Assembly: GCA_964469295.1 (NCBI GenBank)
Contig: CAYXYJ010000004.1
Span: 17,557 to 81,556 of the forward strand
Length of the DNA: 64,000 nucleotides
Direction of reading: 5' to 3'
Source of the DNA: an uncultured Candidatus Saccharibacteria bacterium
Lineage (GTDB): Bacteria > Patescibacteriota > Minisyncoccia > Phycocordibacterales > UBA918
Of this stretch, positions 1 through 64,000 are shown in pieces. A program made the translations under genes and the position numbers. How positions within the stretch are numbered: position 1 is the first letter of the stretch; each line of letters starts with the position of its first letter. Under the pieces are notes generated by a model, which searched no databases, was not told the DNA's origin, and saw only the letters and a list, made by a program, of their open reading frames with translations.

Positions 1-117
1 CAAAAAGCAAACCCCTGACAGAAGTTACCTGGTAACAATTGCTTATCACGGCAATCGTTCGATACCAACCGGGACGATGCAATCAATTGTGCGCCAATCA
101 GGTATTGCAAAAGATAC

Positions 118-768
118 ATGGATAAAATAAATACAACAGTATTCGATATTGACGATACACTCACAACGAGCAACAGCTGGGAGCGACTTAATGTGGCAGC
201 GGGAGTCACTGCCGACGAAGATTATGAACTGTACTCTGGCTTTATGCGCGGCGATTTTGACTACGAGAGCTGGATACAACAATTGGAAAATTTGTATCGT
301 GAACGAAATATTTTGACGAGGGAACTAGCTGAAGAGACACTACTTAATTTCACTTTACGTGAGTATGTGGTCAACACCATATTAGAACTAAAAAGTAATG
401 GCTATACAATCGTTCTTCTCAGCGGTGGTTTCCGCACCATGGCAGAGGCGATGGGCAAGCTCGTACACGCAGACAAAGTATTTGCGCTATCAGATATAGT
501 CTATAACGACAACAATCGCTTTGATCATTTTTTAAGTCATGGGGAAGAAGGACATGCCAAACTTCAGACCCTAGAAGGTTACTGCACACAGGCTGGCATA
601 CTCCTGACTGATTGTATAACTATTGGCGACAGTATGAATGACGTGCCGCTTTTTGACGTCACTACAAATGGTGTGACGTTTAGTTGGTGCAAAGATGCTG
701 TCAAAGCCAAAGCCAAAACGGTCATCAATGACATCCGCGATCTCATCCCTCTACTCCAGACAAAATAA
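118..768 (+). CDS. HAD-superfamily hydrolase (phosphoserine-phosphatase-like subfamily IB)
   Basis: N-terminal DxDxT motif (FDIDDTLT), downstream LSGGF and GDSMNDVP motifs typical of HAD phosphatases. Confidence 0.6.
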   Translation: MDKINTTVFDIDDTLTTSNSWERLNVAAGVTADEDYELYSGFMRGDFDYESWIQQLENLYRERNILTRELAEETLLNFTLREYVVNTILELKSNGYTIVLLSGGFRTMAEAMGKLVHADKVFALSDIVYNDNNRFDHFLSHGEEGHAKLQTLEGYCTQAGILLTDCITIGDSMNDVPLFDVTTNGVTFSWCKDAVKAKAKTVINDIRDLIPLLQTK

Positions 769-1193
769 AATCAGAGAGGGGAAGTGAGGATGCATTTTAG
801 AGTCTCGACTTCCCTGTTATTTTTTAAAAAAATTTTTGAAACAATTTCCGTGGTATGCGGATCATGGCATGAATCAAGGCGAGGCGTTATGCACCTCTAT
901 GAGCTTGCCAAGGTGATAGAGATGATACAGACATCAGGTCAAAAGCTGACGAAGCCGAGAGGACCGGTACTGAGATCGGCTCAAAAGCCAATTTGGGCTG
1001 ATGTATATATCACGTGGCAAAATTAAAATTAAACCAAACGATAATTAAGAAAAAAATAAATAAGTTTAGAGAAAAATAAAAATATTTTTATACTGAGTTA
1101 GGGAAGAGCAGCAGAATGATTGAGCACTGCCAAATTATACGAACAATTTATTTGTGGATTACCAAGGTGTAATATAGCGTTATTTTAGATATA

Positions 1194-1225
1194 ATACTGA
1201 GTATTAGAGTTATTATACTCAGTTA
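1194..1225. promoter_or_regulatory. 9-10-9 inverted repeat (ACTGAGTAT / ATACTCAGT) upstream of xer gene; candidate dif-like or operator site; a third half-site TATACTGAGTTA lies at 1089-1100
   Basis: seen directly in sequence; the position adjacent to a single Xer recombinase gene resembles the XerS/difSL and XerH/difH arrangements. Confidence 0.3.
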
Positions 1226-1301
1226 ATAATAACCTAAAGGGAGGTGCCCTACTGTCGGGTATAATACAAATGTCAGTCAAACAAATCGCACCCCGTATCA
1301 A

Positions 1302-2264
1302 ATGTCTATGGCCAAAACTTTTTCTAACACTCTTCCTTCAATTGATGATTTTTTGTTGCATATACAAGCGAACAATTATTCACACGAAACGTTGTACAAC
1401 TACGAACGTGACCTCGACACGTTTGCCAATTTTTTAAAAAATGAAATGCGCGACTTGCCATTTGAAAAAGTCACCAAGAAAACCATCGAACACTACAAGG
1501 CCTACCTTAACTCCCCCACTCGCAAGACATCGGCCGGACAAGAATCAGAGGTGAAATTAAAAAGTGGTTCAATTAATCGTCACCTGACATCACTGCGACG
1601 CTACTTGTCATATCTTCTTGATATGGACGAATTTGTACCAGTACCACCTCAAGCCATCAAATTATTACGTATGGGTAAACAACATGGTCAAGTGGCTGAG
1701 TTACATGAGCTGATCCGTCTGATTGAGTGCCCCACTACCGTTGAGAAAGATGTTTTTGTACAAAAGCGAAATCGAGCAATTTTGGAAACCCTTTTTGCGA
1801 GCGGGATGCGTATCTCAGAACTTATTTCACTAAAGATTAACCAACTCGATCATTCAGGGAAAATATTTGTCGAGGGTAAGGGACGAAAACGCCGCTTTAT
1901 TTACCTCACCGCCCGGGCCGAGGGATTCATACGTGATTATTTAAAAATTCGTGACGATGATAACCCGTACATTTTTGTCGCTGAACGTGGGCTTAATGCA
2001 AACAATAAGAAAAAACACATTTCTCCTAACTATGTTCAGATGAAAATTAAATGGTATCGTGAGTATCTCGGTATGAGTATTAAAACCAGTGCGCACAGTC
2101 TCCGTCACGGCTTCGCCACCTATCTCGCTGAGCAAGGCGCCAACCCAGCCGCCATTCAAGTGCTCCTCGGTCACGAATCACTCGAAACCACAACTCGATA
2201 CGTCCATGCCAGTGATCGCTACGCCGAAACCACTCACCGCGACTTTCACCCACTGAAGAAATAA
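1302..2264 (+). CDS. tyrosine site-specific recombinase, XerC/XerD family
   Basis: C-terminal catalytic motifs HSLRHGFATYLAEQGANPAAIQVLLGHESLETTTRYVHA; N-terminal core-binding (SAM-like) domain; R..K..H..R..H..Y pattern. Confidence 0.8.
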   Translation: MSMAKTFSNTLPSIDDFLLHIQANNYSHETLYNYERDLDTFANFLKNEMRDLPFEKVTKKTIEHYKAYLNSPTRKTSAGQESEVKLKSGSINRHLTSLRRYLSYLLDMDEFVPVPPQAIKLLRMGKQHGQVAELHELIRLIECPTTVEKDVFVQKRNRAILETLFASGMRISELISLKINQLDHSGKIFVEGKGRKRRFIYLTARAEGFIRDYLKIRDDDNPYIFVAERGLNANNKKKHISPNYVQMKIKWYREYLGMSIKTSAHSLRHGFATYLAEQGANPAAIQVLLGHESLETTTRYVHASDRYAETTHRDFHPLKK

Positions 2265-2299
2265 ATAACTGCAGCGTACGAATCTATCATTTATAAAAC

Positions 2300-2587
2300 T
2301 TATATACTCGGATACTTTATTTTACGCGCTGCCGTATATTTAAACCAATATTTTGGTACCCCACCGTTCATAAAATCAGTAACGGCAAGATACGTATCAA
2401 GTAAGCAAGGATCGTGGCGAACCCCAGTTGTACGACAAAGCTTGGTATACAACTCAAAGCCATCACAACCAATCAACTGTGATGGGTGTGTGATACCAAT
2501 CTGTTCAAACGTAACCGCCACCGCTTTACCCACATTTGGAATATCAACAAACTTTTTTACATCTGCAACCTTACGAGCTTTTGCCAT
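2300..2587 (-). CDS. helix-hairpin-helix DNA-binding protein (TfoX_C / Cdd1-like)
   Basis: DIPNVGKAVAVTFEQIGI helix-hairpin-helix signature. Confidence 0.4.
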   Translation of the reverse strand: MAKARKVADVKKFVDIPNVGKAVAVTFEQIGITHPSQLIGCDGFELYTKLCRTTGVRHDPCLLDTYLAVTDFMNGGVPKYWFKYTAARKIKYPSI

Positions 2588-2592
2588 AGTAA

Positions 2593-3054
2593 CTATGTTG
2601 CCATTTTCTTAAGCAACTCATAATGCACACTGCTTATTGGCATAATTGACAACCGATTTCCCTTTTTGACTAATGGCAATGCGGAAAATTGCGGATTCGT
2701 CTTAATCTCTGCCAATGTCAGCAGGTTTGGAAATTTAGACACAAATTGTACATCCACAGAAAACCACCGCGGACTTTCTCGCTTTGAACCAACATCAAAG
2801 TATTTACTCTGTGCAACAAACTGTGTTGGGTCTGGGAAGGCGCTGGATATAATTTCCATCTCCCCCACCACCCCTACATCTTTGCATGACGAGTGGTAAA
2901 ACAGGGCCTTGTCCCCTACTTTCATATCGTCACGGATCATATTACGTACCTGATAGTTACGTACACCGTCCCATAGTGCTACCCCTTTCTTTTCCAAATC
3001 GTGAATACTAAATTCACTTGGTTCGCTTTTCATGAGCCAATAATTATGAGACAT
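2593..3054 (-). CDS. EVE (PUA-like) domain protein
   Basis: N-terminal YWLMKSEP...FSI and internal ALFYHS motifs characteristic of the EVE/thymocyte nuclear protein family. Confidence 0.55.
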   Translation of the reverse strand: MSHNYWLMKSEPSEFSIHDLEKKGVALWDGVRNYQVRNMIRDDMKVGDKALFYHSSCKDVGVVGEMEIISSAFPDPTQFVAQSKYFDVGSKRESPRWFSVDVQFVSKFPNLLTLAEIKTNPQFSALPLVKKGNRLSIMPISSVHYELLKKMAT

Positions 3055-3214
3055 ACTTATATTGTTAGATAGTAGTATATTCGGTATGACATGTATACAT
3101 TGGTTGTATACGCGCTGTCGATACAGCTTTCACAAAATTTTAACGACTACATCATAACTAACAAATACACCGCTGCCAAATGGCAGCGGTGTATTTGTGT
3201 ATACGATTGTGAAT

Positions 3215-3631
3215 TTAGATATTCATAGCCAGTTCGCCACCCCAACAGGGTCGAGAGGCATTCCATGGTTGCGTCCCTTGCGTTTCGTACAAGTGACGAG
3301 CATAGGCCATGTTCTGGTAGATATCATCGAGATTAAGTCCCATCGCCGATGCCGCCCGTTCGTGGTAACGCTTGTTGATTTGCATTACACCGGTGTCAGC
3401 GCTGTCGATACGACCGCGGAGAATCGAACCATCAGCCAAGGTATGCTGAAAGGTTGATTCACATCTGGCGACTTGAATCATGACTGGAATATCCTTAAAG
3501 TATGAACGAACGATGGCTTCAGTATTGTTTGATACCGTTTTTGAAGCAACCTCTTCGATCGGACGTTCCGTCACGATCTGTCCGTACGCTGTGCCTTGTG
3601 TCGATGGAACCGAAGCGGTTGAAACCGCCAA
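3215..3631 (-). CDS. lytic transglycosylase / lysozyme-like (SLT-domain) protein; true start probably upstream at a non-ATG codon, giving a signal-peptide-like N-terminus
   Basis: catalytic ES...GVMQIN motif (ARCESTF...DTGVMQINKRYH); hydrophobic IVLAALAVSTA segment when the frame is extended upstream. Confidence 0.45.
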   Translation of the reverse strand: MAVSTASVPSTQGTAYGQIVTERPIEEVASKTVSNNTEAIVRSYFKDIPVMIQVARCESTFQHTLADGSILRGRIDSADTGVMQINKRYHERAASAMGLNLDDIYQNMAYARHLYETQGTQPWNASRPCWGGELAMNI

Positions 3632-3860
3632 GGCAGCGAGGACGATAGTCGATATAATAAGCCAATTGTCTTATCTGGTAAGTACCGGTGGGAGCCTACC
3701 CAGAAAACCGGTAACCGCACTATCCTAGCAGACTTTTGCGGATTTCTACCATAATAGCATATTTTGGCTATTTTGTCAATGAATTTATGGCCAATTGAGT
3801 GGTTTTTAGGGGCAAAAAATGGCTTAAATAAGCCATTTTTTGCCCCTTCTATACAAATTA

Positions 3861-4745
3861 CTATTTATTTGACTTTTTATGATTCTGTTGCACAAAAGCC
3901 AAAGCGCCATACAAACCAGCTTCATCTCCTAAGGCCGCTGTCGTAATAAATGGACACGGGACCACTCCGTCCAGTACGGCAACGGTGGCTTTACGGACTG
4001 ACTCAATCGGGATTTTTGGGTCCCCTACCATCATCGACCCGCCTAATACAATCACCTCTGGCGACCAATACAATACCGTATTGCGTAACCCTTGAGCCAA
4101 ATAACCAGCCAATTCATCCCAAATTACGTCTTCTTGGGGTATATCATACGGTTTGACTCCCATCCGATTCTCCACGGCCGTACCTGATACCAAATTTTCC
4201 AATGTCGGCGGAATATTTTCACCCAAAATAGTCCTGTCAATATCCAAAACTTGGTGTCCTGGTTCAAAACCAATACTCGCATCATCAATGACACCACGTT
4301 CAATTTTTGCACCACCAACGCCTGTACTTACTGTATGATAAACCACAATATCAATACCCACTCCCGCGCCGTACGTCGCCTCACCCAGCCCAGCGAGGGC
4401 TGTATCATTTTCCAAATACACGGGTACAGCAAAAGCCTCACGCAAGTGATCAACGACAGACACATTTGCCCACTTTGTCAAAATACCATCATGGTCAATG
4501 CCTAATCGATCTTCTCGTAAAATGCCACGAACCCCGCCAGCAATAGCCGTTAGTTGTCCCGTCACTAATTCACGAATTGTATCAACGACCAGCCCCAGAC
4601 CTTCGCCGGGATCGGCTGGTGTATGAAAACTTTTTACCGCATCAATTTTTTTGCCGGTATTTGAAATCGCTACTCGGGTTTTGGTCCCACCAATATCAAA
4701 CATTACAAACGCCATACTAGAGTTGTTTAATATTATTACAATCAA
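3861..4745 (-). CDS. ROK-family sugar kinase (glucokinase-like)
   Basis: N-terminal MFDIGGTKTRVA ATP-binding motif; ROK glycine-rich signature; likely start at MAFVMFDIGGT. Confidence 0.6.
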   Translation of the reverse strand: MIVIILNNSSMAFVMFDIGGTKTRVAISNTGKKIDAVKSFHTPADPGEGLGLVVDTIRELVTGQLTAIAGGVRGILREDRLGIDHDGILTKWANVSVVDHLREAFAVPVYLENDTALAGLGEATYGAGVGIDIVVYHTVSTGVGGAKIERGVIDDASIGFEPGHQVLDIDRTILGENIPPTLENLVSGTAVENRMGVKPYDIPQEDVIWDELAGYLAQGLRNTVLYWSPEVIVLGGSMMVGDPKIPIESVRKATVAVLDGVVPCPFITTAALGDEAGLYGALAFVQQNHKKSNK

Positions 4746-5493
4746 CGTTTTTTAAGATAAATTTACAAGCTTCATCGATATCATCAAAGATTTTGAATAT
4801 ATCTAAATCTTCTTTACTAATTGTTTTAAATTTCTTAATCAACTCCTTTTCAAACCACGCCATCAGTGGATTCCAAAAATCACTTCCGATCAACACGACG
4901 GGAATTTGTTCAATTTTTTTAGTTTGAATCAATGTCACAATTTCAAAAAATTCATCAAGTGTACCAAAGCCACCCGGAAAATAAACATACGCTTCGGAAG
5001 CAAACGTCAGCATTACTTTACGTGAAAAAAAGAAATCAAAACTCAGGGATTCAGTGGTGTAAGGATTTAGTTTCTGTTCAAAGGGTAACTGAATATTTAG
5101 ACCAATTGATTTACCACCAACTTTAAATGCGCCGACATTTGAGGCTTCCATAATCCCACCACCACCACCAGAAATAACAGAAAAACCCTTTTTAGCTAAC
5201 TTAGCGGCCATTTCTTCAGCCATTTTATAATAGGGATCATTGGGAGTTAATCGGGCACTTCCCCAAAATGTCACTGCCAACCCATGATTACGCAGTAATT
5301 CAAACCCCGACACAAATTCAGACATGATACGGAACACCCGCCACGACTGAATCGCATCACCATCAGTACCTTTTGGATCGAGCAAGTCGGTCACAATTCG
5401 ACAGTGCGGAATACTTTTTTCGGCTCTTTTGGTCGCTTTCTTTCGCGACGAAATCCCCAAGATCTTACGAACCATATAAGAATATTCTATCAT
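4717..5493 (-). CDS. LOG-family protein (cytokinin riboside 5'-monophosphate phosphoribohydrolase / TIGR00730)
   Basis: VFCGS-like WGSARL, GGGGGIMEA and PGGFGTLDEFFE motifs; real start probably an internal Met (the ORF-track N-terminus overlaps the next gene). Confidence 0.7.
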   Translation of the reverse strand: MIEYSYMVRKILGISSRKKATKRAEKSIPHCRIVTDLLDPKGTDGDAIQSWRVFRIMSEFVSGFELLRNHGLAVTFWGSARLTPNDPYYKMAEEMAAKLAKKGFSVISGGGGGIMEASNVGAFKVGGKSIGLNIQLPFEQKLNPYTTESLSFDFFFSRKVMLTFASEAYVYFPGGFGTLDEFFEIVTLIQTKKIEQIPVVLIGSDFWNPLMAWFEKELIKKFKTISKEDLDIFKIFDDIDEACKFILKNVDCNNIKQL

Positions 5494-5502
5494 GAACCCG
5501 GT

Positions 5503-6093
5503 TTACCAAGGCAATGGAAAGTGACTAAATTCGGGGAGAAGTCCCTGACTAAACAATAGTCGCGACGTAACTTCGGCATGACATTTTGCTCCGGTTAAGG
5601 CGTTGTGTGGATTGGGTTCAGCTGGAATACCACAATAATGTAATACCGCATTAAGATCGAGAGCCGTTCTTTTGTGTTGTGTGTCAAGCGGCGGTAAGAT
5701 GCCGCGTTTAATCATATGCATATAACACATAGTGTGGGTATCAAGCGTACGATTTGGCAATGTCCAATTTTGCCCCGCTCGACCGAGCGCTGCTCGCAAC
5801 ATATCACGATCAAAAGAAACATTTTGACCAACCAACGTACGGTCAGCACATGACATGGTCCATTCCATAAACTGAATCACTAGCTCACTTTCGGTCATTT
5901 TATCTGATTGGGTAATTTCTGTTTCGGTAAACCCGTTAACGCTGAGCGCTTCTTCCATAATGTGTGCCCCATCCCAAATCCGACATTCGATATAAAATTG
6001 GCGAGCTGGCGCATCCATATCAATAGCACCTAACGACACGATGGAGTGTTTTTCGTAATGAATCCCCGACGCTTCCACATCAATACTGATCAT
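5503..6093 (-). CDS. DEDDh-type 3'-5' exonuclease (DnaQ/oligoribonuclease-like)
   Basis: Exo I motif ISIDVEASG, Exo II SFDRDML, Exo III H..NALTGAKCHAEV. Confidence 0.5.
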   Translation of the reverse strand: MISIDVEASGIHYEKHSIVSLGAIDMDAPARQFYIECRIWDGAHIMEEALSVNGFTETEITQSDKMTESELVIQFMEWTMSCADRTLVGQNVSFDRDMLRAALGRAGQNWTLPNRTLDTHTMCYMHMIKRGILPPLDTQHKRTALDLNAVLHYCGIPAEPNPHNALTGAKCHAEVTSRLLFSQGLLPEFSHFPLPW

Positions 6094-6151
6094 CGGTTTA
6101 TTTTACCATATCCTTTATTTAGGACATTTTGTATACTATGGGCACTAGTGT

Positions 6152-6814
6152 ATGAACGTACGAATGGAAACATCTTGGCAACAAGCACTGGCGACTGAGT
6201 TTTCAAAACCGTATTTTATACAGTTAACCGACGCCGTGCGCCAAGCCTACCAATCAGAAACCATTTACCCGCACCCGACTCATGTATTTAATGCGTTTCT
6301 GCACACACCCTTGCCACAGGTAACAGTAGTTATCTTGGGTCAAGATCCCTATCATGGACACCATCAAGCGCACGGATTGGCCTTTTCGGTACCGACCGGT
6401 ATCGCCATTCCCCCATCGTTACAAAATATCTACAAAGAAATTTTGGCTGACACCGGCAGCCCGTCACAGACACACGGTGACTTAACAGCCTGGGCTGACC
6501 AAGGAGTACTATTGCTTAATAGTACGCTTACCGTTAAAGCCAATACTGCTGGTAGTCATCAACATTTAGGCTGGGAAACATTTACCGACGCGGTAATTAA
6601 AACCGTATCAACCGAACGAGAGCATGTAGTATTTTTGCTCTGGGGTGCTTTTGCTATCAAAAAGAGAACATTGGTTGATGAAACCAAACATTTGGTACTC
6701 ACCGCACCGCACCCTTCACCATTATCCGCGCACCGGGGCTTTTTGGGATGCAAACACTTCAGTCAATGTAATGCGTATCTCGCCAAACACCAGCACCCTC
6801 CCATATTATGGTAA
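6152..6814 (+). CDS. ung: uracil-DNA glycosylase (family 1)
   Basis: VVILGQDPYHGHHQAHGLAFSV water-activating loop and HPSPLSA motif; N-terminus aligns with E. coli Ung. Confidence 0.85.
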   Translation: MNVRMETSWQQALATEFSKPYFIQLTDAVRQAYQSETIYPHPTHVFNAFLHTPLPQVTVVILGQDPYHGHHQAHGLAFSVPTGIAIPPSLQNIYKEILADTGSPSQTHGDLTAWADQGVLLLNSTLTVKANTAGSHQHLGWETFTDAVIKTVSTEREHVVFLLWGAFAIKKRTLVDETKHLVLTAPHPSPLSAHRGFLGCKHFSQCNAYLAKHQHPPILW

Positions 6815-7651
6815 GGAACGATTTTTTTGTCTTTCTTCATCATACACCTTGGCAAAAGCAGCACCATATAAAATAATGCCAGCTGCTACATATACCCAAA
6901 CTAACAACGATATAAGAAGTCCAGCTGCTCCGAATAGTGATTGTACCGGCGAAGTAGAAAAATGTAACGCGACTAATTCGCGGCTAAACAGGAGTAGCAA
7001 CCCCGCTACCATGGCTCCAGCAAAACGTCCCTTGAATGAGGGGCTTTTTAATGACAACAACCCATATCCAATCGCCAGCAACATCATCGTCAAGAGAAAC
7101 GACGCGGCAAAAGAGACAAAACCCCAGATCGGTAAGGGAATGGTTCGATCAACGTACCAAATAAACTCACCCAGGATAATTATTGATATTAAATATAATT
7201 GAATCACTACGATAAACACTGTGATTCGCCACAATCGTTGGATAAAACTTCGCCACCCAGACGGTTGCACTTGCCAGATTTTATGAAAGCCAATCATCAG
7301 TGAATTTAAAGCGATGTATACTACCAATGACAAAAATATCACTCCGATAACCGGCACATAATAATATCCCGATACGGTATCAAAATTTTGGACTGAGGAA
7401 TAAATTAGATCAGACACTCCCGCATCTACAGTATTTCCCCATCGCAATAGCATAGCCACAACTCGGTCACTACCAACAAATATTCCCACGATGGAAATTG
7501 ATACGATGATGAGTGGCGTCAACGCAAATGGAGTAAAATACGCCAACGCAGCAGCATTTTGATCAGCATCACGTAAAAACCACAATGTAAAAGCTCGGCC
7601 GAATAAACGAAAAATTGACATGAAACTAGTATACGCTATAGCCCAGGACAA
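6806..7651 (-). CDS. YihY/BrkB-family inner-membrane protein
   Basis: AAALAYFTPFALTPLIIVSI signature and about 6 predicted TM helices. Confidence 0.6.
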   Translation of the reverse strand: MSWAIAYTSFMSIFRLFGRAFTLWFLRDADQNAAALAYFTPFALTPLIIVSISIVGIFVGSDRVVAMLLRWGNTVDAGVSDLIYSSVQNFDTVSGYYYVPVIGVIFLSLVVYIALNSLMIGFHKIWQVQPSGWRSFIQRLWRITVFIVVIQLYLISIIILGEFIWYVDRTIPLPIWGFVSFAASFLLTMMLLAIGYGLLSLKSPSFKGRFAGAMVAGLLLLFSRELVALHFSTSPVQSLFGAAGLLISLLVWVYVAAGIILYGAAFAKVYDEERQKNRSLP

Positions 7652-8046
7652 TTGCTGGCTTTGCTATACCCAGCTGCTTCTGCTTCCACGGCAGTGGCAA
7701 AGAAAATTTTATTTTCTTCTTTTATTTGCGAGGCGCCAGGACAGGTGTGTAAATGGTATTTTGTGCCAGATTTTGACGCGACGTATGTTGCAGTCAGATT
7801 TGTGGTGGTTGATGGCAAGGGTACAGACGCCACAGTGGTTATGGGCGTAGCGGTTTGCAGTCGCACCGAAGGCGCGGCAGTAAGTGATGGTAGAGATTGA
7901 TTTATCATGATTGATTGTCGACCAAGCAAAAAAGCCACTACCGCAATACAACACAAAAGCAACGCTGTAAATAGGCTATCGTCAACCAAAAAAGACTTGA
8001 GTTTTTCCCACATATATCGTATAATCGCCCCGTTACGAATTTGCAT
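7636..8046 (-). CDS. membrane-anchored protein with a C-terminal Ada-like Cys/His metal-binding motif
   Basis: single TM helix; C-terminal KYHLHTCPG...[17 protein letters not shown]...CPG resembles the Ada N-terminal zinc-binding fold pattern; recognition is weak. Confidence 0.3.
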
Positions 8047-8060
8047 ATTTATTATACCCT

Positions 8061-8339
8061 ATGGCAACAAAGAAATCGGCCGGTTCGGCCAAAAACCTCA
8101 CTGATTCCAAGCCAAAATATCTTGGAGTCAAACGAGCAGACGGTCAAACTGTAAAAACTGGTCAAATCATCGTTCGACAACGCGGAACTAAAATCGAAGG
8201 TGGTAAAAATGTAAAAGTTGGTAAAGACCATACTATCTTTGCTATGACCGATGGCGTGGTGTCATTTCGCACTGTGCGCAAAGTCCGTTTTGACGGACAA
8301 CTTGTCCACAAAAAAGCGGTGGATGTTGTGGTAGCGTAA
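8061..8339 (+). CDS. rpmA: 50S ribosomal protein L27
   Basis: [23 protein letters not shown]...GKDHTIFA matches the L27 consensus. Confidence 0.9.
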
Positions 8340-8354
8340 GGACTAAAATGCGGT

Positions 8355-8400
8355 AAAACGAACAAGCGGCGGGGCTTTAGCCCCGCCGCTTGTTCGTTTT
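8355..8400. terminator. bidirectional rho-independent terminator
   Basis: perfect GC-rich hairpin AACAAGCGGCGGGGC-TTTA-GCCCCGCCGCTTGTT flanked by A/T runs. Confidence 0.7.
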
Positions 8401-8421
8401 ACCCCTTCATCTTAATTTCCA

Positions 8422-9141
8422 TTAGGCTCCTGGCTTGATGGTGGCTGATTCAATAATAATTGGTTCAAGCGGTCGATCATTAGCATCAGTTGCCGTTTTG
8501 CTAATAGCGTCAACGACATCCATGCCAGAAATCACTCGTCCAAAAACTGGGTGTTTGGTATCGAGGTACGTATTATCGTTGGTGTTAAGGAAAAACTGAC
8601 TCCCGCCAGTATTTGGCCCGCTGTTAGCCATTGATAGAGTTCCTCGGACATTGGTAATGCGCGGATCAGTTTTGAATTCGTCGGCAATAGCATACCCTGG
8701 CCCACCAGTTCCCCACATCGCTTGTTTACTATCATCTTTAGTCAACGGATCACCACCTTGAATCATAAAACCATCAATAACGCGATGGAATTTGATACCA
8801 TTGTAAAAACCTTCGTTTACCAGCTTTTCAAAGTTGCCAGCCGTCGTTGGCATCACATCAGCAAATAATTCAACTTCGATTGTTCCTTTGTTTGTGTTTA
8901 ATACAGCAATTGGATTCATAGTGTTAATATTTTCTGGATTAGTAACCGCAAGCTCATCAGGTGACAATGGCGCCGGCAATGCCGAATCAGTTTCACCGAC
9001 ATTTACCGCTTCGGTATCGTTTATTAAATTGAGTTCTGGTGCTGAATTTCTTTGTCCGGCAAAGTAGGCTAATCCTACTGTTAATAACAAAGAAATAGCG
9101 ATGATTCCTACTACTTGTTTAATATCTCCCATACAATGCAT
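8422..9141 (-). CDS. peptidyl-prolyl cis-trans isomerase, cyclophilin type, membrane-anchored/secreted
   Basis: FHRVIDGFMIQGGDP and downstream cyclophilin motifs; N-terminal hydrophobic segment. Confidence 0.8.
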   Translation of the reverse strand: MHCMGDIKQVVGIIAISLLLTVGLAYFAGQRNSAPELNLINDTEAVNVGETDSALPAPLSPDELAVTNPENINTMNPIAVLNTNKGTIEVELFADVMPTTAGNFEKLVNEGFYNGIKFHRVIDGFMIQGGDPLTKDDSKQAMWGTGGPGYAIADEFKTDPRITNVRGTLSMANSGPNTGGSQFFLNTNDNTYLDTKHPVFGRVISGMDVVDAISKTATDANDRPLEPIIIESATIKPGA

Positions 9142-9584
9142 TAATTTACTGCCGTTATAACTACAGACAACGTACCAGTTACCTCACCATGGTGCACTGG
9201 CACATCGTACGTACCAATGGTTTTAATCGGCTCAGCCAACGTGATATGCGTTTCTCGTAACACCAGTCCTCTTTTTGTAGCGGCGTCCACAATATCTGAT
9301 GCTTTAATTTGTTTGAATAAATGACCTTGTTCATTGGCTACCACAGTAATGGTAAGCGGGTCAACAACAACCGCAGCGATAGTAGATTTTATTGATTCGG
9401 CTTCTTGCATTTTTCCCGCGGCCGTTTCTTTTGCTTGGTTTACTACTCGTTTTTGATTTTCAGGTGTGGCCGGGACAGCCATACCTTGCGGGAGTAGTTT
9501 ATTGAGCGCATACCCATCTGGCACCACGACAACCGCATGCCGCTTCCCCAATCTGGCCACATCACGAAGTAAGATGACTTTCAT
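9141..9584 (-). CDS. rplI: 50S ribosomal protein L9
   Basis: MKVILLRDVARLGKRH...VPDGYALN matches the L9 N-domain. Confidence 0.85.
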   Translation of the reverse strand: MKVILLRDVARLGKRHAVVVVPDGYALNKLLPQGMAVPATPENQKRVVNQAKETAAGKMQEAESIKSTIAAVVVDPLTITVVANEQGHLFKQIKASDIVDAATKRGLVLRETHITLAEPIKTIGTYDVPVHHGEVTGTLSVVITAVN

Positions 9585-9675
9585 AAGAGTGACATGAATT
9601 ATTTAATAATGTGTTTCAGCATAACAAAATTACCTCAGAAGCTCAAACCCGAACGGTACCGCAAAGGAACCGGGG

Positions 9676-10998
9676 CTATTGGGGATTTGTACTTGTCGCC
9701 ACAGGAGCAACGTAGGTACCAGCAATAATAGCCAACGCCGCATCAAGCTGTGGATCACGGTTTGCTTCGCGATCTTCAATGGTTCGTTCCACAACGATAT
9801 CGGGTTTTAAGCCACCATTGGAAATCGAAATACCATTTGGAGTAAGCCAACGAGCAATCGTGATTTTGACCGATGATCCATCATCAAGATCAACTAATTC
9901 TTGTACTGAACCCTTACCAAATGAAGCACTTCCAACTAACGTCGCATATTCTTGTTCCTGTAACGCACCAGCAAGAATTTCCGAGGCGGACGCCGATCCG
10001 CCATCAATCAAAACAATCATGTCTTTGGGAGCAAATTCTTTCAGGGTGTGACCTTGGCTGCGATAGATTTCTTCTTCACGACCATCACCGAATTGTTCAC
10101 GAAGTACAACTTTTCCGCTTGGTAAGAAATAACTCGCAATAGCAACCGCACTTTGCAAATAGCCACCCGGGTTGCCACGCAAATCAAGGATCATTGTGTC
10201 AGCGCCACTCGCCACATATTCGCGTAGTGCCTGTTGCATTTTGGCTTCAGCCAAGGCATTGAAACTATACAGCGTAATAATAAAGGTATCACCTCGTTTT
10301 TCTGTTTTTACGGTTGGTACTTCGATTTGAGCGCGAGTAATCGTAACATCAAACGGTTCTGGTTGTCCGACTCGGGCAATACTTAATGTTACTGTCGTAT
10401 TTTCTGGTCCTCGGATGAGACGCACCGCTTCATCTACTGAAATATGTTCGGTACTCGTGCCGTCAATCGCCAACAAATAATCCCCGGCCAGTATCCCCGC
10501 TTTTTCGGCTGGTGTACCCACAAGTGGTGCAATCACGGTAATCACGTTATTGCGCATACCAACCTCCATTCCCACGCCGCTAAAGTTACCCGAAATTTCA
10601 TCGTTAAATTGTTCGGCTTCTTTTGGGGGAAAGTAAGCAGTATAAGGATCACCATATACGTCAACCAAACCATTAATCGCACCACGAATTTTTTCTTCGG
10701 TTGATAGTGGAGTGGTGCCACTGGCTTGGGCAAATTTTTCTTCAAGGAGTTGCCACACATTCCAAAACTCGGTTAAGTCAGCATCAGCGGGCGGTTGCGC
10801 ATCACCGGCTAATAAGCGTGACAAGCGAAATGATTGGCTGTAACTTTCTTTAAACGAACCAACTTGTAATCCCGAAAAGAAAGCTCCCACGGCAATCACC
10901 GACACCAATATAATCCCCATCAATACGGTAAAATATGTGGGTTTTCTTTGTGTATGAGTTGGTTGGTGACCGGAACTTGCTGTGGTATCGTTATGCAT
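9676..10998 (-). CDS. ctpA: carboxyl-terminal processing protease (S41 family)
   Basis: PDZ region followed by the S41 catalytic block DLRGNPGGYLQSAVAIASYFL...GSASASEILAGAL; N-terminal TM helix. Confidence 0.8.
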   Translation of the reverse strand: MHNDTTASSGHQPTHTQRKPTYFTVLMGIILVSVIAVGAFFSGLQVGSFKESYSQSFRLSRLLAGDAQPPADADLTEFWNVWQLLEEKFAQASGTTPLSTEEKIRGAINGLVDVYGDPYTAYFPPKEAEQFNDEISGNFSGVGMEVGMRNNVITVIAPLVGTPAEKAGILAGDYLLAIDGTSTEHISVDEAVRLIRGPENTTVTLSIARVGQPEPFDVTITRAQIEVPTVKTEKRGDTFIITLYSFNALAEAKMQQALREYVASGADTMILDLRGNPGGYLQSAVAIASYFLPSGKVVLREQFGDGREEEIYRSQGHTLKEFAPKDMIVLIDGGSASASEILAGALQEQEYATLVGSASFGKGSVQELVDLDDGSSVKITIARWLTPNGISISNGGLKPDIVVERTIEDREANRDPQLDAALAIIAGTYVAPVATSTNPQ

Positions 10999-11185
10999 AT
11001 GGTACTAGTATCGCATAGTCGTCATTGTTTTCAAATGAGATACTGTGGCTCTGATTATCGGTGTTTCTCTAGCCTGAAATCTCCCTTACACATCTGTCTG
11101 TTTTCTTCTCTCTAAACTTTACCCAACTCCCAAAGACCAGCGTTACACCAACGTCATCAATCCTATCACTAGCCTTTCCATTCAT

Positions 11186-12646
11186 ATGTTTGCCCGCTTC
11201 AAAACACCAGCATCAATCGCTTCACATCCGCCGTTAACCCTTTTTTCCACCGAAACGAGAGAGTTGGCTTATTTTATTCCGCGTGTACCGGGCGAAGTAA
11301 CCATGTATTCGTGCGGTCCAACGGTATACGATTATGTCCACATCGGCAATCTGCGGGCATACGTGTTTGTAGACATTTTACAAAAGACACTTGCATACAA
11401 CGGCTACAAAGTAAAAAACACTATCAATTTAACTGACTTTGGTCATCTTACCAGTGACGGGGATGCCGGCGAAGACAAAATGATGAAGGGCTTACGCCGT
11501 GAAGGTAAACCCATCACTCTCACGGCCATGCGTGAGTTATCGGATTTTTATATCACCGCCTTTAAAAATGACATCGCCCAGTTACGCATCAAATCCCCCA
11601 CCACCTTTTCTCGAGCCAGTGATTACATTGAAGAACAAATTGCTTTGGTAAAAACATTAGACGAAAAGGGCTACACCTATGAAACGAGTGACGGTGTGTA
11701 TTTTGATATTGCCAAATTCCCTGCCTACGGCCGGCTTGGTCACATCAATGTTGAAGAGCTCCGTGCTGGTGCTCGCGTCGAAGAAAATACTGAAAAGCAT
11801 CACCCGGCTGATTTTGCGGTTTGGAAAAAAGGTTTACTCGGTTGGGATAGTCGTTGGGGTAAAGGGTTCCCCGGTTGGCATATTGAATGTTCAGCTATGG
11901 CAATGGCCACGTTGGGTAAGGAAATCGATATTCACACTGGTGGTATTGATCATATTCATACACATCACAACGCCGAAATTGCCCAAAGTGAAGCGGCCAC
12001 GGGTAAACAATATGTCCGCTATTGGATGCATAATGAGTTTATTACTATTGACCACGGCAAAATCGGTAAATCGTTAGGCAATGCCATCACGTTAAAACAA
12101 ATTATCGACAGCGGATTTTCGCCTGATGATTTTCGGTATTGGCTGTTAACGGCACACTACCGATCACCGTTGAATTTTAGTTTTGAAGCGTTAAAGGCGG
12201 CCAGACAAGCGTTATTTCGTCTCAAACGATATGTCTATGAAGAATACAAAAATGCATCGACAACCCCCGATCAGCATTACATTGCAGAGTTCCATACCTA
12301 TATCAATAATGATTTGGATACACCGAAAGCCATCGCCCTGTTATTTGATATCACTAAAGACACGACACTCGATGCGGGAGTAAAGTGTGCTACTATCCAA
12401 CATATTGATTCCGTTCTGGATATTGGATTGCATGATGCCATTGATACGGGGTTAGCTTCTCTTGGTGTCGTCTCCGCCAATACACTCCCCGATGAGATTG
12501 AAACATTAGTGACCGCAAGGCAAACTGCTCGCCATAATAAACAATGGGACGAGGCCGATCGTTTGCGCACTAAACTTAATCTGGCAGGATATATCATCGA
12601 AGATACGCCCCAAGGACAAAAGGTGTCAAAAGCCAATTCCAATTAG
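11186..12646 (+). CDS. cysS: cysteine--tRNA ligase
   Basis: HIGH region (CGPTVYDYVHIGNLRAY), zinc-site Cys, KMSKS equivalent KIGKS; the true start may be about 15 codons downstream of the ORF-track Met. Confidence 0.9.
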   Translation: MFARFKTPASIASHPPLTLFSTETRELAYFIPRVPGEVTMYSCGPTVYDYVHIGNLRAYVFVDILQKTLAYNGYKVKNTINLTDFGHLTSDGDAGEDKMMKGLRREGKPITLTAMRELSDFYITAFKNDIAQLRIKSPTTFSRASDYIEEQIALVKTLDEKGYTYETSDGVYFDIAKFPAYGRLGHINVEELRAGARVEENTEKHHPADFAVWKKGLLGWDSRWGKGFPGWHIECSAMAMATLGKEIDIHTGGIDHIHTHHNAEIAQSEAATGKQYVRYWMHNEFITIDHGKIGKSLGNAITLKQIIDSGFSPDDFRYWLLTAHYRSPLNFSFEALKAARQALFRLKRYVYEEYKNASTTPDQHYIAEFHTYINNDLDTPKAIALLFDITKDTTLDAGVKCATIQHIDSVLDIGLHDAIDTGLASLGVVSANTLPDEIETLVTARQTARHNKQWDEADRLRTKLNLAGYIIEDTPQGQKVSKANSN

Positions 12647-12670
12647 AGAGTAAGTATGGCCACGCGCGAT

Positions 12671-12704
12671 AAAGCGACGAAACGTTAAAACGTTTCGTCG
12701 CTTT
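12671..12704. terminator. rho-independent terminator after cysS
   Basis: perfect hairpin AAAGCGACGAAACGTT-AA-AACGTTTCGTCGCTTT. Confidence 0.65.
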
Positions 12705-12945
12705 CGGTGACGATGGTCTTATTGGTCAATCGTCATCAACCATTTCGTCGCTTTGTTCGAAAAAGCCAGACAAGACCCACTGGCCAAACAAATACAGGAC
12801 GATGCCACCGCCAGATATCCAGAAAAACATCCACGACATCATGATTTCCTCCTCTTTCTTTTAAAACTATACCCAGTCCCCACACTTTCCACAAGTACGA
12901 GATTGGTAGTCTGCATATGCAGACTACGGTATACTACACGCACAT

Positions 12946-14346
12946 ATGGCCGATCAATACCCTCCCACCAACCGAAACCTTCGTGTCGCCCCACACAATA
13001 TTGATGCTGAACGGGCGCTCCTTGGAGCGATTTTATTAAAGCCCGATGTTATGCACGACGTTTCAGTCACGATTTTCCCGGAAAGCTATTACGCGGATAA
13101 ACACCGAACAATTTACGATGCGATTTACCAAATTTTTCTCAAGGGTGATCCGATTGATATCGTTTCCGTGACGAATAAATTAACGACTATGAATGCGCTT
13201 GATCGCATTGGCGGAGCAGCGTACATAGCCGAATTAATTGAAACAGTACCCGCAGCTGGAAACGCCCAATATTACGCCGATTTGATTCAAGCCAAGTCCA
13301 CGTTGCGCGGACTCATTCACGCCGCTGACGATATTGCAGAAATGGCTTACCAGAATCCCGAAAACACCGAAGAAGCCGTTGATCGTGCCGAAAAAACTAT
13401 TTATCAAGTCACGAACGCCCCCACGACACAAAAGTTCGAGCAAATCGGCCGACCGTTGAAAGACGCTTGGGATAAGTTTGAATACCTCAGTGCTAATCGT
13501 GATGAAAAACGTGGTGTGCCAAGTGGATTTACGGCCGTTGATAATTTACTCGGCGGTTTTCAAAATTCTGATTTGGTTATTTTGGCAGCCCGTCCAGGTA
13601 TGGGTAAAACGACTTTTGCGCTTGATATCGCTCGTAATGCAGCACTGCTTCATAACGCATCGGTGGGCATCTTTTCTCTCGAAATGAGTTCGCAACAATT
13701 AGTTGAACGAATGTTGGCGTCAGAATCAGGTGTCGACTCTTGGAATCTGCGTAATGGACGATTAAAAAGTGACGATGAATACCGATCATTGCAAGAAGCG
13801 ATGGCTAAATTGGACGCTGCGCCGATTTATATTGTTGATGAGCCCGCCTTAAATATTGTGAAAATGCGTTCGGCAGCGAGACGCTTAAAAAATGAATTTG
13901 GCTTGCACATGATTATCGTTGATTATTTACAACTCATGTCTCCTACCGCCACCAAAGCCAGTGATTCAATGGTGCAACAAGTCACCGAGATTTCCCGATC
14001 CCTTAAAATTCTCGCTCGTGAATTGCAAGTACCAGTGGTAGCGTTATCACAATTATCACGAGCAGTAGAACAACGTGGCGGTAAACCGCGACTATCGGAT
14101 CTTCGTGACTCTGGATCAATTGAACAAGACGCAGACGTCGTTATGTTCATTCACCGTGAAGATAAAATGAATAAAGATCAACCATCAGAACGACCAAACG
14201 TGGCAGAAATCCTCGTGGAAAAACACCGCCATGGCGCTGTCGGCCAAGCCGAATTGTATTTTGATGGTAAGCACGTTCGTTTTCTTAATCTCGATACTCA
14301 TCACACTGCCGGTCCATATATCAATGCGAGCAACGATGATTTTTAA
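12946..14346 (+). CDS. dnaB: replicative DNA helicase
   Basis: N-terminal PHNIDAERALLGAILL, Walker A ARPGMGKT, and an SQLSR-containing motif H (IG.SLEMS..QL) block. Confidence 0.9.
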   Translation: MADQYPPTNRNLRVAPHNIDAERALLGAILLKPDVMHDVSVTIFPESYYADKHRTIYDAIYQIFLKGDPIDIVSVTNKLTTMNALDRIGGAAYIAELIETVPAAGNAQYYADLIQAKSTLRGLIHAADDIAEMAYQNPENTEEAVDRAEKTIYQVTNAPTTQKFEQIGRPLKDAWDKFEYLSANRDEKRGVPSGFTAVDNLLGGFQNSDLVILAARPGMGKTTFALDIARNAALLHNASVGIFSLEMSSQQLVERMLASESGVDSWNLRNGRLKSDDEYRSLQEAMAKLDAAPIYIVDEPALNIVKMRSAARRLKNEFGLHMIIVDYLQLMSPTATKASDSMVQQVTEISRSLKILARELQVPVVALSQLSRAVEQRGGKPRLSDLRDSGSIEQDADVVMFIHREDKMNKDQPSERPNVAEILVEKHRHGAVGQAELYFDGKHVRFLNLDTHHTAGPYINASNDDF

Positions 14347-14387
14347 TAGTCGTTTGATTTTGTACGATCATGTTACAATAGCAACTT

Positions 14388-15008
14388 ATGACGAATATCG
14401 ATAAACTCACTGCGTATTTTGAGCAATTTCCGGGCGTGGGCGGTCGTCAAGCCAAACGGTTTGTGTATCATGTTCTCACTCTCGACAAAGGAGCTATTCA
14501 TGAGCTGTCATCGTTAATTGCCACCTTAGAACAAACAGTGACAAAATGTGCGTCCTGTCATCGTTTTTTTTCTTCATCACATACCACCACGGTTACGGTA
14601 TGTGCGATTTGTAATGACAGTCACCGCGACCAAAAAAAATTATTAGTGGTAGCGAGCGATAACGACATCATCGCTATTGAACGGAGCGGTTTGTATGATG
14701 GACTGTACTTTGTCCTTGGCGGGACCGTTCCCCTTCTCCATAGCGAAGACCAAAAAAAGTTACGTGGCGGAGCGTTGAAGGCCACTATCGAAGCCCGACT
14801 AAAAACCGGTTTATCCGAAATTATTTTGGCGTTTGCGGTTAATCCTGATGGTGAAAACACGGCCCGGTTTGTGGAATCAATTATTGCCAGCATTGACACC
14901 ATAACGCCGCCCCAGGTATCCCAATTAGGCCGCGGTCTTTCAACCGGTAGTGAACTTGAATACGCTGACCCGGATACCATCAAAAGTGCATTACAGAATC
15001 GTTCTTGA
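14388..15008 (+). CDS. recR: recombination protein RecR
   Basis: FPGVG HhH motif, C4 zinc finger (CASCHRF...CAICND), Toprim region. Confidence 0.9.
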   Translation: MTNIDKLTAYFEQFPGVGGRQAKRFVYHVLTLDKGAIHELSSLIATLEQTVTKCASCHRFFSSSHTTTVTVCAICNDSHRDQKKLLVVASDNDIIAIERSGLYDGLYFVLGGTVPLLHSEDQKKLRGGALKATIEARLKTGLSEIILAFAVNPDGENTARFVESIIASIDTITPPQVSQLGRGLSTGSELEYADPDTIKSALQNRS

Positions 15009-15047
15009 TTTTATTTGATTAGTGTTATATAATTTTATTGTTCACTA

Positions 15048-15284
15048 GTGGAGGACATCAGAGTGACTAATTTTGTGGTGACGTTCACACATGAGCGGAC
15101 GGGCGAAACTCGCACGTTTGAATTTTCGCTCAGTGAATACGTGCGCGCCAGCCAGTGGCTGGAACACCCCATCACAGGCATCGACGCGGCGTTTTGGCTG
15201 AATGAGAGCAATCTCAACCGCCAAACCGCCTTCTCGGCGGTCTTGGTCTGGAGAAACGAGCTAAAACAGAAAGGCGCCCCCTAG
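15048..15284 (+). CDS. small GC-rich hypothetical protein (ORFan); likely start GTG at 15062 behind a GGAGGA RBS
   Basis: ORF with local GC well above its flanks; SD GGAGGA 7 nt before GTG; followed by a GC-rich terminator. Confidence 0.35.
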   Translation: MEDIRVTNFVVTFTHERTGETRTFEFSLSEYVRASQWLEHPITGIDAAFWLNESNLNRQTAFSAVLVWRNELKQKGAP

Positions 15285-15293
15285 GGCGCCTTT
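15270..15293. terminator. rho-independent terminator (AAAGGCGCCC-CCTAG-GGCGCCTTT)
   Basis: perfect hairpin seen directly in sequence. Confidence 0.6.
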
Positions 15294-15303
15294 ACTCTTT
15301 GAC

Positions 15304-15636
15304 TTAAATTGTTTCGATCTTGATCTTGGCGTAGTGTTGGCGGTGGCCGATCTTGCGATCACGGTTACTCTTGGCCTTAAAACGAATGATGGAAAGCTTG
15401 GGACCTTTCGTTTCACCAAGATACGTCGCGGTAACATTGGTACCAGTGTGTGGAGTACCCACTTTTGCCTTGACTCCATCATCAGTTAATAACACCGTAT
15501 CAAAGGTAATTTTGTCGCCTTCTTTATGGTCGCCAAGAAGCTCGACTTCGAGTGTATCACCAACGGATACGACGTATTGCTTGCCACCAGTCATAATGAC
15601 GGCGAACGCATCGGATTTTGTTGTAGTTGTTGCCAT
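15304..15636 (-). CDS. rplU: 50S ribosomal protein L21
   Basis: FAVIMTGGKQYVVSVGDTLEVE matches the L21 N-terminus. Confidence 0.85.
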   Translation of the reverse strand: MATTTTKSDAFAVIMTGGKQYVVSVGDTLEVELLGDHKEGDKITFDTVLLTDDGVKAKVGTPHTGTNVTATYLGETKGPKLSIIRFKAKSNRDRKIGHRQHYAKIKIETI

Positions 15637-15747
15637 AGTGGTCGCTATTGTACTAGAAAGTTAAAAAATTGCAATATGTCTGTCAGTATCATGTTCCTGA
15701 CAAGGAATTTGACAAAATTAATTAATATTGTGCAAATCTATCCCAGA

Positions 15748-16860
15748 TTATTCGGTATCGCGGATAGGTTTATCGAGTTCAAGTACTTCGACCCCAGCGG
15801 CTTCACCGGTAATTTTTAAGATATCTTTGTCTACCTTATTTAATTCTTTATAGCCAGCGTTGTAATGATTCACCGTCGTCGACAAGGTCGTTCCTAATTT
15901 ATTGTAATACTCTTCGTATTTTACAATGTGACCACGCAATTTTTCTACGTTTTTAATGATTGACTCGGCCTTTTCTTCGATTTCCAGCGCTTTTAATCCT
16001 TGTAGTACCGTTTGTAAGTAAGCCAAAAATGACGTCGGCGAAACGATAATTACTTTGTACTTCCCGGCGGCTCGTTGAATGAGATTTTCTTCACCAGCAC
16101 CCACGCGATTGGAAAGCAAATCATAATAAATACCCTCGTGTGGAATAAACATAAACGCAAAATCCATTGTATTTTCGTTTGGGCGAATATATTTGGCCGT
16201 TTCGGTAATGCGCAACTTTAAATCATTTACAAACGCTTTTTCAAAATTCACTTTGTCCGCACCATCAGCCGCTTCGGCAAACCGATTGTAATTATCGAGG
16301 GAGAATTTGGAATCAACTGGAATCACCTTCCCTTTTACAAACACCGCAGCGTCGACAATTTCTCCATCAGTAAACGCGTATTGCATGGTGAAACTTTCTG
16401 GTGGAAGCACATTTTGCAATACCGTTTCCAAATAATACTCACCGAGTATTCCGCGTTGCTTAGGATTTTTCAAAATACTCTGTAATTCTTTGAGTTGATC
16501 AGCTACCTGAAACACTTGTTTACTGCTTTCACCGACCGTAGCGACGCTTTTTTCGACATGAAGTAATTTTGCACCGACACTTTCTTGGATGGCGCGAATT
16601 TGTTCGTTCACGTCCCGATTGATTTGTTGCATCAACTCCCGACTCTCACGAAATTGCATCTGACTACCCTCGCGCGATTGTTTCGCTTGCTCGCTCATTT
16701 GGTTTTGTACCGTTCGAGACAATTCCTGCATTTGTTGTTGCATGAGGAGAAGTGATTCTGGCGGTTGAGTCGAAGTTGACGGTCGCAAAAACAAGGCATA
16801 CACCACTAGCCCAATTAAAATTACTAATAACACCGCCACTACTGGTAACAGGATTTCCAT
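15748..16860 (-). CDS. rmuC: DNA recombination protein RmuC
   Basis: N-terminal TM, long coiled-coil, C-terminal RmuC nuclease-like block (GKVIPVDSKF...FMFIPHEGIYY). Confidence 0.75.
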   Translation of the reverse strand: MEILLPVVAVLLVILIGLVVYALFLRPSTSTQPPESLLLMQQQMQELSRTVQNQMSEQAKQSREGSQMQFRESRELMQQINRDVNEQIRAIQESVGAKLLHVEKSVATVGESSKQVFQVADQLKELQSILKNPKQRGILGEYYLETVLQNVLPPESFTMQYAFTDGEIVDAAVFVKGKVIPVDSKFSLDNYNRFAEAADGADKVNFEKAFVNDLKLRITETAKYIRPNENTMDFAFMFIPHEGIYYDLLSNRVGAGEENLIQRAAGKYKVIIVSPTSFLAYLQTVLQGLKALEIEEKAESIIKNVEKLRGHIVKYEEYYNKLGTTLSTTVNHYNAGYKELNKVDKDILKITGEAAGVEVLELDKPIRDTE

Positions 16861-16981
16861 ATTGCGTCCATTCTAACACAACGAGCCTACGCACACCGAA
16901 AAATTGACCAGCAAAAAAATCGGTCTACAATACTGACACGACCGGAATAGCCGGCGAGTTCTCCAATAACAGGGATGGAAA

Positions 16982-17263
16982 ATGGTTACTCGTGCTTGTG
17001 CAAGTTTTGCATTCTGTGACGTGTCACATCGTGTCACTATCACGTTCCCTATCGTGCTCTCGGAACGTGGCAAAGCTATTTATTTGGATTGGTTACAACG
17101 AGAATTTTGGCGGTACACCAAAGTGATTTGTTGGGTAACGGACAACACCGTCCGATTGGTCGCACGTGGCGGCAAAGACTTAGCTGAAAACATGATGTTC
17201 CTGAAGCAATACGCGCGCACCATCGTTGGCCGTATTAACGGGACCCCGCCCCGCGCGTACTAA
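16982..17263 (+). CDS. small hypothetical protein
   Basis: ORF followed at 17287-17315 by a hairpin plus T-run terminator; no recognisable domain; weak RBS. Confidence 0.25.
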   Translation: MVTRACASFAFCDVSHRVTITFPIVLSERGKAIYLDWLQREFWRYTKVICWVTDNTVRLVARGGKDLAENMMFLKQYARTIVGRINGTPPRAY

Positions 17264-17286
17264 GGTACCAATAGGTGCCTTACCTG

Positions 17287-17315
17287 GATCCGGCACCTGC
17301 CGGATCTTTTCTTTT
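17287..17315 (+). terminator. rho-independent terminator (GATCCGGC-ACCT-GCCGGATC + TTTTCTTTT)
   Basis: seen directly in sequence. Confidence 0.6.
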
Positions 17316-17357
17316 GTGGTATGCTAATGTGGTGTTATTGTTAAGTAAAATACTTCT

Positions 17358-17810
17358 ATGTCCCTCCACGAATCCCTCCGTGAATCACTAAAAGACGCCA
17401 TGAAAGCGAAAGACGCCGTTACACTTCGCACTGTTCGCAGTATTATGACCGCTGTCACCAATGAATTAGTCGCTACTGGGAAAACGCCACAAAGCGCACT
17501 TGATGATGCTGGAGTATTGACGGTTATTAAACGCCTCGCCAAACAACGAAAGGAATCAATCATCCAATATGAGGCGGCGGGACGAACTGATTTATCTGAA
17601 CCAGAAAAAGAAGAGTTAACGGTGCTCGAAGCGTATCTCCCCACGCTCATGAGCCAAGACGCTATTCGTCCATTGGCTGAGGCTAAAAAAGCAGAGCTTG
17701 GTATTACTGACAAAAGTAAAATGGGAATGCTCGTTGGTGCGCTGATGAAAGATTTGAATGGACAAGCTGATGGCGCTGACGTTAAAGTAATTGTCGAAAG
17801 TTTATTTTAA
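17358..17810 (+). CDS. yqeY: GatB/YqeY domain protein
   Basis: LKDAMKAKD...TLRTVRS..T N-terminal signature and overall approx 150-aa helical YqeY pattern. Confidence 0.75.
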   Translation: MSLHESLRESLKDAMKAKDAVTLRTVRSIMTAVTNELVATGKTPQSALDDAGVLTVIKRLAKQRKESIIQYEAAGRTDLSEPEKEELTVLEAYLPTLMSQDAIRPLAEAKKAELGITDKSKMGMLVGALMKDLNGQADGADVKVIVESLF

Positions 17811-17819
17811 ATTATTCGC

Positions 17820-18140
17820 ATGCGATTTGAAGGTCAGCCAAAACCTCATACCCCAACCGAAATATTGGCGGCACTTGATCGTGGTGACATCATATCAGGA
17901 AAGCGACTGTACGATGTGACTTTAGAAGCACCGTACGGAAATATTATCGCGCGGGTTAACGAAACTGAAAAAACTATTACCTATACACATAATGGTGTGT
18001 CGATTGAGGCTCATTTTGATGATGAAAACATCACTCATTTTGAAGTAACTGACTCCATTACTGCACGGTCTATTTCAACCCCCATTATTAGACAGCAACA
18101 CCAGGCAATTCTGAATGAGTGGCATAATGCTAGACAATAA
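17820..18140 (+). CDS. hypothetical protein
   Basis: ORF only; no motif recognised. Confidence 0.3.
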   Translation: MRFEGQPKPHTPTEILAALDRGDIISGKRLYDVTLEAPYGNIIARVNETEKTITYTHNGVSIEAHFDDENITHFEVTDSITARSISTPIIRQQHQAILNEWHNARQ

Positions 18141-18188
18141 CTACTTTTGTTGTATAGTAAATAAGGAGCCCCAGTAACGGAGGAAGAA

Positions 18189-18497
18189 ATGTCACCAAAA
18201 TACGTTGGTTCGTTTCACTCCATTCGTGACGACGGCTTTTGCTGTCGCGTTCATGTATGGGTGATGAACGACGCCATGATGGGTGGTGTGGAATCAATCT
18301 ATGTCGGTAATTCATTGATTTTGCCGGCGGCGGACGGACCACTCTTCGGTCGGAACTGTGATACCCGTCTGCGCAAAGAGGCGTGGCGGTTTGCCGAATT
18401 GGCCAGTCAAGACATGATTATTGATGATGGCGATGATGCTGTCATTGAATCTTATCCTGATCACGTCGTTTCGAAGGATGTTCGACATGGACATTGA
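18189..18497 (+). CDS. hypothetical protein (first gene of an overlapping pair)
   Basis: ORF; its stop overlaps the ATG of the next ORF at 18487 by 11 nt. Confidence 0.3.
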   Translation: MSPKYVGSFHSIRDDGFCCRVHVWVMNDAMMGGVESIYVGNSLILPAADGPLFGRNCDTRLRKEAWRFAELASQDMIIDDGDDAVIESYPDHVVSKDVRHGH

Positions 18498-18798
18498 GCT
18501 GAAGAAACGACTCATCTTTCGGGGTTTTGTTCGTTACCTACGGCGTAGTGGCTACGACAGCAAAACTGTAGGAATAAATCTCCGCAGTATTTTTCACAGA
18601 TGGATCGCTCTGCCAACCTGGCGCCACATGTACGACATCGATAGTCTACTCCCGCATGAGTGGGACAGTATCGAGGAAGCTGTCGTTGGTGTGTTGCGTC
18701 AAAGTTGGGAAGCTAAAGGCCAAAAAACTTTACAAGAAAACAAAAAACGGGCGAAAAAGCACGCCAACGAAGCCAAACAATTACGTTTCCAATTCTAA
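18487..18798 (+). CDS. hypothetical basic protein (second gene of the overlapping pair), Lys-rich C-terminus
   Basis: ATG at 18487 inside ATGGACATTGA, overlapping the upstream stop; followed by terminator hairpin at 18822-18854. Confidence 0.3.
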   Translation: MDIELKKRLIFRGFVRYLRRSGYDSKTVGINLRSIFHRWIALPTWRHMYDIDSLLPHEWDSIEEAVVGVLRQSWEAKGQKTLQENKKRAKKHANEAKQLRFQF

Positions 18799-18821
18799 TT
18801 TCAATATGTGCGGGTATGTGC

Positions 18822-18854
18822 GGGGTCGAGTTGTGTAAACACAACTCGACCCCA
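18822..18854. terminator. bidirectional rho-independent terminator (GGGGTCGAGTTGTGT-AAAC-ACAACTCGACCCC)
   Basis: perfect 15-bp stem seen in sequence. Confidence 0.65.
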
Positions 18855-18864
18855 TTTGTATTTC

Positions 18865-19566
18865 CTAAAACAATTCCATGTTGTACTCCTTTGCCAAGAC
18901 TTCCAATGTGACGGCCTTATCAATCGAAAAATTTCCAACCTTTGTACGGCGTAAATTATATAATGTCGCGGGATAACCAAGTCTTTGACCAAACGCTTCG
19001 GCGAGCGAGCGAATATAGGTACCGCTACCTACTTGAAATTTAACCGTTACCAGTTGGAACTGTTTGTTATCAATGAAGAGTGCTTGGGACGTCATTAATT
19101 CGGTGGAGTAGACGTGCATGGCGCGCGCGGGCACGGGGAGCGCTTGGTGGCCTTGGCGCGCTGCGGCCCGCGCGCGCTTATACATCGGTACACCATCGAC
19201 TTTGATGGCGCTATAGGCGGAAACCGGCAGAGTGATGTCACCGTGCAGTGTGGCCAGGGTCGCGGAAATTTTTTCGGCCGAAAAAATTTCCGCCATTTCA
19301 CGCTCTGCCAACACCACCCCTTCCATATCCCCCGTACTTCGCTGTTGACCAATCAATATTTCAGCCACGTATTCTTTATCGAGTTTAACCAAAGCCGCAA
19401 GCTGCTTTGTCCACCCGCCAACGCCAACCAGCATAAGTCCTGTCGCCAGCGGATCGAGCGTCCCGGCATGACCAGCCTTTTTTACACTCAAAATCCGTCG
19501 CACGCGGGCAACGACGCCAAACGATGTCATACCGGCAGGCTTATCGATCAACAGAAGCGTTTCCAT
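18865..19566 (-). CDS. truB: tRNA pseudouridine(55) synthase
   Basis: LLIDKPAGMTSFGVVARVRR...GHAGTLDPLATGLMLVGVG catalytic Asp motif. Confidence 0.85.
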   Translation of the reverse strand: METLLLIDKPAGMTSFGVVARVRRILSVKKAGHAGTLDPLATGLMLVGVGGWTKQLAALVKLDKEYVAEILIGQQRSTGDMEGVVLAEREMAEIFSAEKISATLATLHGDITLPVSAYSAIKVDGVPMYKRARAAARQGHQALPVPARAMHVYSTELMTSQALFIDNKQFQLVTVKFQVGSGTYIRSLAEAFGQRLGYPATLYNLRRTKVGNFSIDKAVTLEVLAKEYNMELF

Positions 19567-19587
19567 ATCCGCACCAAACCCATTTCC

Positions 19588-20859
19588 CTAAAGCACCAAC
19601 AATTCGGGCGCCGTAATGAGAAGCGCACCTAAGAGCAGCATCAAGACTCCGCCAATCAGCAGCGACCAGCGCGAATATGTAGCACCATGGGCTTCAAGCC
19701 GTGTAAAGCCCCAAATCGCCAACCCAAATACAACAAAGTCGTCAATCATGTATCCTAAGGTGTAGAGCAAAATGTAGAACTGCCGCTCGACGAAAGTAAG
19801 TAAATTAAGATCAAGGATTTTCGTGTAGGCTTGCGGGATACCGATCGAACAGGCGAACTCGATAATATTGACTGAAAAGGCAATGAGAACAATCGCGCCA
19901 ATGGTCGTCAGGGTTAACGGCTGATTGATGATGGCCTTTAATTTATTCACGGTTTTCGTCTGACTATCGATATCGGTGATATCGCAGACGAGCGCTGTCG
20001 CCTGGCTCTTGTGCCAGCGGTATAAAAAGAAACTGCCCCCGCCGACCGCCAGAATGCCAACAAGTGGCGTGACGATCTGATCGAGCGCCACGAAATCCCA
20101 CGTCTTGTACCACACATTTAAAATCAGGTTGTACATGACGGCTTCGGCGACGATAAACAGTCCAGCCAAAAAGAGCATTTTGCGACGGCTGCCGGCCTGG
20201 GCCAAGAGCATCAAAAAGGTGATCAAAACCCACATGGCACATGGATTGAAGCCATCAATAAGACCAAGAAGGAGTGAGAGTGAAATGAGCGAAAATGATT
20301 TGAGATCAACCACCCCAATTACCGGCAAATCAAATGTAAACGAGGCTTCGGCGGCTGTACAGCCGATTTCGGAACAACCGCCACCAAATGGTACGACTTG
20401 CACCGGTGCCTGGGCGATATGATCTTCGACCGTGATTACGGTGGTATCGGACTGCGACTGAATCGCTTTTTCCAATTCGATTCCAGTGGTGCGAGGACTG
20501 TCAAAACCCAAAAACACTCGGTCTCCAATCACCGTCACTGGCGTTACTTTTGTCAGGTTGTGTTTGGCAGTTACCTGGTCATAGAGGTCTTTGGCAGCCG
20601 CATCCGTTTCGATATTAAGGTAGACGTAATCAATCCCCGCTCCGGTTAAAAATTCTTTTTCCGCTTTGCAAAAACCGCAAGTATCGCGACCAAACAGGTA
20701 CACGGTGGGTTCCTTACTGGTAGCCGGTACATTCATTACCTCATTCACAACTATACTGGGGTCAGTCACCGGTTCGGCTGCCGCCGAGGATACTGTCCAT
20801 CCGACTGAGATTGCTCCAAAGAATATCCACCCGGCCACCAAAACTTTTTTCGTTATCAT
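19588..20859 (-). CDS. glutaredoxin/thioredoxin-like domain fused to a polytopic DsbD/CcdA-like (DsbD_2) thiol-disulfide membrane protein
   Basis: signal/TM, CGFC redox motif, then a multi-TM domain with GFNPCAMW (Cys within TM) and a second Cys-containing TM segment. Confidence 0.45.
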   Translation of the reverse strand: MITKKVLVAGWIFFGAISVGWTVSSAAAEPVTDPSIVVNEVMNVPATSKEPTVYLFGRDTCGFCKAEKEFLTGAGIDYVYLNIETDAAAKDLYDQVTAKHNLTKVTPVTVIGDRVFLGFDSPRTTGIELEKAIQSQSDTTVITVEDHIAQAPVQVVPFGGGCSEIGCTAAEASFTFDLPVIGVVDLKSFSLISLSLLLGLIDGFNPCAMWVLITFLMLLAQAGSRRKMLFLAGLFIVAEAVMYNLILNVWYKTWDFVALDQIVTPLVGILAVGGGSFFLYRWHKSQATALVCDITDIDSQTKTVNKLKAIINQPLTLTTIGAIVLIAFSVNIIEFACSIGIPQAYTKILDLNLLTFVERQFYILLYTLGYMIDDFVVFGLAIWGFTRLEAHGATYSRWSLLIGGVLMLLLGALLITAPELLVL

Positions 20860-20882
20860 AGCGCACTCTAGTATATCAGAAT

Positions 20883-20919
20883 AACCACCGGGCGGGGGCT
20901 ACACCCCCGCCCGGTGGTT
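20883..20919. terminator. rho-independent terminator (AACCACCGGGCGGGGG-CTACA-CCCCCGCCCGGTGGTT)
   Basis: perfect 16-bp GC stem overlapping the 3' end of the DUF45 ORF. Confidence 0.6.
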
Positions 20920-21375
20920 ATTTCCCCTCTCGCCCCCGCCTGTCATCAGAGACGCAGTTTGATACGCCACCAAAGCTCCTCGACTCATTCCAATAGTTCT
21001 TTCGAGCAAACGCAATTCCTGACGATCCGCCACAAAGGTGGGGCACCAAATGGCTACTTCCTGCCAGAAAGCGGCGCCGTGATGTAAATGCCGACGATGA
21101 CACAATTCATGAATGACTACATACCGCATGAGATGTTCCGGCAAAAATAATAATTTGTAATGAAAATTCAGATTGCCTTTGGCGGAACAACTGCCCCAAC
21201 TGCGTTTGGTGTCCTTGATCGCTACACGATTATAAGTAACCCCGATCCGAGCAGCTTCAGCGGCAATAAGCGGCGCAAGCTTCGCTCGCGCCGCTTCTTT
21301 ATACGCCAAATACGCCTTGCGTTTTGGTGAGGCGTCACGAATGACCCGTCGCGTTGTCCGCCACAATCGCCGCAT
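20899..21375 (-). CDS. YgjP/DUF45-family metal-dependent hydrolase (WLM/SprT-like zincin)
   Basis: HELCHRRHLHHGAAFW zinc-binding HExxH-like motif typical of DUF45. Confidence 0.6.
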   Translation of the reverse strand: MRRLWRTTRRVIRDASPKRKAYLAYKEAARAKLAPLIAAEAARIGVTYNRVAIKDTKRSWGSCSAKGNLNFHYKLLFLPEHLMRYVVIHELCHRRHLHHGAAFWQEVAIWCPTFVADRQELRLLERTIGMSRGALVAYQTASLMTGGGERGNNHRAGV

Positions 21376-21377
21376 AC

Positions 21378-23162
21378 TTATACCGCGACCGCCTGTCGAT
21401 GATACGCTCGCACCAGTCGAATAAGATCGTAACCATACTGCTCGTCGGTCGCTTCATAGAGCGGTTTTAATTTATCGCTGCCGTGGACGGCAATGGCCTC
21501 ACAAATTTTTTTTATCGCGTGCCCAGAAACATCTAATTCAGCAATAGCTCGCTCTAAATCAGCAACTACCAAATTTCCATCTGCGACCAGTTTCTCAATA
21601 TGTTCCGCAATGGTACCAATATTAATCTCGCGATTTTTAGCGATTGACCGTAATGTCTCTCCCGCTTGCCAACGAGATTTGGTTTCTTCATAGGTTGACA
21701 GTTTTTTTGCACGTTCTTTGACCGCTCGTTTCCCGGGCAAGATAACCGTATCAGCACTTGGCAATTTCCCGCCACAACTCGTAATAAATTGCGTTTGTAA
21801 GGTAAGCAAATTGTCGTCACTCATAGCGACAAATGTATCTTCGGTATATTCAGAATCCATATGAAATTGCCTATCTCGGGTCACGACTTTTGGATCTACC
21901 TGCAGTGCATTTGGATGCATGCCCAAGACCTTTAAACCCGAAAGTGACCGCACCCGCGACAGCGCCACGTACCCCTGCCCGAACACAAACGCCTTCGATA
22001 AATCTACTTCAGCCGCATCGAGTGACATCCCCTGGCTTTTATGGACCGTGATCGCCCACGCCAGGCGAAGCGGGATCTGCTCGATTGAAGCGCGAATCTT
22101 GCCATCTTCGATGACATCCCAACTCATTGGTTCCATCAAGATTCGTCTTCCATCGAGAGTTTCAATAATCGGATGCGCATCGGTACTATTATCAAACCCC
22201 ACCACGCGCGCGAGCGTACCGTTGACGTATCCCGCTTCAAAATTATTCTTCGTACACATCACCATCGCGTCTTCTTTTACCGTCAAGGTATCCGGCGACA
22301 AGCAATTCTTCACGAGCACTTCAAGTAACGGTTTACTCCCCCGTCCCACCATCGTGTACGTTTTTGCACGTCCGGGCAACGCCGCTAATTTGGTGGCGTT
22401 CACCGCATCAACATCGGCATTGTGTGTATACAATTTCGTTGGCTCAACACCTTCGTACGCGATATCAGTCTGCTCATTCAGTAATGTGTAATGATCTTCC
22501 TCAATTTCATTGCGACGGATTGACGAGAGTAAACCGAGCAACAACTCATCCTCCTGTCGATGTTGTTCGGTCAGATAACAGACAAGCGGACGCGATTCAA
22601 GCCACGCCCGCGATTCAAACGCATAACGCATCATGTCACCTTGCCGCGTCACTGGTGGTAATTGGAAAAAGTCACCAACGAATATAACTTGTAGTCCGCC
22701 AAAGGCATCCTTTCGTTGTCTGATCGTCCGACAAATCACATCCACCATATCAAGGAGTTTCCCATCGAGCATCGAGATTTCGTCGATAACCAGCACGTGG
22801 GCTTTTTTAACTCGCTTTACGGTCGCCTCGCGACCGACAATTTGATCGAGGTCGTACTGTGTCAAAGTATCACGCGCCCCGGCGCCACTCCACGAATGAA
22901 TTGTCATGCCCCCGATATGCGTCGCCGCAATCCCGGTCGACGCCGTCACCGCGACGTGAAGCCCGCAGGCTTCAAGCCACGCGATATATTGGTTAATGAC
23001 ATACGTCTTCCCCGCCCCCGGCTCTCCGGTCAAAAAGACATTGGCACCGGTTTTTAGCACCTCTAACGCCCGCGCTTGGTTCATAGTGCCACTATCATAC
23101 CACGGCGACACAAACATTGACTTTTTTAAAAAATTGATAATATCACGGACGTCACCAACCAT
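21378..23162 (-). CDS. Pif1/RecD-like ATP-dependent DNA helicase with a C-terminal helicase-associated HTH domain
   Basis: Walker A GEPGAGKTYV, Walker B VLVIDEISM, SF1 motifs (VGDFFQLPPV, HKSQGMS), C-terminal helical HTH-like 130 aa. Confidence 0.75.
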   Translation of the reverse strand: MVGDVRDIINFLKKSMFVSPWYDSGTMNQARALEVLKTGANVFLTGEPGAGKTYVINQYIAWLEACGLHVAVTASTGIAATHIGGMTIHSWSGAGARDTLTQYDLDQIVGREATVKRVKKAHVLVIDEISMLDGKLLDMVDVICRTIRQRKDAFGGLQVIFVGDFFQLPPVTRQGDMMRYAFESRAWLESRPLVCYLTEQHRQEDELLLGLLSSIRRNEIEEDHYTLLNEQTDIAYEGVEPTKLYTHNADVDAVNATKLAALPGRAKTYTMVGRGSKPLLEVLVKNCLSPDTLTVKEDAMVMCTKNNFEAGYVNGTLARVVGFDNSTDAHPIIETLDGRRILMEPMSWDVIEDGKIRASIEQIPLRLAWAITVHKSQGMSLDAAEVDLSKAFVFGQGYVALSRVRSLSGLKVLGMHPNALQVDPKVVTRDRQFHMDSEYTEDTFVAMSDDNLLTLQTQFITSCGGKLPSADTVILPGKRAVKERAKKLSTYEETKSRWQAGETLRSIAKNREINIGTIAEHIEKLVADGNLVVADLERAIAELDVSGHAIKKICEAIAVHGSDKLKPLYEATDEQYGYDLIRLVRAYHRQAVAV

Positions 23163-23173
23163 AGGAGGTAAAA

Positions 23174-23812
23174 GTGACGAAAAAACGTAAAACTGGATTG
23201 TCCAATCCGCTGATCGATCTTTGCGCGGAGGTCTTCGGGTTGACCTCCATCACCTGTCCCCGCCGCTGCAGGCTCCCGGACGAGTACCGGAACATCGGTC
23301 TGAAGAATGTGCTTGGGGCTTGGGACGTCTGCTCTGACGTGATCAACTCCAACCAGGGCAAGTTGTACCTGCCGAAGGGCTGGGAACTGACCTTCCCTGA
23401 TACCCTGCGGATGGTGGTGGATTCTGAGCGTGGCCATCGTATGACCATTTCCGACAGCCGTGTCTATATCCATTCGCCGATCAGGGTTCAGATGAACGGT
23501 GACCTCGAGACGATGACTACCGAATGGGTCGAGGTACTGCATCACGGAGAGGTGGTCTTCCGTTCGACCATCCTGTCGTCCAAGGAACGTCCGATGGCTC
23601 CCGATGTCTACGAACTCATGAAGGAACTGGTTCCTCCGGACAATCCCTACTGGGAAAACGTGCCGGATGTTGCCATGCCCACTTCGGAAGAGGAACGGGA
23701 GCGTGCGAACTACGAGGCGTATCTGGCCCTGAAGCCGTACTACGATGAGGCCGAGGCGTTCGTTCGGGAGCACTACCCGCTTCTCAACAGGGACCCCAAC
23801 GCTTACTGGTAG
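23174..23812 (+). CDS. GC-rich hypothetical protein (ORFan)
   Basis: about 58-60% GC ORF with high GC3 in an AT-rich genome; AGGAGG RBS; the antisense ORF 23126..23773 is judged spurious. Confidence 0.4.
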   Translation: MTKKRKTGLSNPLIDLCAEVFGLTSITCPRRCRLPDEYRNIGLKNVLGAWDVCSDVINSNQGKLYLPKGWELTFPDTLRMVVDSERGHRMTISDSRVYIHSPIRVQMNGDLETMTTEWVEVLHHGEVVFRSTILSSKERPMAPDVYELMKELVPPDNPYWENVPDVAMPTSEEERERANYEAYLALKPYYDEAEAFVREHYPLLNRDPNAYW

Positions 23813-24211
23813 ATCAAGGCTCGCCAGACATTATATAGCACGACCTGGGTAGTGACGAGTTCCTTGAATCCATATTGGATTAATGTAAGTTCTTAAATAT
23901 GTACGCTCGCGTATTGAGCACCACCTGAGCCAGACATGAAAACGACAGCGATTCGCCGCATCACCCCCCTGCTACATGCATGGGGGTTTATTTTATAAAA
24001 ACATGGCTAACGACACGAATCATAATAGCGTTTTATTGACTCTTTCGTAGATATCGTTACTCTATCGTTAGATGTCCAAACCGCTTAGTTGCTAAACGGC
24101 AAACCGGTCCGCAGTCGCACACCTATCATGACCCTGCTGACGCCTTATGTTTCTGCTAAGGCCTGCACGGACGATTCCAACAACGCACACAAAAAAATGG
24201 AGGAGACTAAA

Positions 24212-24490
24212 ATGAGCTGGCGGCAAAAGTTGCTCTGCAATCTCGCACAACCCTACATCCTCGTTGATGCTGGCAACATCTTGTATGTCAGCAGCACCGA
24301 TTGGGTGACTGAACGCGAATTACAGGAACGTGTACACAGCATCTTTCCGGAACGATGGTCATCATGGGATATCGTCAGGTTTCGCCTTGGCCTTGGTTAT
24401 CTGGTGGCACACGGCCACCTTGAACAACAACGGTTTTCCGCCAAACACCATGACGAATTGCGGTATCGACAAGCAGGAAGGACCGAATGA
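24212..24490 (+). CDS. GC-rich small hypothetical protein
   Basis: GGAGGAG RBS 7 nt before ATG at 24212; followed by hairpin plus T-run at 24516-24545. Confidence 0.3.
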   Translation: MSWRQKLLCNLAQPYILVDAGNILYVSSTDWVTERELQERVHSIFPERWSSWDIVRFRLGLGYLVAHGHLEQQRFSAKHHDELRYRQAGRTE

Positions 24491-24601
24491 GATTTACGTC
24501 GACACCAAGCCGCGCACCACCCCGGTGCGTGGCATTTTAAATTCTTTATTTGTGGACAGTGAAATGCTTTTTAAAAAGAGTGCGCTACAATAGATGTATC
24601 T

Positions 24602-26689
24602 ATGGCCATTCGTTCTTTATCTATCATTAATGCTGATGACGTCACCCACGCACGTTCTACAAAAATAAAAAAAACAACGTCAAAAGTTGCAAAAAAAACG
24701 ACGAAAAAAACTGTGATTGAAGCCAAAACCATTTCGGCGGATAATTATATCAGTGCGGAAACAACCGAAAAAGATCGAGTCACCTTACCCACAGTCCCAG
24801 CAAAATCAGTCACTAAAAAGGCCACCAAGAAAGTTGCAAAAAAGGCATCGGCTAAAAAATCAACCGCAAGATCCAAAGCGACCACCCCTACCGACGAATC
24901 ATCACACCATCATCCAACGTACACTCACGATAACGAAATGCCATTGTCTCGGGTACCCGCCAGACCACTATCTGGCAAAGATAAGTTAACCATCAAACGT
25001 CACCCGCTTGGTCATTTGTTGTTGGAAAAAAAGTTACGTGAAATTGGATTTAAGGGTGGTATTAGCAGTGAACGTAAGGTGCTCGAAAAATACAGCACTG
25101 ATGAAAGTATTTTCCATATTCGTCCACAGGTAGTCATTCAACCAAAATCAGTACACGACACTGAACTAGCCACACGACTGATTGCAGAAGAGACAAAACG
25201 ATTTACTTCCCTGTCTCTCACTCCGCGCGCGGCTGGCACGGGATTATCGGGCGGCTCTCTTACCGATTCAATCGTGATTGATGTATGCCCACACTTACAC
25301 CACATCGGCGTAGCGAAAGAAACTCCCAATGGTGCTACCATCACTTGTGGTCCGGGCGCAATGTGGCGCGACGTTGAGAAAAAATTAAAAGCCGTTGGTT
25401 CGTATATTCCGTCATATACGTCTTCAAAAGACATTTGTACCATTGGCGGATCTGTTGCTAATAATGCTGCAGGACCCGATTCATTACGGTATGGTCATTG
25501 CGCTGACTGGGTAGAATCACTTGATGTTGTGCTCTATGACGGGAAAACCTATACCCTCGCACCGATCACCTACAAAGAATTTAAGGTTTTAGCAAAAGAA
25601 AAGCACGCACATGCGCGGATTGCCCGTGAGATTTTTGCCTTGATTGAAGCCAATGAAACCACCATTAAAAATGGTCGGCCAAAAACGGCCAAAAACTCGG
25701 CCGGGTATGCCTTGTGGGATGTGTTGTCTCATTCAGTTGCTGAGTTTAAAAAAGGCAAAGGAACGTTTGATTTAACGAGAATCATTGCCGGTAGCCAAGG
25801 TACTGTTGGTATCATTGTCGGCATCACTATGCGGGCCATAAAAATCCAGAAAAATACCACCCTGATTGCTTTGCCACTTTTTAAGCTTGATGATGCCGCC
25901 AAAGCCATCACTACCGCTTTAGAATACAACCCCATTAATATTGAAATCTTTGATGCGTTAACGTTTGATTTAGCTCTCAAAAATCCAGATTTCTTTAAAC
26001 AACGATTAGATGGATTGTCTTATTATAAAGTCATTCTGGCGATGTACACCACGTTTCATATTCGCTTTGCTCGACGAACACCCGAGTTCACTATTTTGAT
26101 TACCTTGGATGAGGAAACCACGAATAAAACACCAGCGACAGACATTGCGCGAGCAGTGTCAGTGCCCGGGGCGAAAGCCCGCGTTGTGCGCAACCAAAAC
26201 GAAATTGAAATGTTCTTGCAAATTCGTCGCGCCAGTTTCTCATTATCGAAATTGTTGGATCCAGACAAACGTCCAGCGGCTTTCCTCGAAGACATGACGG
26301 TACCACCAGAACAGCTCGGAAAATTCTTTTTAGAAATTAAGCAACTATTTAAAGAGTTTAATGTAAAGTCAGCCATTCATGGGCATGGTGGCAATGGACA
26401 CTTCCATTTCTATCCATTATTAGACTTTACCAAAGCGAACACACCACTTCTCATTGAACGAATGGCTGAACGGTTTTATAACACTGCTATTAAATATAAG
26501 GGAAATATTTGTGGTGAACATAATGACGGCATTATTCGTACGCCACACTTATCTAAAATGTTCAGCAAGCAAGTGCTCGAATTATTTAAACAAACCGAAG
26601 CAATTTTTGACCCGGACGATATCTTTAACCCTGGCAAAAAAGTCAATCCACGCTTTGATATCAAAGAATCAATTCGGCATACGAATTAA
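24602..26689 (+). CDS. FAD-linked oxidase (GlcD / D-lactate dehydrogenase-like) with an approx 130-aa Lys/Thr/Ala-rich N-terminal extension
   Basis: FAD_binding_4 motifs (PRAAGTGLSGGS, DICTIGGSVANNAAG), C-terminal FAD-oxidase_C region; N-terminal KKTTKK low-complexity repeats. Confidence 0.75.
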   Translation: MAIRSLSIINADDVTHARSTKIKKTTSKVAKKTTKKTVIEAKTISADNYISAETTEKDRVTLPTVPAKSVTKKATKKVAKKASAKKSTARSKATTPTDESSHHHPTYTHDNEMPLSRVPARPLSGKDKLTIKRHPLGHLLLEKKLREIGFKGGISSERKVLEKYSTDESIFHIRPQVVIQPKSVHDTELATRLIAEETKRFTSLSLTPRAAGTGLSGGSLTDSIVIDVCPHLHHIGVAKETPNGATITCGPGAMWRDVEKKLKAVGSYIPSYTSSKDICTIGGSVANNAAGPDSLRYGHCADWVESLDVVLYDGKTYTLAPITYKEFKVLAKEKHAHARIAREIFALIEANETTIKNGRPKTAKNSAGYALWDVLSHSVAEFKKGKGTFDLTRIIAGSQGTVGIIVGITMRAIKIQKNTTLIALPLFKLDDAAKAITTALEYNPINIEIFDALTFDLALKNPDFFKQRLDGLSYYKVILAMYTTFHIRFARRTPEFTILITLDEETTNKTPATDIARAVSVPGAKARVVRNQNEIEMFLQIRRASFSLSKLLDPDKRPAAFLEDMTVPPEQLGKFFLEIKQLFKEFNVKSAIHGHGGNGHFHFYPLLDFTKANTPLLIERMAERFYNTAIKYKGNICGEHNDGIIRTPHLSKMFSKQVLELFKQTEAIFDPDDIFNPGKKVNPRFDIKESIRHTN

Positions 26690-26713
26690 ATAGACGAAAT
26701 TACTGACAACGAT

Positions 26714-26743
26714 GGTCCCATCTGGAAACTTCCAGATGGGACC
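26714..26743. terminator. bidirectional terminator (GGTCCCATCTGG-AAACTT-CCAGATGGGACC)
   Basis: perfect 12-bp stem between convergent genes. Confidence 0.65.
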
Positions 26744-26751
26744 TAGTCTTG

Positions 26752-27315
26752 TCAGGCGCGACCTTGCACTGGCTCACATAGTAATCTTTTGTCCATTTCG
26801 GATAAATCACCGTCATGGAGCATCAACATCATTGCTAGACGCTCAATTGCACTTGCGCATTCACTCAGATACAAATCTACTTGGTTAATTGCTATTCGTC
26901 CGTTCGTATCAGTGATAATTTCTGCTTTCCAAAATATACATTCATCATTGGTATCGAGATAAAATGTTCCAGGGACAATATGTTCATTAATGTCATTTGT
27001 AATCCTAAGCATTGATCGAAGATTCCATGTCACATTTGGTTGGTAAGACACCCGAATCTGTAGAAAGCAACCGTTGTCACTTACAAATGCCACTGCTTCA
27101 GGCTGACAAACAGGATGATGGAAAGTAAACCGAAGGAACTCACTATCGGCATCAATCACCCAGTCGTATGATTTGCCAAAACCGGAATATCGTACCCACA
27201 TTTCCACCGCCACCAGTGGATCACGTGGTTTGTCCATGCTTGGATAGGTCACCACACATCTCCATCTCACGTTATGATTTTCTAATGTCTGAGCATACTC
27301 CGAGATTACCCTCAT
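26752..27315 (-). CDS. hypothetical protein; start at MRVISEY with a GGGGGGAG RBS
   Basis: ORF; good SD 5 nt before ATG at 27315; no recognised domain. Confidence 0.35.
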   Translation of the reverse strand: MRVISEYAQTLENHNVRWRCVVTYPSMDKPRDPLVAVEMWVRYSGFGKSYDWVIDADSEFLRFTFHHPVCQPEAVAFVSDNGCFLQIRVSYQPNVTWNLRSMLRITNDINEHIVPGTFYLDTNDECIFWKAEIITDTNGRIAINQVDLYLSECASAIERLAMMLMLHDGDLSEMDKRLLCEPVQGRA

Positions 27316-27356
27316 GTCCACTCCCCCCTTTATTTTTTTGCAAATGTCTGCTATAA

Positions 27357-27392
27357 ATATGGGCACTTTTGCTATAGCAAAAGTGCCCATAT
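27357..27392. promoter_or_regulatory. perfect 36-nt palindrome ATATGGGCACTTTTGC-TATA-GCAAAAGTGCCCATAT; candidate operator or terminator
   Basis: seen in sequence; lies about 45 nt upstream of gene 26752..27315 and about 35 nt before tRNA-Glu. Confidence 0.4.
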
Positions 27393-27426
27393 TTCATTAC
27401 GTCAAAACGCAGTATACGATTTATAT

Positions 27427-27498
27427 GGTCCCATCGTCTAACGGCTAGGACAGCAGGTTTTCATCCTGCAAATCGGAGTTCGATTCTCCGTGGGATCA
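27427..27498 (+). tRNA. tRNA-Glu (anticodon UUC)
   Basis: cloverleaf folded by hand: acceptor GGTCCCA/TGGGATC, D-arm GTCT-AACGGCTA-GGAC, anticodon stem GCAGG/CCTGC with loop TTTTCAT (UUC), T-arm CGGAG-TTCGATT-CTCCG; resembles canonical bacterial tRNA-Glu; no encoded CCA. Confidence 0.85.
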
Positions 27499-29162
27499 CA
27501 AATAGAGGATAATCGGTCAGAGAAAGGTTCAAATCCTTTTTTGACCTTATAATCAAGCATATTTTTTGCTACATAGAGTTCTGAAAAGATGACACGTGCG
27601 ATGTTCTCTTTTTCGTGCGGTTTTGCATAATCGTAAACAGGCACAACGTTTTTTATCAGTTCTGAAAGAATGATAATCTCTTTCATCAGCTCTGCCATCG
27701 CTTCGTCTGATGCGCTCTCTGCCTCCTGTAGTGCTGTTAGTTCTCCCTGTAGTCGCTCACCCTCGGCAACAAGTCCCTCTGGGGTGTACACGCCTGATTT
27801 GAGTAGCTGTAAACGATTGGTATTTAAGTATGAGATGTCATCTCGAATACGCTTTTTTGTACGCTCCATCTGTTGTATCTCTCTAAAGCGACGCTCATCC
27901 AACAAAGCAACATCGGTACTGGTCCGCGCATCTAAATCAGCAAGTTCGTCATCTGTAAAATGTAGTCCTGCAATCAGTCCACTTATTTTGTTAGAGATAA
28001 AATCAAAGTTGCAGTTTTTGAGAGTGTTCTCGCAATCCTTTACGCATCGTGAATTGAAATACAGGATGCCTTTCTTGGTATATGGAGTATAAACTCGTTT
28101 ACAGTGAGCGCATCGGACCATACCGCGCATTGGGTGGTCCAGTTTTTCTGTATAGTGGACACTTACTTTCTTTTTACCCAAGAGTGATTGGACCAGATTA
28201 AATAACTCATCATCAACAAGCGCCTCGTGGCTAGTACTCTGAATATAAATGCCGTCTGGACCGATTATCTTTCCCGTATAAAACTGATTGGTCAAAATAC
28301 GGCTAATGCTATTCTCATTTACTGGACGAGTGGTTTTTTCAATCTCAATATCCTCATCCTCATCGGCGAGGATTTCATCTCGTGAGCGACGACGGCGCAT
28401 TGGTACAGTCGTAAAACCTTGGTCATTTGCAAAACGTGCAATGTCTGACAAGCTCCAGTCACCCGTTGCATATTTTTCAAACATTTCTTTTATTATCGGC
28501 GCTCGCACAGGGTCCAACGGCTTATCGTCCATACTACCGATATTTAGATACCCGATTGGCGCTCTGTAGGTACATTTTCCTTTAGTACGGCTATTTCTAG
28601 TACTCATCGTTACTTTCTCGCTAGTTACGCGAGAATGATGTTGAGCAAACATTCCATCAATATCCATATGGAGCGCACCAGCACTTGTGTCGTCATACGT
28701 AGCGTAGGCAAAACGCACGTCAATACCTCGTCGCATCAATTTGCGAATGATTGTATCGTCACCTTTATTTCGACTAATACGGTCCCAACAAAGGACCACC
28801 ACACCCTTGAAATAACCTCTGCTTAAATGTTGTAGTAGCTGTTGGAACTTTGGTCGGTCAATACGGTACTGAACCACGCCATCATCAGAAATATGTAAAT
28901 CATCTGTCTCCTTAAATCCAGAGTGCTTTTCAGAAACAACACCATCGGTACAAAAGCCCTTTAGAGTTACTGGAGCAAGTTGTAGACGTTCACGTGTCAA
29001 AAAACGCATATTCTCTACTCGTTGGTATGGGATAGAGTTCTTTTGATTATTCGCCTCGTCGGTACTTTTACGATTGTAAATAAGATAGTGGTCACTATAA
29101 ATACCGCTTTGAATAGCTTTCAGAATATCTGTCTCTATTTTCGGCTTTTTATTCATTTTCAT
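27438..29162 (-). CDS. large serine recombinase (integrase)
   Basis: N-terminal resolvase domain (IYNRKSTDE catalytic Ser, VVLCWDRISR), recombinase domain, zinc ribbon CAHCKRV...CVKDC, C-terminal coiled-coil; the last approx 20 codons overlap the tRNA-Glu gene. Confidence 0.85.
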   Translation of the reverse strand: MKMNKKPKIETDILKAIQSGIYSDHYLIYNRKSTDEANNQKNSIPYQRVENMRFLTRERLQLAPVTLKGFCTDGVVSEKHSGFKETDDLHISDDGVVQYRIDRPKFQQLLQHLSRGYFKGVVVLCWDRISRNKGDDTIIRKLMRRGIDVRFAYATYDDTSAGALHMDIDGMFAQHHSRVTSEKVTMSTRNSRTKGKCTYRAPIGYLNIGSMDDKPLDPVRAPIIKEMFEKYATGDWSLSDIARFANDQGFTTVPMRRRRSRDEILADEDEDIEIEKTTRPVNENSISRILTNQFYTGKIIGPDGIYIQSTSHEALVDDELFNLVQSLLGKKKVSVHYTEKLDHPMRGMVRCAHCKRVYTPYTKKGILYFNSRCVKDCENTLKNCNFDFISNKISGLIAGLHFTDDELADLDARTSTDVALLDERRFREIQQMERTKKRIRDDISYLNTNRLQLLKSGVYTPEGLVAEGERLQGELTALQEAESASDEAMAELMKEIIILSELIKNVVPVYDYAKPHEKENIARVIFSELYVAKNMLDYKVKKGFEPFSDRLSSICDPTENRTPICRMKTCCPSR

Positions 29163-29376
29163 TTTGTTTGACCAGTCGTCCCTCTATTATAACGTACCCA
29201 TCTTTCCTCATCCTGATGTATATAGGTTTGAGTACCTCGGACAGCTCTACCAGTGCCTTTAGCGAGCAGTCGGATAGCACCTTATTTGGGACCTTATCGC
29301 AACTCACAAAACCGCGTTGCAAATCGCTTTTTTCAAACGTACTGGTTTTGTGTAGCTCGCTCATTATCGTGTGCAA
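29149..29376 (-). CDS. small protein overlapping both neighbours; candidate recombination directionality factor/regulator
   Basis: 75-aa ORF whose ends overlap the Rep gene (13 nt) and the integrase gene (14 nt); no motif recognised. Confidence 0.3.
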   Translation of the reverse strand: MHTIMSELHKTSTFEKSDLQRGFVSCDKVPNKVLSDCSLKALVELSEVLKPIYIRMRKDGYVIIEGRLVKQNENE

Positions 29377-30545
29377 TTAGCCAAAACAGAGCGAGTAACG
29401 AGTTCATATTTTTCGATTTCGTCATCTACAAAAGCCACACCATTTGCATATGGCAAACCTTTTGTAAGTTCTGACGCTTGGTTGATTTTCTCATTTAATC
29501 GCTCTGGATGTTCTCCGTTCCAGTGACTAAATATAAGTCGGCGGAACTCTTTAACACCGTTTTCACGGATGATACAAGTCAAACCATATGCTACGAGCGC
29601 CTTGTTCATACTATGAGCGCCACCAAGCGCTTTTGCGCCCTCTACAATGCGCTGTAGCAAGCGAAAACTATCAATAGGACCAATGAGTGCTAGTTGGTTT
29701 TCTGGACGGCTAACAATGTCGCGCCACGAGTTCAATAGCACTTTTTGAGATAATCCCTCCGTAAACAGGTCCCTGAAAGCTACGTAGGTTAATGGCTTAC
29801 GGTCCATTGCAGAATTGATGTCTCGCTGTACCGTCTGGGTTTTCTTGATGCGATACTCGTAGCGAAAAATCTCCGTATGCTCTAGGTTATATTCGTCAAT
29901 AAGAGTTCGCTCATAATCAATATGACCCTTATCTTTTCGCTTCACCTTGGGTCGCATTGCATCTACTACCTTGTCGTAAAAAACTCGCTCTACGGTCCCA
30001 CAGTAGAGGTGTAATATCTGACCACCGTTTTTTGTTTCTTTGGCGGTCACATCAAATGCTTTCCCAATATCTACACGCCCAAGCTCTGCCAAAATATCTT
30101 GTAAGCGTATGTCTCTTGGCAATAGTACATTCTTGCAAAAATGAACCGCCGAAACGCGAGCGCTCGCAATAGCTTCATTTTCGATTTTGATACCAACACG
30201 TAAAAGTACATCTCTAAACACGGTCACTACTTTCCCAAAGTCCTTATCTGACACCTCTTGTAAACTGTTGCCGTAAAGTAACTTCGGTATTGAAAACTCT
30301 GCAATGAGTACGTACACAATCGTTTTATGCTCTCTATCCAGAGTTTCAAGAACATCAATTTTTGGGGTGTAGCGAGATTGATGTGGAGCTTTAAGCACAA
30401 ACCGTCGCAAATACATTCGATTTGAAAGCTGTTCAGTTGGTGAAAGCTCGTGATATTTACGGCTATATATTTCAGGCAAGAACCAATCCTTTTTTGTAAA
30501 GGTAAACTTCTTGGGTCCGTATATCTTGAGAATGACTGTATCCAT
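29364..30545 (-). CDS. replication initiation protein, Rep_trans-like (rolling-circle type)
   Basis: blocks resembling Rep_trans conserved regions (ILHLYCGTVERVFYDK... and EIFRYEYRIKK); recalled from memory, not searched. Confidence 0.4.
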   Translation of the reverse strand: MDTVILKIYGPKKFTFTKKDWFLPEIYSRKYHELSPTEQLSNRMYLRRFVLKAPHQSRYTPKIDVLETLDREHKTIVYVLIAEFSIPKLLYGNSLQEVSDKDFGKVVTVFRDVLLRVGIKIENEAIASARVSAVHFCKNVLLPRDIRLQDILAELGRVDIGKAFDVTAKETKNGGQILHLYCGTVERVFYDKVVDAMRPKVKRKDKGHIDYERTLIDEYNLEHTEIFRYEYRIKKTQTVQRDINSAMDRKPLTYVAFRDLFTEGLSQKVLLNSWRDIVSRPENQLALIGPIDSFRLLQRIVEGAKALGGAHSMNKALVAYGLTCIIRENGVKEFRRLIFSHWNGEHPERLNEKINQASELTKGLPYANGVAFVDDEIEKYELVTRSVLANCTR

Positions 30546-30591
30546 AGTGATATTCGTTGTTGTCGGTATTTTTCAAGGAAACCTCTGCTCG

Positions 30592-30858
30592 CTAGTCGGA
30601 GTAGAGTTTTGTCTTGATAGCTTTTAGATTGTCAAAGTACGACCGCGCTTTGACTTTAAGGTCGTCACTGAAAAAGCGATTGGAGGCAATCTCAATTCCT
30701 TTCTTATACTCAAATACAAACAAGACACGCCGTCCGTTTGAGCGGTCCAGATTTTGCAACTTATAACCGACAGTCAAGAGTGCTGTTGAAAGTCCCAAGT
30801 CGTATGTTGTGAAAACGTCGTCACCACTGTTCTCTTCATTGCTCTTTTCTTTATTCAT
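30592..30858 (-). CDS. DUF5659-like small protein
   Basis: TTYDLGLSTALLTVGYKL...RVLFVFE core typical of DUF5659 proteins found beside integrases in mobile elements. Confidence 0.5.
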   Translation of the reverse strand: MNKEKSNEENSGDDVFTTYDLGLSTALLTVGYKLQNLDRSNGRRVLFVFEYKKGIEIASNRFFSDDLKVKARSYFDNLKAIKTKLYSD

Positions 30859-30976
30859 AGTAATTGTTTATGTGTTAGTGCGAGACGATGTCTCATACAT
30901 AAATGGCATAAAGTTACCGAGTAAGAAAAAACACCCAGTTTACGGGTGTTTCGTCCGTTAGATTTTATTCTATTTG

Positions 30977-32227
30977 TTACTGCGAGAATGATTTGAAAAT
31001 GTCATCTGCTTCACTGGCGAGGGTTTCTGCTTTTGTTGGTTCAGTATTTTTATCCGTATACCCGATAGTCATTTTGAGTGTGTACGCTTTCTCCTTTGTG
31101 TAAGTCTTAAATGGGTCAGTATCAAGACGGAAGTAGTTTTTGAGAGCAGTTGAGAGGCGAGCTTTTTGTTGTTTATACTTATCTTTTGCTTCTGGGTCAG
31201 ACGCGGGTAGTGAGCCACCCTGTTTTGCAAGCAGTCGGAGCAGTATCCATAACTCATTGCAAACACCTTTCTTTCTACCATCAGCAAAACCCATATCCGC
31301 AAAACCTGTTTCAAGTGAATTGCCAGCAACATTGATTTTGACATACTCATCATTCAAGAACGTGAGCATTATATTTTCCCAGCGTGTACCATCAGGAATG
31401 GTGTACGGGAAACCAACTTTGGTGGTTTTATCTGGGCTAGTGTTGTTGATATTCAAGTCAATCGGCTTCTCTTGGATGCTGTTCTCAAAGCGATGGTTAT
31501 GCTCGTGCCGTATCACTTTTTCAACTATCTTTTCTGCATTTTCCTGTGTCACTTTAGGACTTTCTTTTGGTGCAATAAGCATATCCTCATTTATTTTGCA
31601 GTGTGCATAGTCAAATATCCAGCCATAGTCGTCAACAGCTCGCTCTTCAAACTCATATGAGGTTACCAAGCCAATTTCGTGTAGACGTTCAATTGCAATT
31701 CGGCGGTAGTACGGGAGATTTACATCATCAGGAGCAGGGTCATAGTTCGATAACGTAAGATTATCTCCCATTGGATACTCATACGTCACACCTTTGATAC
31801 GTATTTTGTTGTATTCATTCTTAAAAAAGTTCACCGCTTCCATTAAATAATCAGTTGATGTCTTACCCTTTTGTGTAAAATCTACCGCCACTTTTTCGGT
31901 ACTAAAACTATCAACCTTTTCGAGCATATAATAATCACCGTTCCCCACAAGAGTGAGGTCTTTGATATATTGTTCCTGCTCCAATTTCTGCAAAATCCGC
32001 CGATGCTCATTCCTTGTTAAAGCTGTCCACTCTTCTGGATTATCAGGATGCCCGACACTGGTGACGTGATACCGAATAGGTCCCTTTGGGCTTATCAAAG
32101 TTTCACCGTCTATATTGTCTTTTACATACTGTATTTTTTCTTCGGGCGACATAATATATTCATTTTCATACTCATCAAAAGCAATGCCTTTAATATGGCT
32201 TATTGTAAAGGTATTATTATCTTTCAC
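30977..32227 (-). CDS. hypothetical protein (416 aa), first gene of the leftward island operon
   Basis: long ORF; no recognised motif. Confidence 0.4.
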   Translation of the reverse strand: MKDNNTFTISHIKGIAFDEYENEYIMSPEEKIQYVKDNIDGETLISPKGPIRYHVTSVGHPDNPEEWTALTRNEHRRILQKLEQEQYIKDLTLVGNGDYYMLEKVDSFSTEKVAVDFTQKGKTSTDYLMEAVNFFKNEYNKIRIKGVTYEYPMGDNLTLSNYDPAPDDVNLPYYRRIAIERLHEIGLVTSYEFEERAVDDYGWIFDYAHCKINEDMLIAPKESPKVTQENAEKIVEKVIRHEHNHRFENSIQEKPIDLNINNTSPDKTTKVGFPYTIPDGTRWENIMLTFLNDEYVKINVAGNSLETGFADMGFADGRKKGVCNELWILLRLLAKQGGSLPASDPEAKDKYKQQKARLSTALKNYFRLDTDPFKTYTKEKAYTLKMTIGYTDKNTEPTKAETLASEADDIFKSFSQ

Positions 32228-32322
32228 AAGGTGCTTGCATTTTTGTGAATATATTGTATATTACTTTCTGAAAGAACCCTCGTCGTGGAGGTCTCACGAA
32301 GTTCAATAAGACGGAGGAATAA

Positions 32323-32862
32323 ATGTCCGACACATATGGTTCGCAAGAAGCCCAAGACCTCATCACCTTGGAGGTGAAGGTCGAAGGTTATGACAATTGG
32401 CGCGACGCTTTCGCTGAAGAAGTCGAGCTTTCGGGAACTTGGGCAAAGGAAGCGGGGAAAAGCAAAGCTTCGTTGCTCGAAGCGTGCGATATCACTGCAC
32501 GTCTGAACCGCATTTCCCGAGAGGTTGAATACTTCTCGACCCTCATCAATATGGGCTATGCCCTTGAAGAAGCTGTTGTCACCTTCGACAACGACAGCTG
32601 GGGCAAGTTCGGGAAATGCACGTGGATTAAGGACCATACGTCGTACTCTGACCCCGAGGTCTTCTGGCGGAAGGTGGTTCCTGAAGCATCCGATTACTCT
32701 GTGTCCCTCGTTGCCGCCTGTTTCAACACGGAAAACGCGGGCGAGCAGAAAATCACGCTGTCCTCGGTCGCTATCAGCTCTGGCTTCCTCTTTCACAAGA
32801 CCCTTCGTTTCCACCGTATGGTTTTTTCAAAACCGAAGGAGAAAGAAGCAGTCGCCGCCTGA
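32323..32862 (+). CDS. GC-rich hypothetical protein (cargo)
   Basis: GGAGGAATAA RBS, elevated GC, downstream hairpin plus T-run; the antisense ORF 32224..32814 is judged spurious. Confidence 0.4.
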   Translation: MSDTYGSQEAQDLITLEVKVEGYDNWRDAFAEEVELSGTWAKEAGKSKASLLEACDITARLNRISREVEYFSTLINMGYALEEAVVTFDNDSWGKFGKCTWIKDHTSYSDPEVFWRKVVPEASDYSVSLVAACFNTENAGEQKITLSSVAISSGFLFHKTLRFHRMVFSKPKEKEAVAA

Positions 32863-32967
32863 TTGGTCCTATCGCCTTGAAGCCGTCTCGGTTTCGAGGC
32901 GGTTTCTTTTTTATATAACAAACTCTTGTAGTATTTGTATGTTTGATTTGATGTACTGCCTCTCTTT

Positions 32968-32999
32968 ATAAAGTTCTGAAAGCCACGCTAATGGGTCAC
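32968..32999 (+). repeat. island repeat copy 1 (left half only): ATAAAGTTCTGAAAGCCACGCTAATGGGTCAC
   Basis: seen directly; 32/32 identical to copy 4. Confidence 0.8.
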
Positions 33000-33047
33000 C
33001 AATTAGAGAGCTGGTTCGAGCACTCGAGAAGGCTCGAATCTCGAAAC

Positions 33048-33077
33048 AAAAAACTACTCAGATCTGAGTAGTTTTTT
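33048..33077. terminator. bidirectional terminator (AAAAAACTACTCA-GATC-TGAGTAGTTTTTT)
   Basis: perfect hairpin with flanking A/T runs. Confidence 0.7.
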
Positions 33078-33666
33078 GTTATTAGCTCACAATACTTTCA
33101 TCAACCATAATTAGCTGGACGAGCCAGTCCAAGTTCTTCAACATAATCTCTCTTATCATTAGATTCACCCTTCACGATATCAAAAGAGATGTCGCTGATA
33201 CACACGATATTGATTTAGTGTATTTTGACAATATAAACATAGATGAAGAAAAAGACAGAAAACTTTCAGAGAGTATGAAAGGTGCTCTTGGCCTTGATTG
33301 GGAAATAGTTAATCAAGCTTACACACATAAATGGCACGACAGAGACACTCCGTATACGAACACTGCAGAAGGGTTGTCAGAGTGGGTAGAAACACCTACT
33401 TGCGTTGGGTGACACTAGAGAACGAAGAACCAAAGATAGTAGCTCCTCACGGGATTGATGACCTCGTTAACTTGATAGTTAGACCAACTCCAAGTCGGAA
33501 AGGTGATTTGAGTATTTTTTACAAAAGAATTGAGAGTAAAAAATGGTTAGAAAAGTGGCCCAAACTACGAGTGGTTACTGAAAGAAGATAAGAAACAAAA
33601 TCAAGAACTATATGAAAACCCCGACAGACTTGCGTCTATCGGGGTCCCCCCCTGACGGTCAGACCG

Positions 33667-34080
33667 TCAAATCACGATATCGACCGGGGAGATGCTCCAC
33701 CCCATCACACCTTGCGGAACGAGGTCGGCTTTCTTGCCCTGCTTGGGGCGAGTGCCGAGTCGGTCACGCAGGTACTGAAGCAGGCTGTTTACTGCCTTCT
33801 TGTGGGTCTTCTTCTCGCCATCGGGGAGGATGTAGTGGAACGCAATGTAATGCGTGCCATCACCGCCTGCACCACGGATGTGGAGGTCAACCCAACGTTC
33901 GGGCGTGCGAGACTTCATTTCGGAAATGAAGTCAGCGAGCTTCTCGATGGACACCGAAGCGTCGAACTTCACGGTGCCAGCGACATGGTGGTCACGGTTC
34001 AAAAGAGCAGTCATCAGTTTCTCCCATAAACGTGGAGGGTACGCATAATCGGGATTGACTATGCTTTTTTTTAATATCAC
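33667..34080 (-). CDS. GC-rich hypothetical protein (cargo)
   Basis: approx 58% GC ORF; the antisense ORFs 33612..33929 and 33712..34029 are judged spurious. Confidence 0.4.
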   Translation of the reverse strand: MILKKSIVNPDYAYPPRLWEKLMTALLNRDHHVAGTVKFDASVSIEKLADFISEMKSRTPERWVDLHIRGAGGDGTHYIAFHYILPDGEKKTHKKAVNSLLQYLRDRLGTRPKQGKKADLVPQGVMGWSISPVDIVI

Positions 34081-34160
34081 ACTTTTGCGTGTTTTGCAAG
34101 CCCTCGCCTATACCAAACTACCAAGCAAAACAATGCTACTTTTAATATATTCTCGGTCCT

Positions 34161-34253
34161 TATACAGTTCTGAAAGCCACGCTAATGGGTCACAAAGTAA
34201 AGAGCTATAGTTATCGAGGTATTTCAGGGCACCTTACTGGGAGTTCAGAACTC
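34161..34253 (+). repeat. island repeat copy 2 (full approx 93-nt dyad unit: left half 34166-34193, imperfect inverted right half 34219-34253)
   Basis: seen directly; followed by a TGTATAAT -10-like box 8 nt upstream of ATG at 34275. Confidence 0.8.
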
Positions 34254-34274
34254 TTTATTGTATAATTTTACTAT

Positions 34275-35066
34275 ATGGAAAATATGCCAATAGTAGATGA
34301 ATTTGTTGCACCGAAAAAGAATGTTTTATTTGAAATGACTACTGTATCAAAGACACTCGCTGCAATTTTATTCATTTTGATGCCATTCGTAGGTGGCTAC
34401 ATCGGATTTAAAATAGCAAATTCTATAAAAGCGACGCCCGTTATTGAGGTGCCGACCATAACAGATACAACCGCTGTTTCAGAAGTAAAAATCTTGCGAG
34501 TCAGAGGAGAGTCTATGTCTAACAGAATGTTAGCCTACTGGTGTAATGAGTCCGACATAAACTGTCTGCAACACAAATCTTCCGTTCCTAACGATTCAGT
34601 AGACGTTACTGCCTTGTATGCAGAATCTGCAACAAGTACATACTTGCTAGATTTACTTTACATATCAGAGTCAACTTCTAAAGCTTATTTTAGAACGGCA
34701 AATGAACGAGACGAAGTTGTAGGTCTTGTTAGTTTTGATATGAACACAAAATCTATTATTAATGCAGATGAACTATATGGAGAACTCGAAGCAATGGATA
34801 TTGCATATGATGGTCGTTACATTGTGTTTGCAAACAAAGAACGAAATGAAGTGCTTGTATCTGACCTTGAAAAGGGTGCACTTATAAATAAGGAAAAAGT
34901 TACAGGTGGAACACTCCAAAAATCTAACTGCGATCCCGCATTAAAACCTGCTGATATAACACTCACATATAACTATCAGGTGCGTTTTCAAATCTACTCT
35001 AGTGAGTTGACTAGTAGTTGCGAATACAAGCCAACTGCAGTTGGCAACTTCCCAATTACACACTAA
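34275..35066 (+). CDS. membrane-anchored/secreted hypothetical protein (263 aa)
   Basis: N-terminal TM helix (LAAILFILMPFVGGYIGF); no SD, so possibly leaderless. Confidence 0.4.
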   Translation: MENMPIVDEFVAPKKNVLFEMTTVSKTLAAILFILMPFVGGYIGFKIANSIKATPVIEVPTITDTTAVSEVKILRVRGESMSNRMLAYWCNESDINCLQHKSSVPNDSVDVTALYAESATSTYLLDLLYISESTSKAYFRTANERDEVVGLVSFDMNTKSIINADELYGELEAMDIAYDGRYIVFANKERNEVLVSDLEKGALINKEKVTGGTLQKSNCDPALKPADITLTYNYQVRFQIYSSELTSSCEYKPTAVGNFPITH

Positions 35067-35137
35067 TTAATTTATGCGTAATCCTTTAAACAGATTTTTA
35101 ATGAAATGATACTCCGCTTAATATTTTCTCTTTCTAG

Positions 35138-35230
35138 ATAAAGTTCTGAAAGCCACGCTAGTGGGTCACAACATAAGAGCTATATTTACCAACGTATTTC
35201 AGGGCACCATAATGGGTGTTCAGAACTTTG
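35138..35230 (+). repeat. island repeat copy 3 (full dyad unit; terminal inverted repeats AAAGTTCTGAA / TTCAGAACTTT)
   Basis: seen directly; one substitution (CTAGTGGG) relative to the other copies. Confidence 0.8.
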
Positions 35231-35243
35231 ATATACTTTTCCA

Positions 35244-35714
35244 ATGAATAGGGACGTTTGTTTCGTTGCATTCAATAACACCATAGCTGCTAAAGTGCTG
35301 TCTCGTCTTTCCCAATTTCAGACCTATACAATTGAGAGTGATTTTTCTTCATTGGCTGATTTTGTAAAAACAGCGGATGTTTTGGATGCAAAATACATCA
35401 TTGGTCTTGGACAATACTCTGGGAGAGATAGAGATATGCTACGCATCGAGACCCGATGTAATAAAAACTTTAGAAACAATCCGATAGAAAAATCTAATAA
35501 GTTACAATTGGACGACATTCTTACGTTGACAGACAAATCCAAGCGAGCAACTGGTCTGGGTAACTCCTGGTGCAATCTCATATCTGTAATGATGCTAAAC
35601 AACACAAAGCGCAACTACTTATACGCATTCATACATATACCAAAAAACTTCAATCCTAAAGTCGCTGCAAAAGAGATACTTGAGATGCTTCCAAACAATC
35701 TTGTAGTTCGATAA
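35244..35714 (+). CDS. short peptidase C15 (pyroglutamyl peptidase I)-like protein
   Basis: GLGQYSGRDRDMLRIE (Glu region) and GLGNSWCNLI (catalytic Cys region) resemble Pcp motifs; shorter than canonical Pcp. Confidence 0.35.
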   Translation: MNRDVCFVAFNNTIAAKVLSRLSQFQTYTIESDFSSLADFVKTADVLDAKYIIGLGQYSGRDRDMLRIETRCNKNFRNNPIEKSNKLQLDDILTLTDKSKRATGLGNSWCNLISVMMLNNTKRNYLYAFIHIPKNFNPKVAAKEILEMLPNNLVVR

Positions 35715-35742
35715 TGCTTTGATGGATAGTTACTCTATCCTC

Positions 35743-35774
35743 ATAAAGTTCTGAAAGCCACGCTAATGGGTCAC
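35743..35774 (+). repeat. island repeat copy 4 (left half only)
   Basis: seen directly. Confidence 0.8.
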
Positions 35775-35781
35775 TAGTATA

Positions 35782-35807
35782 GAAAATGCGCCCTTGGGCG
35801 CATTTTC
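35782..35807. terminator. bidirectional terminator (GAAAATGCGCCC-TT-GGGCGCATTTTC)
   Basis: perfect 12-bp stem. Confidence 0.7.
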
Positions 35808-35895
35808 TATTTACAAGCTTCAAAATCAAACAATTTCGGAAACTTTTTTACTTACAGTAATCACATAAGCAATACTGGGAATGCTTGAGATGGAT

Positions 35896-36883
35896 TATCT
35901 AAAATCCTGCATACTTACCTTTCCTGAAACGCTTCCTTGCTCGAGCAAGGTGATGAACGCTTGTTCACGGAGATTGGCTTCTTCATCAATACACGCTTTT
36001 TTGGTACTGACTCCCTGACCAAAGACCACACTGTCGCCTTCAATACTGTATTCGCCGACAATATTGTTGCAACAAAATTTGCCATATAGCGACCATCGGC
36101 AAACGTAATCGTGCCACCGTTATAACTCACCCCTTTTCCGTCGAGAGATGATACCCCTGTGTCAGCATTTGTTGTCGCTTCGGCTTCGATGTCTACAGAC
36201 ATGGTGCCGTCAGCATTAAATCCGTTTTCTACCGTACAGGTATGACAAATGCCATATTTGTCTTTCCAGACCTTGTTTTCAGCATCAAAAACGATATCGT
36301 TTTCTTTGCCGTTGATTGAGGTGATGTTGACCAAGGTATATTCGTAGGCACTCGCGTCAGCGGGAACATTGGTCTTTTCCTTCCGTTCTACTTCTATTAC
36401 GTAGGAATTACCCTCTATATAATCAAAACCGGCAATAGTATCGTAGAACATTTCGTTATTTATCATCAAACACTTTTGTGGACCAACACCAACACAATCA
36501 ACTTTTTCTGGACCGACGTTGAACGTCAGAGTATCGGCTGTGGTAGTTGCGTCACGTTCGGTGGTAATGAGCTTTGCTCCTTCAGCGACTGTTTCACCAT
36601 TGATTTCTAGTGATGCTTCACCTTGATGTTCCCAAAAAACCACACTTTCGTCTTTATTCGTGTAGCGGGCTCCCGACCAAGACACGACTCGATCGAGTTC
36701 ATATTGTTGACCATCAATAGTCACGGTCGCGGTGTCACCATCATTGCTGTACGCCACGGCAAAATGCGTATCGGCAGTTGCAAAAACAAACGAATTGTCT
36801 TCGGTGGTAGTAGTGACAGTTTTTTCTTTGGTGTTTTCCAGCAAATAGTATCCAGCCACTAGAAATGCTACTATCCCGAGCAT
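35896..36883 (-). pseudogene. MliC-like plus META (HslJ-like) domain membrane/lipoprotein gene, interrupted by a 1-nt frameshift in an A4/T4 homopolymer (approx 36075-36078); either a true pseudogene or a sequencing error
   Basis: the ORF-track frame (35915..36883) ends in nonsense, while the +2 frame from about 36080 to 35896 reads as a clean META domain (GKFCCNNIVGEYSIEGDSVVFGQGVSTKKACIDEEANLREQAFITLLEQ); one extra T/A would join the frames. Confidence 0.45.
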
Positions 36884-37063
36884 TAAAAGAATTATTTTTT
36901 ATAGTTACAATTTGATTACAGTTATTACGCGCCTTTATCTTATCTTAGCAAATTTGTTCGGCCGGCACTAAATATTTTCACTGTACGATATTGAAAATCA
37001 TAAAATTAATTCCCTGTATGTCATTTTTGTTTTAGTCTGTCGTGCTTATTTTTCGACGCAAAA

Positions 37064-37396
37064 TTGCGGCACTACGTGGTCAATCCCAAGTCGATTATAA
37101 AACTGTGGTACGATATTTACATGGCCACCAAGAATTTTTTACACCGCACCCCAGCCGATCTCCAAGCCACACTGGAATCGAATCCGGCGCTTTTAGCGCA
37201 ATGGAACTCGCTCACTCCCCTGGCCCGTAACGAATGGATTTGTTGGGTAACCATAGTAAAAAAGACAGAAACGAGAACCAATCATCTCACTCGACTGAAA
37301 AAAGAGATTTTAGCTGGCAAAAGACGACCTTGCTGTTGGCCAGGCTGCACACACCGTCGTCCCGCTGCAACCAAATGGTTTAACACAAAAAAGTAA
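37064..37396 (+). CDS. YdeI/OmpD-associated (OmdA) family protein
   Basis: WICWVTIVKKTETRTNHLTRLKKEI matches the OmdA signature (W...AKK.ETR..R); probable start at MATKNF. Confidence 0.5.
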   Translation: MRHYVVNPKSIIKLWYDIYMATKNFLHRTPADLQATLESNPALLAQWNSLTPLARNEWICWVTIVKKTETRTNHLTRLKKEILAGKRRPCCWPGCTHRRPAATKWFNTKK

Positions 37397-37438
37397 TTTA
37401 CGTCACACGGACAAGTAAATGACCGTGGTTTTATTTTT

Positions 37439-38362
37439 TTGGTAAGACCATGCTACACTAGCGCCATGATGAAGTTATGTACAATTATCATTCGATTCGT
37501 CATTGGTATCTTTGCTCTTGTTGGACTGGCAACGGTGAGCGTGTACATCGCCATGCAATATGGGTTATTAAACGTTCGTGGTTCCATTGTTGAGCGAAAT
37601 GCGTTTTTTGGGAGGATTCCGACCATCGCCACTACCACAGACGGAACTATTGTAGCGATTGAAGACGAAACCAATGGCTGCAAACCGCCCCTATCACAAA
37701 CCGAACCCTGTGCGTGGAATGAAACAATTTATTGGGAGGTGGTAAAAGGTGGATTAGAAAAAGACACCGATGTTATTAACCGTGTCGCCAATGAAACGGG
37801 TGTACCGGCCAGAATGATCGCGGCGACCGTCGTGCCAGAACAAACACGATTTTTCACCGACAATCGTGATGTCTTTAAAAGATATTTTGAACCACTAAAA
37901 TTGTTGGGAAGCATGTCACAATTTTCGCTTGGCGTTACCGGCATCAAACAAGCCACAGCCGAGCGAATTGAAGCCTATGCCGTCAGTACTACTTCCCCAT
38001 TTTATCCTGGAGATACCATCGCTCCACTATTAGTATATGGTCCAGATGAAGATAGTAATCACGAAACTGCATTATTTAATCGATTAACAAACGAAAAAGA
38101 TCACTATTATTCTTACCTGTATACCGCGATTTATTTGAAGGAAGTGACGGCACAATGGCGAATGGCTGGCTTTGACGTGGTACATCGTCCCGATATTTTG
38201 GTCACATTATTTAATATTGGTTTCGACGCATCAGAACCAAAAGCCAATCCTCAAGTCGCCGGATCACGGGTTACCACGGGCGGTCAATCATACAGTTTTG
38301 GCTATTTAGGCACCTTGTTTTATGACTCAGAAGAACTGACAACAGTATTCCCACAGCCGTAA
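37439..38362 (+). CDS. membrane-anchored hypothetical protein
   Basis: N-terminal TM helix; no recognised domain. Confidence 0.35.
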   Translation: MVRPCYTSAMMKLCTIIIRFVIGIFALVGLATVSVYIAMQYGLLNVRGSIVERNAFFGRIPTIATTTDGTIVAIEDETNGCKPPLSQTEPCAWNETIYWEVVKGGLEKDTDVINRVANETGVPARMIAATVVPEQTRFFTDNRDVFKRYFEPLKLLGSMSQFSLGVTGIKQATAERIEAYAVSTTSPFYPGDTIAPLLVYGPDEDSNHETALFNRLTNEKDHYYSYLYTAIYLKEVTAQWRMAGFDVVHRPDILVTLFNIGFDASEPKANPQVAGSRVTTGGQSYSFGYLGTLFYDSEELTTVFPQP

Positions 38363-38388
38363 ATAGAATTACATTGATGGTGGACATA

Positions 38389-38421
38389 AAAGCGGGGCGG
38401 CCTTTGGCCGCCCCGCTTTTA
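38389..38421. terminator. bidirectional terminator (AAAAGCGGGGCGGCC-TTT-GGCCGCCCCGCTTTT)
   Basis: perfect hairpin. Confidence 0.7.
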
Positions 38422-38448
38422 TACTCTGTTGTTACTTTGAAGTTTCAA

Positions 38449-39432
38449 CTAATAACGATCTGTTTCAAATGATTCAACACGACCACATTCAAGTGTTTCG
38501 TCATCGTCTTCATCTTCGTATTGCACACAAAGGCGGAAGAAGTATTCAGTATCATTATCCAGTCCAGATACCGTGTAACTAAAATCATCGTCGCCTTCAA
38601 AACGAGAATCAATACGTACCTTTTGCAAATCGTCACCATCGGTGTCGATATCACCATAGGTATTTTCATCAATTACATCTTCAACCATGTCTTCGTCTTC
38701 ACCATAGACAAAGAACACCACGCCGTCTTCGGCATCATTCATATCAACTGCCCCAGTCAAACGAGCTGAATAATCGGTAATATTCTCGGCATCGTCAGTG
38801 GTAACACTTGGCATATCATCATCGTCGTCACGATCATTATCCCAATTACCTTTTACGGTAAAAGAACGAACCGCACCTTCACTGACGTCGCCATCTTCAT
38901 CTTCGGCAACGGCGCGATAATAGTAGGTACGATTCCCATCAATATCGTCAGCAATAATAGTAAAGTCTTCATCGTTATGTCGTTCTTTCAAGAGAATAGA
39001 CGGCGTACTGTAGGACAGAGCCTGAGTCAGACCATACTCAAACCATACCCGAGCTTCATCTTCATTACGAAAATCAACAGTACCAGACAATTCAACGGCA
39101 TTGTCGATTGAACTTTCATCAACGCCACCAGTGACGACACGAACGTCGCCTCCTTGGTACCCACCATGAGTATAATTACCATTAGCTAATAGCGTTTGTA
39201 ACTGTAATTGTAATTGAGCAATAATTGCGTATAATTCGGCAATTTTAGCGTCATTATTGTAATAATACGTTGTCGCGGCATTGGCACTTTGCGCACCAGT
39301 TGCCAAAATAACGAGACACAAAAACGACACCACCCCATATGAAAATTTTGTCATATTTAATATTCTACCATACTCTATACATTTGTAAAGACAGTCGCCT
39401 TTTAACGTCATCATTCCTATCTGGTCTGCCAA
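38449..39432 (-). CDS. secreted, highly acidic (Asp/Glu-rich) protein with two Fn3-like modules; probable start about 39354
   Basis: signal peptide plus AXA site; YYYRAV...SFTV and TEYFFRLCVQYED Fn3-like endings; poly-D tracts. Confidence 0.4.
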   Translation of the reverse strand: MADQIGMMTLKGDCLYKCIEYGRILNMTKFSYGVVSFLCLVILATGAQSANAATTYYYNNDAKIAELYAIIAQLQLQLQTLLANGNYTHGGYQGGDVRVVTGGVDESSIDNAVELSGTVDFRNEDEARVWFEYGLTQALSYSTPSILLKERHNDEDFTIIADDIDGNRTYYYRAVAEDEDGDVSEGAVRSFTVKGNWDNDRDDDDDMPSVTTDDAENITDYSARLTGAVDMNDAEDGVVFFVYGEDEDMVEDVIDENTYGDIDTDGDDLQKVRIDSRFEGDDDFSYTVSGLDNDTEYFFRLCVQYEDEDDDETLECGRVESFETDRY

Positions 39433-40706
39433 GCGCTGTCTTGTCGCACCAATAACTCACTGGCTCGGGCGGGCTCTTTCATTATTTCCTCTACCACCCG
39501 TTCCATACGTGACCCCTGCGATCCTTTTACAAATACGACATCTCCAGGCTGTAAAAACGATTCTAATTCTTTACCAGCTTTGCGAGCGTCATCGTATTGG
39601 AAAATACATTTTTCAGACAGGCCACCAGTGAGCGCCCCTTCAGCAATTTTACGAGACCGTACACCAACGGTAAATAATAAATCGGCGACAGTAGCAGCTT
39701 CAACACCAATCCGTTCATGTTCTCGTGATGAAAATTGACCGAGTTCCAACATATCACCAAGCACTACGATTTTTCGCTTAAAGCCAGTTAATTCCGCAAG
39801 AGAGCGTAATCCTGATTCGACTGCTATTGGTGAAGCATTATACGTATCATCAATGAGACATGATCCTTTAATTCCTGGAATAATTCGCATCCGCCCCGCA
39901 GGACCGTGGTAACTTTTGAGCGCTTCGGCCACCGCAACTAACGGAATATCAAATTGCATAGCCACCGCAGCAGCAGCGCCAACGATATAAGTATTTTGCA
40001 CACCAATCGTGCCGTAGAGTTTAATAGTCGCAGTTTCGTCAATATGAGTTAATAAAAATTCCGAACCGACTGGCACGTCATCGTGATACAGTACCTTGTC
40101 TCTTGCTGCCGTAAATTGCGTTGGTGCATATCGACCAAACCCAACACTTACTTGGCGTATATCAGCGGTCGCGTTGACTAACTTTGGATCATCATGGTTA
40201 TAAATAAATATACCATCCGGCACCAATGCTGCTGCTAATAATAGTTTTTCCGCAGCAACGGCTTCGGGCGATGAAAAATACTCCACATGGACAGGTACAT
40301 CGGGCAGACGGGTAATAACAACAATTGTTGGTTTTAACCATTCAGTAAGTGCCTTCATATCACCAGGACGATCAACTCCGGCTTCTAATACGAGTATTTC
40401 TGGATAGGAACGGGACAAGAGAGCGATAAAAAACCCTTCAATAATATTCCATATCCATAATATGGGATTGTCCCACGCATTTGGTAATCCGAGCACCGAT
40501 AAGGGAATACCAATTTCCGAGTTAAAACTTTTTTCACTTTTACGAGCTTTTTTGTGTTTTTTGAGTACGGCAAAGATTGCGTCTTTGGTGGACGTTTTAC
40601 CAACACTTCCTGTTACGGCAATGATAATTGGCTTTTTGCGACGTAATAAAATTGCCGCTTCAAATGTCAAAATTGCAACTATAATATTTTTGAAGAATGC
40701 TTTCAT
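39417..40706 (-). CDS. murF: UDP-N-acetylmuramoyl-tripeptide--D-alanyl-D-alanine ligase
   Basis: P-loop VTGSVGKTSTKD, Mur ligase middle and C-terminal domains. Confidence 0.85.
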   Translation of the reverse strand: MKAFFKNIIVAILTFEAAILLRRKKPIIIAVTGSVGKTSTKDAIFAVLKKHKKARKSEKSFNSEIGIPLSVLGLPNAWDNPILWIWNIIEGFFIALLSRSYPEILVLEAGVDRPGDMKALTEWLKPTIVVITRLPDVPVHVEYFSSPEAVAAEKLLLAAALVPDGIFIYNHDDPKLVNATADIRQVSVGFGRYAPTQFTAARDKVLYHDDVPVGSEFLLTHIDETATIKLYGTIGVQNTYIVGAAAAVAMQFDIPLVAVAEALKSYHGPAGRMRIIPGIKGSCLIDDTYNASPIAVESGLRSLAELTGFKRKIVVLGDMLELGQFSSREHERIGVEAATVADLLFTVGVRSRKIAEGALTGGLSEKCIFQYDDARKAGKELESFLQPGDVVFVKGSQGSRMERVVEEIMKEPARASELLVRQDSAWQTR

Positions 40707-40713
40707 AGTATAA

Positions 40714-42432
40714 TCATCGGTCTGGCGGAATATTGTAATAATTTATAAGAAAAGTTGCCAAATCTATAAATGGATCAGTCAACGTTTCAGACGCATACTG
40801 TACCCCCTTTGGTTCTACAGTATACAGGAAAACAATAAATTGTGGGTCGTATGCAGGAAAATAACCAAAAAATGAGTGTAAGTAGCGATCATCATAGTAT
40901 CCGCCAGTAGGTTTGGCTATTTGGGCGGTACCAGTTTTAGCAGCAATAGTATGGTGTGGCAAGGCCACCGCTCCCCCCCGCAAGGCGTCGTCAACCACCG
41001 TCGCCAACATCCGAGAAATCGTCTCGCTGGTTTCGGGAGTGAAGACCGTTGCGCCATCCGGATATTGAATATCCTTTTCGGTACCGTCGTCATATTCGAT
41101 TTTTGACACCACATGTGGCGTGACTAAATGTCCGCCATTCCCCAGCGTCGCAAGCGCGCGTGTGATCGCGATTGGGGTCGTAGCAATCCCCTGCCCAAAC
41201 GATGCAGTCGCATATTCAACTTCACGCGGTGACTCGAGATTGGAAACTAACCCACTCGCTTCGTTTGGCAAATCAATACCAGTTTCACTACCTAATTTAA
41301 GATTGGTAAAGTATTCACGAAACTTTTTATGTCCCATTAATTTTACAATATGTGCCACTCCCGTATTAAGCGATTGATTAAGCACTTCTTGCATGTTGAC
41401 GGTGCCGCGCCCACGACCGTCATAATTTTTAATGGTAAAGGTGTTTAGTTCTAAAAATCCTGGATCATAATAGGTCGATGCCGGCGTCACCACATGACTA
41501 TCGAGTCCAGCCGCCATGGTTAAGGCTTTTACAATCGACCCCATCTCATACACATTTTCAACCAATGGATTTTGGAACAGTTCAATTGGCACTCCTTCAC
41601 GATTATTTAAGTTAAATGTTGGCACAGCGCTTATAGCACGAATTTCACCAGTGTGTGGATCCATGATAATTCCGCCGGTAAGACTACTGTGGTATTTGTC
41701 TTGCGTTTCAAGCAAAATGCGGTCGAGCATACGAGCGACGGTTGGTTCGATAGTCGTCACAACATTACCGTGTTTCGTCTCATTTTCATTAAATACTAAA
41801 CCACCTAAGTTACTAAAAATCTCGGCGAAAAAATTCACCGACAAGGCCGTGTCGTCACGCACCAACACCTCATCGTATGAGCTTTCAATTCCATACTTGC
41901 CACGTTGCATCGTTCCGTTGTCGGTGTATCCGATAAATCCAAGCGTCCGAGCCATCACTTCATTCCCAGGATAATAGCGCCATTTTGTACGAGATAAAAT
42001 CACGCCGGGAATATCCATCGCGTCAATAGCGGCGGCGTCATCGTTACTAATTTGAGTATCAATTTCCACGTAGATGCGGTTACTTTTTGCAACTGCATCA
42101 AGGAACGTTACTTTGTCACAGGTAGTGTATGCAGAAATTTTTGAAAATGTGCTTTCAGCATCAGTGATGAGCGTTGGGTTAATCGCAAGCACATACCCAG
42201 CTTTCATACTGGCGGCACCAACTTTTTCGCCGTCCTTCGTAGTAAAATAAATTGTACCACGATCGAACATTCCCTTTGACGTATGGACATACTGACGAGT
42301 GGCGCTTTCGACGTACGCCTCATGATGGGCAATTTGCACATTGTACAACCGCACCATCAACAACAACCCAATCGCTAATATAAAAAAAGATACTACTCTG
42401 ATTCGCTTGGGATACAACCGTGGACCGCGCAT
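40714..42432 (-). CDS. ftsI: peptidoglycan D,D-transpeptidase (class B PBP, FtsI-type)
   Basis: N-terminal TM, SIVK (SxxK), SLN and KTGTA motifs; position in the dcw cluster. Confidence 0.8.
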   Translation of the reverse strand: MRGPRLYPKRIRVVSFFILAIGLLLMVRLYNVQIAHHEAYVESATRQYVHTSKGMFDRGTIYFTTKDGEKVGAASMKAGYVLAINPTLITDAESTFSKISAYTTCDKVTFLDAVAKSNRIYVEIDTQISNDDAAAIDAMDIPGVILSRTKWRYYPGNEVMARTLGFIGYTDNGTMQRGKYGIESSYDEVLVRDDTALSVNFFAEIFSNLGGLVFNENETKHGNVVTTIEPTVARMLDRILLETQDKYHSSLTGGIIMDPHTGEIRAISAVPTFNLNNREGVPIELFQNPLVENVYEMGSIVKALTMAAGLDSHVVTPASTYYDPGFLELNTFTIKNYDGRGRGTVNMQEVLNQSLNTGVAHIVKLMGHKKFREYFTNLKLGSETGIDLPNEASGLVSNLESPREVEYATASFGQGIATTPIAITRALATLGNGGHLVTPHVVSKIEYDDGTEKDIQYPDGATVFTPETSETISRMLATVVDDALRGGAVALPHHTIAAKTGTAQIAKPTGGYYDDRYLHSFFGYFPAYDPQFIVFLYTVEPKGVQYASETLTDPFIDLATFLINYYNIPPDR

Positions 42433-42443
42433 ATAATCATTGT

Positions 42444-42755
42444 CTAGCGATTAGCCGATACCGTTGTTGCTTTTGCTCTGGTAACAAAAATCTTTTCGCT
42501 TGTTTCTGATAAGTTTGATACCGAGGCAATACGCTCACTGACAGTATGTTGTCGTTCCAAATACGTCGATTCGAGCATCGCGATATCGGTTTCGAGTGAC
42601 CGAGACTTTTCTTGTAACTCTTTTCGTAACACCACCTGTACAACAGACGCTGATAAAAAATACATATACGCAACCAAAAGCAAAACCAAACACAATCCCA
42701 ATAGCCCAGCGAGTATCTGTGGGGTAAGAAATACTTTTTTGGTAGTGGTGGTCAT
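42444..42755 (-). CDS. ftsL: FtsL-like cell-division protein
   Basis: small bitopic protein with a coiled-coil, between rsmH and ftsI. Confidence 0.45.
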   Translation of the reverse strand: MTTTTKKVFLTPQILAGLLGLCLVLLLVAYMYFLSASVVQVVLRKELQEKSRSLETDIAMLESTYLERQHTVSERIASVSNLSETSEKIFVTRAKATTVSANR

Positions 42756-42771
42756 ACGTTCGGTGTAATGT

Positions 42772-43659
42772 TTATAATTTCTCTATAATGCGTAACTTTG
42801 CGCTGCGGGCGCGGGGGTTTTTCTGTAATTCTTCATTTGATGCGGTAATTGGCTTTTTGCAAACCAATTGACCAGTGTGATCATGTGTATACGACCGAAA
42901 TGCTAGTTTAACTATTCGATCTTCGAGACTATGAAACGTGATGATTGCCAATCTTCCTCCCGGCAATAAACGGTGGAATGCTTCAGCGACAAAACGTTCG
43001 AGTACATTTAGCTCATCGTTCACAGCAATGCGAATCGCTTGAAAAGTTTTCGTCGCCGGGTGAATACGTCCCCGACGATGTGGTAGGCGCATCGCGTTTA
43101 CAATAATCTCAGCCAACATTTTTGCGTTGGTGATTGGGGCAACCGCCCGCGCGGCGACGATGGCTTTGGCAATTTTGCGTGACTGGTGCTCTTCTCCATA
43201 ACCGTAAATAATGTCTGCAATGGAAGATTCTTCCCACTCATTGACGATGTCGTAGGCTGTGAATGTATATGATTCACTATCGCCAAATGTCATCAACAAA
43301 CCTTCTTCATCGGTGAAAGAAAAGCCCCGACCATTTGTTATAAATTGATCTGACCGCCATCCGAGATCGGCCAAGATGCCATGCACGAAAGGAATTTCTA
43401 GTTCATCGAGCACGTGCCCAATGTCCGCAAAATTACTTTGTCGAATATGTACCATTGCCAAGCCGTTAATAGTTGGTGTTACTTCTTCAACTGCCGTTTC
43501 GTCTACATCAATACCGATGAATGTACCTTGTGGCCCCAGCGCCGAGACAATGTCTCGGGCATGTCCACCAGCACCCAAGGTAGCGTCAACAATGATGCTC
43601 GCTCGGGTAATCCGCAGCGCATCTATAGCTTCCTTTTGTAGCACGGTAATATGCTCCAT
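42772..43659 (-). CDS. rsmH: 16S rRNA (cytosine1402-N4)-methyltransferase
   Basis: HITVLQKEAIDAL, DATLGAGGH, SAM-binding and C-terminal RsmH motifs. Confidence 0.9.
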   Translation of the reverse strand: MEHITVLQKEAIDALRITRASIIVDATLGAGGHARDIVSALGPQGTFIGIDVDETAVEEVTPTINGLAMVHIRQSNFADIGHVLDELEIPFVHGILADLGWRSDQFITNGRGFSFTDEEGLLMTFGDSESYTFTAYDIVNEWEESSIADIIYGYGEEHQSRKIAKAIVAARAVAPITNAKMLAEIIVNAMRLPHRRGRIHPATKTFQAIRIAVNDELNVLERFVAEAFHRLLPGGRLAIITFHSLEDRIVKLAFRSYTHDHTGQLVCKKPITASNEELQKNPRARSAKLRIIEKL

Positions 43660-43695
43660 ACACTGCTTTGGTAATTTATGTAGAAGTACGGTGAC

Positions 43696-44178
43696 TTAGA
43701 AGACACCAATATCAGAAAGTTTTTCGGCGAGTGCATCAGCCTGCATCTCAATTTTTGCCTTGTACTCTGTCCAACGATTATCATCCCAAATTTCTACACG
43801 ATCATGGATTCCGGCCAAAACGACTTTGGTGTCTAATTTAGCAAAATCCTTCAAAAAATCTGGAACGAGAATACGTCCAACTGAATCTACCTCTACCTCT
43901 ACTGCTCCTGATAAGAAGAAGCGGTTGAAACTTCGTGTGTCCGCTGACCCGAGTGAGAGTTCACCAATTTTGCTGGTGATTTTTTCCCACTCGGTGTGCG
44001 GGTACACAAAGAGACAGTTATCAAGACCTCGGGTGATTATAAGCGTCTTCCCAAGTTCCTTGCGCCATTTTGACGGCAAGGACAGCCGTTTCTTGGGATC
44101 CAACGTATGCGTATATTCTCCGATCAACATAATTTTGTCTTGATAGCCATCCACGTCCATCCCTGACAGCGGCAGCAA
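43696..44178 (-). CDS. mraZ: transcriptional regulator MraZ; likely start at MLIGEY (approx 44127)
   Basis: duplicated DxxxR motifs (LDPKKRLSLP / VDSVGRILVP). Confidence 0.85.
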   Translation of the reverse strand: MLPLSGMDVDGYQDKIMLIGEYTHTLDPKKRLSLPSKWRKELGKTLIITRGLDNCLFVYPHTEWEKITSKIGELSLGSADTRSFNRFFLSGAVEVEVDSVGRILVPDFLKDFAKLDTKVVLAGIHDRVEIWDDNRWTEYKAKIEMQADALAEKLSDIGVF

Positions 44179-44248
44179 ACGGTGGAGCGTTGCGGCAGCT
44201 GTCAGAGATAGCGTGGATCAGTCTAGAACTTTCATTCTATACCACTAT

Positions 44249-44290
44249 CTCCCACCACACGTACACTATACACCACTTTGTCCCACTGCA
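44249..44290 (-). promoter_or_regulatory. candidate MraZ operator: direct GTGGG/GTGGT repeats upstream of mraZ
   Basis: minus strand reads GTGGGAC-aaa-GTGGTGT-...-GTGGTGGGAG at approx 10-nt phasing; resembles the E. coli MraZ box arrangement. Confidence 0.3.
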
Positions 44291-44340
44291 AACCATATTT
44301 GTGCACAATTTTGGTGGATAACCAAACTACAAAACAAAAA

Positions 44341-44366
44341 CCCACGGGGCGCTAGCGCCCCGTGGG
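44341..44366. terminator. bidirectional terminator (CCCACGGGGCG-CTAG-CGCCCCGTGGG with A-run and T-run flanks), followed by a second hairpin at 44391-44415
   Basis: seen directly. Confidence 0.7.
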
Positions 44367-44437
44367 TTTTTGTTTTTAATATTTTATAGGAACGCGCGGC
44401 CGGAGGCCGCGCGTTTGGATGCTGGTGATCGGGCAAT

Positions 44438-44583
44438 CACTCAACCGTCGTTGGTACAACCGTGTACCCTAACAACCGCTGATCAAAACCCCGACCAATC
44501 ACAACCGGCAGCAGCGTCGCGAGAAATGTCTCGTCATACTGTGCCCGATCACGATACGGAATAAAAAACACTCCGGGCCTCAT
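44438..44583 (-). CDS. candidate 48-aa GC-rich small ORF (below ORF-track cutoff)
   Basis: AGGAGTGA RBS 6 nt before ATG at 44583; GC-rich; no homology recognised. Confidence 0.2.
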
Positions 44584-44644
44584 CTTGTCACTCCTCTTAT
44601 AGTCTCCATACTGTTACTGACAAGCAGAGAAAAAAGTTACCGTG

Positions 44645-46153
44645 TTACGCTTCGCAACATTGTGGATTGTCAGGAGGAACGTTGGCAACACTATTCTCAG
44701 GAGTTTCGTTTTTAGGTTTTAAGAGGGGAAACATTTGCGTCTCACGCAGAGGTAGTCCAGCCAGGAACGCAAATAGTCGTTCACCAAACCCATACCCACA
44801 CGTCGGTGGCATACCATACTCGAGCATTTCGACAAACTCCCAATCGGCCATCATCGCTTCTTCGTCGCCAGCATCGAGAAGTGCCTTTTGGATTTCAAAT
44901 CGCGCTCGTTGGTCGTCGGGGTCATTTAATTCACTGTAGCCGCGCCCCACTTCACTGCCGGCGATAATCGGCTGGAACATCTCCACCGTTTCGGTACCAG
45001 GACGAGTCTTGGCGAGCGGTGCCACTAACTTTGGATGATTAATCAGAAACGCCGGACCGGCAATTTGCTTGCGGCAATACTTCCACAATGTATCAGTCAG
45101 ACGTTCACGGTTGTGACCATCATATTTCACGCCTAGTTCTTTGAGCTTTGCCTCCATTTCCGCTTCAGTGGCCGTATGAATATCAATCCCGGTTTTTTCT
45201 TTGATCGTTTCAGTATAGTCAATTTCGACCCAATCATCCGCCAAATCAAATGTATGCCCACGCATGTCGAACTTGGTTTTACCAAAGACTTCGGTCGCAA
45301 TCGTCCGATATAGGTCACGCACAAACGTCATACCATCACGATAATCGGCATACGCCCAGTAGAATTCGAGATTCGTAAATTCCTGCAAGTGTTCAGGGCT
45401 CGACCCTTCATTCCGATAGGCCCGACCGATTTCAAACGTCTTGGTGTACCCTGCCGCCATAAGTCGCTTCTGCCACAATTCACCGATGCAAATGCGCATA
45501 TAAACCGGCATGGCAAAATCATTGTGCCAAGTTTTAAACGGTCGAGCTTCGGCGCCACCGGTCGTTACTTCAATGGTTGGCGTTTCTACTTCCAAGAAAC
45601 CATGATCTTTCATGAATTGCCGGGTCACTTCCCAAAACTGGGCTTTTTTAATAAAAAGATCACGTAATTCAGGATTAAGAAGAATATCCAGGTATCGTTT
45701 CCGATAGCGAGTTTCTTCATCTTTAATGCCGAAATGTTCGGACGGAATTGATTCGAGAGCCTTTGTCAAAACGCGCCACGTGGTGACGCCCACCGCCTCG
45801 GTATCGCGTTTTGTCATAAACGGCACACCGGTGGCTTCGATAAAATCACCCACATCAATGGCGTCGGCAAACAAATTGAACAACTCGTCACCAACTTGGT
45901 CTTTCGATAAAAACAACTGGAGCTTTGCCGTTCCGTCAAAGACATCAACAAACGCCGACCCACCATGAAGCCGAATAGCGAGCACCCGACCAGCGACAAC
46001 GACGACACTGTGCGTAGCTACCAAATCAACAAATTGTTCCAACACTGCGACACCGGTATGGGTTTTGGCAGTTTTTGCCGTATAGGGATCCATGCCCGCC
46101 GCACGCAGAAGTTCGCGTTTCCGTCGTCGTTCTGCAATAATTTCACTCGCCAT
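44645..46153 (-). CDS. lysS: lysine--tRNA ligase (class II)
   Basis: OB-fold anticodon-binding N-domain, class II motifs (FLEVETP, YRNEG, GGGxGxGxDR-like GYGFGERLF). Confidence 0.9.
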   Translation of the reverse strand: MASEIIAERRRKRELLRAAGMDPYTAKTAKTHTGVAVLEQFVDLVATHSVVVVAGRVLAIRLHGGSAFVDVFDGTAKLQLFLSKDQVGDELFNLFADAIDVGDFIEATGVPFMTKRDTEAVGVTTWRVLTKALESIPSEHFGIKDEETRYRKRYLDILLNPELRDLFIKKAQFWEVTRQFMKDHGFLEVETPTIEVTTGGAEARPFKTWHNDFAMPVYMRICIGELWQKRLMAAGYTKTFEIGRAYRNEGSSPEHLQEFTNLEFYWAYADYRDGMTFVRDLYRTIATEVFGKTKFDMRGHTFDLADDWVEIDYTETIKEKTGIDIHTATEAEMEAKLKELGVKYDGHNRERLTDTLWKYCRKQIAGPAFLINHPKLVAPLAKTRPGTETVEMFQPIIAGSEVGRGYSELNDPDDQRARFEIQKALLDAGDEEAMMADWEFVEMLEYGMPPTCGYGFGERLFAFLAGLPLRETQMFPLLKPKNETPENSVANVPPDNPQCCEA

Positions 46154-46200
46154 AATAGAGCTATAGTAGCGTTAGTTTGGGCTTTTGGCAAAGTCAGGAA

Positions 46201-46235
46201 CATCAAAAGCGGCACCTACGGTGCCGCTTTTGATG
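46201..46235. terminator. bidirectional terminator, perfect 35-nt palindrome CATCAAAAGCGGCACC-TAC-GGTGCCGCTTTTGATG
   Basis: seen directly. Confidence 0.7.
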
Positions 46236-46237
46236 TT

Positions 46238-46723
46238 CTATTCGACTTTTAGGACTTTATATTTTTGCTTCCCAGCGGGGGTTTCAAAGGTGAATTCATC
46301 GCCCTTGGCCTTCCCCATCAAGGCTTCACCGAGCGGTGAGAGGTACGATAATTTATGCTCGTGAATATTCGCTTCTTCCGAACCAACAATGGTGTAGACA
46401 CGATTATCTTTTTCCTTTTCTTTTACAATCGTTACTGTTGAACCCATTACCACGATATCGCCTTTTTTGTCATGAGCAACGATTTTGGCTTCTTTGATGA
46501 CTTTTTCAAGATGCGCAATGCGCTCTTCGATGGCTGCTTGCATATCACGTGCTTCTTGATATTCAGCATTTTCGGAAAGATCACCAAGACTTCGTGCGTA
46601 TTCTAATGATTCGGCTACTTCTTTACGACGCACGGTTTTAAGATGATCAAGCTCTTGTTTTAATTCTGCAAATTTTTCTGCAGTCAAGAACGATTGTTGG
46701 TCAGTCATATAGAACGTTATCAA
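46238..46723 (-). CDS. greA: transcription elongation factor GreA
   Basis: N-terminal coiled-coil (LTAEKFAELKQELDHL), C-terminal FKBP-like domain. Confidence 0.9.
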   Translation of the reverse strand: MITFYMTDQQSFLTAEKFAELKQELDHLKTVRRKEVAESLEYARSLGDLSENAEYQEARDMQAAIEERIAHLEKVIKEAKIVAHDKKGDIVVMGSTVTIVKEKEKDNRVYTIVGSEEANIHEHKLSYLSPLGEALMGKAKGDEFTFETPAGKQKYKVLKVE

Positions 46724-46845
46724 GTAATCAGTGCCCCTATTATACGGACTTCGTCAGTCTGGTCAAATTGTGGACAGTACCGTATTCACCATCCCATTGT
46801 AGATAGCGTATAAAAATTATTTCCACAGCAAAATCGTGGCAATAA

Positions 46846-48570
46846 CTATTCCTCGATTTTGTCAGAAGACGTGGCAATACCTAAATATTCAGGGCGATTG
46901 TCATACATCCAAGTAACCACTTCACCCATAATGCGCGTAGCGCCAAGAGCGTTTGTGCGGGGAGCTTTATCCATCATTAATATAAATGCATATTTCGGCT
47001 TTTCGTACGGCCAAAATCCAGCCGCCCAAGAGTTCACATAAGCGTTCCCGGCTCCAATTTCGGCAGTCCCCGACTTTGCCGCAATCGCTACATACGGTCG
47101 CTCCAAGGCCCGAGCCGTTCCGCCTGGGAACGTCACTGTCTTGCGCATACCTTCGTGAATAATTTGTAGGTACGACGGATTGAGCCCCAAATCAGTGGAG
47201 CTACCCACCTCGCCTTTTACTACATGAGGAGTGAGTAATGTCCCACCGTTGGCCAAGGCAGCGTACGCACGCAACATCTGGAGTGGCGTTACTTGAAATC
47301 CATATTGTCCGATAGAGGTAAAATAGGTATCGCCCAACCGCCAGTCGTCATCAAATGTTTTCAATTTCCATTCTGGGTTCGGCACGACACCAGCTTGTTC
47401 AGTGGCAACATTGGTACCAGTGGTCGTTCCCATCCCAAACAACCGATAATAACGTTCCAGTTTAGTAATACCTAACCCTGGTTGATTACCAAATCCACCG
47501 CCAACAATATAGAAATAAACATTCGATGAAAAAGCGATTGCTTCGCGCATCGTCATCACTCCATGAGCCCGCCAGTCACGAAAAATGGAAGGGTTATCAG
47601 GGTTATAGGGATTTGGCACGACCAACGCACCGGTAGAAATGATTTCTTTATTAGGATCGATAATATGCTCAGCGAGAGCGGCGTACGCTACAAACGGCTT
47701 AACAATTGATCCTGGGGTGTAGACTCCACTCACCACCTTATTCAAAAACGGCAACCGATCATCGGTGTTATACGACGCAATGAGCGATGTATCATCACCA
47801 TCAGCCATTACTTCTGGATCATACGATGGGAAACTCGTCAGTGCGATAATTTCGCCAGTCGTAACATCCATAATAGCGCCCGCCCCACTACGAAATCTGG
47901 CTTGAGCACTTGATGTGGCAATAATTTGGTACATTGCTTCAGACAGTTCGGCATCCACTGATAGATGAAGTTCGCCACCCGGAATCGGAGCCGTTAACGA
48001 TCGTTCACCAATAACATCCCCCAGCGCATCAGCTTCGGTAATCTGTTCACCATTTTGTCCATGTAAGTAATCTTCAAACGCTTTTTCGACACCAGTTCGG
48101 CCAACATATTCAGTGCGAAAATAAAAGCCGTGTTTGTCTTTTTGCGGGTAACTCACATAACCAATTAATTGTCCCAATCCTAACCGATCAGTGTATGCGC
48201 GCACCGGAAAATCATATTCATCAGTAAAATCTGGCTCATTCCAAATGACCATTTCGCCATTCCGGTCATAGACCACGCCTCGTTCCGCAATAATCACTTT
48301 ACGATTCATACTATTGTTATCACTGATTGATCGGTAATTTGATCCGTCAACAATTTGTAGCTCGTAAATTTTTGTTAAAAACCCAATCGCAATCATCGAA
48401 AAAATCACCGCGACACTCATAATATTTCGAAACGCTATTGGTAATTCTCGCCGACCTTCGAGTCGGCCAGTATTAAATGACGGCAAATTTGATACATCCA
48501 TGAGGATTTCATCAAATTCAACAAATGACTTTTTTTTGCGTTTAAAAATATGCCACATGACATTATTCAC
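46846..48570 (-). CDS. mrdA: penicillin-binding protein 2 (elongasome transpeptidase)
   Basis: TM anchor, SIVKP (SxxK), SSN, KSGTA motifs; adjacent to mreBCD. Confidence 0.8.
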   Translation of the reverse strand: MNNVMWHIFKRKKKSFVEFDEILMDVSNLPSFNTGRLEGRRELPIAFRNIMSVAVIFSMIAIGFLTKIYELQIVDGSNYRSISDNNSMNRKVIIAERGVVYDRNGEMVIWNEPDFTDEYDFPVRAYTDRLGLGQLIGYVSYPQKDKHGFYFRTEYVGRTGVEKAFEDYLHGQNGEQITEADALGDVIGERSLTAPIPGGELHLSVDAELSEAMYQIIATSSAQARFRSGAGAIMDVTTGEIIALTSFPSYDPEVMADGDDTSLIASYNTDDRLPFLNKVVSGVYTPGSIVKPFVAYAALAEHIIDPNKEIISTGALVVPNPYNPDNPSIFRDWRAHGVMTMREAIAFSSNVYFYIVGGGFGNQPGLGITKLERYYRLFGMGTTTGTNVATEQAGVVPNPEWKLKTFDDDWRLGDTYFTSIGQYGFQVTPLQMLRAYAALANGGTLLTPHVVKGEVGSSTDLGLNPSYLQIIHEGMRKTVTFPGGTARALERPYVAIAAKSGTAEIGAGNAYVNSWAAGFWPYEKPKYAFILMMDKAPRTNALGATRIMGEVVTWMYDNRPEYLGIATSSDKIEE

Positions 48571-48817
48571 TATAGCGCAGATGTGGTTGTAGCACCATCA
48601 TCACCACATACAGCACCAGAGCACCCATTGTGAGCCACATATCAAACAATGGTCGATCAAAATAAACATCAATAAAAAACGCAATAAAAATTAGAACGCT
48701 GTGCGACACCCGATATTGGTACAGCACCGCAGTCGGGATCAACAACCACCAAATACCATAAAATGCCAGTATCGCACACGCTACGGCTCCGCTCACTTGT
48801 AATAGTATCGTTCGCAT
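48563..48817 (-). CDS. mreD: MreD-like small membrane protein
   Basis: 84-aa polytopic membrane ORF between mreC and mrdA. Confidence 0.4.
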   Translation of the reverse strand: MRTILLQVSGAVACAILAFYGIWWLLIPTAVLYQYRVSHSVLIFIAFFIDVYFDRPLFDMWLTMGALVLYVVMMVLQPHLRYSE

Positions 48818-48820
48818 AAT

Positions 48821-49798
48821 TTATGGCACAACTCCCGGCGCGGTGCCGGTGCTCGTCGCCGCTGGTGCAGTAGTGGTGGCCGTGGTTGAAGCAGTTTCTG
48901 GCGTCACGAGCACTCCGGGCGGTAATGATACGGTAAATAAGTCATCACGAATATCTTTTATCAGTGCTTCGGTGGCGTTATATGACTGCGTGACAATTGG
49001 TTCCCGCGCCACTGACACATATTGCAAACTTTGTAATGATAGCGGGAGTGGGACATACCCATATTGTTCTGGTTGGGTTGGTGACGTTTCAATATCAGTA
49101 ATCACACCATATACACCCGAATCAATGGCCGGCAACACTACGACATCACCGGTATGCAACGGAATACCTTGTGGTACTCTCACCCGCAGCATACCGCCGC
49201 CGATACCTTCTGAGTAGGTATAGATGTTTGGTCCAATCACATATGCTGTAGCCGTGAAATTGGCGGTGGTCACCAACGTCACCAACGCGGTGTTACTGTA
49301 CACGGTAGATACATACCCGATTACTTGATCACTACCCAAAAACACCGCGGCGTTTTCAACTACTCCATCAACACTTCCCTGATCAATCATAAGCACATCA
49401 TAAGGCAAATATGGCGGACGGGCCGCGACCCGAGCAATGATTCGTTCATCAGGAACTGCATCACATAGTTGACGAAACTGATTATTTTCAGCTTGTAATT
49501 TAGCAATCGTGTTGTCACTGGCTTCACAGATAGCGACTTTTGCTTCTAAATCATCAATGCGAGTATCTAATGTTGTGCGATCCCGAAGATAGGTTGGTAA
49601 AGAATTTGATGATTCATTAAACCATACTCGGGCCGTTTCAATCGGCCATAACAAAACGGCCGCAGTACGAGACACGACAACTGGCACAATCAGCCACAAC
49701 AACAGCAGTATCGCTAGTACAGCGATAACAAAAAAGATACGTTTATGAAAGAAGGTTTGGCGAGAGTTCCCCTTCTTTGTCAATGAGTATTTCTTCAT
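48821..49798 (-). CDS. mreC: rod shape-determining protein MreC
   Basis: N-terminal TM and coiled-coil, beta-rich periplasmic domain, Thr/Ala-rich C-terminal tail; synteny with mreB. Confidence 0.6.
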   Translation of the reverse strand: MKKYSLTKKGNSRQTFFHKRIFFVIAVLAILLLLWLIVPVVVSRTAAVLLWPIETARVWFNESSNSLPTYLRDRTTLDTRIDDLEAKVAICEASDNTIAKLQAENNQFRQLCDAVPDERIIARVAARPPYLPYDVLMIDQGSVDGVVENAAVFLGSDQVIGYVSTVYSNTALVTLVTTANFTATAYVIGPNIYTYSEGIGGGMLRVRVPQGIPLHTGDVVVLPAIDSGVYGVITDIETSPTQPEQYGYVPLPLSLQSLQYVSVAREPIVTQSYNATEALIKDIRDDLFTVSLPPGVLVTPETASTTATTTAPAATSTGTAPGVVP

Positions 49799-50819
49799 AT
49801 TGATTTAAATTTTCTACAACAATACCGGCTCCACGAATCACTGTACGAAGTGGATCAGGAACTATAATAACCGGCACTTCAAGCACTTCTTCAAGCAGTT
49901 GCTTTAGTCCGGGAATCAATGCTCCGCCACCGGCAATGTGAATGCCACGTTGCATAATATCAGCCAGGACTTCAGGTGGAGTCTTTTCAAGCACAGATCG
50001 TACTGCTTCTACGATTGTATCAACTTGGGTCGCAATCGCGTCTCGTACATCACTATCAGTGATCGCTACTTCACGCGGCAACCCAGAAATAACATCACGA
50101 CCACGAACAATGTGTTCTTTTCCACCCTCTGGTTCATCAATAGACGCGAGTAAAATTTTGACATCTTCGGCAGTTTTTTCACCAACATAAATTTTAAATT
50201 GGTCACGAATATATGTCATAATGGCCGCGTTTAGATGATCTCCAGCCACTCGTAAATTTTTCGCGACAACAATGCCATTGATCGAAATCACCGCGATGTC
50301 AGTCGTACCGCCACCAATATCAATAATCATGCTACCGACCGCTTTACCGATTGGTAATTTGGCACCAATCGCCGCCGCCATTGGTTCTTCAATTAAAAAC
50401 ACTTCTCGGGCGCCGGCATTACGGGCGGCATCACGCGCCGCGCGCATCTCTACGTTCGTGATCCCTGACGGCACCCCCACTAATACTCGAGGCGCAATCA
50501 ATGTCCGTACCTCATTACGGACTTTATTGATAAGGTAATGCAACATTTCTTCAGTCACTTCAAAATCAAAAATTACCCCGTCAACGAGCGGACGAACAAC
50601 GTCAATATGTCCCGGAGTGCGACCCTGCATCGCACGAGCTTCGTTTCCGACCGCGATTAATTGACCAGTTTTTTTGTTCATTGCGACAATGGTCGGTTCA
50701 TTTAATACAATACCTCGACCTTTAACGTACATGAGGGTATTTGCCGTTCCTAAATCAATGGCCACATCAGTAGAAAAAGACGAAAATATTTTTTGGAAAA
50801 TGGAAGACAACCACTTCAT
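49743..50819 (-). CDS. mreB: rod shape-determining protein MreB
   Basis: actin-fold phosphate motifs IDLGTANT, DIGGGTTD; MreB-length. Confidence 0.9.
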   Translation of the reverse strand: MKWLSSIFQKIFSSFSTDVAIDLGTANTLMYVKGRGIVLNEPTIVAMNKKTGQLIAVGNEARAMQGRTPGHIDVVRPLVDGVIFDFEVTEEMLHYLINKVRNEVRTLIAPRVLVGVPSGITNVEMRAARDAARNAGAREVFLIEEPMAAAIGAKLPIGKAVGSMIIDIGGGTTDIAVISINGIVVAKNLRVAGDHLNAAIMTYIRDQFKIYVGEKTAEDVKILLASIDEPEGGKEHIVRGRDVISGLPREVAITDSDVRDAIATQVDTIVEAVRSVLEKTPPEVLADIMQRGIHIAGGGALIPGLKQLLEEVLEVPVIIVPDPLRTVIRGAGIVVENLNQYEEILIDKEGELSPNLLS

Positions 50820-50822
50820 ACA

Positions 50823-52088
50823 TTACACGTTTTTGATAAATGAAATTACTTCATTGATTGGCAGTGAAGCAACAGCGCCATTAGCGCGTGTCACCACTTC
50901 AACGACTCCGGCTTCTTGAGCTTTTTTACTGGCGATGATTCGATACGGTAGTCCCATTAAATCACTATCGGCGAATTTTTCCCCGGCTCTTGCGTCACGG
51001 TCATCATACAAAACCTCGATATTAGCAGCAAGCAAAGCGTTATATAATTCATCTACCCATTTTTGTACCGATTCGTCTTCCAGATTCAGACCTACCAAAT
51101 GAACCTGATATGGTGCCACACTGGTTGGCCAGACAATGCCTTTATCGTCAGCGAATTTTTCCACAATCACACCAACCAGTCGAGTAATGCCAATACCATA
51201 CGAACCCATCCATACCGGCACATCATTACCAGTAACATCTTTCATTGTTAATCCTAAATCAGTCGCTTTTTGTTGTCCAAAGTTAAAAATGTTACCGACT
51301 TCAGCGGTTGTCACTCGTGTTAATTCTTCTTTTGTAACACCAAGATTTACCAAAATATCGTCATTTAATACTTCTTCATTAATTGCAATGCCTTTTTCGC
51401 GATTGATGTACGTGACGTCTTCACCAGCATCACAAATGGTCTGAAATTCATGACTAAACTTCGTAAAGGCACCGCCAGCAGCAAATGTAATAAACGTATC
51501 ATCCCCGAGACCAAGACGTCTGAAAACATTCATGTATGCCGGTTTAGTACTTTCGTAATACGCAACATGTGTTGCCTCATCAGCGGCAAATGAGTACATG
51601 TCTTTCATGACAAATTCACGACCGCGCATGACACCACTTTTGGCACGCATTTCATTACGAAGTTTGGTTTGAAATTGGTACACAGAAATTGGTAAATCTT
51701 TGTAACTCGCAATGTAATTCTTCATCATTTCTCCAATTGGTTCTTCATGACTCCAGCCAAAACCAACTTCCCCGCCAGCTTTCAATGTCGACTTAAACCA
51801 AACATCAACCACCGCATCATCCCATCGGCCAGTCCTCTCCCATAGCTCTTTGCGTTGAAGTGAAGTCATAATTAACTCTTGTCCGTCAATGGCATCCATT
51901 TCTTCTCGGACAATTTGCTTTATTTTCTCCACCACACGTAAACCAAGGGGTAAATATGCATACACGCCAGCCATTTCTTTGGAAATATATCCCGCCTGCA
52001 ATAACAACTGGGCATTTTTGGCGACTTCGTCGCCAGGCACTTCTTTTCGAGTTTTAGTAAATAGTTTTGATTGACGCATAAAAAGCAA
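50823..52088 (-). CDS. proS: proline--tRNA ligase (short form lacking the INS editing domain)
   Basis: class II aaRS motifs, ProRS N-terminal signature MRQSKLFTKT, C-terminal anticodon-binding domain; 421 aa. Confidence 0.85.
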   Translation of the reverse strand: MLFMRQSKLFTKTRKEVPGDEVAKNAQLLLQAGYISKEMAGVYAYLPLGLRVVEKIKQIVREEMDAIDGQELIMTSLQRKELWERTGRWDDAVVDVWFKSTLKAGGEVGFGWSHEEPIGEMMKNYIASYKDLPISVYQFQTKLRNEMRAKSGVMRGREFVMKDMYSFAADEATHVAYYESTKPAYMNVFRRLGLGDDTFITFAAGGAFTKFSHEFQTICDAGEDVTYINREKGIAINEEVLNDDILVNLGVTKEELTRVTTAEVGNIFNFGQQKATDLGLTMKDVTGNDVPVWMGSYGIGITRLVGVIVEKFADDKGIVWPTSVAPYQVHLVGLNLEDESVQKWVDELYNALLAANIEVLYDDRDARAGEKFADSDLMGLPYRIIASKKAQEAGVVEVVTRANGAVASLPINEVISFIKNV

Positions 52089-52162
52089 CTTACCTCCGGT
52101 AATTTCTCACAGTGTACCACATGGGGCGCCGGTGCGGAAACCGGCATGGGCCGGACCGTACC

Positions 52163-53254
52163 CTACAATAACTTAATAATATCGTTATAGGTCACCACCA
52201 CCATCAAGAGCATGAGTAACACAAACCCAAAGATATTTAGTCTCGTACTCCATACCGGATTAATGGGTCGGCGAGTCACCGTTTCAATCGCAACAAAAAC
52301 CAACCGCCCACCATCAAGCGCCGGGATTGGTAGTAAATTAATTACCGCCAGATTAAACGAAATCACCGCAGTAAAAAACAGCAACGATGACAGACCAAAC
52401 GATGCAGCTTCCCCTACATGTTCAACGATACCAACAGGACCAGCTACTTGAGAAAAATCAGCCGAGCCGGTAATTACGTTACCCAACAAATCAATCAATC
52501 CGACAGTAATCGCTGACAACATGTCAATCGTTTGACGAGACGCTTCGACGACGGCCTCTGGTGCACTGTACTGACGTTCTTCAATTAAAGCCGTTTGCAC
52601 GCCGATAATCGCTCGCTCGGGAGACTCGGCCACTAAACCAGTCTGAGGAGATACCGTTACCGACGCTGTGGTATCATTCCCCTCTGTATACGTTATGGTA
52701 ACCGGGTCGCTCGACATACCAACAAACGTACTGAAAGCCGATGGCGTTAGTGTCGCTAACCGGGTACCGTTGCGTTCGGCGCCAGTGATTGTCGCACCAA
52801 TAGGTAACGCTGCGGCCGGGCTTTCAGGCAAAACATTAGTAATTGTCAGCGTCGCTCGTTCACTCGCCTCATCTTCAGCCACTTGTACTGCTGTACCCAT
52901 AAGCAAAATACTGACAATCAGCAACCAGCCAAAAATCACATTCATTGTCACCCCGGCGATTAACACCAACGCTTGAGCCCATTTTGGTCGAGCATTAAAG
53001 GTACGGTTTTTGTCGCTTTCACTCAGCACTTCTTCTACACTGCCGTTTTCACCAAGAATTTTCACAAATCCACCAATTGGCAAAGCATTTATAGTATAGG
53101 TAGTTTCACCTCGTTTAAATCCCCAGACTTTTGGCGGAAATCCAATGCCGAATTCATCAACCCGCATCCCGGTCCATTTGGCAGTAATGTAATGCCCCCA
53201 CTCATGAACAAGCACCAGAACAAATAAGACCCCAAGAAAAATTATTATTGACAT
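52163..53254 (-). CDS. rseP: RIP zinc metalloprotease (site-2 protease)
   Basis: HEWGHYITAKW HExxH motif in TM1, PDZ domain, LDGG motif in the C-terminal TM. Confidence 0.85.
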   Translation of the reverse strand: MSIIIFLGVLFVLVLVHEWGHYITAKWTGMRVDEFGIGFPPKVWGFKRGETTYTINALPIGGFVKILGENGSVEEVLSESDKNRTFNARPKWAQALVLIAGVTMNVIFGWLLIVSILLMGTAVQVAEDEASERATLTITNVLPESPAAALPIGATITGAERNGTRLATLTPSAFSTFVGMSSDPVTITYTEGNDTTASVTVSPQTGLVAESPERAIIGVQTALIEERQYSAPEAVVEASRQTIDMLSAITVGLIDLLGNVITGSADFSQVAGPVGIVEHVGEAASFGLSSLLFFTAVISFNLAVINLLPIPALDGGRLVFVAIETVTRRPINPVWSTRLNIFGFVLLMLLMVVVTYNDIIKLL

Positions 53255-53266
53255 AGTAATAAATAA

Positions 53267-53809
53267 CTATCGGGAAATTTCGGCTTCTTTAGCGAGAAAA
53301 CGAGCTTCAAGGGTACGGTTGGTAGCATCGACGGCTTTTTGCACCGCTTCTTTAGCAGAAAATTTATCGTCCTGACTCATATCTCCCGCCTTTTCGGCAG
53401 CGTCAACAGCTTTCATGGCGTCGTCACGAACAGCTTTGACTGACACCCTGGCATCTTCAAACTTACCTTTTGCGATTTTAACAATTTGTTGACGTCTTTC
53501 TCCTGTTAGTTCTGGAAAGATAATGCGCACTCCAGCACTATCCGTGACCACTGACAATCCCAAATCAGCGTCGATAATAGCTTTTTCGACCGCTTTTACT
53601 TGTGATTGATCCCATGGCGATATCCGCAATGTTCTGGCATCTTCAATACCAACAGAACCAACCTGATTAAGTGGCATCATGGATCCGTAACTTTCCACCC
53701 GGACACTGTCAAGCAACGCTGGCGTTGCTTGACCAGTACGGATGCCAGTAAATTCTTTTTCAAGCCAAGTAACGACCTCCTCTAGACGTGCAATATATGA
53801 ATCATCCAT
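53267..53809 (-). CDS. frr: ribosome recycling factor
   Basis: full-length RRF-like helical protein. Confidence 0.9.
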   Translation of the reverse strand: MDDSYIARLEEVVTWLEKEFTGIRTGQATPALLDSVRVESYGSMMPLNQVGSVGIEDARTLRISPWDQSQVKAVEKAIIDADLGLSVVTDSAGVRIIFPELTGERRQQIVKIAKGKFEDARVSVKAVRDDAMKAVDAAEKAGDMSQDDKFSAKEAVQKAVDATNRTLEARFLAKEAEISR

Positions 53810-53826
53810 ACGAATATACTAAGAAA

Positions 53827-54474
53827 TTATTGTTTTATTATAGCATTTTTATTACTCAAAGCGACTGGTAACGTCAGCGCAATTTCTTCCCAAATCATTT
53901 TCTTTGAGGCACCACGCAATCGTAGATACTGCAGACAATCTGACAGTGAAGTTAATGCCGACAGTGATAACGATGACGAATAACGATTAAGATAATTGAC
54001 CAGCCCGGTTTCCAGTTGCAAAAAATCCGTGTCTGCTTTTCTTTTAACGATATCAGCAATCATCAATAAGCGTTTGGCCACTCCTGTTTCAAAAAAATCA
54101 TTAAACAGCGACGATGTGTCAGTATTAGCGACCAAAAACTCCACAGTAAATCGAGATAATAGTGTATCTGGTAACTGCGCTATTGATGGCAGCGAAAAAA
54201 TAAATGTGGTTGTGAGAGGCGGTTCTTCTAAAATCTTCAATAATGCTTCAGTCGCTTCGATGGCAATTTTTTGGGTGTGAATGACGATTACTCGCTCTCG
54301 AAACGTTGGGGCCGGTGTCTGGTGCGCTGTTTTAATGATAAAGCGTACATCACTAATAGTGAGTGTAGCAAATGGTAGTGTAAGGATTTCCAATGAAGAA
54401 TCCTCTGTCAAAGCCTTCACTCGATTTATTACCGAAACTCCTTCACCTACCAACAACAACGCATGATGATTCAT
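53827..54474 (-). CDS. holB: DNA polymerase III delta-prime-like subunit (short)
   Basis: HALLL(V)GEG box, ALLKILEEPP and TLLSRF (sensor/SRC) motifs; lacks a canonical Walker A. Confidence 0.55.
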   Translation of the reverse strand: MNHHALLLVGEGVSVINRVKALTEDSSLEILTLPFATLTISDVRFIIKTAHQTPAPTFRERVIVIHTQKIAIEATEALLKILEEPPLTTTFIFSLPSIAQLPDTLLSRFTVEFLVANTDTSSLFNDFFETGVAKRLLMIADIVKRKADTDFLQLETGLVNYLNRYSSSLSLSALTSLSDCLQYLRLRGASKKMIWEEIALTLPVALSNKNAIIKQ

Positions 54475-54481
54475 GCCGGTA

Positions 54482-55960
54482 TTATGAACTGCGCTTTTTT
54501 ATTTGCAACTCGAGAATATGATGAATGACGCGACGTAAATAATGCTCAAAGTTTTCATTTTTGTCGTAAATAATTCCTTGTTCGTATCGCCACCCATTCA
54601 TATAATCAGTAATACTTTGCTTTATTTCTGCTGTAGCGCCTTCAAACCGCCCAGATAAAATAACCGGAATTTGTAAATCAGCTAACTTTAAGAATAGTGG
54701 ATGTTGACGACCGCGCGGGCCAGTACCAAACATTCCACTTTTCTTAAATAATGACCACTCGGATAATAATTGCTGCAATCCATTATCAACATCAGTGTCA
54801 TAGAGCGGATCGACCGCGCCGTTTGCCGATCGTAATTCGGCTTCGGTCGGTAAATCTTTTGGTGTTCGTAATGCGGTAGCGGTCGCCACTGGAGCAATTG
54901 GCATTGAATAACGGCTACTTGAAATAGCAATCGGTGATTCTGCGGTATCGGCAGCAACAATTGGCAATGCAGTTTGTGTGATTGGTGATGCAGTAATCAC
55001 TGGTTGTACTAATGCGGAATCAGTGCCGTCTGCAATCACCATGGGTTTCACTGTCGATGTTGCTACTGGCATTTCAATTGACACAACCGGCGTATCAGGG
55101 ATTGCAGTTGGAGTCACTATAGATGGCTCACTATTGTGACTATCAAGCGTACCATTTACCGTTGGAGTACCGACGGTTTTGGTTAACGCATCAATCCGAC
55201 TCGCTATTGTCCGTAATGTTTGCATCGCCGGTTGTGGCGCCTGATCTCCACCGGAAACGGCTTTCATCGCATCAAGCAGTGCCGACATATACGCTCGCCC
55301 AATTTCATTATCTCGCTCAACTAAATGAACCGGGTTACCAAAGGCGGTGTTCACCCGTTGTTTAATCGCCGCAATTTCTGATCGCATTGCGTCAAGGGTA
55401 GTCTCATTAGTCGTGCCGTCAAATGATGGCGCGCTGGGGACTTTTTTTATGGTTGGCAACTTCGGTTCAATGCGAACCGGAATATCATTGCTCGTACTCG
55501 TAATGCTTTCATCAGAAACTGACGTAGTAATTGCGGTCTTGATCTCTTCTTTGGCTACCGATTGTAGCTCACGGGCAACTTTAATACCAAATTGTGGTGT
55601 AGAACGACCGTTGGTAAACCGAGCCGTATCACGCTCTACAGAAATTTGCACTGGAGTTGTCGTAACAGCAACATCATTAAGGACTGGACGAACAGTAGCA
55701 AAATCGGCTGGCGTATGCGGTGGCACTGGCGTGGCAGTTTCTGCAGTTGATTTTGTTTGAAGTGGTAGTAACCGCTTTTCAATTTCAATACGCAATTGTT
55801 CGTCTCCCCCGCTATTTGTATACGCAAACACCAAATCACGTAGTGCCCGCTGATCTTTTTTTGAGACAACATGCGTACGAATAAAACCCAATATTGTCGC
55901 CACACCATTAGTGCTACGAAAATCAAAACGTCCATCCGAAGAACTCACTCCCGAACTCAT
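54482..55960 (-). CDS. hypothetical protein (492 aa) with Thr/Pro/Ala-rich low-complexity middle region
   Basis: ORF only. Confidence 0.35.
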   Translation of the reverse strand: MSSGVSSSDGRFDFRSTNGVATILGFIRTHVVSKKDQRALRDLVFAYTNSGGDEQLRIEIEKRLLPLQTKSTAETATPVPPHTPADFATVRPVLNDVAVTTTPVQISVERDTARFTNGRSTPQFGIKVARELQSVAKEEIKTAITTSVSDESITSTSNDIPVRIEPKLPTIKKVPSAPSFDGTTNETTLDAMRSEIAAIKQRVNTAFGNPVHLVERDNEIGRAYMSALLDAMKAVSGGDQAPQPAMQTLRTIASRIDALTKTVGTPTVNGTLDSHNSEPSIVTPTAIPDTPVVSIEMPVATSTVKPMVIADGTDSALVQPVITASPITQTALPIVAADTAESPIAISSSRYSMPIAPVATATALRTPKDLPTEAELRSANGAVDPLYDTDVDNGLQQLLSEWSLFKKSGMFGTGPRGRQHPLFLKLADLQIPVILSGRFEGATAEIKQSITDYMNGWRYEQGIIYDKNENFEHYLRRVIHHILELQIKKRSS

Positions 55961-56052
55961 ATATCTTACATAGTATCATCACTTTCCTCATCTAAAGCAG
56001 ACAACCATCACAATCTGTGAATTACATGAAGTCCATCCTCGCAGTATCATTA

Positions 56053-58707
56053 TTACGATGCTTCTTTAGCGGTTTGATTCGTATGAGTAACGAGGAGTGC
56101 AATCACCTCACGCATCGGCATGTCATCAGTGATATGCAAACCGGCGGTTCGGGCAGTAATCACCACTGCTGTATAAAAGGTATCAAACAAATCTGGGTCG
56201 AATTGGTGAATACCTAACTCTGTAACTCTTTCTGTCGGACCCATCAGAGCGATATCAGTCACGTTGCGTACGGAATAATCATTTAGTAAGCGATTATACT
56301 GTTCTTGTTTTTGTTCGTATTCTGCCCGCATCGGATTGAACATATTTGGAGCGACGCCAATTACTGCTTCCATAACATCCGCGTCACTGAATTTTTCGGC
56401 AACAACTGGCATTTCGGTCAAGGCAGTATGTCCAGAGCCACTTACCTTAAGACGTTCGGCAGTCTCTAATCGATTTTTGATGGCAGTATATAATTCCGTA
56501 ATGTCGACCACCTCTCCCGGTTCGGTAACGTCCCAATCACCGTGAATAAATCCTGATGTTTCCAGCCAGGAAGCATCAGTGGTCAAACGAGCAATTTCCT
56601 CGTTAATAATTCCTTCTCGCACTGATCCGGTAATCGTTGGGGCGATTACATCAAGTGCGTGACGCAGTTCTCGTTCCACCCACATGCCTTTGGTAATTGT
56701 CAGAACACCAAATCCAGGCGTCATCGACTCAGTATTTGTATCTGCCACTGGTACATCAATAACATTCTGTTGCGATAGTAACGTCGGCATCGTTTGCGTT
56801 ATTGACGCATCAGGGGTATGAGAGACAACGTTAGGTTCTTCCATCGGAATCGAAATATTTGGTAAAGAATCTATTATTGTCGCCGTGTCAGTTGATTCGG
56901 TAAATGGTTCAAGCCGAACATCAAGCGCTTCAATAACTGGAGAGATTAATGTTGCTGGTACATCGCCAACAACAACCGGGTCGGTGTCAACAATTGAAAT
57001 TGTTTGATCATGGGTAATTGACGGTTGGTTGATGATTGATTGTGGTTCATCAAGATTAACGGCAGTTGGCCACAACGCCAATGTAGCGGCCAAAAATTGC
57101 TTTCGGGTAAAAAAGGTTGGCACCAACCGTCGCCATGATCGAGCTTTTAACTGATTAGCCGTTCGATTATATTGATCTTCAATGAATTGAATACTGAGGT
57201 CGTGTGGATATTGACGTTTGGCATTTTTTAACGTTGCCAAGAACTCGTTTTCACTGACTTCCAAATGATTGCCACGTTGAATACTCCCGTTAATACGTTT
57301 AGCATCATGGCGAAATCTTTCTTCGGCAACGCGCAGGGTATCTATCATTTGCTGTTGTGATAGTACTCTGCTGTCAACAGTAGTTTCAGTCTTTGTCTCT
57401 TCACGACCAACACGACCAACTCTCCACCCCTCCGGCGACAATACCGATTTTGTAACAGCAGTCTTAGTAATTGTCTCTGGCGACACCGTCTCTATCGATT
57501 CCCTCTTCTTATTGATCCAACCATATCTATCACCAAATAAATGCGGGTACTTTTTGGCTAATACTTCTCTCGTGGGAGGCATGGCAGGGGCGACAACAGC
57601 GACATCCGAGACCACGTCTTCAATCTTCTCCGGATTGACTTTTAAAGCCAAATCTTCGTTTACTGCGATTTCTTGATCAGTTGTCGTTTCTGTATCTAAA
57701 TTCTCTCGACCAATCGATGATTGTGGCCAGGTATCGGTCGAATCGGTTGTAGCGACCACGACTGTTTGATGAGGATTATCCGTGGATTCATCAATACTAT
57801 ACGCTGCGATTTTTTCTCTTAACGCACCGCGTCGTTTCTTTAATTGTTCCATCCGCCACGGCACCTCGGTGTGCCATCCTTTACTCTGGAGGAGCGCCTC
57901 GACTTGCCTGAGTTCTTTTTGTAATGATTCAATCTGTAAAGCAGGTAGTTCACCCACATCGGTTGGCGCTTCGTCTGTGCGTAGACTAGCATCATCCACA
58001 TCGACTATTTCTATATTCTTGTCAGGAGTGTCGGCTGGATCAATTACTCTTTCGATAGATTCAACCGCTAAAGGGTCGGTGCGTAATTTTTTCACTAATT
58101 CTATGTATTGATGGCAATCAGCCAACAAGCGTTCGGCGCAACGTTCGTATCGTTGCAAACTGGTTTCTAATTTTTCGCCAGCTAGCCTATTTACAATAAA
58201 TGTATTAACGGTCGCTTCGGTCCACGCAATAGCTTGAAACTTCTTTTTTAGACGCAACAATAACTGTTGTTCAGTTGTATGGGGTGTATCCGTAGCATCA
58301 ATAGCTAATTCTTTCGTGACGGCACTCGTGTCATTAATGATGTCATCGAGAGCCTTTTCGACAGCACGGTACCGTTCTTTGGATTCTTCAATTTGCACAA
58401 CCCATCCATTGTGTTCACGAATCATTTCCTGATATTCGTTGTCTGACACAATAGTATTCAACTCCATCGCGACACGGTCTACGACAGTTTGGTTAGCTGG
58501 TGATTCGTCAATCGTTTCAAGGAATTGATCTAACTGCAATGATAGACGATCCATTATCGTTTTACTTTTTTTACTATGACGTGCACGAATGGAAAAATGT
58601 TCTTTAGTTATCAAAATTTTCCGTCTTAATGCATCAACGATACGTTCAATATTTTCAACAGATTCAGTTGGAGCAACAGAGTAATTTGTTTCAATACGAG
58701 TACCCAT
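56053..58707 (-). CDS. large hypothetical protein (884 aa)
   Basis: ORF only; no recognised motifs. Confidence 0.35.
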   Translation of the reverse strand: MGTRIETNYSVAPTESVENIERIVDALRRKILITKEHFSIRARHSKKSKTIMDRLSLQLDQFLETIDESPANQTVVDRVAMELNTIVSDNEYQEMIREHNGWVVQIEESKERYRAVEKALDDIINDTSAVTKELAIDATDTPHTTEQQLLLRLKKKFQAIAWTEATVNTFIVNRLAGEKLETSLQRYERCAERLLADCHQYIELVKKLRTDPLAVESIERVIDPADTPDKNIEIVDVDDASLRTDEAPTDVGELPALQIESLQKELRQVEALLQSKGWHTEVPWRMEQLKKRRGALREKIAAYSIDESTDNPHQTVVVATTDSTDTWPQSSIGRENLDTETTTDQEIAVNEDLALKVNPEKIEDVVSDVAVVAPAMPPTREVLAKKYPHLFGDRYGWINKKRESIETVSPETITKTAVTKSVLSPEGWRVGRVGREETKTETTVDSRVLSQQQMIDTLRVAEERFRHDAKRINGSIQRGNHLEVSENEFLATLKNAKRQYPHDLSIQFIEDQYNRTANQLKARSWRRLVPTFFTRKQFLAATLALWPTAVNLDEPQSIINQPSITHDQTISIVDTDPVVVGDVPATLISPVIEALDVRLEPFTESTDTATIIDSLPNISIPMEEPNVVSHTPDASITQTMPTLLSQQNVIDVPVADTNTESMTPGFGVLTITKGMWVERELRHALDVIAPTITGSVREGIINEEIARLTTDASWLETSGFIHGDWDVTEPGEVVDITELYTAIKNRLETAERLKVSGSGHTALTEMPVVAEKFSDADVMEAVIGVAPNMFNPMRAEYEQKQEQYNRLLNDYSVRNVTDIALMGPTERVTELGIHQFDPDLFDTFYTAVVITARTAGLHITDDMPMREVIALLVTHTNQTAKEAS

Positions 58708-58716
58708 AACTAGTCA

Positions 58717-61551
58717 CTACAGTATAGCATCAAGTGGCGGTAACGGTGCCGTTTCTTTTATGTACCGCACGGCAATTTCAGTTTCAACGTCGGCGCGTGG
58801 ACGACCATATCGTTGACTGCTCATTGTTTTCATCTCGTTTATTCGCCTTACATCAGGAGTTTGTGGTGGCATGGTTTTCACACTAAAAGGTTTTGTTGGC
58901 ACCCCATTAGCTAACATCCGCAAAAAGCAGTGATAATTAGGAACATTCATCAAATCATTCGCACCAAACACCGGCGCAAACTGGGTCTCCAAAAACGCTG
59001 CGTCATCCGATCCTACCCGAAAGGCGGCAAGCGACCCCACATTCCCAAAGACAGCGTTTTTAATCCCTTCGTCTAATTGGGCAATAAATTGATGCGCCAC
59101 CGTCAGCGATAATTTATATTTTCTAGCCTCAGATAAAATCGAGGAAATTGATGGTGTTGAAACATTTTGAAACTCATCAATGTGGAGGAAAAACGGCGCA
59201 AAATCCATCGCTGCATTATCCACCCGTGACAAAGCCGCCATTAATAATTTTCCAACAATAATCATCCCAATTAAATTGGCGTTTATTTCTCCAAGCCGAC
59301 CTTTTGATAAGTTTACCAACAGAATTTTCTTCTCATCCATAATCTGCCGGAAATTAAATGCGCTTTTTTCTTGACCAATAATTGGTCGCATGTAGTCGTT
59401 TGCCGTAAACACATCAAATTTTGACACGATGTACGGTACGATATTTTCGAGGGAGGCTTCCCCGCCAGCTTTCGTGGCAATCTCACGCCAAAATTGAACA
59501 ACGACGGGATTTTTGGCTTTTTCCAGCTTCATCCGACGATATTTAGCATCGGCCATCACCCGACTGATATCCATGAGCGTGTTACCACTCTGAGGATCTT
59601 CCATCACAAGGAGCGTCGCATTACGGAAATATTGTTCAAACATCGGCCCCATACTTTCTGGGTTGGCTCCGTATAACTTTTGAAAAATCGAAAACAATTC
59701 GTTAACAACAAAAGTTTTCTGCTCTGGTTTCGCCACATCGTATTCGAGCATATTAAGACCAATCGGCCGATCAAGATTTGATGGATCAAAATAAATCACG
59801 TCACCCGCCCGGTCTTCTGGAATATTCCCGAGCACCTGTTCAATATCGGTACCGTGCGGGTCAATCATACACACACCATGACCGGCCTGAATATCTTGAA
59901 TAATGAGGTTTTGCAAAAAGACCGACTTACCGGTTCCGGTTTGTCCAATCACATAAAAGTGTCTCATGCGATCCTTTTCCGTCATAAAGATATCCCGTTC
60001 AACATTGCGATGTTCATTGATACCCAACAACGTTCCTTGATCCGGCATATCAGTTGGTGCTGCCGCAGTATTAGCGTGTGATTGTTTGAATTGTGGCGAC
60101 GAAACAATACCATTTCCAGGGAAATGAATAATGGTCGCTAATTCAGTTTGATTCAGTAATACAGCAGTTTTAGGATTAAACTCACGAAATGAAAAGGCTT
60201 TTTCAGCGTTTCGTAATGCCGACCGGCGGTGGTGGGTAAAGGCAAATTGGTTGCCGGTCACGTGCGAATATTGATGAAACACGGCTTCAATTTCATGCAA
60301 AATTTGTTCAGCCCGTGTAGTCGATGTCGCGGACACAGCAATACGAATGTTTGTTTCAATGATATCACTTTGCAATTTTTCATTAAATTGCTCAATTGCT
60401 TCTTGATCTGGTTCTTTCACCTCATCTCCTTCACGTTTCTGATTATTAGAAAAAAACAACCCACCAACATCAGCAAACACATCACCGGTAAATGTACTCC
60501 GTTTGATTGCCTCTTTCGGTGACATACCCTTTTTAACCCGTTTGATAATATCATCGTAGGTCTGTCGTTTCGCAGTTCCCGCATGTCTGAACACAAATTG
60601 CACCGCAGCCCCCCCACCCTCTCGTTCAATTTTAGAAAAAGCATTCAGCAACACCGCCAGCGGATCACTTTTAAATGATTCGTGGGTGCGAATCGGATAA
60701 ATGGAATGTCTTGTTTGTGATAATTCTGACACCAAACTAACGCCATTATCAACAAAAATATTATAATCATGCACTTGTTCGGTCAGTACTGCATGCGGAA
60801 ATAATGATAGGGTTTGCTTTTCAAACAATGCCACATACGGTGTTGGTACCGCTGCATAAAATATAATATCGTCACTTTTGTCTGCTACAGCAATTTCCAG
60901 AGCGACATGGAAAGCAGAATCTTTAGCGGTGATGCTCCGTAATCCGGTATAAAGTTGTTCCATCATGCCAACTAATTCGCCCAACTGATATTCCCGATCA
61001 TCAGCATTTTTTAATTCGGGCAACATGACCTCAAATAACGTCATGTGCAACATTTGCCAGGGCGGCACTCCTTCACGCAAATCTTGGGTGGTACGACCTT
61101 GTTTGATCATTGTAATCAAATGACGGTGGACTTCATCAATCACATATGGATTATCGATCTTTTCCAGCACCGACAGAGCGTTCCGCACCCCTTTTTCTAC
61201 CGCAACAGTAAGGACTTCTTCAACTGGGTTATGGGTAGTGGTGATGTGGGCTTCAAGGCTCGCCAATTCGTGATCAGCAAACAATCTATCACCACTAACG
61301 ACGACCCGCGGCGTAAACATGCTATATTCCTGCAACTCCGCTTTGGCCACGCTGGCTAATTCTTCGTGATCAGCGTCTGGTTGCATTTGCAAAAGTTCTC
61401 GTTCACGTTCAGCAATTCGTGCACGCAAAAATTCAATCTCGGCTTCAGGTGAAGAAAATGGTTTTTGTGGAAAATTCTCACGCATATTTGTATACCTTAT
61501 GATACATGAGGAGGGGCGCCGTAGGCGCCCCTCCTTCCCCACCCCAACCAT
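58717..61551 (-). CDS. VirB4/TraC/HerA-like P-loop ATPase (FtsK-HerA superfamily; candidate type IV secretion / DNA-translocation ATPase); likely start MRENFPQKP
   Basis: Walker A YVIGQTGTGKS, Walker B FFLHIDEFQN, downstream LTVAHQ and FRVGSDD blocks typical of VirB4/VirD4-like ATPases; approx 500-aa N-terminal non-ATPase domain. Confidence 0.5.
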   Translation of the reverse strand: MVGVGKEGRLRRPSSCIIRYTNMRENFPQKPFSSPEAEIEFLRARIAERERELLQMQPDADHEELASVAKAELQEYSMFTPRVVVSGDRLFADHELASLEAHITTTHNPVEEVLTVAVEKGVRNALSVLEKIDNPYVIDEVHRHLITMIKQGRTTQDLREGVPPWQMLHMTLFEVMLPELKNADDREYQLGELVGMMEQLYTGLRSITAKDSAFHVALEIAVADKSDDIIFYAAVPTPYVALFEKQTLSLFPHAVLTEQVHDYNIFVDNGVSLVSELSQTRHSIYPIRTHESFKSDPLAVLLNAFSKIEREGGGAAVQFVFRHAGTAKRQTYDDIIKRVKKGMSPKEAIKRSTFTGDVFADVGGLFFSNNQKREGDEVKEPDQEAIEQFNEKLQSDIIETNIRIAVSATSTTRAEQILHEIEAVFHQYSHVTGNQFAFTHHRRSALRNAEKAFSFREFNPKTAVLLNQTELATIIHFPGNGIVSSPQFKQSHANTAAAPTDMPDQGTLLGINEHRNVERDIFMTEKDRMRHFYVIGQTGTGKSVFLQNLIIQDIQAGHGVCMIDPHGTDIEQVLGNIPEDRAGDVIYFDPSNLDRPIGLNMLEYDVAKPEQKTFVVNELFSIFQKLYGANPESMGPMFEQYFRNATLLVMEDPQSGNTLMDISRVMADAKYRRMKLEKAKNPVVVQFWREIATKAGGEASLENIVPYIVSKFDVFTANDYMRPIIGQEKSAFNFRQIMDEKKILLVNLSKGRLGEINANLIGMIIVGKLLMAALSRVDNAAMDFAPFFLHIDEFQNVSTPSISSILSEARKYKLSLTVAHQFIAQLDEGIKNAVFGNVGSLAAFRVGSDDAAFLETQFAPVFGANDLMNVPNYHCFLRMLANGVPTKPFSVKTMPPQTPDVRRINEMKTMSSQRYGRPRADVETEIAVRYIKETAPLPPLDAIL
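61510..61540. terminator. hairpin GGAGGGGCGCC-TACG-GGCGCCCCTCC after mreB paralogue
   Basis: perfect GC stem; no strong T-run. Confidence 0.5.
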
Positions 61552-61558
61552 CCTGTCA

Positions 61559-62704
61559 TTACCGCTTCGTCAAAATTGCCCGTTTATAGGTTGCCAGATG
61601 TTCAAGCGCCGTCCCAGTACCTTTAACGACACAAAATAACGCCTGATCAGCCAAGACCGCCTTGACGCCAGTGCGTCGCTTAATAAGTTCCGGGAAATTA
61701 CGTAATTGTGACGTACCGCCGGTCATAATAATACCCGCATCAATAATGTCCGATGCTAATTCCGGTGGCGTTTCTTGAAATACATCTTTAATAGCTTTCA
61801 CCATTTCGCGCAATTCTTTGCCAATGGCGCGAACGACTTCATTGGTTTTAATTTCAGTTGTTCGTGGCAATCCGGTAAATACATCTCGTCCTTTTAAATC
61901 CATGACTAATTCTTCCTCAAGTGGTAAGGCTGACCCAACGGTAATTTTTACGTCTTCAGCAGTTTTTTCACCAATGGCTAAATTACGTGATTTTTTAACA
62001 AAATCCACAATTGCCGCGTCAATGCGATTCCCGGCACATTTGACCGAATTAGCAGCCACAATGCCGCCAAGTGAAATAACCGCAACATCAATGGTACCGC
62101 CACCAATGTCAACAATCATATGACCCTCCGCGCCATAAATCGGTACTCCGGCACCAATAGCAGCTAAAATTGGTTCTTTGACGACATAGGCATTTTTAGC
62201 ACCAGCTTTCATGGTGGCTTCGACCACCGCTCGCCGTTCGGTCGATGACACGCCGGCTGGCACTGATACCATAACGTCTGGTTTAAACAAATTATATCGA
62301 CCAAGTGCTTTATTAAGAAAATAGCGCAACATCGCTTCAGTCACTCGGTAATCAGCGATGACACCATCTTTCATAGGACGATACGCTCGAATATTATCTG
62401 GGGTGCGACCAATCATTGCTTTGGCTTCTGCTCCAACTGCCAACACCGCATTATTATCTCCAACCGCCACCACCGACGGTTCATTTAATACAATGCCCTG
62501 ACCAGGCACGTATACCAAAACACTAGTTGTTCCCAAATCAATTCCAATTTTTGGACTAAAGCGATCAAACATAGAAAAAGTCACCCCCATAGTACGAGAG
62601 TTTGTACAGTGACGCAAATGACAGGTATATAGCATATATGCTATACTTGTAAATCTATGGACAATAACATTGGAAAACGCATCGCCGACATTCGTGAAGC
62701 ACAA
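61559..62704 (-). CDS. MreB/Mbl-family actin homologue (second paralogue); likely start MFDRFSPKIGIDLGTT at approx 62571
   Basis: GIDLGTT and DIGGGT motifs; GGGGGTGA RBS. Confidence 0.75.
   Translation of the reverse strand: MCFTNVGDAFSNVIVHRFTSIAYMLYTCHLRHCTNSRTMGVTFSMFDRFSPKIGIDLGTTSVLVYVPGQGIVLNEPSVVAVGDNNAVLAVGAEAKAMIGRTPDNIRAYRPMKDGVIADYRVTEAMLRYFLNKALGRYNLFKPDVMVSVPAGVSSTERRAVVEATMKAGAKNAYVVKEPILAAIGAGVPIYGAEGHMIVDIGGGTIDVAVISLGGIVAANSVKCAGNRIDAAIVDFVKKSRNLAIGEKTAEDVKITVGSALPLEEELVMDLKGRDVFTGLPRTTEIKTNEVVRAIGKELREMVKAIKDVFQETPPELASDIIDAGIIMTGGTSQLRNFPELIKRRTGVKAVLADQALFCVVKGTGTALEHLATYKRAILTKR
62628..62645. promoter_or_regulatory. perfect 18-bp palindrome TATAGCATATATGCTATA in the divergent mreB2 / HTH-murA intergenic region (candidate operator overlapping a -10)
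   Basis: seen directly; 12 nt upstream of the HTH ORF start. Confidence 0.45.
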
Positions 62705-64000
62705 GGGTTAACCCAAACCGATCTCGCCCGGAAAATCAAAACCACTCAATCGGCCATTGCCCGGATTGAAAGTGGCACCCAAAATATCACTACAGATATG
62801 CTAAAGAAAATTAGCGGTGCGCTGGGGAAAAATTTAGTAACGCTTTCACCGGGGAGCGTTAATGTGGTCATCGAAGGTAAGAAAAAATTGTCCGGTACAA
62901 TTGAAACCAACACTTCCAAAAACGGTGCGGTTGGACTGTTATGTGCATCACTCCTTAATCGGGGTACAACCACCCTGCATCGGATGCCTCGTATTGAAGA
63001 AGTGCATCGGATTATCGAGGTTCTTGAAAGCATTGGCATGCAAGTCACTTGGAGTGGTTCAACGATAACGTTAATTCCACCGAAAAAGTACAATCTTAAA
63101 AATATCGACGTGGAAGCTGCTCGCAAGACTCGTAGTATTGTCATGTTCATTGGTGCCTTGATTCACACTTTGCCGCAATTCTCATTACCGCAATCTGGTG
63201 GTTGTAAATTAGGAAGTCGCACGGTACGTCCACATTTTTATGCGCTAGAAAATTTTGGTGTTGCGATTGAAACAACTAATGATGCATTTAAAGTTTCGTA
63301 TGCTCCGGCATCACCAACAGAGATTGTCCTATACGAATCCGGTGATACTGTCACCGAAAATGTCTTGTTTGCGGCCGCCCGGCACAGTGGTACAACTACC
63401 ATAAAATATTGTTCGGCTAACTACATGGTACAAGAAATTTGTGTCTTTTTAGAAAAGCTTGGCGTCACCATTGAAGGTATTGGTACCACGACACTGACAG
63501 TGACTGGTGTTACTGATATCAATACCAATATCGAATACACACTGGCTGAAGACCCAACTGATAGTATGTTTTTTATTGCTGCTGCTATTGTCACTCATTC
63601 CAGCATCACGATCACCCGTTGTCCAATTGAATTTCTTGAACTGGAATTATTGGTACTTGAAAAAATGGGACTGGAATATACCATCAGCAAACCGTACATC
63701 GGCGCTAACGGTCAGATAAAACTCGTTGACATAAAAATCAAACCATCAACTTTATTAGCATCACCCGAGAAGATACACTCACGTCCGTATCCAGGGTTGA
63801 ATGCAGATAACTTACCATTTTTTGCCGTCATTGCTACCCAAGCCGAAGGTCAAACGTTAATTCATGATTGGATGTACGAAAAACGAGCGATTTATTTTAC
63901 TGAATTAGAAAAATTGGGAGCTGATACTGTCTTGGCTGATCCACATCGTATTTATATCACTGGACCAACCCCACTACGAGCAACCGAACTTATTTGTCCA
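62657..64000 (+). CDS. murA: XRE-family HTH domain fused in-frame to UDP-N-acetylglucosamine 1-carboxyvinyltransferase (MurA); 3' end beyond the window
   Basis: open reading frame with no stop from ATG 62657 to the window end (not in the ORF track because open-ended); residues 1-65 form an XRE HTH (GKRIADIREAQGLTQTDLARKIKTTQSAIARIESG); residues from approx 70 align with the MurA N-terminus (VVIEGKKKLSGTIETNTSKNGAVGLLCASLL...PRIEEV). Confidence 0.7.
   Translation, partial: MDNNIGKRIADIREAQGLTQTDLARKIKTTQSAIARIESGTQNITTDMLKKISGALGKNLVTLSPGSVNVVIEGKKKLSGTIETNTSKNGAVGLLCASLLNRGTTTLHRMPRIEEVHRIIEVLESIGMQVTWSGSTITLIPPKKYNLKNIDVEAARKTRSIVMFIGALIHTLPQFSLPQSGGCKLGSRTVRPHFYALENFGVAIETTNDAFKVSYAPASPTEIVLYESGDTVTENVLFAAARHSGTTTIKYCSANYMVQEICVFLEKLGVTIEGIGTTTLTVTGVTDINTNIEYTLAEDPTDSMFFIAAAIVTHSSITITRCPIEFLELELLVLEKMGLEYTISKPYIGANGQIKLVDIKIKPSTLLASPEKIHSRPYPGLNADNLPFFAVIATQAEGQTLIHDWMYEKRAIYFTELEKLGADTVLADPHRIYITGPTPLRATELICP

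Follow-up and report, generated by a model that had tools for sequence, protein, structure and literature searches.

Probable horizontal acquisition of GC-rich small genes at a tRNA-Glu-linked island and two intergenic slots in a Paceibacteria contig

The GC-rich small genes scattered through a 64,000-nucleotide stretch of a Paceibacteria (Patescibacteria/CPR) contig, referred to here as the window, are read with moderate confidence as horizontally acquired accessory genes in recombination or insertion hot spots, which they would have entered by two routes. Acquisition is the best reading because the genes are foreign in composition and self-contained, and relatives lack them at those positions; the GC-rich genes originally flagged are mostly ordinary horizontal transfer. 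The original prediction of repeated acquisition by a common mechanism is therefore retained as far as acquisition is concerned. A single mechanism is not, as genes A, B and C occupy hypervariable intergenic slots and genes D and E lie in an island that is associated with tRNA-Glu and a serine recombinase and has repeats of its own.

Base composition of the candidate genes

The GC content of the window is 0.443 (44.3%). A background set of 49 genes, from which the truB-pif1 block was left out, gave a GC of 0.436±0.025 and a GC3 of 0.397±0.045, with a highest GC3 of 0.53. Values for the candidates were computed after refinement of the gene models of A, E and F, and were GC 0.554 and GC3 0.70 for A (refined model 15063-15284, plus strand), 0.570 and 0.74 for B (23174-23812, plus strand), 0.526 and 0.63 for D (32323-32862, plus strand), and 0.566 and 0.70 for E (refined model 33667-34014, minus strand). 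These four genes lie 5-7 gene-level standard deviations above the background (z 4.1-6.1 with codon sampling included), and their GC is matched by just 0.08-2.4% of equal-length windows. The sharp anomaly claimed for the whole set thus holds for A, B, D and E (GC3 0.63-0.74 against 0.40±0.045) and is marginal for C and F, which have a GC3 of 0.54 and 0.53, respectively (z 1.6-2.1 with sampling), and are equalled in GC by 7-8% of windows. ORFs outside the initial list, e.g. 16982-17263, are equally GC-rich. The orphan genes of relatives showed no general GC enrichment, and when the orphan GC3 of relatives was regressed on their core GC3, the slope of 0.41 was kept out of the evidence because spurious ORFs confound it.

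The predicted spurious antisense ORFs are present as long shadow ORFs opposite B, D and E (23126-23773, minus strand; 32224-32814, minus strand; 33612-33929, plus strand). The genes had been described as coding on one strand, which is incorrect for E and F, both on the minus strand. Nor is each gene followed by a GC-rich perfect hairpin: at 15270-15293 and 24509-24533 there are intrinsic terminators of the usual kind, and that at 33045-33080, ~180 bp past the D stop codon, is an AT-rich 18-bp palindrome. Each gene is a stand-alone unit that carries a Shine-Dalgarno sequence (SD) and a terminator of its own, and A, D and E have a promoter-like site as well.

Searches of Pfam, PHROGs, NCBIfam and PADLOC with A-F and the other cassette genes returned nothing meaningful, the only matches being two below any threshold, at 0.068 (Pfam) and 0.008 (PADLOC), and no candidate gene matched any curated family. 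Rfam produced the tRNA and chance matches only, over the whole window at the gathering threshold and over 32.8-35.95 kb at an E-value threshold. Candidate F is the sole member of its 90%-identity cluster.

44437..44583, minus strand: F, candidate 48-aa ORF downstream of an aaRS gene, SD GGAG; GC3 0.53, not significant
44335-44373 and 44391-44415: two GC-rich hairpins after F

Genes A, B and C in two intergenic slots

The placement of the genes between recR and rplU and between the Pif1 helicase and FAD-oxidase (FADox) genes was confirmed, and the following features were located.

15005-15033: A promoter-like sequence TTGATT-17-TATAAT, from a promoter scan
15063..15284, plus strand: gene A, 73-aa orphan in the convergent recR/rplU gap, SD GGAGGA at 15050-15055
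15270..15293, no strand: bidirectional intrinsic terminator common to A and rplU, 10-bp stem with 7 GC pairs
18865..23162, minus strand: core syntenic block truB-grx-ygjP-pif1, GC 0.49-0.52, GC3 0.51-0.56
23174..23812, plus strand: gene B, 212 aa, in the divergent pif1/FAD-oxidase slot, SD GGAGG
24212..24490, plus strand: gene C, 92-aa candidate orphan in the same slot as B, SD GGAGGAG
24509-24533: intrinsic terminator of C

The gene order recR-rplU-rmuC-yqeY-truB-grx-ygjP-pif1-FADox is kept across 45 relatives and includes no homologue of A, B, C, D or E in any of them. The presence/absence comparison proposed for the two syntenic regions accordingly found A, B and C in 0 of 45 relatives.

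A gave no match in Pfam, PHROG, NCBIfam or PADLOC, and is missing in all 10 relatives that cover the recR/rplU gap. In three relatives this gap is 55-82 bp long with one terminator, in a fourth it is 181 bp long and contains no ORF, and in five others it carries differing small plus-strand genes. A single terminator like that at 15270-15293 is present in relatives in which the gap is empty. Both junctions of A were reproduced in an independent assembly of the same organism (100% over 908 bp), and A is therefore no assembly artefact.

The start codon of B is 12 bp away from that of pif1. Beside its own 100%-identical entry, only three homologues of B (47-49% identity) were found among 5.8 billion proteins; the C-terminus is conserved in their alignment with B. 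They sit on short contigs of 49-53% GC whose composition matches their own, and their neighbour genes showed no match to the loci of relatives compared here. B matched nothing in the family, fold, phage and plasmid searches, and C matched only itself among 1.84 billion representatives. Of the B-C stretch, the interior between the pif1 and FAD-oxidase junctions was reproduced in an independent assembly (99.4% over 1041 bp). About 28 of 43 relatives have a pif1/FAD-oxidase gap of 50-280 bp, and in about 15 of 43 the gap carries unrelated ORFs.

The truB-pif1 block beside B is GC-elevated in this genome only, its GC3 exceeding the core mean of the locus by 0.04 to 0.09 as compared with -0.02 to +0.01 in relatives. 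In a check for en-bloc import of 18.8-24.5 kb against the nearest relatives, synonymous sites were saturated and identities star-like. No donor emerged for B or C in the protein searches, nor for A in the family databases and relatives compared. Entry of A and of B with C into these two slots, which many relatives have as short gaps and others fill with small genes of unrelated kinds, was probably by recombination with DNA of a GC-richer relative, and B and C may have entered together with the adjacent truB-pif1 block.

Genes D and E in a variable island next to tRNA-Glu

D and E had been assigned to a 'tRNA island'. The window has only one tRNA, tRNA-Glu, and both genes do lie within a genomic island that adjoins it. 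Numbers with the prefix L denote the contigs or loci of relatives that were compared with the window.

27427..27499, plus strand: tRNA-Glu(UUC), the sole tRNA of the window and anchor of the variable island
27438..29162, minus strand: large serine recombinase (LSR) gene with Resolvase and Recombinase domains, its 3' end overlapping tRNA-Glu
32234..32923, plus strand: D unit, comprising a promoter-like region, the CDS 32323-32862 (179 aa) and the terminator 32871-32906
33610..34196, minus strand: E unit, comprising the terminator 33610-33644, the CDS 33667-34014 (115 aa), a 5'UTR, a promoter-like region and R copy 2 (34166-34193)

Most of the relatives scanned have tRNA-Glu downstream of FADox, and in the window the island begins directly beside the tRNA gene at 27504. 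A recombinase gene is found at the tRNA-proximal end, and variable content between conserved flanks: tRNA-Glu and a homologue of g37439 flank the region in both the window and L060, and the content between them differs. As judged by blastn boundaries, an insert of ~4.7 kb (27504-32233), of which the LSR gene is the first gene, is missing in L068 and L069; its four genes are found together in L034. An LSR gene ending within tRNA-Glu occurs also in L053, L018 and L030, and tRNA-Glu would thus be a recurrent target of LSR elements. Serine recombinase was the sole recombinase in Pfam scans of the island genes, which included no IntI-type tyrosine recombinase, and the tRNA 3' end has no second copy within the window. 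None of the units was seen in an excised or circular state, and none showed empty-site polymorphism.

Fourteen homologues of D (identity 64-98%) were found. In L068-L071 the gene is at most 3 kb downstream of tRNA-Glu, the window differing by the LSR insert, and DNA homology of the window to L069 and L071 is confined to the D unit. Identity of D at 4-fold sites is 0.50-0.56 as compared with 0.26-0.38 in core genes.

E has 36 homologues, those in L050, L053, L057 and L060 being at most 3 kb from tRNA-Glu. In eight other genomic contexts DNA homology of the E unit spans from R to just past the terminator, so that the non-coding flanks are conserved with the gene. The dS of E is 0.065 between the window and L053, despite surrounding GC of 0.44 and 0.525, respectively, and 0.065-0.093 when L053 and L056 are both considered. 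Between L050 and L053, identity of E at 4-fold sites is 0.64 against 0.19-0.28 for FtsZ, TrxB and TsaD. GC of E exceeds that of its surroundings in 14 of 14 loci compared (10-11 distinct contexts), at 0.46-0.57 against 0.36-0.52. The dN/dS is 0.1-0.2 for D and E (for E, in deep pairs), and a ferredoxin-like alpha+beta model (pLDDT 85) was predicted for the E protein. The apparent occurrence of an identical E protein in different genomic backgrounds was dropped, L051 and L052 being fragments of L050, and L054 one of L053.

At synonymous sites D and E are far more alike than core genes are, which points to recent exchange within the clade. D and E would be mobile single-gene units in the variable island immediately downstream of tRNA-Glu; units of this type would have been exchanged among Paceibacteria long after the divergence of the core genomes, and would retain the composition of previous hosts. 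All three general signs of horizontal transfer (atypical composition, patchy distribution and similarity beyond that of core genes) are seen in D and E, and atypical composition and patchy distribution are seen in A, B and C.

The repeat array of the island

The island beyond the D unit contains an array of repeats and cassettes.

32972..32999, plus strand: repeat R copy 1, AGTTCTGAAAGCCACGCTAATGGGTCAC
33100..33591, plus strand: frameshifted, N-truncated ORF pair, a degraded cassette, from three-frame translation
34194..34258, plus strand: D3 element after R copy 2, ending in TGTATAAT
34275..35066, plus strand: cassette gene, 263 aa, AT-rich, GC3 0.30, no Pfam family
35142..35235, plus strand: R copy 3 and D3 copy 2, directly upstream of the next gene
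35244..35714, plus strand: cassette gene, 156 aa, GC3 0.38
35747..35774, plus strand: R copy 4, then a terminator hairpin

The 28-nt repeat R is present in four copies in the window against none expected, all on the plus strand and in the island only, and was found also in L017, L033, L050, L053, L056, L057 and L061. A 9-mer, AGTTCTGAA, is likewise enriched (8 occurrences against 0.5 expected), all in the island and two inside the LSR 3' end. R and the 9-mer are confined to the island, and neither R nor D3 is present near A, B, C or F.

The island is an array of units split by a junction element made up of R, often followed by D3 (~65 nt). D3 was found behind R in some cases and behind the tRNA-Glu 3' end in others, and where it directly follows tRNA-Glu the tRNA 3' end takes the place of R, the two having only their ends in common (AGTTC...TGGG(A)TCAC). 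D3 is absent after R copies 1 and 4, hence the array is irregular. The cassette genes at 34275 and 35244 have no SD, and a -10-like box in D3 lies 8-14 nt ahead of their starts; the former gene begins 8 nt past TGTATAAT. Cassette GC3 spans 0.30-0.70, and GC-richness is thus no property of the array as such. The degraded pair at 33100-33591 reads by eye like a nucleotidyltransferase; its 33331-33591 fragment gave no match in Pfam, PHROG or NCBIfam.

Readings of R-D3 as an sRNA or riboswitch and as an attC hairpin were dropped because its folding did not surpass that of shuffled sequences (z -0.72 and -1.63). The only inverted repeats in R-D3 are terminal ones of 9 nt. A XerCD dif-like reading of R was rejected by eye, there being two arms without dyad symmetry.

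Origin of the genes

The donors were probably GC-richer relatives, which suffice since GC3 in the family spans 0.31-0.77. Most of the detected individual gene transfers involving Patescibacteria are between Patescibacteria (PMC12455944). The high-GC host donor put forward originally, according to which an epibiont would have taken the genes from, e.g., an actinobacterium, is disfavoured and appears very improbable. The genome is that of a Patescibacterium, cultivated members of this phylum are epibionts, and the candidate genes are GC-richer than the genome. However, at GC3 0.63-0.74 and GC 0.53-0.57 they fall well short of typical actinobacterial genes, in which GC3 is >0.85, and lie within the range of sister Paceibacteria (GC 0.39-0.57, GC3 0.31-0.77). 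Other Patescibacteria carry members of the D and E families with tRNA-Glu-linked synteny, and no homologue of B, C, D or E was attributable to another phylum, nor was any curated family matched. The phage or moron source that had been named as another donor, i.e. autonomous promoter-gene-terminator units left behind by temperate phages, is improbable to a marked degree: PHROGs matched none of the candidates and island genes tested, IMG/VR contained no relatives of B, D, E or R and INPHARED none of B or E, viral, phage and plasmid searches with B, D, E and R were empty, the Pfam scan of the genes examined found no phage structural family, and A, B and C are directly flanked by core genes. What speaks for it is the moron-like anatomy of the genes (own SD and terminator, promoter-like site in three cases, deviant GC) and the serine recombinase element adjoining tRNA-Glu.

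The genes might instead be old residents with a gene-specific high GC3, arising from codon or mRNA selection or from GC-biased gene conversion at recombination hot spots. D follows tRNA-Glu at an unchanged position in four other contigs, E has a higher GC than the DNA around it at every locus compared, and the neighbouring truB-pif1 core block is likewise GC-elevated in this genome alone, all of which would fit such native genes. This explanation is nonetheless unlikely given the excess synonymous-site identity of D and E over core genes in the same genome pairs, the conservation of the non-coding flanks of E along with the gene, and the absence of A, B and C from 45 of 45 relatives; moreover, the translation-related genes checked, rplU (GC3 0.47) and greA (GC3 0.37), are not GC3-rich. 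An artefact, be it chimerism of the MAG assembly or GC-rich non-coding DNA in which ORFs arose by chance, is scarcely credible, even though the contig is metagenome-derived and high-GC DNA yields long shadow ORFs on both strands. Independent assemblies reproduce both junctions of A and the B-C interior, B, D and E have conserved homologues, with dN/dS of 0.1-0.2 for D and E, and an SD and a terminator accompany each gene, C and F being candidate genes.

Under the favoured reading of horizontal acquisition by two routes, accessory genes in the window are concentrated in hot spots that are few and very small. Gene gain in the tiny genomes of Patescibacteria is poorly understood; at least some accessory genes would move as ~0.6-kb single-gene units between lineages at least 10 GC points apart, and such movement would account for the compositional patchwork without host genes. 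A further step is rather doubtful, namely that the R-D3 array is an undescribed gene-capture platform of Paceibacteria and a functional analogue of integrons, in which LSRs would insert and exchange single-gene units, with the tRNA-Glu 3' end and its mimic R as attachment sites and D3 as a promoter for leaderless cassette genes. Should the array prove a true capture system, an uncultivated phylum would possess a compact platform for gene shuffling, and site-specific recombinases whose natural target is defined might be obtained from it.

Comparison with known systems

The island resembles tRNA-linked accretion islands of the CIME/ICE type in lying 3' of a tRNA with a recombinase gene abutting it, and in having modules that are split by direct repeats, vary between relatives and deviate in composition. 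It differs from them in that the modules are just 0.6-1.2 kb and mostly single-gene, R matches the tRNA 3' end only at its own two ends, excision products were not detected, and the recombinase is of the large serine type with its coding 3' end overlapping the tRNA. Like integrons, it strings together single-gene units, with a junction element that is conserved and units common to several genomes, and the -10-like box of D3 directly precedes start codons without an SD. Unlike integrons, it is anchored at a tRNA, has no IntI-type tyrosine recombinase and no attC-like hairpin in R-D3, and includes units, D and E, that have their own promoter-like region and terminator, E being inverted.

The units share with phage morons an autonomous promoter-gene-terminator organisation and a base composition unlike that of their surroundings, but are outside any prophage and have no phage homologues found. 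The recR/rplU and pif1/FAD-oxidase gaps, which are empty or hold unrelated genes across relatives, are like chromosomal hot spots of horizontal transfer and flexible islets, from which they differ as tiny slots of one or two genes with no mobility gene alongside.

Genomic setting and relatives

The window has a GC content of 44.3%, and its core genes include dnaB, recR, rplU, rmuC, yqeY, truB, ygjP, those for a glutaredoxin-domain protein (grx), a PIF1 helicase (pif1) and an FAD-linked oxidase (FADox), and the mraZ-mraW-ftsI-murE cluster. Species-representative genomes were scanned with the FAD oxidase, which gave 45 related loci (L-numbers denote loci or contigs of other genomes). With few exceptions (one labelled Planctomycetota, a few only 'bacterium'), these belong to Patescibacteria MAGs labelled Paceibacteria, Kaiserbacteria, Nomurabacteria and similar; the top relative shares 79% protein identity. 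The order recR-rplU-rmuC-yqeY-truB-grx-ygjP-pif1-FADox is kept across the 45. Given such relatives and this shared gene order, the guess that the genome may be of the epibiont type is reasonable.

Composition of the six candidate genes

The models of six small GC-rich candidate genes, A-F, were refined from the sequence, each with a Shine-Dalgarno (SD) motif:

15005-15033, promoter-like TTGATT-17-TATAAT of A, from a sequence scan
15063-15284, plus strand, A, 73 aa, SD GGAGGA
23174-23812, plus strand, B, 212 aa, SD GGAGG
24212-24490, plus strand, C, 92 aa, SD GGAGGAG
32323-32862, plus strand, D, 179 aa, SD GGAGGA
33667-34014, minus strand, E, 115 aa, SD GGGAG
44437-44583, minus strand, F, 48 aa, SD GGAG

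A-E had been noted as deviating in composition, with F as a further candidate. Against 49 background genes (GC3 0.397±0.045, maximum 0.53), this held for A, B, D and E (GC3 0.70, 0.74, 0.63 and 0.70; z = 4.1-6.1, codon sampling allowed for), and not for C (0.54) or F (0.53), which showed no significant excess. The GC-rich hairpins said to mark these genes are ordinary intrinsic terminators, and the one given to D is an AT-rich palindrome (33045-33080) that is not D's. Nor do all candidates code on one strand, since E and F lie on the minus strand, and the supposed tRNA island is part of a window with one tRNA only. Both recR-A-rplU and the interior of B-C recur in assemblies made independently from other samples. 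No match for any of A-F was found in Pfam, PHROGs, NCBIfam or PADLOC.

Intergenic slots holding A, B and C

Of 43 relatives' loci, about 28 have only 50-280 bp between pif1 and FADox, whereas in about 15 the gap holds one to three ORFs, mostly unrelated to one another and to B or C; some are GC3-rich relative to their own hosts (0.69-0.73 in L007, 0.71 in L008, 0.62 in L012). In L014, L018 and L039 the convergent recR-rplU gap spans 55-82 bp and contains a single bidirectional terminator; in L015 it is 181 bp long and lacks an ORF. Five further relatives carry differing small plus-strand ORFs of 69-97 aa there, most with a visible SD before and a hairpin after in the printed sequence. A, B and C are absent from all 45 relatives' loci, and occupy hypervariable intergenic slots.

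Among 5.8 billion proteins, only three homologues of B (47-49% identity) turned up besides B itself, and the C-terminus is strikingly conserved across them; they lie on short contigs of 49-53% GC and match these in composition. A structural search with B gave no match. C matched only itself among 1.84 billion representatives, and A and F are each the sole member of their 90%-identity cluster.

The four core genes adjoining B (truB, grx, ygjP and pif1; 18865-23162) have GC3 of 0.51-0.56, which in this genome exceeds the locus core mean by 0.04-0.09, whereas in relatives they depart from it by only -0.02 to +0.01. Hence the whole of 18.8-24.5 kb may have been imported in one piece from a GC-richer relative; alternatively, recombination acting locally may have raised the GC3. 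Synonymous sites are saturated against the nearest sampled relatives.

Genes D and E in the tRNA-Glu island

Homologues number 14 for D and 36 for E, and those with names are from Patescibacteria MAGs. D follows tRNA-Glu in L068 (FADox, two genes, tRNA-Glu, D) and in L069-L071 (pif1, one gene, tRNA-Glu, D). The order in the window equals that of these relatives plus a 4.7-kb insert of host-like GC between tRNA-Glu and D:

27504-32233, insert encoding a serine recombinase, a 393-aa protein, a DUF5659 protein and a 416-aa protein

The four genes also occur together in L034 (CP060229). The first encodes a large serine recombinase, and its 3' end overlaps tRNA-Glu. The E homologues of L050, L053, L057 and L060 all lie <3 kb from tRNA-Glu and antisense to it, and the far flank of the island (homologue of gene g37439) is common to the window and L060.

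DNA homology of the window to the D and E loci is restricted to discrete units, 32234-32923 (D) and 33610-34196 (E), which span the promoter region to just beyond the terminator. Four-fold-site identity of E between L050 and L053 is 0.64, compared with 0.19-0.28 for FtsZ, TrxB and TsaD of the same pair; that of D between the window and L069 is 0.56, compared with 0.26-0.36 for core genes. The dS of E between the window and L053 or L056 is only 0.065-0.093, although the GC of the DNA around E is 44% in the window, 52% in L053 and 40% in L056. By these sequence comparisons, D and E are putative mobile units within the tRNA-Glu island. In deeper pairs dN/dS is 0.1-0.2 for D as well as for E, which shows that their proteins are functional. 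The GC of E exceeds that of its surroundings in 14/14 loci compared (10-11 distinct contexts) and is lower in more divergent copies, consistent with repeated movement of the gene and its slow amelioration. E is modelled with confidence (pLDDT 85) as a ferredoxin-like alpha+beta fold, which resembles the ABM/IsdG type only weakly.

The region upstream of E (34015-34165) is conserved across genomes and includes a promoter-like TTGCAA-17-TATTAT. In the 5'UTR, CCCTCC is able to pair with the SD GGGAG, possibly a means of translational control. Beside E, GC-rich genes (GC3 0.67-0.69) were also seen in the tRNA-Glu islands of L050 (8827-9675 in tRNA-oriented coordinates) and L060 (8060-8458 and 10941-11309), whose genomes have 41-43% GC; thus the pattern of the original prediction recurs in relatives.

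Junction repeats and cassette array

A 28-nt repeat, R (AGTTCTGAAAGCCACGCTAATGGGTCAC), occurs in four copies in the window (zero expected), and a ~65-nt element, D3, follows two of them:

32972, 34166, 35142 and 35747, plus strand, starts of the R copies (array 32972-35774)
34194-34258 and 35171-35235, D3

The R copies divide an array of single-gene units: D, a degraded ORF pair with E, a gene at 34275-35066 and another at 35244-35714. R was found in seven other genomes too, in the orientation of tRNA-Glu wherever that gene is present. The end of D3 carries a -10-like box, which lies 8-14 nt ahead of start codons with no SD. In L057, L050 and L047, D3 directly follows the tRNA-Glu 3' end, so that the tRNA end takes R's usual position; R and the tRNA-Glu 3' end have AGTTC...TGGG(A)TCAC in common. 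The 9-mer AGTTCTGAA occurs eight times against 0.5 expected, always in the island, with two occurrences within the recombinase gene 3' end and two inverted in D3. R-D3 folded no better than shuffled sequence and had no match in Rfam.

Cassette GC3 spans 0.30 to 0.70, and the array therefore draws on donors of differing composition; the original prediction had picked up only the GC-rich cassettes of a compositionally mixed array. In four genomes (the window, 27427-29162; L053; L018; L030), a gene for a large serine recombinase lies antisense to tRNA-Glu and has its 3' end within it, the recombinases of L018 and L030 sharing only 24-26% identity with the window's. This recombinase family seems to have targeted tRNA-Glu repeatedly. 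Small units would be assembled by site-specific recombination into a tRNA-Glu-anchored array, for which serine recombinases would be the obvious candidate enzymes.

Between the first R copy and the E unit, 33100-33591 holds a frameshifted, N-terminally truncated ORF pair, nucleotidyltransferase-like by eye. L017 has an intact D3-gene-R cassette (17283-18030), its gene likewise nucleotidyltransferase-like by eye, flanked by 39-bp perfect inverted repeats. Perfect palindromes lie just upstream of tRNA-Glu (27355-27394, 20-nt arms) and, with 18-nt arms, after the first R copy (33045-33080). Extra copies of the tRNA-Glu 3' end (CGTGGGATCAC), direct and inverted, lie downstream of tRNA-Glu in L033 (8106-8426) and L057 (1349-1359), and are likely scars of earlier integrations.

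Origin of the deviant genes

Acquisition is the best explanation for the deviant small genes, as had been proposed. A single common mechanism is unsupported, with A-C in intergenic slots and D and E in the tRNA-Glu island. A high-GC host had been suggested as a possible donor, and typical high-GC hosts have GC3 well above 0.63-0.74. Among the 45 relatives, locus GC spans 0.39-0.57 and mean GC3 0.31-0.77; in the GC-richer sister lineages, GC3 of 0.63-0.74 is nothing unusual, and the host as donor is likewise unsupported. Searches of IMG/VR with B, D, E and R found no relatives; B had no match in a plasmid collection, and B and E had none in a phage collection. In a published survey (PMC12455944), the individual transfers of genes detected in Patescibacteria are reported to be mostly between members of this group. 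The predicted insertions are for the most part ordinary horizontal transfer into hot spots, and it is the tRNA-Glu/serine-recombinase cassette array, met via D and E, that merits a closer look.

Follow-up and report, generated by a model that had tools for sequence, protein, structure and literature searches.

Little is known about the mobile elements of Patescibacteria (CPR), and genetic tools for these bacteria are lacking. Large serine integrases characteristically act with strict attP × attB directionality and depend on a separate directionality factor for excision, and reuse of an attL as a target is non-canonical for them. SSV-type archaeal integrases represent a different arrangement, with attP situated within the integrase gene and a tRNA gene as target; integration by this tyrosine recombinase breaks its own gene into two pieces, neither of them functional.

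A related principle underlies integration-dependent immunity in mycobacteriophages of clusters G, N and P, where attP lies in a gene of the element, the target is a tRNA gene and integration replaces the C-terminus of a protein (PMC9262239). These phages use a tyrosine integrase and a 35-bp common core that rebuilds the tRNA, and the cut repressor loses a degradation tag (PMC9262239). Prochlorococcus tycheposons are integrative elements that target tRNA genes, carry replication functions and cargo and also occur in tandem; most employ tyrosine recombinases with partial tRNA repeats, and a large serine recombinase is present in 27 of 937 (bioRxiv 10.1101/2020.12.28.424599).

Here we analyse an element integrated at tRNA-Glu in a 64,000-nucleotide stretch of patescibacterial DNA (hereafter the window). 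Our literature search found no earlier description of an attP embedded in the gene of a serine integrase, or of a serine integrase whose own C-terminus varies with the integration state.

Integrase and target site

An intact tRNA-Glu(UUC) gene, constituting the target and the B arm of attL, is located on the plus strand where the first-pass annotation had placed it (27427-27499 by ARAGORN; 27427-27498 by Rfam, 58.6 bits); Rfam detected no other RNA family in the whole window. The large serine recombinase Int, 574 aa long when integrated, is encoded at 27438-29162 on the minus strand and, as had been noticed, enters the tRNA gene from the opposite strand, the overlap being 62 nt. Residues 1-557 are encoded by the element, and the final ~17-20 codons (..CDPTENRTPICRMKTCCPSR) are antisense tRNA. 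Int contains Resolvase (PF00239, E 2.7e-14) and Recombinase (PF07508, E 3.8e-13) domains and matches the integrase family phrog_95. Y29, R31, S33 and D35 are invariant across 27 homologues, corresponding to a resolvase-type catalytic domain with a nucleophilic serine; the zinc-ribbon cysteines C351, C354, C373 and C377 are likewise invariant, and the Pfam Zn_ribbon_recom model matches one homologue only.

An open stretch of 20 codons has a probability of roughly 0.4 of arising by chance and, taken singly, is unremarkable. The ending of Int is nevertheless not an accident of one locus, because among the best 120 homologue clusters (the family is very large, with >1000 matches) 79 terminate in antisense tRNA-Glu; a further 23 carry a native tail, 4 the tail of a second integrase family, 2 an antisense ending from another tRNA and 12 other or truncated endings. 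The Int-into-tRNA-Glu junction was found in ~45 Patescibacteria loci. The tRNA-encoded endings range from 6 to 20 aa; distinct from them, the native tail is a ..CDP-x-AWLSEL.. ending conserved across phyla. The family's target is the very end of tRNA-Glu, and some relatives use tRNA-Leu and tRNA-Ala. In non-CPR hosts the chromosomal Int retains its native tail and no clear target junction was seen; tRNAs are present in these loci 3.5-8 kb past the full-length Int gene, but show no int-like junction.

The left junction of the element falls in TCAC (27496-27499), a 4-bp interval that holds the crossover and comprises tRNA positions 71-73 plus C74. Since attL reads GGGATCAC and all four tail copies described below read GGGTCAC, the exchange took place to the right of A70. 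Aligned to the related element L001, the window shows an identity of 0.24 across the host flank, which rises to 0.74 over the tRNA body and to 0.99 directly after TCAC, whereas the first tail copy and the corresponding tail of L002 are 0.82 identical as far as TCAC and 0.28 past it. As delimited by comparison with these two elements, the core element is 27500-32999, with the crossover within TCAC. As expected of a serine integrase, whose att sites the first-pass annotation had proposed to look for, the sites are short, lack long direct repeats and have only (GGG)TCAC in common between attL and the attR copies. TCAC is the finest mapping of the crossover, which was narrowed to these four bases and not to the expected 2 bp.

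Native tails and the attachment site

Four unattached copies of the native tail, all in frame with ..DP, are present in the window: t1 (32911-32999), t2 (34108-34193), t3 (35072-35169) and t4 (35656-35774). The first of them, on the minus strand, comprises the P arm and 28 open codons that continue Int (DPLAWLSELYKERQYIKSNIQILQEFVI, followed by a stop); it is the attR of the core element. Such tails remain open over 27-38 codons in 18 of the 18 cases analysed, and their distal part (codons 10-26) displays a codon-position periodicity of 0.51/0.40/0.66, compared with 0.74 at all three positions past the stop. Tail dN/dS is only 0.56, and conservation acts partly at the DNA level. Additional tail copies also occur downstream of full-length Int in three Bacteroidota loci (L057, L061 and L068).

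The ends of the core and the TCAC crossover, both derived from the comparison of related elements, place attP within the 3' end of int, the P' arm being the int coding sequence through ..CDP and the P arm encoding the final ~26-36 residues (AWLSEL..). With attP inside the gene, integration would cut Int from its native tail and join it to antisense tRNA. Recombination of attL with a tail site would excise a circle on which Int is restored to 583 aa, with the predicted junction ..TCTATTTGTGACCCATTAGCGTGGCTTTCAGAAC... Neither a circular nor an excised junction was seen, and none of the small contigs with Int or Rep that were examined was demonstrably circular.

Other genes of the core element

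The remaining genes had been described as an operon running leftward from int; they in fact lie at higher coordinates on the minus strand, that is, upstream of int in the sense of transcription. The proposed small partner gene overlapping the int start holds up: the 75-aa ORF at 29149-29376 (minus strand; 71 aa from M5) has homologues immediately preceding Int in 33 loci, some of them outside the CPR. The conserved part of this candidate directionality factor or regulator is its C-terminal ~45 aa; it matches no family, and its similarity to ICEBs1 Xis is non-significant.

The next gene (29364-30545, minus strand) encodes a 393-aa putative rolling-circle replication initiator. The Rep_trans-like assignment made earlier receives transitive but not direct profile support: the protein itself has no direct match in Pfam, Rep_trans included, or in PDB, and 2 of its 38 close relatives match PF05144, weakly, while among 68 distant relatives detected by profile search 20 match PF05144 (best 1.8e-10) and 3 match PF02486. 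This chain of profiles, transitive throughout, points to the gpII (Phage_CRI)/Rep_trans superfamily. The AF2 model is confident (pLDDT 90.6), with a BFVD match at E 3.9e-7. Y190 (in FYDK), E230, K138 and N139 are invariant and are candidate active-site residues, by analogy with the family and not by alignment to a solved Rep. No double-strand origin was recognised; the region 32150-33100 contains small inverted repeats only.

The DUF5659 gene recognised before (88 aa; 30592-30858, minus strand; PF18903, E 2.7e-8) occurs in 14 related loci. The 416-aa ORF of no assigned function is present at 30977-32227 (minus strand), but its true start is probably 32152, 25 codons later, giving 391 aa, as its homologues are 390-394 aa long. 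The product may be built of winged-helix modules; its AF2 pLDDT of 66 is too weak for fold assignment and the winged-helix matches are non-significant. A terminator (30952-30928) follows this gene. On the opposite strand, the ORF list contains a probable 179-aa gene (32323-32862, plus strand) with a terminator at 32871-32903 and no family matches in Pfam, PHROGs or PADLOC. For the proteins without an assigned function, no informative match came from PHROGs, NCBIfam or PADLOC. The idea that the 416-aa and 393-aa proteins harbour a novel defence function found no supporting evidence, PADLOC returning no match to known anti-phage defence below E 0.008 for nine proteins.

Integrase-less units and the right boundary

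The cargo array to the right of the core had been seen earlier, although the att-type native-tail repeats that punctuate it, four tails in all, and the attP in int had been missed. Between the first and last tail copies (33000-35774) lie three short units without integrase, each closed by a tail copy. Unit 1 (33000-34193, closed by t2) consists of a left end (33000-33044), a hairpin (33045-33080), a fragment of an NTP_transf_6 gene (33331-33591) and a 137-aa ORF (33667-34080, minus strand); its left-end sequence is found directly 3' of tRNA-Glu in 8 metagenome contigs. Unit 2 (34194-35169, closed by t3) combines a left end (34194-34252) with a gene for a 263-aa membrane-anchored protein (34275-35066, plus strand), and a related left end follows tRNA-Glu in L187. 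Unit 3 (35170-35774) shares 87% identity with unit 2 in its left end (35170-35227) but has unrelated cargo, a 156-aa gene (35244-35714, plus strand), and its tail t4 is the outermost attR. Homologues of the cargo genes were absent from all fetched loci, and no cassette was common to two arrays. The idea that the unit left ends are fossil int 3' ends is suggestive at most: one copy reads FEPFS..SSLIGDP, but alignment scores fall within the shuffle range.

The last tail abuts a native-type tRNA-Glu trailer hairpin (35775-35812), the B' side in host DNA, which aligns at ~86% with the trailer directly following tRNA-Glu in L167 and L109. This sets the right boundary at 35774 instead of the previously proposed 36900 and leaves the 322-aa MliC/DUF4377 gene outside, beyond the hairpin.

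Relatives and mobility

Empty sites occur in syntenic relatives that share the flanking genes, and the module Rep-75aa-Int is 96% identical between different host species whose neighbouring FAD oxidase is 70% identical only, which bears out the first-pass view of a mobile element integrated at tRNA-Glu. In the pair L187/L197, a 680-bp unit without integrase is present in one and absent in the other exactly at TCAC, and solitary units stand at tRNA-Glu in L187 and L110. The complete Nomurabacteria chromosome L031 carries two elements stacked at tRNA-Glu, where the second integrase adjoins the tRNA and the newcomer's tail is fused to the older Int. This stack favours a history in which the array grew as one element after another inserted beside the tRNA, and suggests that attL-type junctions can serve as targets. 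A left end designated type A is retained in relatives that share the flanking genes, with degraded variants in L102 and L093. The Int and Rep families are both absent from IMG/VR, and INPHARED and PLSDB contain only distant relatives, the phage and plasmid members being <27% identical.

Discussion

The core is most likely a ~5.5-kb integrative rolling-circle replicon at tRNA-Glu, with attP in int and a junction that newcomers reuse. It encodes the serine integrase, its small partner, the putative gpII/Rep_trans-type initiator, the DUF5659 protein and two proteins without assigned function, and is inserted at the last bases (TCAC) of the tRNA gene. On this reading, target specificity resides mostly in the tRNA half, so that the junction of a resident element on its tRNA side can be used again; newcomers enter between the tRNA and older elements and would thereby have left the array of three units without integrase (33000-35774). 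Beyond the anatomy, junctions, conservation and stacking observed in the present analysis, this replicon would have a catalytically active Int, pass through a circular form and replicate by the rolling-circle mode, and a function of the tail swap would be a further step.

That step may be superfluous if the element is an ordinary integrative one whose attP merely abuts the end of int, the swapped C-terminus being functionless and the internal tails being decaying remnants of earlier elements after random integrase deletion. The tRNA-encoded endings, which vary in length and appear unselected, fit such a by-product, as do unit left ends not significantly int-like against shuffles and a type-A left end that looks scar-like, or degraded, in same-flank relatives. 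We nevertheless consider it somewhat unlikely, given that unattached tails keep open frames and codon-periodic substitutions, the native tail is conserved across phyla and the short units retain both ends precisely. It is tempting to speculate that the tail swap is instead a built-in state sensor, with only the excised circle making the AWLSEL-tailed Int and the tail altering activity, direction or stability, while the reusable tRNA junction lets one-gene units without integrase hitch-hike; this extension, drawn by analogy with the C-terminal tag in integration-dependent immunity, is rather doubtful.

The array could also be an active gene pool, filled by an integron-like platform on which Int exchanges small circular one-gene cassettes with an attP-type site at the int-embedded site or the tRNA junction. 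Units of 0.6-1.2 kb with about one gene each, the related ends and unrelated cargo of units 2 and 3, the solitary units in L187 and L110 and the additional Bacteroidota tails are compatible with capture, but the same cassette was never found in two different arrays, neither an attC-like folded site nor a tyrosine IntI is present, and presence/absence polymorphism equally fits decay in place, which together make the platform unlikely. An integron proper was rejected, the recombinase being of the serine type and the repeats coding-tail att sites, not attC. An inovirus-type, filamentous-phage-like prophage comes to mind because initiators of the gpII type are a hallmark of that group; several relatives of the 393-aa protein match Phage_CRI (the gpII N-terminal domain), the element is small, and tRNA-gene integration is common in this group. 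This identity is highly improbable, however, as Pfam and PHROGs revealed no morphogenesis (pI/Zot) ATPase or coat-like genes, neither family occurs in IMG/VR and all relatives in phage databases remain <27% identical.

Returning to the integrative replicon with a reusable junction, stacking at one site challenges the usual view of a serine-integrase attL as inert, and the simple, precisely mapped target of the Int family supplies att sites that experiments could use directly. Should the tail prove important, it would be a new coupling of integrase activity to the integration state; were the sensor reading true, Patescibacteria would have a serine-recombinase counterpart of the integron at tRNA-Glu.

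Among known systems, SCC elements with Ccr recombinases form composite islands at orfX/rlmH, in which a large serine recombinase likewise inserts at a conserved gene's 3' end and elements with and without recombinase stack in tandem; here the target gene and host phylum differ, there is no ccrAB pair, and Int matches the NCBIfam CcrB and CcrC models weakly (41 bits against a cut-off of 900). The likeness to tycheposons is drawn from the description of those elements, and the int-embedded attP is a feature of the present element for which the available part of the tycheposon preprint gives no description. Unlike the split SSV integrase, ~97% of Int stays intact and conserved upon integration. 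Compared with the cluster G/N/P mycobacteriophages, the integrase is of the serine type, the cut gene is int itself and no degradation tag is in evidence. In the order of catalytic serine domain, recombinase domain and four-cysteine zinc ribbon, Int resembles phage and ICE serine integrases (phiC31, Bxb1, A118, SPbeta SprA, TnpX), though with <27% identity to phage and plasmid large serine integrases; as in phiC31-type systems, attL and attR have few bases in common and the small protein encoded next to Int may act as directionality factor. It departs from the phiC31 type in targeting the 3' end of a tRNA gene, in placing attP inside its own coding sequence, so that the protein would differ between the integrated and free states, and in having a tRNA-proximal junction that appears reusable.

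The integrase gene and its tRNA target

The tRNA-Glu(UUC) gene at 27427-27499 on the plus strand (ARAGORN; Rfam 58.6 bits) is the only RNA family match that Rfam returns across the whole window. A large serine recombinase ORF of 574 aa on the minus strand (Int, 27438-29162; Pfam Resolvase and Recombinase domains; PHROG phrog_95 integrase, E 2.9e-57) reads into it, and its final 19-20 codons (..CDPTENRTPICRMKTCCPSR) are antisense tRNA sequence. This bears out the overlap described in the first-pass annotation, whose list of minus-strand neighbours is likewise recovered: a 75-aa ORF overlapping the int start, a 393-aa ORF, a DUF5659 protein and a 416-aa ORF. Taken alone, 20 open codons are unremarkable, and on the sequences compared the overlap gains its meaning because the same junction recurs across the Int family.

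This family comprises more than 1000 homologues (58-98% identity along the whole protein), found mainly in Patescibacteria/CPR assemblies. Among the best 120 homologue clusters, 79 end in antisense tRNA-Glu (..CDPT[GE]NRT..) and 23 in a conserved native tail (..CDP[ILT]AWLSEL.. plus about 20 further residues; 582-605 aa in total), with four ending in the tail of a second integrase family, two in the antisense of another tRNA and 12 in other or truncated sequence. A scan of one genome per species yielded 80 loci (the loci and contigs compared here carry L numbers). In about 45 of the 80, int runs at its 3' end into tRNA-Glu (UUC or CUC); other overlapped tRNAs are tRNA-Leu in L048 and tRNA-Ala in L073. 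Integrases 53-68% identical to Int also occur in records not labelled as CPR (L017, L018, L024, L026, L032, L065, L067, L071 and others), assigned to Sphingopyxis, Kordiimonas (including the isolate K. aestuarii JCM 17742), Chitinophagaceae and other groups; these mostly carry the native tail and lie in ICE-like contexts (TrwB-like ATPase, DUF932, RadC). The L024 integrase, on a "Gammaproteobacteria" MAG contig, is fused to tRNA-Glu, and this may be a mis-binned CPR contig.

Native tails, crossover and element ends

Six-frame searches of the window located four minus-strand copies of the native tail, none attached to an ORF: t1 (32911-32999), t2 (34108-34193), t3 (35072-35169) and t4 (35656-35774). 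These copies form an 82-nt direct-repeat family (core ATAAAGTTCTGAAAGCCACGCTAATGGGTCAC), and their frames run from ..DP into LAWLSELY.. before stopping after 27-38 codons. Int continued from residue 557 (..CDP) into t1 would be 583 aa long, in agreement with the lengths of the native-tail homologues. Other CPR loci have one such tail, 3.5-10 kb upstream of int and usually directly after a host terminator hairpin; these single tails are attR sites.

A comparison covered 18 unattached tails, each from a different locus. All remain open for 27-38 codons, while the other two frames, with few exceptions, mostly close within 2-20. In the distal tail (codons 10-26) the levels of difference at first, second and third codon positions are 0.51, 0.40 and 0.66, against 0.74 at each position past the stop, and the median dN/dS of the tail is 0.56. 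Such a pattern indicates moderate selection on the tail peptide, which would be sensible only if the tail is translated within Int after excision or stacking. In codons 1-9 synonymous sites are conserved too, as expected for a protein-binding DNA arm. A further motif, TTTCAGAACT (repeat family D2; 27566-27586 and the tails), occurs in two direct-orientation copies in the reconstructed int 3' end, the first, encoding ..IFSELY.., lying ~100 nt upstream of the tail copy, which encodes ..WLSELY..; synonymous positions of both are conserved among distant loci, and the motif may be a second DNA-level signal.

With a slash marking the junction, attL reads ..CCGTGGGATCAC / AAATAGAGG and t1-t4 all read ..TAATGGGTCAC / ... 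Since the host-specific A70 remains on the tRNA side, the exchange is placed within TCAC (27496-27499). Against L001, whose Int is 98% identical, identity is 0.24 upstream of the tRNA (outside), 0.74 over the tRNA body (junction) and 0.99 from the base after TCAC (inside); at the other end, where a separate junction value does not apply, t1 and the L002 tail share 0.82 up to TCAC (inside) and 0.28 beyond it (outside). The core element therefore spans 27500-32999, about 5.5 kb, comparable to the 5.3-kb element of L002. A hairpin at 35775-35812 flanks t4 and aligns at ~86% with the trailer directly 3' of tRNA-Glu in L167 and L109; host DNA thus begins again at 35775, leaving outside the element the 322-aa MliC/DUF4377 gene. 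In many relatives (L167, L109, L197, L108, L097, L161, L133, L143, L156, L171) an inverted copy of the 3' end of tRNA-Glu itself (GTGATCCCACGAG.., at times reaching ..GAGAATCGAA) comes after the trailer hairpin; the window trailer lacks it.

Excision would be predicted to form a circle with the junction Int..TCCTCTATTTGTGA / CCCATTAGCGTGGCTTTCAGAAC, with variants using t2-t4. Loss of the core alone would leave CCGTGGGATCAC / CAATTAGAGAGCTGG, and the fully empty site would read CCGTGGGATCAC / TAGTATAGAAAATGCGCCC.

Integrase-less units and stacking at the tRNA

Beyond the core lie three integrase-less units, each with a left end that starts immediately past TCAC, followed by a short cargo and closed by a tail: unit 1 (33000-34193), unit 2 (34194-35169) and unit 3 (35170-35774). 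The left ends of units 2 and 3 are 87% identical over 53 nt (repeat family D3), and their cargo genes, of 263 and 156 aa, are unrelated. The unit 1 left end (CAATTAGAGAGCTGGTTCGAGCACTCGAGAAGG plus hairpin) follows tRNA-Glu directly in eight metagenome contigs, three of them in the FAD-oxidase context found left of the window's tRNA. An 86-aa ORF in unit 1 (33331-33591) aligns with just the final 50 positions of the Pfam model NTP_transf_6 (E 5e-12), a gene fragment that suggests decaying cargo. Solitary units exist elsewhere: in L187 a unit of 680 bp, with a left end of the unit-2 type, a single 149-aa gene and a tail, separates TCAC from a hairpin that in L197, L108 and L136 adjoins the tRNA directly, and the L110 unit measures 1.28 kb. 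Unit left ends start like the int 3' end (AAATAGAGG versus AATTAGAGAG or AAGTAAAGAG), and one copy reads FEPFS..SSLIGDP in antisense; their alignments to the int 3' end score no higher than shuffles, and derivation from int is only suggestive.

Locus L031, taken from a complete Nomurabacteria chromosome, is informative about how such arrays arise. There, tRNA-Glu is followed by a second, distantly related large serine recombinase (544 aa, 24% identical to Int, ending ..CDPTGNRTPICRMRTCCPSR), an HTH gene, the gene of a 793-aa beta-helix protein and a different tail (EEILTLARTYFEQN), which is joined in frame with a 570-aa member of the window Int's family. The newcomer's insertion therefore separated the resident element from the tRNA and gave the resident Int the newcomer's tail. 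L036 has a tail fused with a second int-like 3' end, L030 has two tails, and extra tails lie downstream of full-length Int in the Bacteroidota loci L057, L061 and L068. By the simplest history, unit 3 would have arrived in the window before unit 2, followed by unit 1 and then the integrase-bearing element; the same map would result if the circles had merged into a co-integrate prior to insertion. On the host side, the target half is rich in A and weakly conserved (TCACAAa....AAAaa), and the int-side sequence likewise starts TCACAAA, consistent with the tRNA half holding most of the target specificity.

The distant second recombinase family (536-544 aa, 24% identical; L031:15127-16761; L208:3096-4706; L122, L099 and L138, these three with the junction aaaacgagactt..) shares this design. 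Genes of this family extend at the 3' end into tRNA-Glu or terminate within tRNA-Gln. The family has a native tail of its own (..ILTLARTYF..) and can lie beside a Rep of the same family as the 393-aa protein.

Empty sites and mobility

The FAD-oxidase gene left of tRNA-Glu is 64-70% identical in amino acids across many contigs. Among these the empty site that the first-pass annotation had proposed to look for was found several times, with a terminator hairpin directly after the tRNA in L097, L143, L090, L135 and L171; L171 matches the window on both flanks (FAD oxidase on one side, a 327-aa protein and a Mur ligase on the other). L001 shares the FAD-oxidase context at 70% identity, yet has a CUC tRNA-Glu. 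The Rep-75aa-Int modules of L001 and the window agree at 96% in DNA, limited to 27426-30584, which points to movement of the module between species.

Downstream of the intact gene, L187 (about 2115-2137 in tRNA orientation), L109 (a second match), L117 and L124 contain incomplete direct repeats of the 3' half of tRNA-Glu (T arm and acceptor). Islands with tyrosine integrases would be expected to leave such a signature, so other element types also seem to use this tRNA. Window positions 19000-24000 have a G+C of 0.48-0.53, against about 0.43-0.45 elsewhere; this stretch looks like host core genes rather than a further island, as 22000-23086 is ~68% conserved in L003 and L004.

Other genes of the element

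The 393-aa protein (29364-30545, minus strand) has no direct match in Pfam, NCBIfam or PDB. Its confident AlphaFold model (pLDDT 90.6) likewise retrieved nothing from PDB with Foldseek, and from BFVD unnamed viral proteins (E 3.9e-7, TM 0.50). A profile search of 1.84 billion representatives gave 951 relatives; a Pfam scan of 68 of them gave 20 matches to Phage_CRI, which is the N-terminal domain of gpII (best 1.8e-10), and three to Rep_trans (best 5e-5). The earlier label "Rep_trans-like" thus holds at superfamily level and transitively only, through the relatives rather than by a direct match. Y190 (in FYDK), E230, K138 and N139 are invariant. A member of this Rep family also stands beside the second integrase type at tRNA-Gln in L208.

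The 75-aa protein, conserved over its C-terminal ~45 residues, is encoded immediately upstream of Int in 33 loci, non-CPR ones among them, and is a reasonable candidate directionality factor. For the 416-aa ORF the true start is probably M26; its model is weak and its matches to winged-helix proteins are all non-significant. A 179-aa ORF (32323-32862, plus strand) has its own terminator. The suggestion that unassigned proteins may harbour a defence function gained no support, as the element's proteins match no known defence system.

Comparison with known systems

The element is of moderate to high interest for both mobile-element and CPR biology. The Int and Rep families are both absent from IMG/VR, and relatives in reference phage and plasmid collections are all below 27% identity. 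The nearest conceptual parallels include those offered by SSV-type archaeal integrases and by SCC composite islands, which are built by Ccr serine recombinases; NCBIfam Ccr models match Int weakly. Tycheposons are another parallel, and a few of them employ large serine recombinases at tRNAs. A further one is integration-dependent immunity in mycobacteriophages, in which a tyrosine integrase acts at a tRNA and attP is located inside the repressor gene (PMC9262239). The element works like phage and ICE serine-integrase systems and has the sequence features of that family, but differs in targeting a tRNA gene, in carrying attP within int, in having a C-terminus set by integration state, and in a tRNA-proximal junction that appears to be reusable.

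Follow-up and report, generated by a model that had tools for sequence, protein, structure and literature searches.

The question raised by this locus is how a short run of unrelated small genes came to be punctuated by near-identical copies of one sequence. In the window (the whole 64-kb stretch of DNA that was analysed) a 30-mer occurs at 32970, 34164, 35140 and 35745, on the + strand in every case and with 0, 1, 1 and 0 mismatches, respectively, where 100 shuffles gave no copy. An earlier sequence-only reading had recognised all four copies, at coordinates that are 2 nt out (32968, 34166, 35138 and 35743), and had placed them 25–95 nt after the stops of the preceding genes. The measured distances differ from this: + strand ORFs stop at 32862, 35066 and 35714, and the motif starts 108, 74 and 31 nt later. 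Copy 2 does lie in a divergent spacer, between a 137-aa ORF on the – strand and a 263-aa ORF on the + strand. The conserved stretch reaches about 50 nt further upstream than the 30-mer, which had been overlooked. After copies 2 and 3 an imperfect inverted partner (..GGGCACC-N6-GGGTGTTCAGAACTTT) is indeed present; of the proposed 11-nt terminal inverted repeat (AAAGTTCTGAA/TTCAGAACTTT), copy 3 has a perfect and copy 2 an imperfect version. The right half of this dyad unit lies directly 5' of near-leaderless ORFs, as was described, and the TGTATAAT box ends 8 nt before the ATG at 34275. Copies 1 and 4, like most copies in other genomes, have no inverted partner. They are followed by perfect hairpin terminators (33045–33080, 45 nt past copy 1, and 35781–35812 after copy 4).

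Read on the minus strand, the motif gives ..CDP-LAWLSELYKEREYIKS..stop, which is the C-terminal tail of a large serine recombinase (LSR); this coding nature had been missed. The consensus translation of 143 unique copies is CDP(L/I/T)(A/G)WLSEL(Y/V)K(D/E)RE.IKSSIQ.L... In about 135 of these 143 the frame is open for 26–38 codons (median 29) and then reaches a stop. Over 28 codons the LSR frame is open in 128 of the 143 copies, compared to 0–39 for the five other frames. The entropy per codon position is 1.50, 1.25 and 1.74, calculated at positions outside the search pattern. All loci were fetched by the motif itself, and conservation within the pattern can therefore not be judged.

The same segment is found in its original context elsewhere. 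LSR ORFs of 554–617 aa read straight through the motif in L040, L122, L082/L110 and L063, which places the recombination site inside the LSR gene. L040 is an entire 11,834-bp contig with a terminal overlap of 127 nt, an intact LSR and no tRNA, and for these reasons most likely represents the circular form. In an alignment, residues 1–557 of the window LSR joined to the copy-1 tail are colinear with the intact homologues, from which the window protein itself departs precisely after CDP. The tail residues W558, S560 and E561 are invariant in 27 intact homologues. Among the 120 best homologue representatives, 28 have the intact tail and 74 end in a tRNA-antisense tail, so that for about 60% of the closest database homologues the annotated C-terminus is artefactual, and the detached tails are left unannotated.

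By its domains and overall fold the enzyme is a large serine recombinase. The integrated, cut form in the window has 574 aa (27438..29162, – strand). Its residues 1–557 are LSR sequence with an N-terminal resolvase-type catalytic domain (PF00239, Resolvase, 2.7e-14) and a 'Recombinase' domain (PF07508, 3.8e-13), both of which are also present in the L040 protein, and its last 17 aa (TENRTPICRMKTCCPSR, 27438–27491, – strand) are an antisense reading of tRNA-Glu. The window protein matches the PHROG 95 integrase family at 2.9e-57. Cys motifs (CAHC..C..C) followed by long helices correspond to a zinc ribbon and coiled coil. An AlphaFold2 model of the intact homologue P0006 (mean pLDDT 79) has helices at 402–510 and predicts the tail as a confident helix (pLDDT ~85). 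A phmmer search of the reconstituted LSR against PDB sequences gave no match; the best Foldseek matches are cryo-EM and crystal structures of serine integrases (9dxh, phiC31, Bxb1, 4kis), with E values of 5e-14 to 1e-6.

The array is anchored at a tRNA-Glu(ttc) gene at 27427..27499 on the + strand (detected with ARAGORN; Rfam tRNA, 58.6 bits). The sequence-only reading noticed neither this anchor nor that the recombinase gene beside it is cut by the insertion. The 3' end of the tRNA gene, ..GTGGGATCAC, makes up the left side of the first junction, as attB left arm or attL. Of the 32 motif-bearing sources that include a tRNA of any kind, 29 have tRNA-Glu upstream of the motif on its own strand, and none has it downstream; of the 64 loci where over 1.5 kb is available on the upstream side, 44 have no tRNA in view. 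The same right-hand sequences (class a arm, class b arm or LSR 3' end) are found behind both kinds of left half, motif and tRNA-Glu ..GGGTCAC, which share the core alone (4–14 nt). LSR attachment sites (attP and attB) are 40–50 bp long and have quasi-symmetric half-sites around a central dinucleotide, with the attB ZD motif 5 bp nearer the centre. The distance from the junction to the start of a GTTC is 27 nt in the motif and 22 nt in tRNA-Glu, but this is a match of only 4 nt. The strongly conserved left block of 26–28 nt is about the size of a 25-bp attP half-site (PMC3783163). Inspection by eye of left against right arms around the core revealed no convincing dyad symmetry or quasi-palindromic half-sites. 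B', to the right of tRNA-Glu, is not the same sequence in different genomes, an unusual situation for attB recognition by an LSR.

Behind tRNA-Glu stand, in tandem, an LSR element of 5.5 kb and three units that lack an LSR (1194, 976 and 605 nt). Since one tail copy is left at the far end of each unit, the four copies mark four stacked insertions. Unit 1 (27500..32999) contains, besides the LSR, a 75-aa ORF (29149–29376), a 393-aa ORF (29364–30545), a DUF5659 gene (30592–30858) and a 416-aa ORF (30977–32227), all on the – strand, and the cargo gene p179 on the + strand (32323–32862). It ends with motif copy 1 (32911..32999, – strand), which consists of the detached tail ORF DPLAWLSELYKERQYIKSNIQILQEFVI with its stop and provides the left (P) arm; the junction follows 32999. 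The backbone of this unit recurs in L007, L099, L138, L139 and the circular L040, in the last of which DUF5659 is also present. L139 has the same layout as a single 5.28-kb unit with the tail at its end. In L138 a 99%-identical LSR lies beside tRNA-Glu(ctc), yet no tail is found within 11.6 kb.

The other three units contain no recombinase. Unit 2 (33000..34193) starts with a class b right arm, a relic reading ..SSLIGDP (33000–33044), followed by the palindromic terminator at 33045–33080, a degraded ORF (33218–33591, + strand), the 137-aa ORF p137 (33667–34080, – strand) and motif copy 2 with tail ORF DPLAWLSELYKDREYIKSSIVLLGSLV and stop (34108..34193, – strand). Homologues of p137 adjoin a tail in L002 and L007, and its minus frame is the better conserved one. 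Unit 3 (34194..35169) has a class a right arm with the inverted GAGTTCAGAAC (34194–34274; the TGTATAAT box is at 34259–34266), the 263-aa ORF (34275–35066, + strand) and motif copy 3 with DPLAWLSELYLERENIKRSIISLKICLKDYA and stop (35072..35169, – strand). Unit 4 (35170..35774) likewise has a class a right arm, with GTGTTCAGAAC and TTGATATACT (35170–35243), a 156-aa ORF (35244–35714, + strand) whose 3' end is overlapped by the tail, and motif copy 4 with DPLAWLSELYEDRVTIHQSIIELQDCLEASQVSLLQRL and stop (35656..35774, – strand), after which the last junction lies. The label 'peptidase C15-like' given earlier to the 156-aa ORF lacks Pfam support (no match at E≤0.01). Translated in the LSR frame, the class a arm gives ..ALKYLDNYSSLLCDP, preceded by stop codons; units 3 and 4 begin with what is left, in degenerate form, of the LSR 3' end, which now carries a –10-like box just before an ATG. 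To the right of the array is a flank of 38 nt (B', 35775..35812, + strand) with the perfect hairpin terminator; this flank is presumably what originally lay downstream of tRNA-Glu. Beyond it is a convergent MliC/DUF4377 gene (35915–36883, – strand). Look-ups of three window proteins for strain variants or an empty site returned none, and no empty-site relative was found.

The tRNA/tail architecture recurs in about 130 other Patescibacteria contigs. Arrays of 2–4 copies occur in 23 of 132 sources, with co-oriented copies in all 23. Across 185,579 representative species genomes the exact pattern was present in 17 stretches, once in each, with a few diverged extra copies nearby; two viral-contig scans and a search of GenBank phages gave no matches. 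In four sets of two or three contigs, near-identical DNA parts right after GGGTCAC, and these comparisons give the position of the junction. One set pairs the window with L071 (98.3% identity over 765 nt); the identity stops precisely at 32999, and its left end at 32235 is not a junction. L028, at its motif, and L102, at its tRNA-Glu, are 98.5% identical over 1351 nt up to the divergence at GGGTCAC, where L059 and L101 (100% over 1364 nt) and L032/L069 and L127 (99.6% over 1374 nt) diverge as well. The cargo p179, part of the LSR element in the window, is a stand-alone unit in L071. A sequence found downstream of the motif at other loci (GGAATCGAA..), considered as a tmRNA, RNase P RNA or reverse tRNA, was negative with ARAGORN and Rfam; it is a separate non-coding 'X' unit that is absent from the window.

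In view of the above, the motif is very probably the 3'-terminal segment of the LSR gene together with the left att arm of a group of Patescibacteria elements, stacked behind tRNA-Glu by insertion at the core. The earlier proposal of a cassette-like array bounded by a conserved recombination-site sequence gains support, and the recombinase other than IntI that it invoked is most likely the LSR 4 kb upstream, which had been named as a candidate. In the mechanism that we propose, the free circular form would carry an intact LSR gene with the core GGGTCAC (..CDP.. in the protein) inside it. Recombination of this core with its counterpart in the tRNA-Glu 3' end (..GTAGGGTCAC) would insert the element and at the same time cut the LSR gene, the body becoming fused to tRNA antisense and the tail being moved to the element's distal end. 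Several such events at this one core would give the four stacked units, each ending in a tail copy, unit 1 as the complete LSR element and units 2–4 as recombinase-free ones. In units 3 and 4 the short and no longer coding class a arm, which is conserved in many genomes, sets a –10-like box a few nucleotides ahead of the ATG of the single cargo gene. The sequences themselves show that the motif is coding, that the LSR gene is split, that tRNA-Glu is the anchor and where the junction lies. We infer that the LSR catalyses the insertions; the LSR-less units may have been moved in trans, and loss of the tail may alter LSR activity.

The origin of the LSR-less units is where a different history deserves most attention. 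Each unit could once have been a complete, self-inserted LSR element, units 2–4 being deletion leftovers that never moved without an LSR. The class a and class b arms read as relics of LSR codons ~540–557 with stops upstream, unit 2 contains a degraded ORF, and p179 occurs both in an LSR element and as a stand-alone unit, all of which would fit such decay. Canonical LSRs moreover require attP x attB. That they do not recombine attP with attL or attR (PMC3783163) counts against our main reading, as the textbook rules leave serial stacking unexplained. However, the class a arm has an identical sequence and internal deletion in 38 copies at 28 loci with unrelated cargo, which is not expected from independent deletions; in 8 copies it lies directly behind tRNA-Glu, and the tail ORFs of the LSR-less units remain open. 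We regard decay in situ as possible but rather unlikely.

Instead of site-specific recombination, homologous recombination might swap the units, perhaps following DNA uptake, with the conserved arms (~80 nt and 75 nt) as the regions of homology. The arms are long and near-identical among units, and the left border of the window/L071 identity lies off the core. Against this, identity ends within the 7-nt core rather than inside the arms in the four comparisons, tRNA-Glu is followed by the same right arms though it shares just the core with the motif, and the LSR gene of integrated copies is cut at one same codon. This makes such swapping improbable.

A role as cis-regulatory element or small RNA, be it a shared promoter or operator, a riboswitch-like leader or a 3'-UTR element, was suggested by a TGATATAAT-like box in the region upstream of the motif, by the terminators that follow many copies with a stem starting at GGGTCAC, and by the class a arms that put a –10-like box just before an ATG. 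Searches of the window region and 20+7 related loci with Rfam, at gathering thresholds and at E≤10, returned tRNAs and chance-level matches alone. The variation is codon-periodic and preserves the peptide rather than base pairs; a hairpin covariation considered for the variable 7 nt of the motif was dropped after the codon pattern emerged. The –10-like box corresponds to the codons E-Y-I-K, the adjoining genes are unrelated, and a promoter scan gave 6 sites where 7.4 were expected from shuffles. The structured-RNA and operator readings offered earlier are accordingly very unlikely.

Still less credit can be given to membership of the integron attC/VCR class, with the 93-nt dyad unit as a folded site for a tyrosine recombinase (IntI or Xer-like) encoded elsewhere. 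The cassette-like spacing of 600–1200 nt and the 11-nt repeats at copy 3 would fit, but folding of the 93-nt units on both strands was inconsistent (z of –0.3 to –3.0): the copy-3 minus strand reached –3.0, whereas the copy-2 unit folded no better than shuffles (–0.3 to –0.95). The inverted partner is missing from copies 1 and 4 and from most others, R''(RYYYAAC) and R'(GTTRRRY) boxes are absent, genes lie on both strands, and conservation is at the level of codons and sequence, not structure. No IntI or other tyrosine integrase occurs among the proteins scanned at 26.7–36.9 kb of the window, and the recurrent neighbour across loci is an LSR with the site inside its ORF. A REP/MITE-type dispersed repeat, to which a short, conserved, intergenic and partly dyad-symmetric sequence might point, has practically no chance of being correct, given that all four copies in the 64-kb window belong to one locus, that copies are always co-oriented and lie behind tRNA-Glu, and that each matching stretch of the representative genomes has a single exact match, accompanied by no more than a few diverged copies.

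Returning to insertion at the core by the LSR, a further and tentative step would be to regard the system as a serine-recombinase counterpart of integrons in Patescibacteria, in which an in-ORF att site acts as a switch and recombinase-less mini-cassettes are shuffled in trans at tRNA-Glu. If so, the C-terminal helix would be lost on insertion and regained on excision or on landing behind a resident tail, a built-in switch of LSR activity or directionality. Promoter-bearing single-gene mini-cassettes would keep both arms, with the tail ORF still open, and their shuffling across phylum-level lineages would be a main route of gene flux in reduced genomes. The genomes of Patescibacteria (CPR) are tiny, and few ways of horizontal transfer are recognised in them. 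A widespread family of elements that target tRNA-Glu and contain stacked single-gene units would account for some of the accessory gene flux, and a compact LSR with a conserved tRNA target could serve as an integration tool where genetic systems are lacking. No account of this family, or of an LSR with an in-ORF site, was found in the literature, an absence that is no proof of novelty. It would be a serine-recombinase case of a site within the recombinase gene, an arrangement that the literature searched showed for tyrosine integrases alone.

Judged by architecture, the closest analogues appear to be the tandem cassettes of the SCCmec type and the archaeal 'suicidal' integrases. The staphylococcal SCC/SCCmec composite islands, with CcrAB or CcrC as LSRs, are integrated at rlmH/orfX. 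As in the window, tandem units occupy one chromosomal site, with a short direct repeat of the integration core at the borders of each; here one of four such units has the LSR, and other loci have arrays of 2–4. The target is the 3' end of tRNA-Glu instead of that of rlmH/orfX, the units are much smaller (0.6–5.5 kb), the hosts are Patescibacteria, and, since the site lies inside the LSR ORF, part of the recombinase gene serves as the boundary repeat. In SSV-type archaeal 'suicidal' tyrosine integrases and in phage Mx8 int/attP, as in the window LSR, the recombination site is within the integrase ORF and a tRNA gene is the target, which means that integration splits or alters the integrase gene, with fragments at both ends. 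They involve tyrosine instead of serine recombinases, and integration leaves two pseudogenes, whereas in the LSR just the last ~29 codons are detached and the body gains a tRNA-antisense tail of 17–19 aa. Hybrid genes can be rebuilt from fragments of different origin in such systems (PMC7253208).

Integron cassettes resemble the array in their co-oriented repeats between small, mostly single-gene and often ORFan units, and in a boundary site that is a composite of two adjacent units. The window array differs by having no IntI, no attC consensus or obligatory hairpin, a protein-coding repeat, a –10-like box for each unit, genes on both strands and a tRNA anchor in place of attI. The tycheposons of Prochlorococcus are likewise tRNA-anchored islands of stacked elements, with cargo-only remnants between core repeats. 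In the tycheposons a partial copy of the tRNA serves as the punctuating repeat and most recombinases are of the tyrosine type, whereas the repeat described here combines a recombinase tail with a core of 7 nt that the tRNA has as well.

The 30-mer AAAGTTCTGAAAGCCACGCTAATGGGTCAC is found four times on the plus strand of the window, at 32970, 34164, 35140 and 35745, with zero or one mismatch where chance would give none. In the alignment the four copies remain similar for about 50 nt 5′ of the 30-mer, and a profile search of the whole 64-kb window gave no fifth copy. The surroundings are as the sequence-only reading described them, with an inverted partner 3′ of copies 2 and 3, terminators 3′ of copies 1 and 4, and a TGTATAAT box 8 nt 5′ of the ATG at 34275. 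From its flanks the motif first gave the impression of a promoter with a conserved leader, but minus-strand translation gave a conserved peptide instead. The reverse complement of every copy encodes CDP(L/I/T)(A/G)WLSEL(Y/V)K(D/E)RE.IKSSIQ.L.., with conservative replacements. From the Asp codon to the stop, the frame measures 26–38 codons (median 29) in about 135 of 143 copies, and it is unique among the six in being open (128 of 143 copies, versus 0–39 of 143 for the other frames). Entropy at codon positions 1, 2 and 3, computed only where the search pattern does not fix the base, is 1.50, 1.25 and 1.74, with the minimum at position 2 and the maximum at position 3. A structured RNA, also proposed earlier, finds no match in Rfam, and the variable positions do not look like base pairs. 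The TGATATAAT-like box within the element, considered as a promoter signal, is merely the codons for E-Y-I-K. Translation thus settles the identity of the motif as a predicted coding sequence on the reverse complement.

The protein to which this peptide belongs is a large serine recombinase (LSR). In the motif-bearing contigs L040, L122, L082/L110 and L063 the frame extends about 550–590 codons upstream, giving LSR genes of 554–617 aa that end in the motif peptide. The window LSR (27438–29162, minus strand; Pfam Resolvase and Recombinase, PHROG integrase) aligns with intact homologues as far as ..SSICDP(557) and then switches to TENRTPICRMKTCCPSR, the tRNA-Glu sequence (27427–27499) read antisense. 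Its residues 1–557 joined to the peptide of copy 1, the detached tail, are colinear with intact homologues through to the C-terminus. Among the best 120 database homologue representatives, 74 have a tRNA-antisense C-terminus, 28 are intact and 4 share a third recurrent tail; the remaining 14 are other or cut. W558, S560 and E561 are invariant in the intact homologues. In an AlphaFold2 model of homologue P0006, which is closest in structure to solved serine integrases, the tail forms a helix (residues 555–590) after the last beta-hairpin, with a pLDDT of about 85 up to residue 580. The whole contig L040 (11,834 bp) has an intact LSR, no tRNA and a 127-nt terminal overlap within a methylase gene, and the simplest reading is that it represents such an element in circular form.

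The third recurrent tail, ..C(E/D)EI(I/L)TFARTYF.., is found in P0008, P0012, P0043 and P0104. L011/L135 encode this peptide, CEEILAFARTHFEE, on the motif strand directly 3′ of the terminator palindrome, which suggests that the palindrome TCACAAA../..TTTGTGA creates a second, inverted target.

The link with tRNA-Glu recurs at other loci. tRNA-Glu precedes the first motif, on the motif's own strand, in 29 of the 32 sources holding any tRNA, and two more hold tRNA-Arg; in none of the 32 does tRNA-Glu lie downstream of the motif or on the opposite strand. The tRNA ends in ..GT(A/G)GGGTCAC and the motif in ..GGGTCAC, and at some loci up to 14 nt are common to both, for example CCCTGTAGGGTCAC in L056. 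The same right-hand sequences stand behind the motif at some loci and behind tRNA-Glu at others. They are the LSR gene 3′ end, the class (a) arm (AAAATAAGGAGCTATATTTATCAACGTATTTCAGGGCACC..GTGTTCAGAAC..-10-like box..ATG) and the class (b) arm (CAATTAGAGAGCTGGTTCGAGC..). Near-identical DNA splits precisely after GGGTCAC in four comparisons: the window and L071 (98.3% over 765 nt, identity ending at 32999), L028 behind the motif and L102 behind tRNA-Glu (98.5% over 1351 nt), L059 and L101 (100% over 1364 nt), and L032/L069 and L127 (99.6% over 1374 nt). Read in the LSR frame, the class (a) arm gives ..ALKYLDNYSSLLCDP and the class (b) arm ..SSLIGDP, with stop codons farther upstream in both; by this translation the arms are best taken as non-coding relics of LSR codons ~540–557.

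A mechanism can be proposed from sequence anatomy and natural polymorphisms. The attachment core would sit within the LSR ORF, and its recombination with the same core sequence at the 3′ end of tRNA-Glu would insert the element, preserving the tRNA and severing the LSR gene 29 codons ahead of its stop. Losing the tail helix in this way might inactivate the enzyme or re-direct it. The conserved block left of the core (26–28 nt) matches in size the LSR attP half-site, 25 bp in PMC3783163; such a role, together with coding constraint, can account for a nucleotide conservation that is unusually strong. The distance of GTTC from the core is 5 nt greater in the motif than in the tRNA, just as the zinc-ribbon motif lies farther out in LSR attP than in attB, a likeness of little weight for a match of only 4 nt.

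In the window, the junction follows position 27499, at the end of tRNA-Glu, and four tandem units, each closed by one tail copy, extend from there. Unit 1 (27500–32999) holds, all on the minus strand, the LSR and ORFs of 75 aa, 393 aa, DUF5659 and 416 aa, then p179 (a 179-aa ORF) on the plus strand and tail 1. The 75-aa ORF, upstream of the LSR, is a candidate directionality factor. Unit 2 (33000–34193) starts with a class (b) arm and a terminator, followed by a degraded ORF, p137 (137 aa, minus strand) and tail 2. Units 3 (34194–35169) and 4 (35170–35774) each consist of a class (a) arm, one ORF (263 and 156 aa, respectively) and a tail; after 35774 come a terminator and host genes. Both p137 (33667–34080) and p179 (32323–32862) are considerably richer in GC than the element around them and have no Pfam or PHROG match; ORFs 83–98% identical to them occur elsewhere, always adjoining a tail copy (L002, L007; L071, L079). 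A perfect 40-bp palindrome (AAATATGGGCACTTTTGCTA / TAGCAAAAGTGCCCATATTT, 27355–27394) is located 33 nt 5′ of tRNA-Glu and shares sequence with the start of a minus-strand 212-aa ORF. Farther away, GC is 0.48–0.53 at 19000–24000 and about 0.43–0.45 in the rest of the window.

The unit-1 backbone is also present in L007, L099, L138, L139 and L040. In L139 the simple state is seen, with tRNA-Glu, a single 5.28-kb element, one tail and then host genes. In L138 (a Logan SRR30978041 contig, 13.4 kb examined) the LSR is 99% identical to that of the window and has the same neighbours (71-aa and 393-aa ORFs; 95.9% nucleotide identity over 3.2 kb), but it adjoins tRNA-Glu(ctc) and not (ttc). Such identity beside a different isoacceptor shows recent movement of the element. 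No tail copy was found within 11.6 kb in L138, which therefore has either a locked-in element or an array of much greater length.

Stacking of units would need events at hybrid junctions, where canonical LSRs avoid recombination. Relaxed specificity, multimer insertion and homologous exchange between arms are candidates for array growth. The class (a) arm, seen beside unrelated cargo in 38 copies at 28 loci, always has the same deletion and the same sequence, and the tail ORFs of the units are kept open, which argues that LSR-less units may propagate as such. They would probably do so in trans, as Ccr recombinases act on SCC-like cassettes (PMC11470126). Two whole contigs, L068 (1135 nt) and L051 (1671 nt), whose ends overlap by 123 and 53 nt, respectively, contain one or two class (a) cassettes and an X unit; these are either circles that were excised or products of assembling tandem repeats.

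The X unit is a non-coding element of about 230 nt, often found 3′ of the motif junction and absent from the window. It occurs in L013 (7180–7600, minus strand), in two copies in L014 (5850–6440, minus strand), and in L051, L068, L071/L034, L046, L022, L025, L079 and L093. A terminator-like hairpin closed by GGGTCAC../..GTGACC is followed by a second hairpin, by GGGAATCGAA..long stem..CGATTCCC and by GTGAGGTCAC, a tRNA-Glu-like 3′ end that is again the left half of a junction. Rfam and ARAGORN gave no match for it. A structured RNA and a decoy attachment site are both possible readings.

The exact-pattern scan, with one genome per species, returned 17 stretches with one match each. Sixteen belong to uncultured Patescibacteria/CPR MAGs (Saccharibacteria, Paceibacterota, Kaiserbacteria, Nomurabacteria, Tayloriibacteriota). 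The sole exception, the 4-kb contig L009 (CAZNAO010000047.1), is binned as an uncultured gammaproteobacterium, probably in error. A looser pattern matched at least 120 metagenome stretches, and pattern scans of viral contigs and GenBank phages found none. The 73-nt profile built from these copies gave, among the matches listed, 163 copies (147 unique) in 132 sources, all retrieved through the motif itself and thus subject to ascertainment bias. In 23 of them 2–4 copies lie 0.4–3.3 kb apart, co-oriented in every case; the cassette-like arrangement noticed earlier is therefore recurrent, and a genome-wide repeat is ruled out. Look-ups with three window proteins yielded neither an empty site nor a strain variant of the source genome. 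No account of this LSR family, or of any LSR whose ORF contains its own site, turned up in the literature searched, an absence that is no proof of novelty.

Among known systems, the likeness to integrons is superficial: IntI and attC, the defining features of the attC/VCR-type array first suggested for the window, are both missing here. The SCC composite island resembles the array in its LSR, its tandem units and its recombinase-less passengers; it differs in target and presumably in recombinase clade. The ‘suicidal’ integrases of the SSV type (PMC7253208) share the split-gene logic and differ in recombinase class. By analogy, the system would join the workings of an SCC composite island to the way in which SSV-type integrases split their own gene.
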